NCBI GenBank assembly: GCA_000934665.2
Contig: JYFJ02002702.1
Coordinates: 1-52,470 of the forward strand
Source: Catajapyx aquilonaris
Taxonomy: Eukaryota
Length of the DNA: 52,470 nt
Direction of reading: 5' to 3'
The notes under the pieces were generated by a model. The model saw nothing but the letters and a program-made list of their open reading frames with translations, made no database searches and was not told the origin of the DNA. Both the position numbers and the translations under genes were made by a program. Shown in pieces: positions 1 through 52,470 of the stretch (its first letter is position 1; every line of letters begins with the position of its first letter).

Positions 1-344
1 TCTGTCCATGCAGTCAAATAAATGCTCAACGTTCACTGGGACTGGTGAAAAATTGTTATCTGTTAGGTGGGCCTTATTTGGTGCAGGTACCTTACATATG
101 AGCGGTTGAAAGTTGCGCATTTATCACTAAAGTCATCTCTACTGTTTACAATCATATCTTTCACATACTTTAGACAAGACTGCGTGTAAATGGAAAATTG
201 TATTCATAAAGGCGTATCATTTATTTTCATTTCCATGTCGTGTTAATAATAGAAAAAATATGCACTTTTCTTACCACAAGCTACGAGTGACCTACAAAGG
301 TTAAGAAATCGAGAAGCGAAGAAAACCCACTATATGCTGCCACA

Positions 345-423
<79 letters not shown>
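345..423. repeat. (ATT)n microsatellite, ~26 units
   Basis: Perfect tattat... tract; lies in a putative minus-strand intron. Confidence 0.97.
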
Positions 424-437
424 GTCAAATAACTCAC

Positions 438-765
438 CCACGCTTCCTCTGGATGCGGAGAGTACGCTGTGAAACCATCCGTCGAACGATGGGTATCTAC
501 CCTTGTAAGGCATCGTGTGGGTGTTGTTGCACCAACTGGCATCAGGATCGCATCCGTCGATCAGCCAGGCGAGGAAGGACTTCTTGTCTTCCGGAAGTGG
601 GCCTTTGGCCCATTTTTGCCACGTCGGTTTTGGTTCGGTCGTCACGCATTGTTGCCCTTTGACCTCCTGCCAAGCGTTACGGTTTCCGCAGAGTAAATGT
701 TTTCTCTCTTGTGTCACTACCAGCAACGCCAAAGAGGCCAGCAGAATCAGCCTCCTCACCTCCAT
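438..765 (-). CDS. Putative first coding exon of an unidentified secreted or membrane protein, divergent from FHIP2
   Basis: ATG at 765 starts MEVRRLILLASLALLVVTQE (signal-peptide-like), followed by a Cys/Trp-rich segment. There is a GTGAGT donor at 437 and an alternative GTGGGT at 441. A downstream acceptor with a pyrimidine tract and cttaac branch sits at 292-293, followed by a 17-nt micro-exon (275-291) ending in GTAAGA. No recognisable homology. Confidence 0.4.
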
Positions 766-973
766 TGCCCCCAGGCCGGCTGCTGGATCCCCCCAAAAGA
801 CAACTCTTTCTCTTTCTGAATAACCACAATTCTCGGAACAGTTCTTCGCACAACCAAACTCCGTTGCTATTGACAGGCCAACAATTACTTCTGCCGTAAC
901 CATCATTTACAGTAGTTTATGCTATCGACGGAAATGTGTCATCAGCATCTTCAATAAAGAGTAGTAACGATGG

Positions 974-1008
974 TATCGATCGCGGCCGACGTATTCCAAG
1001 ATGGCGGC
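974..1008. promoter_or_regulatory. Bidirectional housekeeping-type promoter with YY1/PHO and DRE-like motifs
   Basis: CAAGATGGCGGC (YY1 consensus) at 997-1008 and TATCGATC (7/8 match to DRE) at 974-981, between the divergent ATGs at 765(-) and 1078(+). Confidence 0.55.
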
Positions 1009-1077
1009 CGAACATGGAGCGTCATCTCTGTTGATGATCTGCAGCTTCTTCCCTTCTGTTCTCCTGCAGATGACGAG

Positions 1078-4000
1078 ATGCTGAGCCGGTTCTCCACCGT
1101 GCTGCAGAATGCTGTGGACGCCGTGAGTACATCCACTTGCGTCTCATTGCACTGCGCACTTTATAATAACCGGGCTAAACTGTTTCGTGGCGCAGGAAAT
1201 ACTTTTTGTTCTATATGCTGCCAATGGAAGCTTACACAGCACAGAGGAAACTGTACGGCAAATTGTACGTGGTCTAGACTCATGCTCACTTGTTGCTAAC
1301 AACCATACTTCGACATGGAGGAAGTACAGTTACCTCGCTGCTTCTGGAAGGACCCGGTTGCATTTGGGGGTGCCAACTCGTGTTTCAGGTTCCGTTGCTT
1401 TTGTTTACCTTAGTTGGCGCCACCGGTCCCGCTTCGGGAGGACTTCATCTACCATTGGAAGATGATCATGAAGTTCTTTGTTAGCAAGACCACTGACTCC
1501 AAGGCGCCCATTGAGTCCACTAATATACCTGCTCATCTTGACCAGATTCTTGAGGTTAGTATAGTTGGCAGAGGAAAGGGTGGTTGTTAAGGCTCATAGC
1601 GCGTCATACTGTTATTGTTTTAGATCCTAATGCAAGAGGAACTGCAGCAAGAGGAAGGCAGTACTGGTCCATGCATGGAGTACTTCCTTCAACATAAGCT
1701 CCTGGAAACGCTCCATACGCTCGCAAGGGCCGACTGTCCTCCAGGGATGAAGCCCTACACGCTCACCTTCTTCACTCGTCTGCTCTCTAGAATCAAGCAA
1801 CCACTACTGCCTCATGTTAATGTCTATGGTCCAATGCAGGTGATGAAACAGTGCTGATGAATTTAGTTAGGCTTGAAACTAGTAGTTCAACATGAAGTTC
1901 ATATGTTGACAAAATTTCAAATTAGTAAATGAAACAGGTCATCAGCTGATATTGTGATAACCCACCATAAGTCAAATGCAACTGTTGACTCGTGTGATAT
2001 TATCTTAAGATTTTCACTTTACACTTCCTTGGGTTTGAAAGTAGACATAGCATGTACTTTCAAATGTTTTTATTACTCCGACAGTAATGTTGATTACTGG
2101 TGTTCAATTTTTGCAGAGAATGCTTCGCATGTGTGGTGAAGTGAAAGCGTCACCAGTTGAACTGGACGAGGTCCAGCTGGCCTGCATTGTGTGTGCCAAA
2201 CTAAAGGCCGATCCATATCTGGTCAATTTTTTTCTGGAGGTCAGCATTAACATAAGTGCCATAAGAGAATAATTAGTTTGAATATGCCATTTAACGGATT
2301 AATTTTTTGCTTAGCTTTCAGGTCGTAAGGACAGTCAGAGTTATGAGTGTACTGATGTGAAAGGGTCAGAGTCAACCAAAACAGGTCACTTTTCCCTTAT
2401 GGACTCTCTTCTTTGCTTGATGCAGAGTGCGGTAAGCAGGCATATATTAAGTAAGCGAAACTGTTAAATTAATTTCTAACCACTCCCGCAGGACACACGT
2501 GTATCTATGAAAGCCAGTGAAGGCCTACTCCTGCTAGTGTCACTGCCTGAAGATGCTGCAGCACTGGAGTCAGTGCAACACACCTCTCTCTGCCATGACA
2601 TTTCTTCCGAGCTGGTGCATCTTTTTGCCGCGCTACCTCAGAACCTGGACCCCAATGACCTTGAAGATGTGCTGGCTACCTGGGGAATGGGAGCGGATGA
2701 GGGTGTGTCAGGAACAAGCGATGGGTTTGCGGGCAGGAGAAAAGTGGTGGGATTTTTGTCCTGGCTTGACTATTGTGATCAGCTGTGCAGGGAGGCCCAT
2801 CCCATTGTTGGGGATGCACTGGCTGCTTCCATTAGAGAGGGGCTATTCCAGGGAGAGTTGGAAGACAGACTGAGGGACTCCAGGACTGATGCAGTGGTAC
2901 TGGCAACAGCTTGTATCACAAAGTGCTTGAAGCATGTACAAGCACCAAGACTAGTCTCCGGTGAGTATATATTTTCCCCTAGGTTCAGCCGTCACTAGTT
3001 ACAAACTAGTGAAGGTGTTGCCAAAATTTGACAAAACCTATAATATGTATAATTAGTATGACAATGACAGGTAAACAACTTTAATGAGCTGGTCTGCTGA
3101 TTTACAACATAGTACTATTCTTCACGCATAGATTGTCATCATATTTCTAACACTTGTAGAGTTGATACAGTGGCTGCTGGGAGATAACCGTTCACATGAG
3201 CAGCAAGGATTGTTGGTCCATCCTGTGAAGCACCTCCTTCTGGACAACTGTCTGCATCCTCACCAGGAAGTGTCCCTGGAGTCTCTTCGTCTGTTTGAGG
3301 TGATCTTGGAGAAAGGGACTGAGCATGCCTTCCATACCCTGGTGTTAGCCAATTTATGCGGTAGAGCCTATTATGACGGACAAGCGGCCGAGTCACATGT
3401 TTGCAGCTGGAGTGATGAGGAGGATGAGAGGGAGAAAAACAGGAATAACCTGGCTGTGGACGTGTCTCCAGGCTCATCTCCCGTCAGCCGAACCCTGGCG
3501 CCTACCAACATACACAAGATTATCAATTGGTGAGGTGCTTCAGAGATATTCACGGTTTTCTTGAAGATCCCATCCTTGTTATTCACACCCCACCATTACC
3601 TGAATTTATTATTATCCAGCTTCCTTCTTGTGATTCCTGAGGAACTGAAGTCTACAGATCCATCAGAAGGTGGAGGCTATGACAACTACCTTCAGGATGC
3701 TCACTGCCAGTTTCGAGCTGCAAGTTCGGCCTGTGGTCCATTTGGATGGCCAAGGGAGGCTGTTGGACCATTTGAAAGAGATGACACCTCCAGTTCGGAT
3801 TCCAGGCCAGAGGTGGATGCGAGTGGATTGGGGGCAGGGGGAGGTGCGGGAGAGCCGACCTTTTATGAGGGAGCATTTTTCAAGATGCTCTTCGACAAGC
3901 TTGAACGGATGCTAGAGCAGGTATGGTGTACCTTGCGTCATTACCTTTTCATCTGGAACTCGCTGAATTTACTTTCTGATCTTTATTTGGTGTTAGCCTT

Positions 4001-4746
4001 ACGAGATAAACTTGGAGTTGACTTCATTGGTGTCACGCCTGGCAGTTTTGCCCCACCCTTACCTGCATGAGTTCCTTTTAAACCCTCTCATCCCTGTCGT
4101 TCCATCATGTCGCACCTTGTTTTCCATTCTGGAGGGACTTGCTTCCCACCTGCAGAGTCAACTTGGAAGTGTTCCAGGGTTCAAGAGGAAACTGCAGCTC
4201 ACAAGGAAGCAGCTCTTAGGGTCGGCTGATGCAGACTCCCGCACTAGGTAAGGCCACATACGTATGATGGAAGAGTACACATGTCTCAATTATCTACAGG
4301 TTTCCAAATCAACCGTCTACAATGATACAAAAACCACTGGAGAAGATGTATTATCTGAGGGTGTCGTAAAACACTAGTGAGCAAAGAAATATCGCGGGCA
4401 ATACAAGCAAAGAATTAAAATACTTTGGTGTGCTGCTATAGCATGAATTGTGGAATCACGTCAAACATCACGAGTCAAACAGACTGTAGGAGGAAATGAG
4501 AAATAATGGATCTAATTGTGACACTAATGGATTACAGGAATGGTTTTTTATTGAATGAATATAACATGAGATGAATCTAAATTAGTTTGGGGTGTGTGTT
4601 GGGTATGTGATTGCATTTCTATAATGTTTTTGTTTCTGATTTTCAGAGAGGACGGAGACATACTGTTTGAAGGACTTATAGTTCTGGAAGAATTTTGCAA
4701 GGAACTGGCTGCCATTGCTTTTGTCAAGTTTCATCACTCTCAATGA
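1078..4746 (+). CDS. FHIP2A: FHF complex subunit HOOK-interacting protein 2 (FAM160B family), ~710 aa, 10 exons
   Basis: Exons 1078-1122, 1414-1554, 1624-1839, 2117-2239, 2315-2431, 2492-2960, 3160-3529, 3620-3920, 3997-4247, 4647-4746 (all GT-AG, 2133 nt, in frame). [18 protein letters not shown]...[51 protein letters not shown] and the C-terminal [17 protein letters not shown] match FAM160B1/B2. Confidence 0.95.
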
Positions 4747-6168
4747 GGAAATGGAAACTTAAAATGTGTACTTAGGTCAGGTTACAATATTTGTTAACGG
4801 TTTTTAAACGTCTTCTAAGTCAAAGATGATTTTATTAGTCTTTGTTTTACTGTAATTTGTTTCTCATTCTTCCAAATGGGTAAGTACAAAGTTAGGTCGG
4901 CTGTGGAAGCATTTTAGTCAGAAATCGAATGTGTTAAAGTAGGTTCTTTGGTTCCTGTTAAGAAAACTTATGGGTCATATCAGAAGAGTGAATTTTGTTA
5001 TATGAATATTATTTTTTTCCAATATTGTATTATACAGTTATAATTATTTTGAAAAATTTTATGTCCATTGCATCAACTTATTGTTAATGGTAGTTACTTA
5101 TTTTGTGCACAAGTGTAGAGGAAGTGTTTTACTTGACCAGTTTGTTCAGTACCGACTTCATTATCTTGTTCTGGATATTGGATGTTTTCATGAAGGGTGA
5201 TTCAATTACCACTAATTATTATATCATGTGTTGTAGCTGTTGGTAAAATTTCAATGACAGTTGGAAGGCACCATGGTTCATTTCAATAACCCATGAATAA
5301 TTTTTGTTATTATCGCGAAAAAAATGGAAGTCCTTGTGTGATCATACAATATTACATAATGGCATTGTGGTTGTTCTATACCCGTGTTGATCATTCTGAA
5401 ATAATGAAACTTAATTTGACTGCTTTTTAACTTCTGATCTTGTCACCATTTTGCAGCTTGACTGACAGCTACTCTTTGATGTATTATTAATTTGGTCTCC
5501 CTCATTGAAATTCACAGTATGTTGGCATGTGCTGGTTTTTTAAAAGGTTACAGTCTACATATTGAGCTATATTTTATTTGAGATGTTGGTTTTTATATGG
5601 TGATTGTAGCAAGTGATGTGCAATTATGTTATAACAAAAGTGAATGAAGTGTTGCAGATACATATACAACCATTTTGCTTTACTGTAACACATGAATGAA
5701 GGTATGCTCTGCGTTCCCACGTGTGAGAATTTCAGTTTCAACACACATGCTATGGAACATAGGTATGAAGAATTTATGATCCAATATTTATCCTGTGTTA
5801 ATGGCTGTTTTTGAGTTCACAGTTAGCCAGGTTTTCATGAACAACAAGCAACATAAAAACCGCATCTTCCTGTACATTCAACTGCCTTTGCGACTCAGAG
5901 AAAGCACCTAAACTTTTATGATTGTGTTGGCCACCACAAGTGATTCAAGTCCACCAGGAGAGCTAAATACCGTAAGTACTATAGTAACTAAAAGATTTCA
6001 AATTACAATTTGAAAACATGCGCAGAAACTACAGAAGTATGTTTTATTAATATAAAATGTACTTGACTAGAATTTTGACAAAATCCAGGCAAGTAGTTCA
6101 CATATGTTTGTGAACAGGAAAACGGTAGTTTTCACAATATTTCTACCACACGTCAATAGCAGCATGTG

Positions 6169-6510
6169 TAGGGGGAGACGGAGTGGCGCCGCGGTAACGT
6201 GTGCGCCCACGGATGTTAAGGTCCCGGGATCTAATCCCACCCGGGGACACCCCCTTCATCCGTGCAGAGTGTGGGTCGTCTCTGGCTTCGTTTCTGGGTG
6301 GAATATCCAATAGACACATCCACCCGGGGGAGTTCACAAAATGACCTAGTACAGCATATGCACTGCACTTTGCACATCCCCTCCTGTCATCCCGCCCGTG
6401 GGCCCGGGCGTTTCGTAAAAAGGTTCCAAACTGTAAACAACTTGGTAAATAAAGGCTGTGCTGATGCCCGAAAGGGTGAGCACTAACCCACAATTATTAT
6501 TATTATTATT
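6169..6510 (+). mobile_element. tRNA-derived SINE with (ATT)n tail and 13-bp target-site duplication
   Basis: TSD ATAGCAGCATGTG at 6156-6168 and 6511-6523. A-box-like TGGCGCCGCGG (~6184) and B-box-like GGATCTAATCC (~6227). 3' stem-loop at 6458-6483, then an (ATT)n tail. GC-rich insert in AT-rich intergenic DNA. Confidence 0.9.
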
Positions 6511-7059
6511 ATAGCAGCATGTGCACTGTTGGGCTAAAGTTCAAGGAAGTTGTAGGCCGAGTAATTACACCACAGTGAAATATTTGTCACACCCGGTGGG
6601 AAGTCGTTAGTTATCACTCACCAAACAGCATAAAAATATGTTAAGTCCTAACCTGCCATAACATACGTATATGTTATTAATTTATTGTAAGTGCAAAAAC
6701 GTGATAAATTCATATGAACCCACTGTACTGCAATTGATCCTTTCCTGTTTTCATGTCTCATAATATTCAGTACTCCCACAAGATCCCTTTGCGACACAAA
6801 AGTTGCTGAAAATGGAATTACGTAGCAAGCTGTGAGTAAGATATGTTAGTTCATCAGTCAATTATTGTAGTCATTTACTTTGATGCGAGGGAGCCAGTCA
6901 TTGTTTAAAATGTTCTGCGTCTTTGTAACCAAAATATAAGTAGCACCTCTAAGACCTTCCTTCACGTGTCTGTTGATACATTCATTGGGAAAAAGTCACT
7001 AATTTGTGGACATAGGCTGCATCGCATTGATTGATACTTCTCCTTTCCAGTGATACACA

Positions 7060-9549
7060 TCAGTTCCAACTTGTAGGCCCCAAAGGTTTTAAAATCTTGC
7101 TCTGTGGGTTGATTCCTGACCTCAAGGTTACTCCCTGCAACATATGTGCAGCTCCCTGAAGCACCTTTTGGATTTTTGGCCGGAGCATTGGCTGGCCTTG
7201 ATGCTGCCCATTCTTGGTAGTCCTTCTCACAACTACTGTAACCTGACTCTTTGTGGAAGGTGAGTTTAATTCCTTCATCTCGTTTTGGTGTTCAGAGACT
7301 AATCTTGCTCGCTTGGCCATGTGTAAGGCAAACCTCTGAACAAAATGAGAAAAATATTACAGTGTTACGTAATTTTGGTGAATCGTAAGTGCTTGCTATT
7401 ATTATGGCCTATTGTGAGGTATCTTAGACATATTTTCGGGAAGTATTAAAATGCCATACCTCCTTTGATTTCTGGACAATTTGTAGCATACTTTTAATAT
7501 CTTCCTTTGAGCGTGACTTCTTCATTTTATTAAGGTGCTTCAGCAGTGTCTTGTAATGTGTAGCATCCACTCTGCTTCTGAGTGACTCAAAATAGTGGAA
7601 CCTCTGAAAGATAAATGCAATGTGTCAGGCCCATAGTCAGATGGAGAAGCTGAGAGTGGCAAATGGAAATTAAGCTTAGGTAAAAAATTGTACCATAAAT
7701 GAGTTTTTGAAGTTGGTATCATTAAGTTTCATTGCTTCAAGCCATGTTGTAGTTGCTTGTGTTAGATCTCTTTTGAAGAGCCAGTAGTAGCAGCCCTTGA
7801 ACATCAGCATGGCAATTGCATTCTGAGAGTGATTTTGTGATCCGTATTTATGCATAATCTGATCCAGGCCAGGATGTGGGTCAAAATTCCTCCATGCTGC
7901 CAATTCCATATCCAGAACACTCATCTCAGCAGGAAAGTTACCATGACTGCCGCTGCATTCCACTGCTTTGAAAAACAGGCCTCTCGCCTTCTCATAATCC
8001 CATACTTTCTCATGCCAAGGCCTAGGGTCTGTAGGTCTTGGTTCATTATACTTGGAGAAGAAGATACCTGCCTTGTAGTTGACTATTGCGTCATTTGGAG
8101 ACAACTTGATAGCTGTCTCAAAGCATTTCTTGGCCCTATTGACATTACAGTATGGGTAAGGAAGCTTCATGAAGGATTCACCACATTTCGTGTTGACCTC
8201 AGGGCAGTTTGGTGACAGCCTTAGTGCCTGCTGTGTTAGTTGTGCTCCCCTTTCAATCAAGACTTGGCTTTCTCGTGTATAATGATAATCAGAAGTTACA
8301 AAAATGTAGCGGGCCTTGTCACGTAAGGCCTGGGAGAGTGCCAACAAGTGGGTGGCATTTGCATTGCTGAAAGAGGGCATCCCATAATATATTGTTATGA
8401 AATTTTTCCAGGGATTAATTTTTTTTTACATTTTTCTGTACGTGGCAGAAAATTGTATTACTGTCCTAATTTTACTGTTCTCTGCTACAATGCACCATAG
8501 TGTCATGAAATAAACTTTGACACAGTACAACCTTGTCAAAAATACATGATAATAATGGGCCACCCTCTATAAAGTAATCACAAGTTCTACAGATGTGCCG
8601 GGAATTGTACACAATTTGCCACAAGCATTAATGGTACTTACCACTCAGCCAGTTGCACAGCCTTTTCCAGAGCCTCTATTTCCTCATCACTAGGATCACT
8701 GTGCTTTTCTTTGGAATACCTGATTTGTGCCAGTGATATTCCCACCATGTAATTCCACTCTGGAAATTTAGGGTCTATTGATGCTGCCTTTTGGAAAATC
8801 CGAAGGGGGCTGCTTCGCGCAAACTCCACCAGGCAAGCCGTTTTCAGGGTCAAAATCAATGCCTTTGATTCTGCTGACAAGTCCTCATACTGGTCCATTC
8901 TGCACAGTATTCTTGAAACTTGCTCATATTTCTGGCACCGAAATAGCAGGAATGATCTTAAACTATCCAACACATAAGTCATCCCACATTTTGTGCCTTC
9001 ACATAGATGACGCCATGATAAAGGACAATACCACAGGGCATCAGGGCCATCTCCATTAGCTATGTGTTTTGCTGCATCAATGTAAACGCCTGCTTTGCTA
9101 TAATTTGCATTGCCAATACTAGCATACAGGTAGGCCAGCAGAGAATTACGAAAGAAATCCTGCCATGATCTCTGTTTAAGTGTGTCCTTCAACATGTAGC
9201 AGTCATTTTCCAGATTTTCTATGACGGGAGCGATTTGTTCCTCATATCGCTTGCATGATGGTAAACGCCAGTTAAAATGGCAGTGCAATTTCTGGAGGTT
9301 CTTGTGCAGAGCTTTGGGGTTGATCTTACATGAAATGTTGGAATGCAGTTTGAGGTGCACCTGATTGTGCTTCATATTCCGTTTCCTTTGCTCCACTTTT
9401 TTCTCTTGCATTTGGACACCCTCATGTTCAGAGTAACAGCTGTGGAGCACTGTGAATGCAGGTCGCCACTTCCTTTTCTTCTTTGGCTTATTTCTTTCAT
9501 GAAGCCTCACACTGTCACCTGATGATCCTGTTTTGCAAAATGCTGCCAT
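7060..9549 (-). CDS. IFIT-like tetratricopeptide-repeat protein, copy A (apparently intact, ~666 aa)
   Basis: Exons 9549-8642, 8366-7694, 7603-7460, 7335-7060 (2001 nt, in frame, GT-AG). NLQKLHCHFNWRL resembles IFIT LEQLRCHFTWEL; NSLLAYL resembles HNLLAYV; CPEVNTKCGESFMK...RAKKCFETAIKLSPND resembles IFIT CPEIDCEEGWALLK...RAKACFEKVLEVDPEN. An acceptor just upstream of the ATG (~9556) implies a 5'UTR intron. Confidence 0.8.
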
Positions 9550-11024
9550 TATGCCTAGAAAATATCACATAATAATAATATAATTAACTTGTATGTCACA
9601 GCAATACAGTCACTGGAGAATTTCCAACACTTGAATGAGTCAGTCAGAGTTTATGGCTCACTTATGAACCATTTCCAGTCATAAACTGTGTATCATGAGA
9701 GTTGGATGAGAGGGGAAGCCTTGCAGACTTACATTGAGCCAACTGTATGCCATTGTAGATTTGTAGGGCATAGATTTCTGTACGTCTTATGTACAAAAAT
9801 TTCACAGATTGGAAACTCGTAGAATTCTTCTGAGAATGTGGAAAATGGGAAGAACAGACTAGAGCACTGTCCCGACTTCCCAAATCAGTCAGTGCCATTT
9901 AAGAGGGGTGTACGTATGGTTATCCAAATCACTTGATTCATGTGATAAATTTTGACCTTCCCACCCATTCTCTTTAGTGTGTATGAGTTAACAATTACAC
10001 ACTTCACTTCGAATTGCCAGTTTATTTTGTCCCTCTTCACAAGGCATTTGTAGACATTCCCGAGGCATTAAAATGTTAAAATGTAAGTGTTCATGGGTTG
10101 GATAAAATTACAAATATTGATATACCCTTTTCCATTGGGACTTCAGCTGGTTTTAATTTTTTTTTAAACAGCCTTTTGAGGTGCAATAACCCACACAACT
10201 GCTTGTAAGTTATGAATGATGGTAGTGATGGACTTGAACCATAGATTCATTTCAAATAGGTGGTGCATGTACTCAGGGTATATTCTGTGACTCTTCCATT
10301 TTCAGGTTCTCCGATATGGCAAAAATGCAATGATAATAGCATAATATATATCAGGGTCACGATAAAAGTAATGCTCATACATAGTGGTCACAGAGGTGAA
10401 CCACCAACTCCTATGTTAAAAAAATTTTAAAAAAACTCCCGAGTTCTTTTTTTGAGGCTATACCTTGTCTTCACAAAAAATTATCTCCACTTTTTTCGGG
10501 CTGGCACAATTTCCTTATGGCTGTACCCATCAGTGTGATGGTTTTTAAACACATAAAGTAGACGTTAGGATGCCTGTAGGATGTACTGTCCTAAAAGTTA
10601 CTACTAGCCCAGAAAAAACAGCTACGTGACCAACTGGCACACAGTGCATCAGTTGGAGTGGCCAAAAATTACAGTTTAGTGCTGCACATATGCAGAAAGT
10701 ACCTATAAATAGTAGTTGCGCAGCTGTGCTGATAACTGAAGCACAGATAATCTATATGGCATGAAACAACAACCTGCTGCTAAATATTTGTAAACTTTGC
10801 ATCCTATGTGTGCCTCTTCTGACTCAGGTGAACTTGATAACATTACTAACAAGTAATGCAGGGTATCACCTGATGAATACCCCTATTTTTAGAGTAATAT
10901 GCCAAACGGATTATAATTTGTATTGTACAATACTTTTTACAGTGACCTTGACAAGAACATTCCTTCAAATTGTGTTTTGCAATAGACCTCTTCATTTAGA
11001 TTAAATGTTAATATTTGTAAAATT

Positions 11025-11268
11025 GGGCCGACAAGGTGGCCGAGTGGTTAGCGCCACAGCCTTCCACCTCTGAGGTCCCAAGTTGTGTGGATAGAGTTTC
11101 GATGGGTTCTCTCCCTGTTCTCGTGGGTTTTCTCAGGGTCCTCCCATTTCTTCCCACTATCAAAATCCATCACAGCAAAGGCAATGATTAAAGTCGGGTA
11201 TTTAAAAGATGATCCCTAAGAGGCCCAAGGAGGTCTATACGGGGTATCCATTATTATATTATTATTAT
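11025..11268 (+). mobile_element. Degenerate tRNA-derived SINE with V/Meta-type conserved core and (ATT)n tail
   Basis: A-box GGTGGCCGAGTGGTTAGCG. Core GTGGGTTTTCTCAGGGTCCTCCCATTTCTTCCCAC resembles the V-/Meta-SINE central domain. The tail is attatt-rich, the B-box region appears deleted, and no clear TSD is seen. Confidence 0.75.
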
Positions 11269-11623
11269 ACAGTATTTATAAAAAAATGACTGACTCAGAA
11301 TACTGGGTCTCATACACCCCATTGGCATAAAAATAAAAATAATTACATTCCAATAATTATATTGCTTCCTGCACTTGTCATTTGAAAAAAAGCATTTTTA
11401 ACCATACATTTCAGTTGATTATCTCCTTTGCAATTCCATACTTCACTTGCTGATTCACAGTATGCCAATATTTTGCACCAAAAATACTTTGTGTTGTGTG
11501 TGTGCGTCGTTGGTGTGCATGCACTGAATAAACCTAATAATACCATCACTAACTCATATGTGAATAATAATGTTCTGTCATCAGAAGGCAACTGTTATTC
11601 TATGATATGTTACTTAAATTATT

Positions 11624-11671
<48 letters not shown>

Positions 11672-11730
11672 AATAATAATAATAATACAGTTATTAGCTC
11701 TTGGTGGTTGTAGTAGTCACAGTAGTAGTA

Positions 11731-11792
<62 letters not shown>
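11624..11792. repeat. Compound microsatellite (AAC)n(AAT)n followed by (TAG/TGG)n
   Basis: Direct reading of 11624-11686 and ~11712-11792. Confidence 0.95.
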
Positions 11793-11998
11793 AGGTAGTA
11801 ACTTTAGTCAGTGAAAAAGTAATAATAGCAGACTTACTTGTACACGGGAACAGGAGTGAGTGTTTTGGTGGGTCTGGAGCACGGTCTGGAGCTCATGACA
11901 CAACACATCAGGTAAAATAAAAAGGTGTGGCTGGGGGGTGGTGGGCTTCCCAGGGGGATACTCTGGGCCAGTGGCCTTGAGTAGGATGGCTGTCGTGG

Positions 11999-12009
11999 GG
12001 GGAATCCCC
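11999..12009. promoter_or_regulatory. NF-kB/Rel-type site GGGGAATCCCC upstream of IFIT-like copy A (also upstream of KCTD9-like)
   Basis: Exact motif; ~160 bp upstream of a minus-strand GTAAGT donor at 11837 (putative non-coding first exon). Confidence 0.6.
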
Positions 12010-12879
12010 TCAGATTTTGGTATAGCAGTATCAAGCTGTCCCTCTGCAACTACAGCAGATTGGTTGACCCCCACATGTATTATAGCCATTTTCCAGCCTA
12101 TTTTAGTTAATTTTTATCTTGATGTTTTACTTGACTATAGTTAGTGAAAAAAGACCATGATTCATGTTACCGCCATATTGACAAAGTATTCCTGTATATT
12201 AACATCTATCCAAACCAAGGTTTTAGTAGGGTTTTCGCAATATGTGTTATGAGATGCATAATTGCCGTGGGTATTAACCTAGCCAGCAGCACGGATTAGA
12301 TTTTGATTTTGGCTATGGATCAACATACTACCTATGTCAGAATTTTTAGTGACTTGAAGTGAGATTCAAACTAATAATTAAGTTCTATTCCATTGCAAAT
12401 GTAACACATGGCTCAGGCTGAAAAACATTTATCTGGAACTGCATGAGTCATCCAAGGGCTGCGGCTGGAGTCACTATGCACCGGATGAAAGTGCAATGAA
12501 ATATTGCACAAAAATAAGTCCAAAGTGTGTCATCATTATTTGAGTATTTCCCAGGGCCAGCAGCAGTGCGTTCCCATGGTCCGTTCAATAACCCCTGAGC
12601 ACTGACCCCCTATCTTATCTTAATGGTTTTATATTACCTTTGTGATTAAGTCTTCTTCAGCTGCTGGTGATGGTCGAATTTCTTCTTTTTCCCAGTTAAG
12701 CCATTTTCCCACGAACAAAATGCAACTGTCACACAATCCTGTGGTGATAAGTATATTCTGGACCAATACCAACCGTCCACGTATTACTTGCTCATGCATA
12801 CTTGACCTGAAGGGTTGTCCAGTTTGTGCTCTGGAGCTGCAGCAGACGGTTCAAACATCTGCACGTTTGAAGACCAGCC

Positions 12880-14902
12880 ATGATGACAGTTGTGCTCTTT
12901 TCAAATGGAAACTCAGTGGGCGGAAGGGTAAGAGATCTGTGGAATACCAATGTTGATACATCCTGTTTTATTTACATATTTTTTTTAAAGATGGTGAAAA
13001 TGATGACTACACCTTTTCAAGACTTCCTTCATTACATTGGCTGCACCATGGGATTCCATGCCAGGAGATTATTCACATCAGACGGAGATGAAATTCAAGA
13101 TAGCAGTGAGATCAGGTGAGTCTAATACTTCTCACCCGTAGTTGTTAACAAAATGTGGCCTGCAATTTCAGAGATGGTCTTGTGCTGCATGTATCCAGAG
13201 GTGAAGACTTCATCCCTCCATATTTAAACCTAGGGGAACCTGACAAGTGGGTCAAACTTAACGTTGGAGGAAAGGTGTTCGCCACAACTTTGGCCACTCT
13301 GATTCAAAAGGAACCCAACAGCATGCTTGCCAAGTGAGATAGCAATTTAAATTAATTTGTTGCTGACCCAAATCCAAATTGTTGATTCTCCAACAGAATG
13401 GTTACTTTTGACACCAATGGGAGCGGCTGCATGACTCTTGGCCAGGTGGACCAAGATGGTGCCTACCGAATTGATCGCAGCCCTGTCTATTTTGAGCCAA
13501 TCCTCAACTACCTCAGATATGGACAGCTCTTTCTGGACGAAGGGATTTCTCCAGCAGGTCACTACAACACCTGATATTATGAACCGCCTTATAGCCTCAT
13601 CTTGTGTAAATGTAGCTTCACGTGGCCTTCACTGTCGGGTTGTTTGGGCCACTTTGATTGGGATCCACCAATCAATTATTGGTGGACCCCAAGCACAGAT
13701 GACAAAAGGCAAGACAACCATACACATAGGAATCCAGATTAACCTGTTTATCTGTTGGCAGGTGTCCTGGAGGAAGCACGTTTCTTCTGCATCGAGTCGC
13801 TGATTCCAAGGCTGGAATGCATGGCTCAGGCAACACTTACTCGTAGAGACATGGTCAAGATCTTGAGCTTGAGAACTCTCAATGTTGTTTTGACCTGGAA
13901 AGGGCTCCAGTTACCAGGTATTGACCTCTCTCGAGTATATCTCTGGAACATTGATTTCACAGGAGCCAATCTGGCCTACTGCAATCTAAGGGAGGTCAGG
14001 ATGAGGGACTGTACTTTACGACAAGTGAACCTCTCCTTCGCAGACATGACTGGTATGAGAACAGCAGAAGAATATGCATGCTTCAAAATCTGAACAATCT
14101 GGAAATTATTTGCAGACTAATGGATTGTGAAATTTTGTTGCCCTTAGGAGCTATATTAGTTCAAGCCGATTTGTCCACTTGCCTTATGGAATCAACCATA
14201 TTGGATAAAGCAGTTCTAAAGGATGCCAACATGCAAGTTTCTACACTGAGAAATGTCCATCTGACATCTGCGGACTTATCATGTGAGAACTAACATTAAT
14301 TTCTTCGTACTGAATACTCCTTTATTGTGAAATACATTCATGCAATGTTATTTTCGTAGCGGCCAACCTGGAAGGAACACTTCTGGATTTTTGTGTGATG
14401 GAAAATGTGAACCTCACTGAAGCAAATTTGACTCTGGCCAGATTTGTCAACTGCAACTTGCTCAATGCAAATCTGAAGGGAGTAACCGCACAGGTAATCA
14501 GAGAAATGTTCTTTTCTCAGAAACTTCACTTTTGAAACTCCAAATCTCATGAAATTGAAAATTTATTGGAATCCAAGGACTAAAATAATGCAGTCTTTCA
14601 TCATTATATTAGAGGATAATGTTTCCATACCTGAAATTAACTGTTTAAAAATTACTGCACATTAATAATGATAGTAATGAACAGTTACTAACCACTACAT
14701 ACATGTCAGTTAAAACACACACTCCTTTTAAACATTCCCAACCACGAAGTAGCTTTTAAATCCGCAACTTACAATCTCTTGTCTGCAGGGATGCGAATTT
14801 GAATCATGTAACCTGAACGGGTTAATAGTGGATGTATTTGATCCACGTCTCCAGCAAACCATGTCCTGCACTGGTGTTAATATGGTAGTAAAAACTATTT
14901 AA
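12880..14902 (+). CDS. KCTD9: KCTD9-like protein (KHA/ubiquitin-like N-terminus, BTB/POZ domain, pentapeptide repeats), ~389 aa, divergent
   Basis: Exons 12880-12927, 12991-13115, 13172-13333, 13397-13557, 13762-14052, 14148-14282, 14360-14493, 14789-14902 (1170 nt, in frame). MMTVVLFSNGN, WVKLNVGGKVFATT..KEPNSMLA, GAYRIDRSPVYFEPILNYLRYGQL and GVLEEARFF, followed by A(N/D)L-type pentapeptide repeats. Confidence 0.88.
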
Positions 14903-16049
14903 TTTTTAAACTAATATTAAAGTGTGCCCTTTTTAAAAGGTTCTCTCTTAATTATAGCAGCAGCAACAGTATTAGCAGCTTCCGAAGATAGCATGGTAAA
15001 CCACTTCTGATTTTAAAATTATAGTTATGCAACCTGCTTTATACGGCATACTTGTTCCAGTTGATTTAACCTAAAACTTTAAACTTGCAATGAATTCTCT
15101 CTCTGCAGATTTCACTCGCTGCATATTAATGTTTCAAAAAATATGACAGCCACAGATGCTTTATTTCATCTAATTTTTCTGAATGAGATATAAAAGTAGA
15201 AAAAACTGAAGCAAGCATACAGTTTTGGAATTTTATGCTACTGTCACCAACATTGTGCATAATTCTGGCAAGCTTGTAATTTGCCTCACCGACCACATAT
15301 TCCAAAACCATTTATATTCCAAGTAATAAAAAGGTGGAAATGATTTGTGCTACATTATCATTCCCATTTGGCAGGCCCCTTAGGCTTGGACTTTGGGGCA
15401 TGGGCTCCCATCCTAGTTCCACCGTGAGTGTGAGACCCACCTCGACTCTTGCTCTGCTGAAACGTGGGCGCATGTCTCTCCTTCGGCTTACTCTGAGTTG
15501 GAGGGACATGGATCTGCTTGACAACTTTCAGCAGTCGCTGCAACTTTTCCTTATTTTTGTGGACAGACAAGCCATCCACATATTTCTGTAGGCAACCAAC
15601 AAGCTCCCTGTGCTTTTCAGCAGTAGATTTTGCTTGTAATGATATGTAGCATCGGTATCTCTAGGGAGGGAAATGGTACATCTTAATACATATTTCACAA
15701 CGTATGCCTGTCCCCTTGATGCCAGTGCAAAACCATACGGAGGCCTCGACGTATGCCCCAGGGTGATCATAAGGGGTAGTTTTTAACTGGGAAGGTCATA
15801 AGCACATTGGACTTCACCTCCGAGGCCACCCTTGGCTGCAGGAGGCGAAGAGGACTTGGGGACATTGGCCCGCGTTCTAATCATGCGGAATGGGGTGTAA
15901 ACAACTCTTCTGTTGAGTTGGCGGGGAAACCGTCCTTTCCTTCTCTGAAGGTCAGAGGGGTCACATCGCCCTCTCCCCACTGCCACCTCCAGCCACTGCA
16001 TGCAATATGCTCCCATGTTACAGGTATGCCAACATTGTATAGCCATAAT

Positions 16050-16133
16050 TATTTCAAACGTAACTACCAAATCAAAGTGTCACTCCTATGGAAAAGTATT
16101 TCATAACCCGAGCAACGCCAGGTATCCTGCTAG
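16050..16133 (+). mobile_element. Helitron-like 3' terminus (5' end not defined)
   Basis: CCCGAGCAACGCCAGG hairpin-like motif (16107-16122) followed by CTAG|T at 16130-16134, the typical Helitron end. Confidence 0.6.
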
Positions 16134-16238
16134 TAATTACTAAATGAAATGATTATGCTAGGCTACTGTTTGCACAAAGTGAAGTTTATAACCTCACACT
16201 AAAAGTCAAGGTGCAAATTGATCGAATGTAACCATCAA

Positions 16239-16431
16239 GGTGCGTTTAATGTGTGCGATTTGGCAAGCAAAGCGGAGCGAAGTCCCCGTCAAGCGAAGTA
16301 ACCAATATTGTTTGAGGTGAAAGACGAAAGTAACAATCAATTTTCGCCTCAAACAATACTGGTTACTTGGGTTACTCAGCGATGTTACCGCTTGGTGATG
16401 ACTTCGCTCGTCAAATCGCTCACATGTAAAC
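16239..16431. mobile_element. Fold-back MITE-like element (imperfect palindrome)
   Basis: Nested inverted matches: atgtgtgcgatttg/caaatcgctcacat, gagcgaagtc/gacttcgctc, aagtaaccaatattgtttgaggtgaaa/tttcgcctcaaacaatactggttactt. Confidence 0.65.
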
Positions 16432-17475
16432 TCTGCTTCATTTTGCTGCAATTAACTTACCACAAATGAGTTGCTGAAGTTGGTCATGTTGATGTCCATT
16501 GCTTGAAGCCAAGCCTCAACAGCTAGATCCATATCCTTCTTGATGAACCAATGGCAGCAGCCCTTGAAGACCAATATGGTGATGGCATTCTGATTGTTGT
16601 TTCTCTTCCCATACTTGTACATTATCTGATCCAGGATGGGGAATGGATCGAACTGATTCTCTGTGACAAGCTGCATGTCTAGATGTCCCATTGCAGCTGG
16701 GAAGTTGCCTCTGCTTCCACTGCATGTCATTGCTCTAAGATAATGCTCCTTGGCCTTGCGGTAACTGTGCTCATTATTCGCATAAAAAGCACCAGCCTTG
16801 TAGTTGACAATGGGGTCATCTGGAGACATCTCAAGCGCCTTTTTAAAGCAGGCCTTGGCCTTTTCGTTGTCACAAAATGGATGAGGCAACTTCATGAGTC
16901 GGCACATTCCATGTTGATCTTGGGACAGTTTGGAGAGAGTCTCAGGGCTTGGTCTATCAGCTTTGAAGCCTTTCCATTTAGTGTGTGACTTTCTTGTGTT
17001 GGTCCAGATGCATGAAAAATGTAACGTGCCTTATCTCGTAGAGATTGCGACAACGCTAGCATGTGAGTGGAGCTACCATGACTAGAAGAAGAAAAAATTA
17101 AAGATAAATATAGGAAATCTCTTTAGTTGTATCATCAATAGAAAGATGATAGATGCTGTATTAAGTCTAAACATTGGTGATTAACTTTGCAAGAACTGTG
17201 TATTTTGCATGGTGAATTTTAATTGATGAACCTACATAAATTGTGTATTTTAAGAATGTAGTGCATAACATCAGCATGACCAAACATTACCTTTAATAAG
17301 CTTATCTGCCTTTCTTATGAATATTCATTTGGTGCAGCTACACTAGAGAATCAAATGTGCTCAAGGTGCAGTTATGGTGGCTTACTAATTACCCCTGCTC
17401 AATTCCCACAATGACAGAGTCATATTTACACATTGTCATGGCCATGTTTTGAGATCACCTGGTTAATATTGTTAG

Positions 17476-18610
17476 CAGAGTTGGGTAGTAACTGAGTAGA
17501 AATAACGCGTTACTAGTAACTAGTTACTTTTTGAGTACTTTTCCCGGTAACTTCGTTACTTTTGTGCACAAGTAACTAGTACTTGTAACTAGTTGCCTTT
17601 AAACAGTAACTTTGTAACGAAAGTTACCAAGTTACTTTTCCGTGCAGTGTTTGAAAAGCACCTATTTTAAAGGGACACTCCACTCAAAAAAACAAGTTTG
17701 GCTCTAAAAATCGGGCAAAAAAATCCTGCATCCGAAGGTGCAATCCGTTTTTCGCTACGCGGAACGGTAATCCCAGGGCGAGGGGTCAAAGTGGGGAAAT
17801 TCAAATAGTGCGCTAGAAGCTGGCCGTCCCCCAGCGACGCCCTCGGGACCTTGGGAACTGGAGGGCTGCTACCGCCTGCCCCTGCGCTTAGGCCAATCCC
17901 AGAGCGGTGCAGCCCTCCAGTTCCCCTGTTCCCCGCGTGGCGGCACCGATCATTAGCAGACGACACACTTGGACATCTCGCCCTGGGATTACCGTTCCAC
18001 GTACCGAAAAACGAATTGCACCGTCGGATTCAGGATTTTTTGCCCGATTTTTAGACCCAAACTTGTTTTTTGAATGGAGTGTCCCTTTAACATGCAGATG
18101 ATTCATTTATTTGGCGACAGTGGGACGGTTCCCTCCGCGCCGATGGCTACTCCGGATTATGTCTGACTCAAGTCCGGTGAATTAAGACGGGGATGTAGAA
18201 AATCCGGACTTCTTCGAGTTCCATCTCTGGCCGAAAGAGACACTCGATCCCACCCTCCCCACACAAAAGAAGGGTCGCGTTTGCGGTTGACCAGAGAAGG
18301 GGAAAGCTTACCGATGCAAACCATGAAAAGCAGCTATTATTAAAAGTAAATCGAGGTTGATCATTTTTTTTGACCACGGTGTTATGTTGTATGATTCGTA
18401 TTTCAGGGAGAAATGGGGGATCCCCCATCTATCTACAGCAGCGGTGACAGACCACGGAAAAGTAACTTCATGAGTAACTGTAACTGTACCTGTAACTGTA
18501 ACTAGTTACTTTTTGGTCAAAGGAACTTGTAACTGTAACTAGTTACTTTTTTGGACTGAATAACTGTAACTGTAGCCAGTTACATTTCAAAAGTAACTTA
18601 CCCAACTCTG
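17476..18610. mobile_element. Non-autonomous hAT-like DNA transposon with (GTAACT/AGTTAC)-rich subterminal repeats
   Basis: TIR CAGAGTTGGGTA at 17476 and TACCCAACTCTG ending at 18610, with many gtaact/agttac repeats at both ends. An 8-bp TSD is not evident. Confidence 0.8.
17671..18086. mobile_element. Kolobok/T2-type MITE nested in the hAT-like element
   Basis: TTAA TSD at 17667-17670 and 18087-18090. AGGGACAC...GTGTCCCT termini. Imperfect TIRs of ~110 bp (17671-17781 versus 17977-18086), plus an inner inverted repeat (~17846-17876 versus ~17903-17932). Confidence 0.88.
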
Positions 18611-18964
18611 CTGATATTGAGGGTAAGGGTGTCATAAAATGTTTAATTATTATTAGCACTGGGCCTCCCTAAAGTGTTACACCATTACACCCAATAAACA
18701 CGGAAACCCCTCGAGTTTATACAGGCCCTTTCCAAGCATATGCAGCATATTACCATTACCTGTCACATTACAGCTTGTGCACACATTTTTTGGGCATTGC
18801 CTGTAGTAGGCACCTGTAGTATCAATTTTTATAGAATAAGCTCACCTCATTTTTCAAGTCAGTGCATCTATATGCAGATACTCGCCCAAATACGACCAGA
18901 CTTGACATGGAGCGATGCACATATGATTTGTCATGCCCAATGCAACAAGAGGTAGAGGAGCGGA

Positions 18965-18975
18965 GGGGAATCCCC
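18965..18975. promoter_or_regulatory. NF-kB/Rel-type site GGGGAATCCCC upstream of IFIT-like copy B
   Basis: Exact motif; ~120 bp upstream of a minus-strand GAG|GTGAGC donor at 18845. Confidence 0.55.
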
Positions 18976-20094
18976 CCACCCACATATTTTATATTCAGTT
19001 CATCAGTTGGTTATAACTGTTATAATAACAGATATTGCTAGCAGTTTTTAGAGAGGCAGAGGTATCTGGCTGCTTGTCCTTGTAAAACCTACATAATTAT
19101 AAGGAATTGTTTTCATGCAGGATTGCCAAATGAGAATACATTTATGACCAAACCAGGCATTGCTTAGTTATTATTAGCACACAGACAGCAGAAAGGAGGC
19201 GAAAAGGGGGATAAGGGACTCCTTGTTTGTCAGCAGTTTGCTTGAACTCAATTGAACAGGCTCCATCCCATACACTGGGCAATCAGTCCTTGCTAACTCA
19301 AGCTGACAATGTTGTGTGATTAAATGCTAAACACCATGCTGCCTAATAACTATCCTTGATCTCAATGGTCTTCCCTGTTGCTTTTGTAGTAATGACAATC
19401 ACTAATCACCACAGTGATCGTGGATAACACTTTTGAATTTTTCCAGACTTCTGCTTGCATAGTAATAATCAACCCCAGAAAAGTGCAATAAAAGTGACAA
19501 TTCACTTCTTCAACTACTGTAGTTATTATGAGAAACTTCCACTAAATATGATCATACATGAATGTGTGTGGCAAAAGTAGGCTAAATCCTGAAAGAAATT
19601 CCTTGAGTGGGAAAATATTACCGAGCGGCACTAATGATAGTTTATGAGTGACATATGTATTGTTCCTAATGTCTTTAATCATAAAACTACTGGATTTTTT
19701 TTAAAAATTAAATCTGCAACTTTGGGGCATGCATGAAAGAAATCAATACTATTGCAAGGTAATTTTGCTTGCTTTCCATCCTTTCAATTACATACTTCCT
19801 GACCTCAATAATAATGCATGATGCATACTCTTTTACAACCATGATTTATTTAAGAATGGGATTCCAAAATGAAACATTGTTCAAGTCTCTGGATCGGCCA
19901 CAAAAATAAAAGTTAAGAAATCAAGAAAACATTAGTTTCTGACTGCTACAATACTCAGTCCATCTCCATAATAATTACGCTGTGTGATCTTGTGTATATT
20001 ACAAGTCAGTCCCAATCACAACAATCCCTTAAAATTCATCATTTGAACCAGATGAGAGTGGACATTACGTAAGCAGCACTTATTCCAGTCCCAC

Positions 20095-22408
20095 TTAGCC
20101 AGCCCACCCCTTAGATTTAGCTCCTTTCGACTTGGGTACATGGGGTCTTGGTACACCTCGACTCTGCCGGGGTCCGGATCCTCTTCTCTGCTGAGGCGGG
20201 GGGAAATGTATTTCCTTGACAATGTCCAGTAGGATCTGCATCAGATCTTCTTTGCATGTGTTGGACACTTGATCCACTTCTTTCTGTAGGCGATCAACCA
20301 GCTCCTTGTGATGTTCGGCTGTACATCTGGGCTGGAAAGAGAGATACAATCGATGTCTCTGAAAGAAAAATAAAAGCATCTCCCATTAGATAAATGCTGT
20401 ACTGCCATTGCCTATATTCAATTTTCAATTACATGGGTTGAGTTACAAATGGAGTGGTTCGGAATTGGGCTGCCCACTTGTAATGAAGATCATAAAGATT
20501 TTATATTTGCCCAACAACAACTCGTAATAATGTTAACCCATTAGAAAGCTTATGGCAGCATCTTGGCTAGCTGAGACTTAGCATAAGGACGAGAAACCCT
20601 CCTGGCCATCAACTCACCACAAATGTATTCCGAAAGTTAGCAATGTCAATATCCATTGCTTGAAGCCAGGTCAAAACAGCTTGAACCAAATCCTTCTTGA
20701 TGAACCAATGGCAGCAGCCCTTGAAGACCAATATGGTGATGGCATTCTGATTGTTGTTTCTCTTCCCATACTTGTACATTATCCGATCCAGAATGGGGAA
20801 TGGATCGAACCGATTCTCTGTGACGAGCTGCATGTCTAGATGTCCCATTGCAGCTGGGAAGTTGCCCCTGGTTCCACTGCATGCCACTGCTTGCTGATAT
20901 AATCCTTTCGCTTTGCGATAATCCTGCTTGTTCTTCGCATAAAAGAAGCCGGCCTTGTAGTTGATAATGGGGTCATCTGGAGATATCTCAAGAGCCCTTT
21001 TGATGCATTCCTCTGCCTTCTGGCGATTGCGAAATGGTTGGGGTAGTTTCATGAAGGCATCAGCACATTCCATGTTGATCCTGGAGCAGTCTGGAGAGAG
21101 CCTCAGGGCTTGATCGACCAGCTGGAAAGCCCTGCTGTTCAGGAGGCGACTTTCCTGGATTGGTCCTGACTGTGCGAAAATGTGGGTAGATTTGTCCCGC
21201 AGGGCATGGGACAGTCCCAGCATGTGACTGGAGTTTCCACGACTGGAAGAAAAATTGACATGCACAATAAGTTAAATGTTAGAATCAACCTTTGAACAAG
21301 GATGACATAACTGAGTCATATTGGCAGACATGAAATGCTTAAATGATGTAATAGCATATTGATAAGTACACAGATATTATGTAACGCATGCTACCGGTAC
21401 TATTTAAGCGTACGTTATGAGAATTTGGGCTTGTCTTTCTTAGGAATGAAATAGTGTACTTCTCTAAACCTTTATACATACTCTTTTGCCAGCTTCACTG
21501 CCTTTTCCAGGGCCTCGCACTCTTCTCCTGTTGGATACGTGTTTTTTTCTTGAGAATACCTCGTACGGGCCAGTGTATTCCCAAGTTGGTACCACCATTC
21601 TGGGCACTCTGGATCCAGGATTAGAGCTGTTCGAATGGCCAGGAGAAGTTGGTCTCTAGCTGCCATGTCCACCACACAAGCTGCCCTCAGCCTGGAAACA
21701 ATGACCTTGGACTCTGTCGACAGAGAATCATACTGGGGCATTCCATCAAGATGCTGAGATGCCTCGTCATATTTCTTGGCACGGAACAATAAGAAGGATT
21801 TGATGCAATCAGAGACGTAGAGTAGCCCAGGTTTATCATCTTTTAGCCCCTTGCTGCTCATGTATTGCTTCACTGCATCCAGTAAAACTTTTGATTTGTT
21901 CATACTGCCAACCTCACCGTACAGATTTGTTCATACTGCCAACCTCACAGGCAAGTAACACATTGACGTGAAAGTCCATCCATGACTTGCATTTTGATTG
22001 GCTGCTCTTTCTCTCAATAATCATGATCTTTTCATAAATGAATTGCTTCCGAGGAATTTCCCTGTACTGCAGTAAATTCCAGTTGAAATGGCAGTTCAAC
22101 TCCTTACTAAGGCGGGCCCTTAATTCACCATTAGGTGAAGGCAAACCTTGGTCAGTGGATGAGTCGCTTTCAGAGCTTTCATCATCGAAGTTGTAACCCT
22201 TGTCCTCTTCAGAGTCTTCAGAGTCATTGTCCCAAATGCTCTTCACTGGAGATGACTCGTCTGCCTGCACTCTTCTCTCACTTCCGCTGTCCCTCTCCTG
22301 GTCATCTTCGGAGTCATCATCCCAGTTATCTTTAACTGAAGGCTTGTCCTGCTGGCCATTCGTGTCTTCATCATCTTCTTCTTCAACTGCTTTCCAAAGT
22401 GTTGACAT
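20095..22408 (-). pseudogene. IFIT-like copy C with acidic N-terminal extension; frameshifted by a 31-nt tandem duplication (otherwise ~594 aa)
   Basis: Exons 22408-21482, 21242-20618, 20358-20095. Contains LSKELNCHFNWNL, NVLLAC and TPR motifs, with the same intron phases as copy A. A 25-nt direct repeat (21893-21917 and 21924-21948) shifts the frame, giving TGA at 21914-21916; removing 31 nt gives 1785 nt in frame. Confidence 0.78.
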
Positions 22409-23222
22409 ATTAATGCTGAAATGAACAGCTGGGTGAGAATTTGTATTACGCTGATAAGATTTAATCACTTTACAACTGATATATGGTATTTCTGTAATTT
22501 TCAACAGCAAAATGGAACAGGCACACACAGGTGCCAATAATATACACTAATACTGTAGTTGTAACTTCCTATTATAATGTAAATGTCATTTGCAAACAAG
22601 TACACATGTATGTACAATATTATTTCTTGAGGCTTCATTTGGTGAGGTTCCACATTTACGTAAGACCTTTTTAAAAATGACTTTAAAATTACAAATTGCA
22701 TAACATTGCCAAAAAATGAACATAACAAAATATTCAGAACAGTAACACTTCTGAGCCTTCTTTTGATTTTAACCCTGGAAACCGTGCCGTGCCGTGCCTA
22801 CGAGTATTACGGCAACCGTGCCGTGGGGTCTTTTCGGACCCCACCATATTTTAATTTTTATTAATTATTATATGATACTTTTCAGTGTATTGACTATATA
22901 CAATCGCGCGGTACCCGGGCGTTGGCAAAGGTCAAAAATGTATTTAAGTTAGTCCAACTTGAGCAAGAATAAAGGTACCATGCCAGTAGATGCCCCCTGT
23001 GGGAGGTGCACTACACACACACACACACAAAAACTACTACTACTGTACCTCTTGGCTTTGTTTCAATGCATTGTCCTCTCTAGTCCTCGTGCTGTGCAGT
23101 AGCTGAGTCCTGCCTCTCTGCAACCTCAGCAGTCAGCAGTGTCTAAGTCATCTCTCAACACCTAGCAATGTTTCCAAGTGAAAGTGAGGGTCGAACCAAC
23201 AGGACAAGAGATGAGGTGTCGT

Positions 23223-23233
23223 GGGGAATCCCC
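23223..23233. promoter_or_regulatory. NF-kB/Rel-type site GGGGAATCCCC upstream of IFIT-like copy C
   Basis: Exact motif; ~175 bp upstream of a minus-strand GAG|GTACAG donor at 23048. Shares the TGTCGTGGGG flank with the site at 11999. Confidence 0.6.
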
Positions 23234-23949
23234 ACTGACCTTCAATTCCCCCAGCTCCTCCTCCACCCAGCTGTTGTTTATTTTGATCCCCTCTGGGCCC
23301 TTTACCAGTGACCTCGCCTTTATCGGATCCCAAACAACCTCAGACTGTGCATATATATGTTGGTATGGCTCCGTGCTCAGCAAGTTACAGGCCTAACCGT
23401 ACGTACTCTCACTGGACACATAAGTCGTTATCTATGGACATGGTGACATATTCCAGTGGATTTATGTCTAGTCAGATTATCTGTACTTGTTTTAATTTTA
23501 TGTGCCATCCATTCACAACTGCTGACATGTACAGTACACTATCTTAGCGAAAAGTTTTATGCCGATGCAGTCATTTCGTAGGGTTTAAAAAAAAAAAAAA
23601 AAAAATGTGGCCTTGATCCTTGAGATATGCAGGAGTGGTGATTATTATCACCCGGCCACATGGCCCGGCGCGCTATTTCTGTCAGGTGATACCAGAGTTT
23701 AACCCCATGTCGAAGGTGAGAACCCACAAAAGTGTAATTTTGCTTCTATTTGTGTCCACAAAACTATGTAGATGTCGACGCATTCCTTGTGTGGATAGAA
23801 TGATACAAACCTAGCTGGACTGGAAAACTTGCAGTTTCCTCCACTCCGCAACCCTCAATGAGGCAATAACGTATGATATTGAACAGAAAATTATTTCCCA
23901 TCTTGTAGGTGAAATTTATTTATTACAAGTGTTAAATCCAACAGTGCCA

Positions 23950-26900
23950 TTATATCACAACCAGAATCAGTGCAAATGAAGTGAGTGCCAAAATGGTCGC
24001 AGAAAGGGTCGTTGCTGAATTGACATCTGAAACACCTGGCGAAGAACGCTCAATTAGTCAACTGGCAAATGATTTGACGCTTGCCACTTTATAATAATTG
24101 AGCTCACCTTGCTTTGTGTCACAGTGACGGTATGGCAGCTTCGTTTTACGTTTTGGATCAGGTGTGGCACCAATGATTTGTATGGATGGGGATTGCAACT
24201 CGCCTTGATGCAACAGACGGACAAAGTCTTGCTCTAATTTGTTAGCATTGGGACCTGCAGATAAAATTATATGTAATTATATTAATCACCATGTCGCACT
24301 GGATGCGTAATGTTTGTGACACTCGAACATCCCGATCACATGATTCATCTGAAAGTCTTTCACTGTAGTCATGATTTTAGTCCAGATATTTAAAACATAA
24401 ATCTTAGTTTAACAACTGGACTATTTACCTGTAAAGTGCAGCAAAAACTGAACGCATTTCCCATCTTGAAGAACTTTAGTTTCTCGGTTATCCACTGTCA
24501 GCATCCATTCTGGAATTCCCATCACGCTGCGAACATCTTTTAAGAACTCAGACCTTTAAAAGAGGTACAGTAGTCATAATTGCTGTCAAAATAATAATGG
24601 TGGTACAACTTACTCGATGAATCTTGGCGGTTTGTTGATGTTGGCATATTTGACGATGTCATTGTCAGGTAGAATTGTTGCACAGGCAAACTTTTCCGGT
24701 GCTCCACCTTCATTGTGAATTATTAATGACCTTCCTATCACAGATGCTGCTCCACCTGAAATTAATAACCACTAATTAATTATACAAAAATGGTAGGCCT
24801 ATTATAGAATTCACAAATGACATCAGTGGTGATGTCATTTGATACTTATGAAGAGGAGAGTAGATTACTCAGTGGAAGATTTGGGTCGTTAAAAACAAAT
24901 CGGGGTCCTCCAATCTCAATAGGCCCCAATCTTCCGGAAATATCACCGACGTCACATCGCAAGGGATTATCGGGTTTACATTCCTTGTCGTAATATTCAA
25001 ACTGCAATAGACACATTGTAGTGTAAACCTGCCGCAATGAGAATTTCGTAGCATTAACTTACATCAGTGGGTTGTGCCAACTGGATGAAGTATGGGTTCC
25101 ATCTAAATCCGCCAGCAACACAACGTGTGTTGAACTGTTTAACTGTGGCATCGTGAGACACAGGGTTGACATACACAGACCATTTGTGGTTTCTGGTCTG
25201 CAAGAAGAGTTCATTTACGGTAGGCTATCACATGTGAGTCCATGACACAACAAGCTTCTCTTTGGATGATGCTATCCTCGATTGTGGAGGAGGAATCCGA
25301 GTACTTGTGAACGGGATTGAGCTACATGAAACTTACGTGGTTTTTGTTGTTAGGACCTGGATGCTTTAGATTGACTTCAATAGTTGTGTCACTCGTGCTG
25401 CCATCATGGTACACCAGTTGGGTCTGAAATTTTTGGATTATTATTCTTGCATTTGACTCACTACAAGCTAACTCACCATGCGGATATATCCCCATGCGTA
25501 ACCTTGGGGGTGGTGAAAGGAAGCAATAGCACGGTATTCATGTGCTTCAGAAGTAGCGTACCCTCGGCCAATGGTAGCACACATCCACCTGCACTTAGCA
25601 TCATTACTAATTGCACAGGTAAAAGGAAATTTATTGCATACCTGGCACCCTTTTCCTTCTTGTGCACCACAATGCTTCTGCCAATAATACTGTTGAATCC
25701 ATACAACATGAGGTTGGTGTCATTGTAATATTTGTGCAGTTCCATTAGGTTGTCCAGCATGCCATACTTTCCACTGAGGTCACCCATTTCATACTCATCA
25801 GCAGAACCAATGGTGGGTACAGGGCTTTCCTTCACGTTTACGTTGAATGGATTGTAATGGCCAGACACCGCTGTATCTTCACAGGGGAACACCAGATCGA
25901 CAAGTACTGGATACTGAAAATGTCATAAGTTAATAGTGTCGTGAAGTGCAGACGCAATCTGAATCATGCAGGCATTTAAATTTTTCCTCCACCAGAGTTG
26001 GATTATGTAATCAGTTGAATTTATTATTTTATGGCACAAAATGTTCTTACCAAGTGCACATGGTAACCTGACGTAATGCCTTGAAGACCTTGCAGTTTGA
26101 CCTCTGATGACACAAGAGCTTGGGAATTCTCCTGGATAAATTCCAGTTTGCCGCTTACTGCAGGCGGCACACCATTTCCAAACCAGTCTTTGACAACAGC
26201 TTTTCGACGATACAGTCTAAAAATTCTGAAACCACAAAATGTCACTTGTGTCCTTGTGTTTTCCAGACATTAATTCTAATACTTACTGCGCACATGCAAG
26301 TCGATCTCCTCTTGCCTTGGGTCCATTATCCTCATGGATGACAATAGATTTTCCAATAATGGAGTACCGTCCTGATAGAGCCAGATTAGTATCGGTGAAC
26401 ATCTTCTTGGTCTTCCCCATGTACTCCCTAGTTCCAGCCACCTCCAGTCGGCCATGTCGACTGACCAGGTCTCCTGCTTCACACCTCAACTGGTTGTCTA
26501 AGCCACATTCCTTGTATTCATTTTCCTGGAGGCTCACCTTCGGAAACAATGTTCGGTTCAGCACTGAGATGAGTGCCATTACTTATTACACTAACATGCA
26601 TTTACTTTCATATACTTATTGTAGAATCATTACGCTCATTTGTGGAGATTCTTCCACAGATATTGAAAAGTTTTGAGCCAAAAATGTTACAAAATCTGGA
26701 CCTGCATTACTGTTGTTGTTGCTTTATTGAAACCATTCAATTAAAATAATGTAATTGACGAAAATTAATAATGTGGACAGCATGCATTTTCTACATTTCT
26801 ATAAATTAGACAGCAATACCTTGTATGGATTGTAATGACCTCCGGCACTGAGGCATCTTCCGGTCCAGTTGTAATAGTCCTTTCCTGGTACGTCGACATG

Positions 26901-29900
26901 GACATGCCACCGGTGGTTCTCAGTCCCATTCTTGGACCCATCACTGTACACAAGTGACTCCACGACAATGCTGGTCTCTGAGAGTGGATCATCCAACTGT
27001 TGCGTGAACACAATCCTTCCAACCAAGGGGTACCTGAATGTCACCACTGCACTGATGGTTTCCACACTAGACTGAATGTTGCCACACAGCCACCTTGCAT
27101 TGTCCACTGGCTTGTGCATGACAATGGCCCTGTGAACAATGCTGCGAGGTCCAAACAGGGGCATGTTGGTGTCCAGATAATATGCCTGGAGGTAATGCAA
27201 GCCTTCGAGGCTTCCATGCTTCCCACTGATGTCGCCCAATTCATATTGGTCATCAGTACCTTCTCCTGGAGGAGGACTTTGCATAACATCCCAGTTATAT
27301 GGGTTGTAGTGACCTGCAGTTCTGGAGCATACTGGGTCATCCTGGGTCATCTTGGGAGGAACTGGAAATTCATGGACATGGTACAGGGCAGCACCTTGGC
27401 GAAGGTTGTTCACGTCCACTTGGATGCTGGTTACGTCAAATGGGCTGTTTTGCTTGAAGGTGATGTAGCCTTTCACTCCATGGCCTTCCAGGTATGATGT
27501 GGCAACCTGGGAAAAACACGTAGGTTAAGGTTTTTTTTTCTTTCTTTCTAAATCTCATTGTCCACGTGCAAAAAAAGTCAGAAAGGAAGGCAAGCTATTG
27601 TTACAGCCTCAAAGTGTAGAAGTAGAAGCTGATGCCTTTGAATACCACGTGCCTTTGGGTTATTTCCGCACAGCATGCACTCTCTATATAACTTTGTTTC
27701 ATTGCACCTTGAACATGCTGTTCAAATTTGCAATGCTTTTCAACTGCTAACTAAGCTACGCATGACTATACCTACTGCATGCCCTTGACATTATACTGTA
27801 TTCATTACAGGCAATATTTCACATATTGTTGGTTTCAAACATCTTCATAGAGCTAATATTTAGTGAAATTAACAGCCAGTTCAATGGTTGCTAATTCAAT
27901 ATACATTACCCTTCTTAATTTGCATAATTAATTAGCTCCTACTGCTCACTACCAGCCCTATCACCCACTCTCTCTTAAATTTGGACCTAATAAAATATTA
28001 TTCACGGAAGTGCTACATATTTTACAATTCTCACAGTGCACCATCATTTCAACTTTTATGGAAGTGGGAGCATACAGCCATCAATCATTCCCTGCATTTC
28101 ATTTCACCCTTTGTAGGCTAATATTACGTCAACTTCCGCGTAACATACTCTAATAAGTATGTTACGCTAACTTTTACTTGAAATCTATGCTCTGGAAACT
28201 CCAGTAATTTTCTAAAGTGAAAAAAAAGATCCAAGTTCCAGAAATAGCATTGCCGAGAAACCTCAAGAATGTTTCCTTTACTTCTCAACACGTAAAGGTG
28301 ACCCTCACAAATCTGGATTATAATGTGCTGTACTAACCTTGGGCTTCATTTCCCTTATCCTGGCGCACGCAAAGATGTTTTCCGGATGCACCGGATCAAA
28401 CAGCACGACATAGAGTGTTCTGGCCGGATTCTCATCCGGAAGTAGCAGCGTGGGATCTGAGAAGAATTTTTTGGAGAATCGTCCCTGCCTGCTTCCAACC
28501 CGGATGTTTCCAAGCTTGCTGGTCAGGTCGCCTATCTTGCACTTGTCCGGTTCCTCCGAGGAGCATCCGGAGTCTTCTCTGGCGTCCGGATCGTATAGGA
28601 TTTGAAGGAAATCGCAGCTGGACTTCTCCGAGTCCCCATCCACGTCCAGGATGTCCGTCACAAACACCTGCCATTTGTGGTCTGTGGCAGACGGCTTGGA
28701 CAGCGAAGAGTGGTATATATTGGAGTAAATGGTCGTGTCCACATGCGTACCGGTGGCCAGTGAGCGAAAGGTCAAGCTGCCGGACACTGGGTGAAGGAAA
28801 CGAGCCTCCTTCGTCTTCACGGGACTGTCCGCCTGACGACACAACAACAATGCAAAAATGGGATGCAGAAAATAAATCAAGACAGGAAGTAATAATATTC
28901 AGTTGTCAACAGCACCGACCACATCAGAAGTTAATTACCATCAGGAAGCAAGGTTTTTATCGTCCTGTTAAAATATTTACGACTCCAACGATAACAATGT
29001 ATTATCACTGAACACAAGATTACAAATTTGGCGTGACTAAAATATACCTTTTGCGGTATAATGACAATGCAAATGTAGCTGTAAATATTAAAATTACAGC
29101 ATGCGTGTCGCTCATTGAAATGGCAATAATGCACATTTCCTAGCAGATTCATGCATATTTTTAAGTACTGTACTAACACATAGGCCCTACCGCATGATGA
29201 CAGCTATGTGCGAGTGAGTCATTTATTTCTATATTTTTGTTAATTTTTTTTATTATTTAATTGGGAGAAATCTGCGAGCTATGCCGCCGGCTACAGTTTC
29301 ACATCCCATTCGATATCATATCGCCGCGGGTTAATGTAGCAATAACTTAAGTGGGTCGATGTGCCAGGAACAATAACAGTACACGCATGAGCAGGCACAA
29401 TAGTGTTGCATCTGGGATAATTTTTTTTAAACGCACCTTTCTCTATCAACAGGTCAATTGATTAAACCCTTCGCGGTGGTCTTACCGTAATGGTACCGCA
29501 GGCAGTGACTGATCCTTGAAGAACCAGAGTATGACCCCAGATCGACTCTCGACCAATCATCCGAAGCTCGGTGGTCTCAAAGGTCAGAGGTCCCTCGCCG
29601 CCATCGGTCAACTTCAGCTGACCCAACACATCGTCCAGTTTCAACAGCCTGGTAATGACCAATTAGACTATTAATAACCGCGACATTTTTAATAAAATTT
29701 ATTGCGTCACTATCGTCCAAAGTCCACATGCACTGACCCGTTGACCTCAAAAATAAAACGTCCGACCCTTTTGCATGGGATGGGACAAATCACTTTTTCC
29801 CATCAACTTTTTTTTTTTCTCCGAGTACGTGTGATGTGTGTCATTTATTTCCGGAATTAACTCACACAATTGTAGTGCACTAAAAGCGAAAAACATTTAC

Positions 29901-30722
29901 CGGTACGAACATATTGAACAACCTGTTCGTTTAAAAAACCGGCTGCATATCATTTACAGTCCAAACTTGGTCATGAATCAGCTGAATTATATACGTGGTG
30001 CACATGAGTCACTCGGATTTTCGGCGTCATTTACTGAGCTTGAGGTCTATTGTTTTTTTAAGCTGGTTTTTTTCCCCCGGCGGCTTATCTTTGACCACCT
30101 GTGTGAATAAATAAACGGGATCTGTTTCTTACTGAGTTCCCAGCGTAACTCTGCTGCAACGGTCTTGAGCATCTCCAGAATAATCGACGGGCAGTTCGTG
30201 AATGAACCAAGAGTAGTCTCCTTCCGATGCGGGTGATACCACCTGCAGGTCAACTCTGATCTTGACCGGGTCACTGAGGTCATCTTGCTCGAAGGTCACG
30301 TTCCCCTTCAGACCTTTCATGGATATAGGGACGAACAAGGTCGTCCCAAAGGCGCCACCTGAATAATCCAGTGCAATTAATTTTCATTAAAAATATAACA
30401 CACTACGCAATAGCATATGATGGAGGGTCAACGCTACATTTTTGCCCGTAATTGGCCAATCAACAAAATTTGCAAACTCTTCAGATGCTTCATGCAACCG
30501 CGATGTGATGATGCATTCATGTCGCACACCCACGCGCCAGTTTTTAATTACAAATTTTTGCGACGGACTTGCACCTCACTAACTGCTCATTGACACCATC
30601 GCAATTGCGCTGGCTTGTCCTTCCCCGCCAATTAAAATCCTGATTTAAAAAGATAAAATAAAAACCAAGGCCGTACCTGCTAGCAGCAGCTGGAATATGA
30701 GAAGCACGTACACTGCCTCCAT
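23950..30722 (-). CDS. Rsod: Cu/Zn-SOD repeat protein (Rsod / copper-only SOD repeat protein, CSRP), ~1087 aa, 16 exons, secreted and probably GPI-anchored
   Basis: Exons 30722-30677, 30358-30133, 29648-29486, 28832-28338, 27506-26820, 26537-26287, 26216-26051, 25913-25642, 25588-25477, 25423-25337, 25197-25063, 25001-24869, 24755-24614, 24553-24429, 24254-24108, 24026-23950 (3264 nt, in frame). Signal peptide MEAVYVLLIFQLLLAG. Repeated YHVH..P / GHYNP / E.GD.SGK.G / SI.G.SIV.H / R..C..I motifs. Hydrophobic C-terminus ATILALTSFALILVVI. Confidence 0.92.
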
Positions 30723-32667
30723 ACTGGTATGCACTTGTTCACGTACACCAAATAGTCCTAAGCACACTCATGTTGAAGCACCTGCTGTTCCGGCAAGTGA
30801 AAGCGTCCTTTTCCCAAGCCTGCCCTACACTACACCAACTCTAGCCCCCTCTGTGCACAACCTAGATGCTCACTATACCGGTGTGGCGTGCCTTCAAGTC
30901 CCCACCCAACCACCCACCCACCCCCAAAAAAAAATAAGAGAGAAAAAAAAAAGCTTTGGCAGGTGGATTAATTTCGCGGGCTGGAATATGCTGATCCGGA
31001 TGGAATGTGCGGGGAATGCGATATTTTTTTCTGGTGGGAAGGAGCCGTCAGCTTTAAAGCAGGAAGGCACCGAAATCGTGGTCTACCACAGGATACGGGG
31101 GTTTAAAAACTGTGTATAGTAGAGCTATGGGATGGTCGGAGGAGGAAAATGGGATTCAGAGAAGACCGGGTTGCCACATGTATCCCCCGGCCTTTTTTTT
31201 CTCTCTCATGTCAAGTATACGTTTGAGGCATGTGCGGAATAATTATGTCGTCAACCAAGCATGTAATCAGTGCACAGTGATTCAGACGACTCGGTATATA
31301 AATAAAACACCGTTTCCGGTACTGTTGCCTGCTCTTAAATATCGAGGTAAACACATTCCGAGACACCTGCTGTACATATTGTTTCATACTTATCTACAAC
31401 TTGTCACCTGTGTAGTTGTAAATGAATGAATTTTTGCAATTTTATACTAACGGTACATTAATATAGCATCATATAAGGAAAGTCTGTGTCTGCAGATATT
31501 TCCAGAATATTGTACCCAATTTTGCCTTTATCATCCCAATCGTGCGATCTCGGCGAGAATAGAGTGAAGGAGCATATGGCGCAAGAAAATGCAAACAAAT
31601 ATTGTCCCACGGTTTATTTCGATCAGCAACTTTAATAAAAACTAGAGATACAGGATGAATACATATTTTTCTCGCCTGTTTGCCAAATTTCAACAAAAAC
31701 TGGCGTTGTTTCCGGCTTGTGAGCTGCCAATTTTCAATCTTACCCTTCTGAGGTCAGCCTCTCAGCAAAGTCGGCCTTCCGCTCTTAATTTTTTTTTCTT
31801 CGGTAGGCAATAACAATGTTCTCACGGAAATTTTCACGGCTGAGCAACACCCCCCTTGACCATAAAATGCAGTTACAAGTGCTCAATTAAGGTATTGTCG
31901 GAAGAAGAAAAAAAAATACAAAAGTTCTATAGTTTGGCCCTGTATGTGACATGGTCGGTTAGACAGTAACTCGAACTGTCAAAATACCTGGGGAATATCC
32001 ATTAGTTGGTTTCAGTCTGGAATTGCAAATGTTGGGAGAAATATACCGTAACGTGAGGTTTTCTTCAAGACGAGCTCGAGTTGAATGGGAAACCAGGCAC
32101 GTAGCAAGTGGTTGCCCAAATTCGCACATTTTTCTGGTTTCATATTTTTATGTGCAATCTGCGAGATAACTTATAGGCCAGGAAATGCGAATGACTACTT
32201 CAGTGACTATTATATTCATTGCATAGGCGTGTGCGTAATCAGTTCCACTACATTACGTTGTAAATGCAACTTTCTTTGAACGCTTAGTTCCTGTTAATTT
32301 TTGAGTGGTGATTAAATTCAAGAAAGTGCGGATGTACTCTCCACTCTCAACAATGCAAACAACTAAACGAGGTATGCTACTGTACATTGAGCTAGCTTGA
32401 CGAATCCGACATGTACCGAATTTTAAACACGGTGTAAAATCGTGTAATGATATTTACATATTTAACCATCAAACTGCACAATTTTAAACGGTGCAAGATG
32501 AGAGGAAAATTAACATATGCCAGTAAGTACTAGATAAATAACTTTTAATATGAACAGCTCCGATTACAAAATAATATTCACACCAAATAATAATACATGA
32601 TTGTACAATATTCAATATTTCAAAATGTGGTCTCCACATTCCTCATGGTGCAATTATTAGCTTCATG

Positions 32668-34999
32668 TCATTCAGAACGAAAGCTCTCTTCATCCCTCAC
32701 CTCGATGAACTCGGTAACTTTCTTGAAGAAAAAGTGAATCGGATAGGCCAAGGCCAGGAAGGCCATCATCGTAACGCCTATGTGCACCTGAAACGAGGCG
32801 AGAAAAAATATGGTGTTGCTCAAGGTGCCCTTTTTGGTCACGTCTTTTGGCTCACGTCACGAAAGGTTCCCTGGATCTGCTCCACGGCGTTTAGCACCAC
32901 GTACAGAGGGGGAAACAGGATAGCAACCATGGCACTGAAGACAGACACTGAGTATGAAAATCTGACAGGGTCGTACCTACATGTATGAAGAGACAAATGA
33001 GATTAAATGCAAACTATGTTTAAAAAAGATGGGACTTGCTTGATTTGGAGGATGAAGCTGCAGACTGCTCCAAGTGACACGTTGACAACGGCGGAGAAGA
33101 AGGTCGAGACCCACAAAAAAATGTCGTGGTCAATGGAGTCCTGGAAGATAATCAGGAAGCCGAGGACTAGGGCGATCACGTTGAGGAAGATCATGAATCG
33201 AGCTGTGATTCGTATCAGGAAACTTTTGCGCTCCGTTGATTTCTCAGCTGTGCATAAGGAAGGTATATTAACGATCGTAAAAATCTCAGATGTAACATGA
33301 GGGGTTAAACCTATTGTTTAGTACTGGTTTCAGGTGAAATGGATTTAGGTCGGGTTGTGCGAGCCAGTTAATTGTTAAAGGTACGTATGATCCGCACATG
33401 AGTTTACCCTTTTTATTTTTGCGGCAACGATCGACGTAAATTCCAGCCGACAAGGTCATGGCGCCAGCAAAGCACATAAATGCTAAAAGTAGAATGTGGT
33501 TGATACGTATCTGTACAACAAGACAATTCGCCAATTTTTTTTGGCAAAGACTAATACTCCAACCTGTTAGAGCACCGGTGTTTTTAAATGTCCAGCCAGA
33601 GGCTCCTGTGTATATTACAGTGATGTACTTGAGGAATGAGAACCACATTGAGAGAAACAGGACGCTCCAAGTGCAAGACTGTTTGAATAAAGCCCAGTAA
33701 CTGTACTCCTCAATATCTTCGTCTTCATCAGCTGCAAAATTGCACTCTTGTACAGTGAAAATATTCGTTATGTAAAGTAATGTACTGCCTTACAATTATT
33801 TTCCTCATTTTCCAATGGTCGGATCTTCATGGCGTATGAGAAGAAAAACATCACGATAGTCAGGCAGGTCAGGGATAATGCCAATGTCCGCAACGTGAGT
33901 CCGATGTAATGAGACCACTAAAAATGGACCAGGTTCACAAATCGCTCCAACAATTATTAATAAGGCAGGTAAATTACCCTGAAAAGCACAGCCGACATGC
34001 TGTAAGCGGCTCCGTATAGACCCAGCAGCATTGTCTGGTGCTTTGGAGCGTAGAAGATCATCTGGAGCGTTGTGAGTCTGAACATGTTGCCTCCCCAGCA
34101 GCTTAAAAGTGCTATAACAATAAGGACCCATCGTGCGGTGGCTGAAATGATATCATTTCACAGATAATCATTATTAGTGGAAACCATGTCAAAAACCCTG
34201 ATGCTGGGTACAACATCACCTGGCGTGATGGCAGCCATGAACATGTAGCAGACGAACATAATTGAGCTGCAAATTAAACTCATAATTATGCATGAACTTG
34301 AGTCGGTACTGCAGTACCATACCTGGACAGCAAGGCGGATCCCCTGACGCCTAGGCAGTGTGCCATGATGTTGAGTGGCACAGATGCAAGCCCATACACT
34401 GAGGTGAAGATGTCCAGTATGAAGATGGCATATTCTTCATTTGCGTTGCAGCTGAATTGGTGCAACACACCCTTGGGAATGTCCTGCTCAAATGCAATCC
34501 CGGCTGAAATGTCCCTCATCCTGTAGTGGTATGGCTTATGGAATCTGCCATCTAGGAGCTTCGGCACGTCCTTGCAGTCCTTTCCAAATACGTTGGCCTC
34601 CTTCAGCATCTCCGTGAGGGCAGCATCGAAAATGTTTCCAGAGAAGAGGGCTGTGCCGAATATGCTCCAGAAGTAGACCCAGGGCAGGTTGGAGTATCGC
34701 TCCAGAGGACAACGAGGCATGGCAGTACTTGTATAGTCACCGATGCTGACACTGCTGCTGCTGCTACTACTACTGCTCTCTTCCTTGGCATCGGACTTGC
34801 CCTTATCACTGGATGTGCATACCTCAATCTTGTCTGGGTCCTCGTGAGATGATGATTTGCGAGGGACATTGCTGCGATATCCAGATGTTGATGGCTGCTG
34901 ATCATCTGATGATGCTGGTGGCTGCACAGCACGTGTGTCGTTGCTGGTACTTGGCTGCTCATCAGTCGCATGGCTTGGAGCTGAACTTGTAGTTTCCAT
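32668..34999 (-). CDS. Divergent SLC43-family (LAT3/LAT4/SLC43A3-like) MFS transporter, ~567 aa, 9 exons
   Basis: Exons 34999-34323, 34266-34220, 34141-33978, 33917-33794, 33731-33564, 33482-33408, 33247-33040, 32976-32856, 32787-32668 (1704 nt, in frame; one GC-AG intron). TM1 followed by MLKEANVFGKDC...CNANEE, GLYGAAYSMSAVLF and AGIYVDR align by eye with SLC43 motifs; about 11-12 hydrophobic segments. Confidence 0.72.
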
Positions 35000-36740
35000 T
35001 ATTCAGGTGCTGGCTGTGCATAACACAAAGAGCATATTCACTATTTGCATGCGTAAAATAATGTGCCCGAATTGAGACAAATGAGTCAAATGCATGGGCG
35101 TGTATATTGGTAGACATTAATTTATTCCTGAATTTATGATATTATTCCTGGTCATCATGAAGTGATGTGGATTCACAGTTCATCCTGTACAGGTATGCAT
35201 ACTTTGGGTGGGAGAAAGTGCCCAATTTTACAATTGGCCTAAATACGAGTACTAACCACATGCATCATGACAAGCTCATTTGAAATAATACTGCTATCCC
35301 TTTGCCTTCATGTCTCAAAGTGCTATTGTCAAATATGCAAAGATAAAGATACTTCAATTGAATGTAAAACACAGGTAGAAACCACGTTTGCAATAATTAG
35401 TGTGCACTGCAATCAACACCCAATGCAGCAGCTGAATGAAAAATGAGATTCATATTTCCTCACTGCCCAGAAAATACCGGTACTGTTAGATAATTATATC
35501 ACTGCAAGTGCTTTTACAACAAACCATGAGACATGGGCGTTTAATTATAATTATTGAATTACTATAAGTGGCTTACGTGTGTGTCCTGGATGACTCTCAC
35601 CACCAGAATGTGAGTCCACCTGGCTGGCTTGCTATCCCCAACTACTAACAGTCTATCTGGAGATAATTTTTTAAATATATTTCAGCAGCTCATTCCAATG
35701 CAGCAAGTATCCAAAGGGGCTCATGTTCAATGCACCTCACAAATTATCAACACAGATGGTTCAAAATTGTTCACATTGTGATTTATTAGCCGCATATGTC
35801 TAAATACAATAGGTATTTTTGCAGACCTCCCAAAACTACCTCATTTGTAGTGCCTCATGAAACACTACATGCCAAAAGCCCGCAGTTTTTATTTATTAAT
35901 TATTCTCTTTCTTTTTGAGCAAAGCATCTCTGAGTTCTTCAACTGGAATCATGCAGGAATAGCTCACTTGCAGGCATCACAGAGCTTATAAAACTAGGCT
36001 CTGTAGTAGTAGCATATTTTGATGCTCGCATGTCTTTAGGCGAGACAGCCAAATGCAGGTAAAGAGGAATTTGTGTTGCCATTCGTCAGCAATGGACACA
36101 ACAGGAAGGTAAAATTTGCTAGTTGACTCTTCTCTCTCAAAGTTTCTTTTCTTGAAACTCGTAAGTAAAAAAAAATGAAACACTTGCGTCCAACAAGAAA
36201 AGGAACTTGAGAATGTTTATGGGTTTCGGGTTAAAATGTCCTCCTCTGCCGTTCCTACCCATATTGTCATATCAAACAACAACATCAAACATACACCACT
36301 TCTCCAACAATAGTTCAAACTCGATTTAAAAAATTGACTGATTGTGCCAACTTGTTCAATGAGAAAAGTCCGTATACCCTACGCTTCCATTTAAAAAAAG
36401 AGAAAAAATCCCTGGATCCCCTTATAATCATGTGGATTATTCAACAAAGCACCTTGACTCAAAAAATATACATACATTTACATATGTCATATATACCTCT
36501 CTGATGTGTGTATTGATAAGGACTAGCATGATTTTTTTGCAGGGTGCACGTTAACAACGGAACCAAAAAAAAAAAAGGCAATGCACTGTACAGAGGTCAT
36601 CCCCAACTGATGCGCCAACACAACAGGAAGGGAGTGTCCTGCTCCAACTTGGGACATTTCACAGCTGAATATCTGAAGTCTTCTTGGGACAGAGAGAGAA
36701 GGTGCGGAGAAGGATGCCCTCCCCTGTGGGTGATCCACCC

Positions 36741-39700
36741 TCAGGAGCGAGCTGCTTGCTCGATGGTGAAGGGAGTCACCTGATACATAAAGCACCGGTT
36801 GCAAACACGAACTGGCTTCAGATGGCCGTAATGGGGCAGTGGAACTGAGTTGGAGCTGCATCGGGCACAAAACACCTGGAATGTAAGTACCGATATCATT
36901 TCCTGCTTTTGGAAGTACTCGTAACATTTGTGCATTATTTGTTCAGCCAACAAAAAACATGGTCAAAAGGGAGTAATTCAGCGTCATACCTTCCCACAAT
37001 TCCGGCAATGATGCCTCCTTCGCACCATTGTAAAGTGGGCTCGGCATCCCATGCAGTGTGGAGCCAACTCATCAGGAACCCAAGGCGGTGGTTGTTCAAT
37101 TCCTTCATTCTCTGGACTCAGGACATCCTCTGCATGGTCCACACTCCCAGTTGGGCTCTCTGAAAATGTATGCAATTATCAGTTTGCAGTTTACACTCAT
37201 AGGAAGCAATTATTGCAGCCAATTTATGACGGGACTTGTCCACACTGTGCTGTCTTGTTTGTAAAACCAACATACCTGATGAACGGTCCTCTGCATCTAA
37301 TTGCTGCAGGAGAGTATCACCATCTGTGGGTGGTGGAGATGCCGGAGGGACATCAGGACCAGGCGTTGCATTGATAGCAAAGACACACTTGAGAATGTTG
37401 CGGAGATCGCTGGCATAGTTCGTCTGAAGCTGGTCCGCAACTCCTGAGACACACACAAACAGGCGGTGGATCAGGTCTTCGCTGTTCCTGTTGAGAGAAG
37501 GCACAGTGTTAAACATATGAAAAAAATATGTTTAAAAGTGGGGATAAAAGGCAATTGCAATAGTTACAAGTCACCAAAAACTTCAGCATACTCACTTGAA
37601 CTTGGACCGAGCTTCGTTTCTGGTGGCAATCTCCGCTGCCTGCATAGCTAGAGCAATCTCCTCGTCATCCTGGCATTCCGAGTTGTACGAAGATGTGTCG
37701 CTACTACTGCACCTGTGTGAGTACATGAATTTGTTAGTTTGCAAAAACATAGGGAAGAATAGTATTAATTAACTATTAAATGTCATCATATAAAAGAATA
37801 TGCGTGGCACCAATAATATTATTTAAATTACGTAATGCATCATTTGTACAATGTTGGATACCAATGCATCAACGGGAATGGATTTTTGGACACTTTAATT
37901 TATTCACATAAATGCATTAGTTCCAACTGGGTTACCGCTTATGGTTGAGCAAGTACTACATGAGAAGCCAATTAATTATTATGGAGGCCAATTTGGCATT
38001 GCAGACGTAAAAATGAAGCATTGACCTTGTCTACTTGCTAGCTAGCAATGAACATTAATAACTGTACTCTTTGCCAGGGTGATGCCCTTGCAAACAGATC
38101 TCATGATGGTTTTAAAAAATAATTATCACTCAGCACCATCAGTACACCTAGTCCATAATTACATGCGTTTAATAAGAAATTCAGGTGTCTTATTTTGCAC
38201 CGTAAAACAATAACCAGCCAAGAACTTGGTTGCAAAGTTTGAATAGCGGCTATATTGCACTGGTGTGCCATGCAGAACAGAGATCACAAGCAGCAGGCTT
38301 CCTCATGAGGGAGCAATTTGATTGTTTGGAAGTTGAGCAGAAGTTTGGTCCCTGTGCTTACTCAGAGTGGCAGTCCTCACTGGCAGCTGTGCTCATGCTC
38401 CGACAGCTGGAACAAGCAGACGAGAGGCTGCTATTGTCCTGGTCGTGCGCTGGGTGCACTGGTGGGACTTCCAGTGGCACGCTGTAATACAGTAGGAGAG
38501 TTTCATATGAGTACGTGCACCCACTGATTTCACATCGATAAACAATGCCATGGTGTTTTGTGTTTATAAGCATTCAACAGCAGCTGTGTCGTAAAGACCA
38601 TGACCACCGACAATGAAGCCAACCTTGGAATGGTTGAATATAACTGACGAATCATGAAGGTCATATTTTAGTCCTGCTTGAATAGGGAATACGGCTATTG
38701 AAAAGCATATGACCCCTGCATTGATTTTACTCATAAAATAATGATAGTTTCACCTTGGGTTTGATTCTGTAAACAATAAGTACCGGTACTAAAGCCAAGC
38801 CATGGAAAATATATCAGGGATGCCATTTGTTTGTTGCTCATGATGGGGCTAACTGTAAATGAGTCTAACACGAACAATTGGGTTCAAATTAATATTACTT
38901 GACATAGTGTACCACCGCTGGTATGAAAAATGCAGTTGAATCCCTCAAATTCATTAAAAAGTCATATTTTCATTGTCTGGAGCAAAATCATGATGATGCA
39001 AGCAAAAACCCCACTTTCTGTGCCTAGGAATTCATGTATTTCCCCTGGACGTGAGCTCATTTGAATGAGTCATCCGCAGCGATGATTTAAGGGCACAGCC
39101 TCAGCTAAGAAGTCACCTTGGATGTACGTGGCAGTTGACAGTATGACCCAAGTAATATTTGCCTTGCAATATTTGCCAAAATGAATAATACCATATTTTC
39201 AGCATTGTCAATTATTATGAGCTACTTAAGGCTGTTTTTTTTTACATTTATCATGTTGAATGCCATTGTAAGATGCAGTGGCTTTGCATTGTGAATATTA
39301 ATGATATTTAAAAGCATACCTCAGCTGATCCTTGTGGACCTTGGGCGATCCGAAGATCTCCATTCCCCGTGTGTTCTGATTGATATCTTCCCTCGTATGG
39401 GCCCCTGTATGTCTCCTTGTCCGCTGCTTATTGACTGACCCACGCATCTCCGAGTAAGCGTAGTCACTTGGATGGCACTCCGGATTGAAGGCCTGGAATC
39501 GGCGGCAGACATCACAGCTCTGGGTGTCCGTAAATTGCTCGCTGTTCGAGTCCTCTGCTTGAGGTTCACTACCACTTCCACCACCACCACCATCACCACA
39601 CATATTGCTGCTTCCACACGAGCAGGAGATACTCCGGAGGTACCGCACCTGACTGCGCCGTGGGCTGCTTCCTCCGGGTCCTCGGTTCAAGGCACTGCGG

Positions 39701-42188
39701 TCACCCAGAACCGACACCAAGCTCTCCTGGACTGCCATCATTGCTCGCTCCGCCAACAAGTCCTCATGCGTTTCTGACTCTGACCGGTATGGACGACTTT
39801 GTGGCGTACGATCCGAGTCAAACTCATACTCCACCATTTCTACAGTGGGTGTCCTCTCATCATCCTCATCTTCAACCGGGTCGACAACGTCTTCCAAGTA
39901 CACAGACTCATTGGCAAGTCGCACGCTGTCTGCTTCTGGTCGCCTCCTTGCATGACAAGGCAGGTTCGCAGGGTAGAAGTCACGGATGAATTGCTTGCAG
40001 CTAGGGTAGTCTGTGTAGAACTTGTCTACGAAGTCGTCCAGATCTGGAATTGGATAGTTCTCCAGCATGGAGCCTGACGAGGAGGACTCTTCCTTGTTGC
40101 CAGTCTTCTTGTAATCCCGAGGCTCTTCCATGGAACACAGGGCCTTCTCCAAGGCGTACAGCTCTGCCTTGCTCAAGGTCCAGAGGAGCTCCCGGATTTT
40201 GAACAAAAGGGTCTGAAAAATTTAGGTCAGATTAGACTACAATAGTATGTGGTACACTCACATGCTACCTATACAATGCACACTATGTACGCAGTATTGA
40301 CGGTTACTCAATATGTTTGGTAACAAGTGCATGGTGCTGTGTACTGAAATTCTACTGCTTCATTGCAGACTGGTTTTGTTGCAATTAAATTACCAGCAAA
40401 TCCTAGTGTAATTTTTGCAAGGACAAGCTAAGAAACTATGTATTAACTTATGCAAGTGCATAATTAGCATAAATCAAATGCAGCAGTATGTTAAATTCAG
40501 TTCATGAAGCAAGACAGTTTTCCAATGTAAACATCACTGCACATGACTGATGAATGCTGAAATACTGTACATTGATTGCACAGTCAATTTATCAAGTGGA
40601 CATTACATAATAGGTACTGGTACCACTCACTAGGCAGGTGCACTATTGACATTTTCAGAGAAGTAGTCACAGCGGTCTTGACCTTTCCACAAGACATTCA
40701 TTTTTAGCCCTCATGCACACAAAAACAGTCTGTAACAAAATATGATGACATTCAAGCCTCGAGGAAGGCGGAATGAGTTGCCAGATGCAATAAAACAGGT
40801 TGACATCCAGGGAAGTAAACACCATGTGGTGATGCATTATGGATTTTTGTGGATATTTTTGGCCAGAAGGGCGAGGCATACCCTGAAAGGACGAAACATC
40901 TCCGACATCTCAATAGGATCCTGGTCCACGCTGAGAGGACCATCAGGATAAATGAGAAGACCACAGACGATGGCTAAGCGAGGTATAGTGAACATCAAGG
41001 CAGGGTCGTAATCGTCCACCATTTCTTGTGTAAGAAGCTCCATTTTCAGCGCCCTGAAACAACATAACAAAAGGAAGGTTTTCACCATCTGGTGCAAAAA
41101 AAAAATGAAACAAGAAGATCATATCTAACAAGGGAAAGAACAACTACTCATTGCATGCACACTACAACAGATGTAGACATATTTAGAGTGACTTTTATTT
41201 ATGAGCTTTCACTGATGATATTAAACTCCCAAGATAAGAAAGGGAAAACTTGGGCTTGGAACCTATCTGTGTACATAAGTGTTGCCACTGTGTCACTCCA
41301 CCTCCCCTCCTTACTCTTATTACAATAATTGACAAAAGTGTTAGAATTATTATCATATCATGTTCAATTGTTCATTCTTTTTTATTTCACATCAGCATTT
41401 GCATAATAACTTTTTGTATAATTTGCATAATGACGTTTGCTACACTAAGATTGACCCTGCTGTGTTTGATGTCCTTCAAAATTGTGTTGCTGTATAATTT
41501 TACAAACCATTATTTCTAATTAATTTGTATCAATTTATTGCATCTTTGAATCTCACCTCTGAAGCGTCTCCGAGAACAAGACGATGACACTCTGCTGGAT
41601 GTCATACTCCTTCATGGTCTTGACTGGCACCATGGCGCTGACGTAGCTCAACTCAAACTCTGCGAACAGTCGGTCAAAGATCTTGAGCGATTCCCTGATC
41701 TTCTCTGTAAACTCCGGAGGATTCTTGAAGCATTGATCTCGCAGGAGGTTCCTCACGTTCTCCAGGGACTTGGTCAGAGCCTTTGCCAAAGGACGCATGC
41801 TTGCGCTCTCAACCTCACGGTTCATTATGCTGGAGCCTGCTGCCAGACACTGTAAGCCAAAATTGTGATGTTAACCACTGTCTTTTCTGGCATGTAAAGT
41901 AAAACCTACCTCAGCACCAAACCAGAGCTGTCCTGCGAGGTTCTCCTGGAGCACGTCGTCTGGGAACTTGACCCTGAAGTCCCTGTTGGCCCTTTCCCTG
42001 CAGATGACCTCGTCCATTATGAGGTTGCAGATGTTGAGCACCTTGTCCTGGCACTGCCGGAGGTGGTTGACCAGCGAGGTGCATCTCTCCGGGTCCTTTC
42101 GACCATCGAAACTGTCCAGTTCCGCCGCTACGATGTTCAGCTCCTCGTCTGCATAGAAGAACTGCGCCAGGAGGGACTTGTCGTCTCT
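36741..42188 (-). CDS. ZFYVE28: Lateral signaling target protein 2 homolog (FYVE domain); 5'-partial
   Basis: Exons 42188-41910, 41849-41557, 41053-40882, 40212-39320, 38481-38362, 37712-37596, 37487-37276, 37159-36990, 36875-36741 (in frame). [57 protein letters not shown] and [27 protein letters not shown], plus the FYVE domain [25 protein letters not shown]. The short first coding exon was not found upstream within the window. Confidence 0.96.
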
Positions 42189-45100
42189 CTACAAAGAAAA
42201 AAGCAACCATATATTTACCACCAGGTATTACACTTATTTATTCATATTGCAACCACTTCTGCTGCCTACAATTCTTTCAAAGCAGGCGTCGGTCGTCGTA
42301 CTTTGCGGACACGACCCCTAACCTAAAATTAGCAACTGGAAAAGATGACCAGTTGACCAGACGAGCCCCATCCCTCAAAAACCGGCCATCCGAAGAGTGC
42401 GCATGAGACTGGTACCGTTGCTCCTCGCACAAAACTGGGTCACTGCATGGTCAGATGGGCAGAAGCAAACAACCCTCGGTGAGTGTTTTTGCAACCAAGA
42501 CCCATAACCTCTTTTTTGCACCGGGTTATGTAGTGTGTACCATCCCTCAGAAAACAGCTGTTCGTTTCGAAACGATGGCTTAGTACTTCCTATTTGCTGG
42601 CATTATGCAGATCACCGTCTGTAGCCTGGATAGGAACGTGACCTGTGATTACGGTACGCAAATCCTGGTCAGAATATCTTCAAAAACAAAGACAGGATAC
42701 GTCAGTAAAAAATTGAGACTCATCATTAGACTGAAAAGTACATGAAACCTCAATTTTTGAAGCTTTATAAAGTCAAAATATTTTTCCAAGTCCAGAAGTG
42801 AAAGTTCTTCGACACACTGTCCCTGTATAGGAAACAACTATCTGTTGACTGACAGACAGCCTGACCCTCCCCGATATCTGCCCCATACACTCACATACTC
42901 ACATACGAAAGGAGGTTAACATTAAGGCCGATAATAATACCCCCCCTCGAGTCCAAAGATCGAAACCGCCCTAAATTTTCTGGTTGCATCCGGTATACCA
43001 ATAATGTTCCGCAAGACGGCTTCTTCTTGGCCTGTAAGTCACACACATGATTATAATAATATTATGCGTGTGTCTCCAGCGTCCCTTATATGTGCTGGGT
43101 GCCCCGCAGAATGATGCCCTTGAGACACGAAAGTGCCAGATAGTCTCCATCCGAGTCCGTTCGTTCCATACATGCTCGCCACGTAAGCCTTATTTCGTCG
43201 GTGTCACCCAAAGCAGAGTCACGAAATCCGTCTAATGAGTGCTCTAATGCACGCCAACAGTGAACGTAAAGTTAGTTGCGACACTCCAAACAATTTGTTG
43301 AGCGGTTGCTAGGTTAAACAATCCAGCTACAAACGTCATGTCCGTAAATGGCACATCCATATATGTAAATAATTAATGCCAGCGTCATACTCTGGTACTA
43401 TTCACGTCTCTAAGGTATGAACCAGAAGCCCCAGCAGGCCCAAAATACATCAGCTTATATGACCTTCCCTTTGGTAAAAATGTGTCCTCACGTTATGTTC
43501 TCGTTCATCGCTCCGGACACGATACTTTCGCTCCGCTTAATTAGGAAATAATGACGTCCCCTGGCGTGACAAGCATAATATTTGGAAGCCCACATACACA
43601 CCAGCCCTTAATTTTGTTTTAAAAAAATTTTACGCTGTTTATTTTCCATGGCCCGTACTGGACACTCCATTTCCCAAACAAGGCACTAAAATTAAATGCT
43701 TTTCGGTGGCAAAGTGGCAATTTACACTCTTGCACTTTTCCCTAGGAAAAAAAGCAAGCCCGGGTGTAAAAGCACAAACAATACCAGTCCCTTTTTCACC
43801 CAAAATCCCTGGTGCTGCATAATATCACGCGGAAGCTGCGGAAACTGCCAGTAGTAAAATCTGGGGAGGCGTATATAAACGCTGCCAGCCTCCCCGGAAA
43901 AAGCTCAAGTTGTTGGCAGGCCCGTAACCTTTATCTGGTCATCTGCACTGCGGACTCTCGACGCCCAAGAAGGCACACACACACACAAAAAATCACTGTC
44001 ACTCTGTCAGGTAAGCGGAAAAAGTCACCAAAAAAAGGGGGGGCCTGTCACAAGGTGCTACCAATTCATGGACGAGCAAGCTTGCACAAACAACCGCGAA
44101 GTGAAAGCACGACACTGCACACAGACTTCCAGCAATAATCCCAAAAACTGCTGGAGTATTTCAGCCAAATTTTTGCCACGCATGCGCATACCCACAGGTA
44201 GATCCTGATGTGCACACAGCTCATGCGCAGATCCTTCACGTTTTACCAGCTTATGCAATGTACCACCCTGTACATATGACCCCCCCAAAAAATACTGAAA
44301 GTCACATACTCGCCATGAAGTCGCCATTCTGTCCAAGACGCAGTAGTCACACTGACGAAAAATTTGGTTCGCTGAACCCCCCCTTTTCTCTCCCTCTTGT
44401 TGAATCGATCTGAAGGGGGGCCCAGTCCAGTTTGGGTTCTAGGGAGGGCTCTATAGTTGCCTGGTTGGTACGAGTTGCTGGTGAGGAGGGGGGGCAAAGC
44501 AGAGCCCATGAAAAATTTACGCTCTGATTGCTATTTACTCCTGTTGCGTATATACCGATTGAGCCGCAGGAAGTTGCGGCTTCGCTCTCACTATTCCGGA
44601 TGGCTTCTTTCTCATGGGGACACCCTGGTTTTGTTCAGGGAGAGTACGTGGAGACGAATATATTCTGGAGAGGGGGGGGGGGTTCATAATACGTATGGGT
44701 TCAAGGGAAGAAATTAAATGGAGAGACACGTAGCTGCACGTGTTGATGTGTGGTCAGGGTGGGAATACGTGGAGTTTAAATCCGTACTGTTGTGGCGAGG
44801 AATTTGCGTCACTGCAAAGGTGTCTGACCATACCACGATGATTCAAAGTAATTCTGGTGCAATCAGCCTATTTAATCCCGATCGTTAAACAAAAATTGCG
44901 GTTGGTGCCTAGCGATGATAGCCGTGTTATCAAAATAGTTTTGTCGCGATAGGTTATCTCTCCGTTATGTGCAGTCTGCTTGTTTAAAAAAAATTAGTGT
45001 AAACTTGTACAGACAACGTACAGGGTGGTACACAGGCCAAGTGCGCAGTTCGTATGGATTTGTTCATTCTTGCCCTTTAAAGGCTGGAGAATAACATCCT

Positions 45101-48100
45101 AAACTTCTCAGTCTCTCAGTTTTTTTACTATCAGTGTTAAATCGCACAGCCATATTAGCGCTGAAACGCATGCCTCAAAAAAAAATGGACCTTGGAAGCT
45201 ATTTTGAAATATATAGAGACAGATTTCAAAAGGCAGCAGCTATAAATCAGAACCCGCATCTTATGCAACCGTGATAATCCAGCCTCGTATATTTTGGAAT
45301 CAAGAAGTTAGGGCATAAGTCTACACTGAAATTAGTCGTAACTTTACATGTGAAGAGACTGCTATGATGCCCCCTGCAACTGGAGATTAACAGACACGCT
45401 GTTTTTAAAAGGCAGCCCACTATTGTTCACCAGGCTTAAGTGCAGCTTAGGGAGCCTCAGTAAATTACTACACTGCAGTACCACTGCATAAGTAGACTAA
45501 AATAAATACACGGTCACTGACTCTTCTTATTAGCTACGTACATTCTTTTTCATAGACACTACATCATATGCATTGTGTGCTGAGATTAAATGATCATTTG
45601 GTTCGCATCATGCGAATCACTATTAAGCACCTGTGAGATAACTCAATTTCGCCAAATTTTCCGCGGTAGCAAAGTTTTAATTGGCGAATTTCTCCCAGCA
45701 TTACTAGAAAATGACGACACTTTTGCTGGAGTCTTGGGTCTTCCGGTGTCTGCTGCGGCAATTACATTACAAATTGGCTTTTTGGAGAGAGGAGAGGGAG
45801 GGAGAGAGAGAAGAGAAGAGAAGGAAGCTTGAGCAGAAGAGACGAGGCGTAGTAGTTTTCTGGGGATGTGCCTTAACATCACTGCGAGGATTTGCACTGG
45901 GCGGAAGCAGCTCTTCTCAACAAAGCAAGAAGACACTGCCTTGGCTCTTTGCCCCCTTAGCTTTGCTGCAGCTCAGGAACACAAATCCCCGATAATTCCT
46001 CCAGCCCTATATGGATACACAACGGAGTCGCCAACAATTTTCTTCTCATCCACTCAGGAAGAAATGACTCACATTTTTTTCCCCCTCTCTCTCTCACACA
46101 CACAGTCTGACCAGCAGTATCAGAAGCGGAAACTAGTTAAGATTTGGACCCGGGTTGAAAGAACCGCAACCAGCAGGAAATATTATTCTTGTCTGCTGTA
46201 TTGTTGCGTCGACTGCAGTGCAACTCTGAAAATAACCCTCTCTTATCCTCCCAGTGGAATGTAACGTGTTCTCAGCGTGTCCTGGAATTCACAAAGAGAT
46301 TGGGACGAAGGCATATCGCGAAACGCCTTTTTGATTCGATTCATGACGGCATTTTATATTTCTCTCTCTCTTCTCATTCTTTTTTTTTTCCTTCCATCTT
46401 CTTCCCGAGGGTATGGAAGAGATTGCGATTTTTCCCTATGCTGTGCACATTTTTCTAACGGGATTGCAACAACGCACGGCTCAACGGGAATGGGTTTCGC
46501 ATTGCATGTTCATCTCGAGACAATCAGGTCATTCCTGCAGAATGTGCTGCGTGCGCTTTTAGATCCGGACAAACTTTAATGGAAATAGGTGTAGTGTGTC
46601 ACCACCAGGAGCTGGATTCACATATAAAAAAGGGGGGTATAGAGTTCCGAGCTTTTAGTATTCTGGCTAATAACTGCGACAGAAATTAATCGTATGGATT
46701 AACATTTTAATGGGCGCCGGTTTCAATTGGCAATATGTGCGAGATGCGTCAATTGAGCATATTAGGAAGCGCATCTGCACTGTAATTAAACCTAATAAAT
46801 TCCTAGCTCGTTTATGGCTCTAATTTAAACATTTGTTGGCAGCTTATACGAGTGTTGTCTGGAATTTCCAAGAACTGGAGTTCAAAGGAAAGGAGCGTTC
46901 TAAGAAATGGCTATCATTTCCTATGTAAAAAAATTTATTGCAGCTACGTAACGGCCAAGTTGATAAGCGGATTCCACGAACAATGACGCGCATAAGCCTC
47001 AAAAATGTATCCTACTAAAAAGGGAAATAATCGTTTCCCTATTTTAAATCCGACACCAGGAAATTGACACCTCTTTTTTTTCCTCATACATGACGCACGT
47101 CACTTGAGCAGTTTTAGTCAAATGGTAATTTCCCCCCGACTAAAAAAAGAAATAGCTGGAGAACAGTTTTCCTAATGTGATGAAGCTGAGGGAGCAACAA
47201 ACTTGGTGTAAGTGGCAGTCTCTCAAGGCTGGAATAAAAAAAAAAGAAAAGGTCAACGATTTCGGTTGAGAGGAACTTCACGGGGAATGTCCAATCATAG
47301 CCTCGCCTCTTGTTATTCTCAATATGAAAAAAAAACTGACGCGTCTCATCCGCGACCGACCTTCCGCTATCTTAAGGGTCATCTAGATTTGCACCTCGAT
47401 CCTTTTTCCCCTCCACTTATATTGTAATCATATATACGATGGCGAAACTTCTCCATTCGAATGAGAAGCGTGACCTTACACGCGCCTTGTAGGCCAAAGG
47501 CCTCTTGCTAGATGTATAATACGTAATGAATGAAAAGGACGAAATATTTTCGCTTCCTTTTTCCAACTGCTCTTTTTTTTGCATTTGGTGTGAACAACCT
47601 GCGGCCATTTTGGATGCGCATTAATTTCGAGCGGTTTGCGACGCACACAGTACCGGATGGCATTGAAAAAAGTGTATGCAAAGTGTTCTTGGGCGGAATA
47701 CAAAAAAAAAGAGGAGTGAAAAAATAAACGAGTTTGGAGCAACCTTGCTGCGTCCTACACGTTCTCCAATAGGAGAGGGAAATGACTGCTGACTCCCACG
47801 TTTTCTAGCAAAACTGCGAATAAGGCGATTGCGAAAAATACTTCAAAAAAAGAGAAGAAAACTAGACCACTAGAAGTTGAGCTGTCGCCTAAGGATTTCC
47901 TAATGAAAATGTCAGGGAAGTTTGAGACAAAAAAAAGGCATCCAAAACCTCATGGGAATTTCCTCCGCCTTGCTGTCAACAGCATATTTCGCATTGCTGT
48001 CACTATTTTCGGGTGACACCAGAGACTTTATTTAAAAAAATGCGAGAGTAGGCAGGTATTACAGGTGCATTGCCCCCAGTCTTATCAGAACAGCGACGAA

Positions 48101-51100
48101 TTGTTCACCAGAGAAACTCTAATCAATCATATATGTGCACTTGTCAGTGCGCCTGTGTGTGTAAAATAAATATACGATCCTTGACCAAGTTATCTCGGCC
48201 AGGGCTTTTTGGTTAATTCCCCTTGAAGGCAGCGAGAGTTGATTGGGGTCATGCATCGGGAAAGGGACAAGGATTGTTACACCATCTGTGGACCTGCAGC
48301 CTCCCAAATATCGGGATTTAGAGGCAAGGAAGGTTGCCGGCTCGTTTTGAGGGGCCCACACCTGCGACACAGGTTGCATATTGCAGGAGGAACTCGGCCG
48401 CATTAAACTAGAAGCAACATTTCGCCATATTGTCGCCTGAATATGTAACAGCCATTTTGTGTTGCAGGCTATCAAAATTATCCCCCGGTCCTGATATTGC
48501 ACTTTTTTTGGTCACATATGTACACGTCCATACTAAGAACAGGGCCACCGTAGCATGCCATCAAAATTCCAGTGATGGATATGCACGAGCACTATAAACA
48601 ACAGAGTACGGTTGGATAAATGACGCAAATCACTGCCCATAAAAAAAACCCCAAGAGAGGACTTTTTTTTACACACAAAAAAATGGTGGCCGCACCAGCA
48701 CGCATGCAGCCATCACGCCCTTAACCGTCTCAAATCACATCTGAAACAATATTTCACACCCAGCCGGTGGTTGAGGAAGTGAAAGTCTGAGGGGCTTCAG
48801 AATATTATCCACGGTTGTCAGGCACGTGTCGTTAGTGTGACGCACGACAGCGTATCAGATCAGTCTGCACAGCAACCGACTTGACCTGTGACCCCCCCTC
48901 CAGACCCACCTTGCACATTCGGACAAAGAATGCATTATGTTCGATCCAGGAATCTAACCCCGGTGTTGTATGAAATAATATTAATCAAAGGTTATTCACT
49001 CTCAGTTTGTGTGTGTGTGTACACGGACTTTGGACTACGTCAACTTGCGATTTTTTTTGCACAATTGAAATATGCCAAGTCTTTAACGAAGCTGTAACCA
49101 ATGTATTATTACAACTCACACTTATCGACCACGTCAACGGTATTTTATAGTTTATACTGTACAAACTGACGTCCTCGCTGACGTCACTGAAAAAAAAGCC
49201 ACATATGCTCTGTTAATAGACTTTTGTGTAAGTCTGCTGCCCTTTGTTGCTTATCCCTTGACCCTCCCACACGAGGCTTTATGCGATGCTGCAGTGAGCA
49301 AAGTCATAGAAGGATATGAATATATACATTTACAGTGAGGGCAAACATCGGGTCAGACTGGACAATTCCCCGACATGCCGAGCTCTGAAAGTCAAAACGT
49401 TCATGTGATAAATTAGCGAGGCAGTTGAACTGAATGATTAATCTGCATCACATGTTTTTGACGACATCAAGTTATAACTGCGAAGATATACGCGTGACGT
49501 AACTCGTGTCGCAGATATTTTGCTGGAAACTTTTTGACTAATAGCGACTCAGTCGTGTAATTGCATGGCGTACAATGTTACGTCAGTTATAATGTGCAAA
49601 TGTAAGAGGTTTATGCAAATGCGAATACTCCGCACTTCCTGTCTCAGCTTGATTTAATGCATTACTAATCACGCGGTCACTGCAGTTGGCTCGTTTCATG
49701 AATAATGTTTACTTTTCAGGAGAAATAACCGTTTCATGAAGTCACAATTACACCATGAATTAGCATGATTTTTTTCCACGACTTTTTTTTTTGAAGAAGA
49801 AAAAAAAAATGGAAGGAAGAAAGCAATTTTCAGGCGTTACTTCCCTCAGCAGGAAGCGCAGTTGATTAATTAGCCCCTTCAAGACACTGCACAGTCCGGT
49901 ACCTAGAGTAAACAATGGAGCGTACTGTACACGTATGTACAATAAGTATTCTGCGCCTTGCGACAATGAGGCGTCGTGCAAAAATGGGGAGTGCAAATTG
50001 GAGCCTATTTTCTCTTCCCCGACACCCTTCGCTTCCGTCTCCGCCATTGTTCTTTGTTAAGATTTACGCCTCTGGTCAAATTAATTTCCTTTATGTTTTT
50101 TCGGTGACGTAGATCGACTCGTTGCATATCTCACCTGAGGTTACACTGTGGTTGGCAGGTCCAGTTTTACTGCACCAATCCCCCCAAAAAATTGTTTCCT
50201 ATTTTTATGGTACTGATGTTGCCTCCAGAAAAACTGTTTGTAGTGTCGGCATACAGTTTGAGTAATAATACCCCCCCCCCCCAATTAAATTGATCATCTG
50301 CAGACGTCCAGGCACAGCCAGATGATCCTATTTTAATTTTTATGATTGGTGCTCCTGCTATAGATTAGGGTATTGTCATTTCGCGCAGTTGGCCTGGCTA
50401 ATCTTCTTAGTGCATTAAACATGAATGCCTTTTTGCACCTGATCGATGGCGATGAACGCGGTTTGAATAGGACAAGTGGGACAACACGTCCCTGATTCCC
50501 TCGTCATCTCCACACCATCATGTGCCAATGACGCAGTGTTCTCCTAGTAGGCAGTGTTGCCGGGAGATAATCAAGAAAAAGCGGTCACCAGTGTCACATG
50601 ATGACGTGCAACGATCCTAGCAACATGCGTCTCTTGTTGTCGGTTTCTTTTGCCTTTTGGTGTGAAAACCAGTTGAGCAACCGCCTGACAATTCAATTGT
50701 ATACTGTACGGAAATGGATGTGGGAGTCGTGTTTCTCATCACGCCCGATTCGTATTACAGAGCAGAGTTGCCATAAAAATCTATTCCCTACAATATAGGA
50801 AAAGGCATCTTGCAGAGATAACAGAGGCCATAGCAACAGGGGACTCTTGCTAAAAAAGGGCGTTGTTCAGGCGGTTATTCGAAACATGGCTCTATACACA
50901 TAGTAAATTCTGTGTGCAGAGAGTCCCTTCCGCATTATCCTAATGACCAAAAAAGGAATAATCCCACCCCCCCTTTGTTTGCTTGATGACATAACCCGCA
51001 TAATACACAGGGCGAGCCATTTTACCCTGGTCCCTTAATTAACCCGCAGGTGGACATTGCACGCAGAAATGGTCAACCTCTTTTTGTCTCATTTTTTTGT

Positions 51101-51381
51101 GAGTCGGGTGGGGGGGAGGGGGACACACGTCAAGCATCACTTTTATGAGGTTTGCATTCATAATTGGCCTCCATCGAAGCACCGCATCGAGCACAACGAA
51201 ATTACCGCCCCCTCTCCCAGCAATTAATGCGGACCTCCAAAATGAGCTTATGTCACAGAGATTTTCGAGATGGTCAGATACACTCGTTAGCAATTAGGCA
51301 GCCTCGACATGCATTTTTTAACGTGCAATTAGGCACACACAGTTCCGACAAACTGAATTCGCAGTTTATGAACGCCGGAAG

Positions 51382-51384
<3 letters not shown>

Positions 51385-51415
<31 letters not shown>
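51385..51415. repeat. (CA)n microsatellite
   Basis: Direct reading, ~15 units. Confidence 0.95.
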
Positions 51416-51417
<2 letters not shown>

Positions 51418-52470
51418 GATGGTTGCTGGGGTAAACAATCATAATTTCTCTCCTATAATAGGGCAGAGCAGTGTATTGAGCGAGCAGGCTTTTCATTTAT
51501 GGCGGTTCCGAACTTTCGGAGCAACAGTAGCAGTTGCCTTTGCTGAAAGGGACTAAAAATTGTTTTTTTTGGTCGGGTGTACTGCACTGTATACAGTCAA
51601 GAGGAGCGTGAGCTTTAAACTTCAGGAAACTGTTCGAGTTGAGTTGCTAACATTGTCGGTTTAATACACTCCAATGAGGAAGCGTCGCTCAGGCATCAGG
51701 TAGTTCCAGCTAAAAACCGCAAGTTTCACAAACCTGGCCAACTACCGCGAAAAAAACACAATTTTTTTTAAAGCAAAGTAACTGTACATTAATAAAAAAA
51801 AGGAACCGCACTTGAATTGTGCTTATGCAGTGTGTTCCTATTTCAATTTTTTAGCTGCTTTCAAGCTGTTGATGTACTTGAAAACACCAGGGTGTTCCTG
51901 TTGAAGCATTCATTGAATTGCAGTAAACCGATTTACTTACAAATCAGTGTGAACGCCAAACGTACACGTACAGGCTATTTATTACAGAGATCCAAGCTGC
52001 TTATATTCCAACAATTGGAGCACAAAGAGTCCTTGGGGCCCTAATGTGGTGCATTACATCTCGGCTGGACCATCATATTGAATAGAAAATGAGCCCCCCT
52101 GTCTAGGCACGTGGAAACATTACCGCTCACAATATAATAGATGCGCTAAGGTGAGGCCAAATTACGCCTACGTCTGGAAGGCTCCTAAAGTTCAAGGCTG
52201 GCACAAATGCGGTACTTGCACTGGGGGTCCAGACGACCTTATTAAAACAGCAGCTTGCGCAATTAATGCATTATACTGCTGAAATGTGCTTTCACTTGAC
52301 ATTGCTTTAACACCCTGTATGCACATAATAAGCGAGACCAAACTTGACCAACTTTAATCGGCCCCCGCAATCGGGACCCCGCAAATGTCAGCGGGAACCG
52401 CGATGTGGTCGATGCGGAGAGAACGGACACGAGGCCCAGACGTGTCGGTCGACGGTAGTGGGCTGCGTCC

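Follow-up and report, generated by a model that had tools for sequence, protein, structure and literature searches.

Three IFIT-like gene copies in a stretch of the Catajapyx aquilonaris genome share a single conserved element at their 5' ends, a perfect kB site, and the best reading of this arrangement is that the cluster is controlled by a Rel-family (NF-kB) factor. Judged from sequence, we rate this reading as slightly better than even. The stretch analyzed, referred to below as the window, comprises 52,470 nt of contig JYFJ02002702.1 (assembly GCA_000934665.2). The retention of the same kB-type motif at three 5' ends suggests genes that are turned on by infection signals. We infer that a Rel protein binds the motif and that the genes are inducible, through an upstream pathway that could be IMD, Toll or cGLR-STING. 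As a promoter prediction by itself this would be ordinary, and its value lies in the pairing with an IFIT-homologous family.

Occurrence of the kB motif in the window

An exhaustive count on both strands found GGGGAATCCCC exactly three times, at the three places (sites A, B, and C; Table 1) listed by an earlier reading made from the sequence alone (the sequence-only reading), with no further exact copy on either strand. The chance expectation from dinucleotide shuffles was a mean of 0.01 matches, the same figure as that reading had given, and three matches were reached in 0 of 100 shuffles. Read in the sense of the genes, which are tandem paralogs on the minus strand, all three motifs are GGGGATTCCCC. 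Allowing one mismatch in the 11-mer added a sole further place in the window, GGGGGATCCCC at 18415-18426, which we consider repeat-like because the stretch is covered by mismatched, high-depth contigs. A repeat search of the window placed none of the three sites in a repeat family, and no Rfam family was matched between 5 and 25 kb.

Table 1. Positions of the kB sites, gene copies, and neighboring features in the window.
Feature	Position	Strand	Remarks
kB site A	11999..12009	-	GGGGATTCCCC in gene sense; 5' of intact copy A; exact match, fits GGGGATTYYY
kB site B	18965..18975	-	5' of truncated copy B; exact match, fits GGGGATTYYY
kB site C	23223..23233	-	begins 6 nt into the 78-nt first intron, 5' of copy C; exact match, fits GGGGATTYYY
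IRF-type tandem hexamer AAGTGAAAGTGA, (AAGTGA)2	23176..23187	+	36 nt from kB site C; copy C only
78-nt GT-AG intron, GTCAGT...TGCTAG	23162..23239	-	holds kB site C and (AAGTGA)2; spliced contig joint
Putative exon 1a	23240..23320	-	transcribed, upstream of site C; extent estimated from the 81-letter side and bin depth
Putative non-coding exon 1b, copy C	23049..23161	-	acceptor 23163-23162 seen in RNA; donor 23048 predicted
TATA-like TATATAT	23351..23357	-	124 nt upstream of site C; consensus match only
Copy A first coding exon	8642..9554	-	ATG 9549, donor GTAAGT from 8641; LHCHFNW motif
Copy A TPR exon	7694..8380	-	donor GT at 7693; ORF
Copy B TPR-exon remnant	16452..17068	-	in-frame stop and frame break
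Copy B last-exon homolog	15358..15660	-	ORF; direct repeat D5 with 20272-20360
Copy C first coding exon	21482..22415	-	ATG 22408; end set by joint 21242/21482; holds insertion
Copy C TPR exon	20618..21242	-	joints 21242/21482 and 20358/20618; ORF
Copy C last exon, basic Gly/Arg-rich tail and 3' UTR	19887..20358	-	contig joint
Foldback MITE-like element, long inverted arms	17664..18093	.	where the missing N-terminal exons of copy B would be expected
5.4-kb intron of BTB/pentapeptide (KCTD9-like) gene	7258..12693	+	joint 7257/12694, GT..AG; pentapeptide hits

Conservation of the motif against diverged flanks

With 300, 500 or 1000 nt compared on either side of each site, the 11-mer was the only word of at least 10 nt common to the three 5' regions. 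A common 11-mer arose in 0 of 200 shuffles at every span, and the shuffle means for common 10-mers were 0.00-0.03. Because MAFFT, given all three 5' regions together, left the motifs unaligned, we used pairwise local alignment. For 900-nt 5' regions, the best local alignment of each pair was centered on the motif, scored no higher than the maximum for shuffled sequence, and included short residual homology in the flanks beside the motif. This centering, together with the flank homology, argues for descent of the three motifs from one ancestral site. The flanks are otherwise diverged to shuffle level, in agreement with the sequence-only reading, and TGTCGTGGGG is common to copies A and C, offset in A by two extra G.

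Synonymous divergence (pS) was 0.72-0.76 between copy A and copies B or C, which is saturated, and 0.38 between B and C. The dN/dS values among the copies (0.09-0.24) indicate that the genes were under constraint. Since the synonymous sites of A versus B and C are saturated, the motif appears to have been held by selection, and as the sole shared word of at least 10 nt at this divergence it is conserved beyond neutral expectation. A pattern derived from the family alignment gave 261 hits in a search of metagenome contigs for related loci, of which none was confirmed.

Match to known kB sites and other transcription factor motifs

The motif is a textbook kB sequence, as the sequence-only reading had it. 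In gene sense, GGGGATTCCCC is identical at all 11 positions to the MHC-kB site, preferred by p50-type subunits, as that site is quoted in an excerpt of bioRxiv 10.1101/2022.05.03.490500, and it also fits the Relish consensus of Drosophila, GGGGATTYYY, as given in the legend of Fig. 1 of PMC9496462 (excerpt). The general kB consensus GGGRNWYYCC is fitted by all three sites on both strands. Matches to GGGGATTYYY in the window number three and are precisely sites A, B, and C, all on the minus (gene-sense) strand; by itself this pattern is not rare, with at least three matches in 5 of 100 shuffles. Literature searches for GGGGATTYYT, and for GGGGATTCC together with Relish, returned no match.

The motif could have a different reader, such as a lineage-specific zinc-finger protein or a palindrome-reading dimer, in which case the kB likeness would be coincidental. 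The link to Rel proteins is purely one of sequence likeness, and the position of the sites relative to TATA-like boxes varies, but the agreement with a high-affinity kB site extends to 11 of 11 positions, the Relish consensus fits as well, and the 11-mer showed no match to the Su(H) or EBF consensus. We therefore consider a reader of this kind unlikely.

In a search of the surrounding 250 nt, no motif among GATA, STAT, AP-1, CRE, FOXO, HSE, and DRE was common to the three copies. In Drosophila, many immune kB sites have GATA sites nearby; none was found within 50 nt of sites A, B, and C. There was likewise no STAT site within 250 nt of sites A, B, and C and no ISRE core (GAAANNGAAA) within 250 nt of any site, the core occurring between 5 and 25 kb only at two unrelated places (5730 and 14551). 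The ISRE-type induction of the IFIT family thus has no counterpart in the motif content around the three copies. A scan of 22900-23600 for bacterial-type promoters and terminators gave nothing useful and is irrelevant to a eukaryote.

The sequence-only reading had set Relish signaling against JAK-STAT/ISRE control. This part of it agrees with the lack of a STAT site or ISRE core near the sites, but it was put too strongly, given the IRF-type hexamer pair AAGTGAAAGTGA at copy C. The exact sequence is a single match in the 52-kb window; its one-mismatch version was present in 46 of 100 shuffles, a control that covers the one-mismatch version of the 12-mer only. Site C might accordingly be half of a composite kB and IRF module (PRDII plus PRDI-like), with the cluster driven jointly by Rel and IRF. 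IRF genes occur in crustaceans and in further arthropods outside the insects. In the interferon-beta enhancer, a PRDII kB site stands next to PRDI/III IRF sites, and copy C resembles this in pairing a kB site with tandem AAGTGA hexamers, both within the same 78-nt intron. Unlike in that enhancer, the pair is intronic and its target is an effector gene, not a cytokine gene. The confinement of AAGTGAAAGTGA to copy C and the frequency of its one-mismatch version among the shuffles make joint control of the cluster distinctly improbable.

Transcript evidence and position of the sites relative to the start

Copy C is the only copy with RNA-derived data, which consist of contig joints and cover from one sequencing run of unrecorded kind. 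The intron that holds site C is defined by a joint at 23159/23238 (cut +2, CT..AC on the plus strand) in one contig with a depth of 3.53. Across this intron the spliced contig joins at least 81 nt upstream of site C, 81 letters being the shorter side; the extent of the upstream exon in Table 1 is estimated, and a contig cannot show a transcription start. The sequence-only reading had placed transcription start sites just downstream of each kB site. Each site does lie at the 5' end of its copy, but at copy C the placement is contradicted, since sequence upstream of site C is transcribed and the site itself is spliced out; the classical layout, with the site upstream of the start, does not apply there. 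TATA-like boxes were found upstream, not downstream, of all three sites, the nearest at 75, 18, and 124 nt.

Other elements of the gene models proposed by that reading were located as described. Donor-like sequences on the minus strand, each a predicted splice site, are GTAAGT from 11837, GTGAGC from 18845, and GTACAG from 23048, and candidate acceptor AGs precede the ATGs of copy A (9556-9555, ATG 9549-9547) and copy C (22417-22416, ATG 22408-22406). No contig cover was seen over the copy A exons or sites A and B in this one run of unrecorded kind, which is not evidence about expression.

The position of site C within a transcribed region bears on a further explanation, namely that the motif acts as a hairpin in the primary transcript, which in copy C would mask the 5' splice site of the 78-nt intron when folded and might modulate splicing there. 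The 11-mer can form a 4-bp GGGG/CCCC stem (-4.5 kcal/mol), which with 5-nt flanks reaches -7.6, -13.3, and -10.2 kcal/mol, differing bases lengthening the stem in each copy, and the fold of the copy C intron pairs the donor GUC with GAC. However, an invariant core leaves no covariation to count, slippage can yield flanks rich in G on the left and in C on the right, no donor adjoins the motif in copy A, and the 4-bp stem is weak and matched no Rfam family. We regard the hairpin as very unlikely to explain the motif.

IFIT homology of the encoded proteins

The genes are real but remote IFIT homologs, and profile, language-model features, and predicted fold all bear out the IFIT-like name that they had been given. 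The family profile matched IFIT5 (3zgq) with an E-value of 1.7e-15 in one collinear stretch, profile positions 18-443 lying on residues 13-451 of 482. An N-terminal motif of the type L-x-C-H-F-T-W is present in two copies (A, LHCHFNW; C, LNCHFNW), and the corresponding profile segment, leCpFtW, aligned to LECHFTW of IFIT5. The N-terminal half of copy A was modeled with a pLDDT of 81.9 and a pTM of 0.80. When this model was searched against the PDB, ranks 1-11, 13, and 16 were IFIT5 or IFIT1 with TM scores of 0.54-0.63, the IFIT1 chain 5udl_A (rank 14) scored 0.20, and other TPR proteins reached at most 0.30; in Foldseek these IFIT matches had E-values of 0.03-0.3, with none at or below 0.001. 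The family thus combines a TPR profile collinear with IFIT over the whole length, the N-terminal motif, and, as predicted, the IFIT-specific fold of the N-terminal half. Language-model look-alikes were IFIT clusters (0.94-0.96).

The nearest relatives of the IFIT-like copies are proteins from insects and from an ostracod, which databases leave unnamed; family members include records from Schistocerca, Periplaneta, Ischnura, Timema, and Darwinula. Single-sequence searches with the relatives P0008 and P0003 retrieved no IFIT at an E-value of 0.1 or better, so the relationship between the arthropod family and IFITs is remote. A word search for longer relatives of the TPR exon found none. Literature searches for IFIT-like proteins in insects gave no match, the "IFIT-like" literature found being all vertebrate, and titles and abstracts, which were the main basis for judgment, held nothing relevant on IFIT in invertebrates. 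Among papers naming both IFIT and Relish, those examined contained no link between the two.

Structure and integrity of the gene copies

The claim that every IFIT-like copy has the site stands to the extent that the window holds three copies, each with its site, but two of them are damaged, and copy A alone looks intact. What is left of copy B is a pseudogene fragment, truncated by the loss of the N-terminal exons and with a stop in its penultimate exon. In copy C as assembled, the frame is disrupted by a 31-nt insertion at 21918-21948, made up of an exact 25-nt repeat and 6 further nt, which leads to a stop at 21914-21916. Present-day function can therefore be claimed for copy A alone. With two of the three genes damaged and TE-like repeats near sites A and B, the motif might be functionless (a neutral promoter relic, a product of short-tract gene conversion, or a dispersed repeat), but this is scarcely credible given the saturated synonymous sites of A versus B and C, flanks at shuffle level that would require a conversion tract of about 11 nt, and the absence of the sites from any repeat family.

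Proposed regulation and comparison with known systems

In the best reading, the three 11-mers descend from a single cis-regulatory element of an ancestral arthropod IFIT-homologous gene that duplicated in tandem, and they are the core of it that selection has kept while the surroundings drifted. Its likeliest reader would be a Rel-homology dimer, Relish-like by sequence preference, that binds double-stranded DNA near the transcription start and raises transcription after immune signaling. Site C would lie some 90 nt past the likely start, within the small first intron. From this position it may work as a promoter-proximal element, downstream or intronic, or it may belong to a second start that the available RNA does not show.

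The sites resemble the insect Relish-type kB elements of Drosophila IMD and STING-Relish targets in their exact fit to the consensus, in gene sense, at three of three copies, and in their position at the 5' end of putative immune effector genes. They differ in the intronic, downstream placement of site C and in having no GATA neighbor, and the IFIT-like target family was absent from the Drosophila literature searched. In Drosophila, STING signaling activates Relish and induces antiviral genes (PMC10917227, excerpt). The assignment of the cluster to IMD or STING-Relish signaling in the sequence-only reading would extend this to C. aquilonaris solely by analogy. The likeness to the kB site of MHC class I (H-2K), the classical p50-preferring 11-bp site, is one of identical 11-mers; that site is a vertebrate enhancer element read by p50/p65, unlike the arthropod sites, for which a Rel dimer is a candidate reader.

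An origin of IFITs in jawed vertebrates, and their tie to interferon through ISRE promoters, are described in PMC3688568 (excerpt). The arthropod genes share with vertebrate IFIT genes full-length protein homology that extends to the CHFTW-type motif at the N-terminus, first exons with little or no coding sequence (putative in the arthropod genes), and an arrangement in tandem, lineage-specific clusters. Unlike those genes, they have a kB site without an ISRE core nearby, their coding sequence is spread over several exons, and their proteins carry additional tails, acidic at the N-terminus and basic at the C-terminus. Arthropods are not known to have interferon. A tentative proposal, which we would put well short of even, is that arthropods have true IFIT homologs whose activation depends on a Rel/NF-kB factor, for example downstream of cGLR-STING-Relish, and that ISRE control was a later, vertebrate development. 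If so, IFIT-type RNA-end sensors would be older than interferon and jawed vertebrates and would first have been wired to NF-kB. Should the genes prove Rel-induced, they would offer a testable case of an "interferon-stimulated" type of effector under NF-kB control in an interferon-free animal, one that bears on the rewiring of antiviral programs in animal evolution.

Neighboring elements

Copy A and site A are nested as a whole within the 5.4-kb intron of the KCTD9-like gene on the plus strand, whose pentapeptide exon matched bacterial-type repeat proteins only. Sites A and B have TE-like repeats nearby, and two matches to the kB consensus, GGGACACTCC, fall inside the MITE-like element. The window also contains an FHIP/FAM160 exon with matches to Priapulus (38%) and butterfly (32%).

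The kB 11-mer and its conservation

The window of 52,470 bases holds three exact copies of the 11-mer GGGGAATCCCC, at 11999-12009 (site A), 18965-18975 (site B), and 23223-23233 (site C), and a search of both strands found no fourth exact copy, in agreement with the count in the sequence-only reading. Shuffling that preserved dinucleotides gave 0.01 copies on average over 100 runs, and no run reached three. Allowing one mismatch added a single place, GGGGGATCCCC at 18415-18426, in a stretch whose mismatched, high-depth contigs indicate repeat behaviour. Read in gene sense, all three copies are GGGGATTCCCC. The 11-mer is identical letter for letter to the MHC-kB site, which a preprint describes as preferred by p50-type subunits (bioRxiv 10.1101/2022.05.03.490500), and its bases 1-10 fit GGGGATTYYY, given as the consensus for Relish Rel-68 homodimers in a figure legend (PMC9496462, Fig. 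1 legend). The three matches to GGGGATTYYY in the window are exactly sites A, B, and C, every one on the gene-sense strand; the consensus alone is not rare, three matches being reached in 5 of 100 shuffles. Ten loci fit the general GGGRNWYYCC consensus, nine of them within 6.2-23.3 kb, and these are not independent (three homologous sites, two foldback arms, one in repeat-like DNA, and two in a copy C coding exon). A further 10-mer that fits the kB consensus perfectly, GGGAAATTCC at 22053-22062, lies over the YREIPR codons in the coding exon of copy C and is probably there by chance.

The motif is the only word of at least 10 nt common to the three 5' regions at ±300, ±500, and ±1000 nt, and a shared 11-mer appeared in 0 of 200 shuffles at each span. 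The best pairwise local alignments of the 900-nt 5' regions fell on the motif each time and left residual matches just downstream of it (CCTC.A.CTCTTGT between B and C, CCACGACA between A and C), with scores not above the shuffle maximum. The sites thus occupy homologous positions derived from one duplicated ancestor, and the flanks around them have decayed to noise. The sharing of TGTCGTGGGG by sites A and C, noticed in the earlier reading, is real by the same alignments. Synonymous differences are saturated (pS 0.72-0.76) when copy A is compared with copies B and C; between B and C they are substantial (pS 0.38, dS 0.52). Among the copies dN/dS is 0.09-0.24. By our own arithmetic, which uses per-site identities of ~0.62 (B-C) and ~0.3 (A against the others), neutral survival of 11 of 11 positions in all three copies would be roughly 1e-8 per promoter position. 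Gene conversion as the source of this identity would need a tract of ~11 nt. The sites belong to no repeat family found in the window, and Rfam returned no match. The palindrome can also form a small hairpin, with a stem that the flanks of each copy extend in their own way; in copy C the fold pairs the GUC of the donor. Because the core is invariant it offers no covariation to test, and we keep the hairpin as a minor rival.

Structure of the three gene copies

Searches of the window with exon translations (tblastn) found three minus-strand paralogues, copies A, B, and C, whose features are listed below.

Coordinates of features in and around the three paralogues
Feature	Position	Strand	Basis or remark
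Copy A ATG	9549	-	preceded by acceptor AG 9556-9555
Copy A first coding exon	303 codons, ends at GTAAGT donor from 8641	-	sequence
Copy A TPR exon	to about 7694, then further small 3' exons	-	sequence
Copy B TPR exon remnant	16452-17068	-	in-frame stop and frame break
Copy B last exon	15358-15660	-	tblastn
Foldback, MITE-like element	17664-18093		58-87-nt inverted arms
Copy C intron	21481-21243	-	X1 contig joint
Copy C intron	20617-20359	-	X1 contig joint
78-nt intron, GTCAGT start, TGCTAG end	23239-23162	-	X1 contig joint

The claim of a site upstream of every IFIT-like copy stands insofar as there are three sites and three paralogues, and has to be qualified insofar as copy B is a fragment and copy C is frameshifted as assembled. 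Copy A looks intact from its sequence. Together with site A it is nested antisense and entirely within an intron of 5.4 kb (7258-12693) that belongs to a plus-strand, KCTD9-like gene with pentapeptide repeats, and its 3' exons may overlap the host-gene exon 7051-7257 on the opposite strand. Only the TPR exon and the last exon of copy B remain: tblastn at E up to 1 found no trace of its N-terminal exons between 17068 and 18845, where their place is occupied by the foldback element and other repeat-like DNA (18294-18617). These two repeat stretches hold three extra kB-consensus matches (GGGACACTCC twice and GGGGGATCCCC once). Copy C retains the full exon set. In the first coding exon, an exact direct repeat of 25 nt with a 6-nt spacer makes up a 31-nt insertion (21918-21948) that puts a stop at codon 165 in the frame as assembled; minus one repeat unit, the frame is open to the exon end. 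Spliced contigs cover the exons downstream of it despite the frameshift, and the insertion could be a genuine lesion, polymorphic, or an artefact of the assembly.

The N-terminus of copy C (22150-22400) is strongly acidic, with repeated Trp-acidic motifs (NWDDDSEDD, IWDNDSEDSEED) before a CHFNW motif, unlike the basic, Lys/Arg-rich N-terminus of copy A. Other TPR domains take Trp-acidic motifs as ligands, which makes self-binding conceivable. Its last exon (20096-20358) codes for a basic Gly/Arg/Lys-rich tail, and two insect-type relatives retrieved by search (P0017, P0041) have RG/RGG-rich C-terminal tails; such tails would fit a predicted RNA-binding role.

Transcription and position of the sites

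The donor-like and acceptor-like sequences named in the earlier reading are present at the positions it gave. Contigs from X1, a public sequencing run of unrecorded kind, cover part of the locus. Canonical GT-AG joints make up 12 of the 15 listed and the other three fall in repeat-like stretches, which indicates that X1 derives from spliced RNA. Site C lies inside the 78-nt intron, starting 6 nt past the donor, and the IRF-type hexamer AAGTGAAAGTGA lies inside the same intron. The shorter side of the contig spanning this intron counts 81 letters; from bin depth we infer it to be the upstream side, reaching ~23320. The contig alone cannot show the start, and it may be joined to the copy C coding exons; its depth of 3.5 is closer to the copy C contigs (7.8-8.8) than to those of the upstream SOD-like gene (37.9). 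A TATA-like TATATAT (23357-23351, minus strand) lies 31-37 nt upstream of ~23320. Sites A and B likewise have a TATA-like box upstream, at 75 nt and 18 nt respectively, and none was found between site and proposed donor in any of the three copies. The proposal made from the sequence, that transcription starts a short way downstream of each site, is thus contradicted for copy C by the spliced intron and unsupported for sites A and B. kB function is compatible with a location near the promoter, whether downstream of the start or intronic; the original kB site is itself in an intronic enhancer.

Homology to IFIT proteins

Single sequences matched only generic TPR families in Pfam, and phmmer against solved structures placed IFIT5 and IFIT1 at E about 2e-3, mixed with designed TPR proteins. 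HMMER against 1.84 billion representatives gave 87 matches at E <=1e-3, the best at ~30% identity. Of the 20 that were looked up, three are unnamed records and the others are 'uncharacterized' proteins from Orthoptera, Phasmatodea, Blattodea, Odonata, Hemiptera, and the ostracod Darwinula; two relatives searched singly found no IFIT. A profile built from seven relatives and the window exons (A2) matched IFIT5 (3zgq) at E 1.7e-15 along a single collinear stretch that pairs profile positions 18-443 with residues 13-451 of 482, with the family's N-terminal leCpFtW aligned with LECHFTW. It matched IFIT1, IFIT2, and IFIT3 at 1e-11 to 5e-14 via the N-terminal 120 residues, and its match to designed consensus TPR proteins was confined to positions 247-332.

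In a PDB search with an AlphaFold2 model of the N-terminal 223 residues of copy A (pLDDT 81.9, pTM 0.80), ranks 1-11, 13, and 16 all went to chains of IFIT5 or IFIT1, at a query-normalised TM of 0.54-0.63 across about 234 columns; the IFIT1 chain 5udl_A, at rank 14, had a TM of only 0.20, and all other TPR proteins had <=0.30. Foldseek E-values of the IFIT matches were 0.03-0.3, none <=0.001. The nearest ESM Atlas entries by features were IFIT clusters (0.94-0.96, 192-211 of 256 features shared), a lead only, since the recognition value of the query (2067) is under the 2300 mark. Taking profile, fold, and feature evidence together, we accept the IFIT homology as remote but real, which upholds the label "IFIT-like": the TPR genes at 7676-9554 and 20618-22415 are members of an unnamed pancrustacean family, IFIT-homologous over the full length at profile and fold level.

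Neighbouring elements

Neither a STAT site nor a GAAANNGAAA ISRE core was found within 250 nt of sites A, B, and C, consistent with the earlier preference for Rel signalling over JAK-STAT/ISRE. The contrast with ISRE is drawn too sharply there in view of AAGTGAAAGTGA (23176-23187), 36 nt from site C and present at copy C alone. This tandem hexamer, which we take to resemble PRDI of interferon-beta, has no other exact copy in the window; with one mismatch, the level at which the control was run in place of the exact 12-mer, a match arose in 46 of 100 shuffles. We treat it as a lead to a candidate regulatory element, whose relevance hinges on this arthropod having an IRF.

A putative Rel response element

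On balance we lean, by a modest degree, towards seeing the 11-mer as a Rel/NF-kB response element of ancestral origin, which selection has kept at the 5' end of a family of arthropod IFIT homologues; a Relish-like dimer would read it there, and it would confer immune inducibility. IMD or STING-Relish as the pathway would be an analogy with Drosophila, in which STING signalling activates Relish according to an extract of PMC10917227, and is here indistinguishable from Toll-Dorsal. The regulatory prediction itself is of a known kind, and the interest comes more from the gene family carrying the site: arthropod IFIT homologues contrast with the jawed-vertebrate origin that Liu et al. 2013 (PMC3688568), in the text available, assign to the family while rejecting invertebrate BLAST matches. 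The literature searched yielded no paper on arthropod IFIT-like genes.

Other features of the window

Just upstream of copy C, a minus-strand gene (24032-28898) codes for multiple domains like Cu/Zn-SOD (Pfam Sod_Cu, E 2.5e-17 and 4e-6) and has very short introns of 60-174 nt; its product is perhaps a SOD-repeat protein of the Cu-only type. Long trinucleotide microsatellites, (TAC)n/(CAC)n and (TAT)n/(AAC)n, lie at 11702-11796 and 345-430, and one starts ~40 nt past the donor-like GTAAGT that follows site A.
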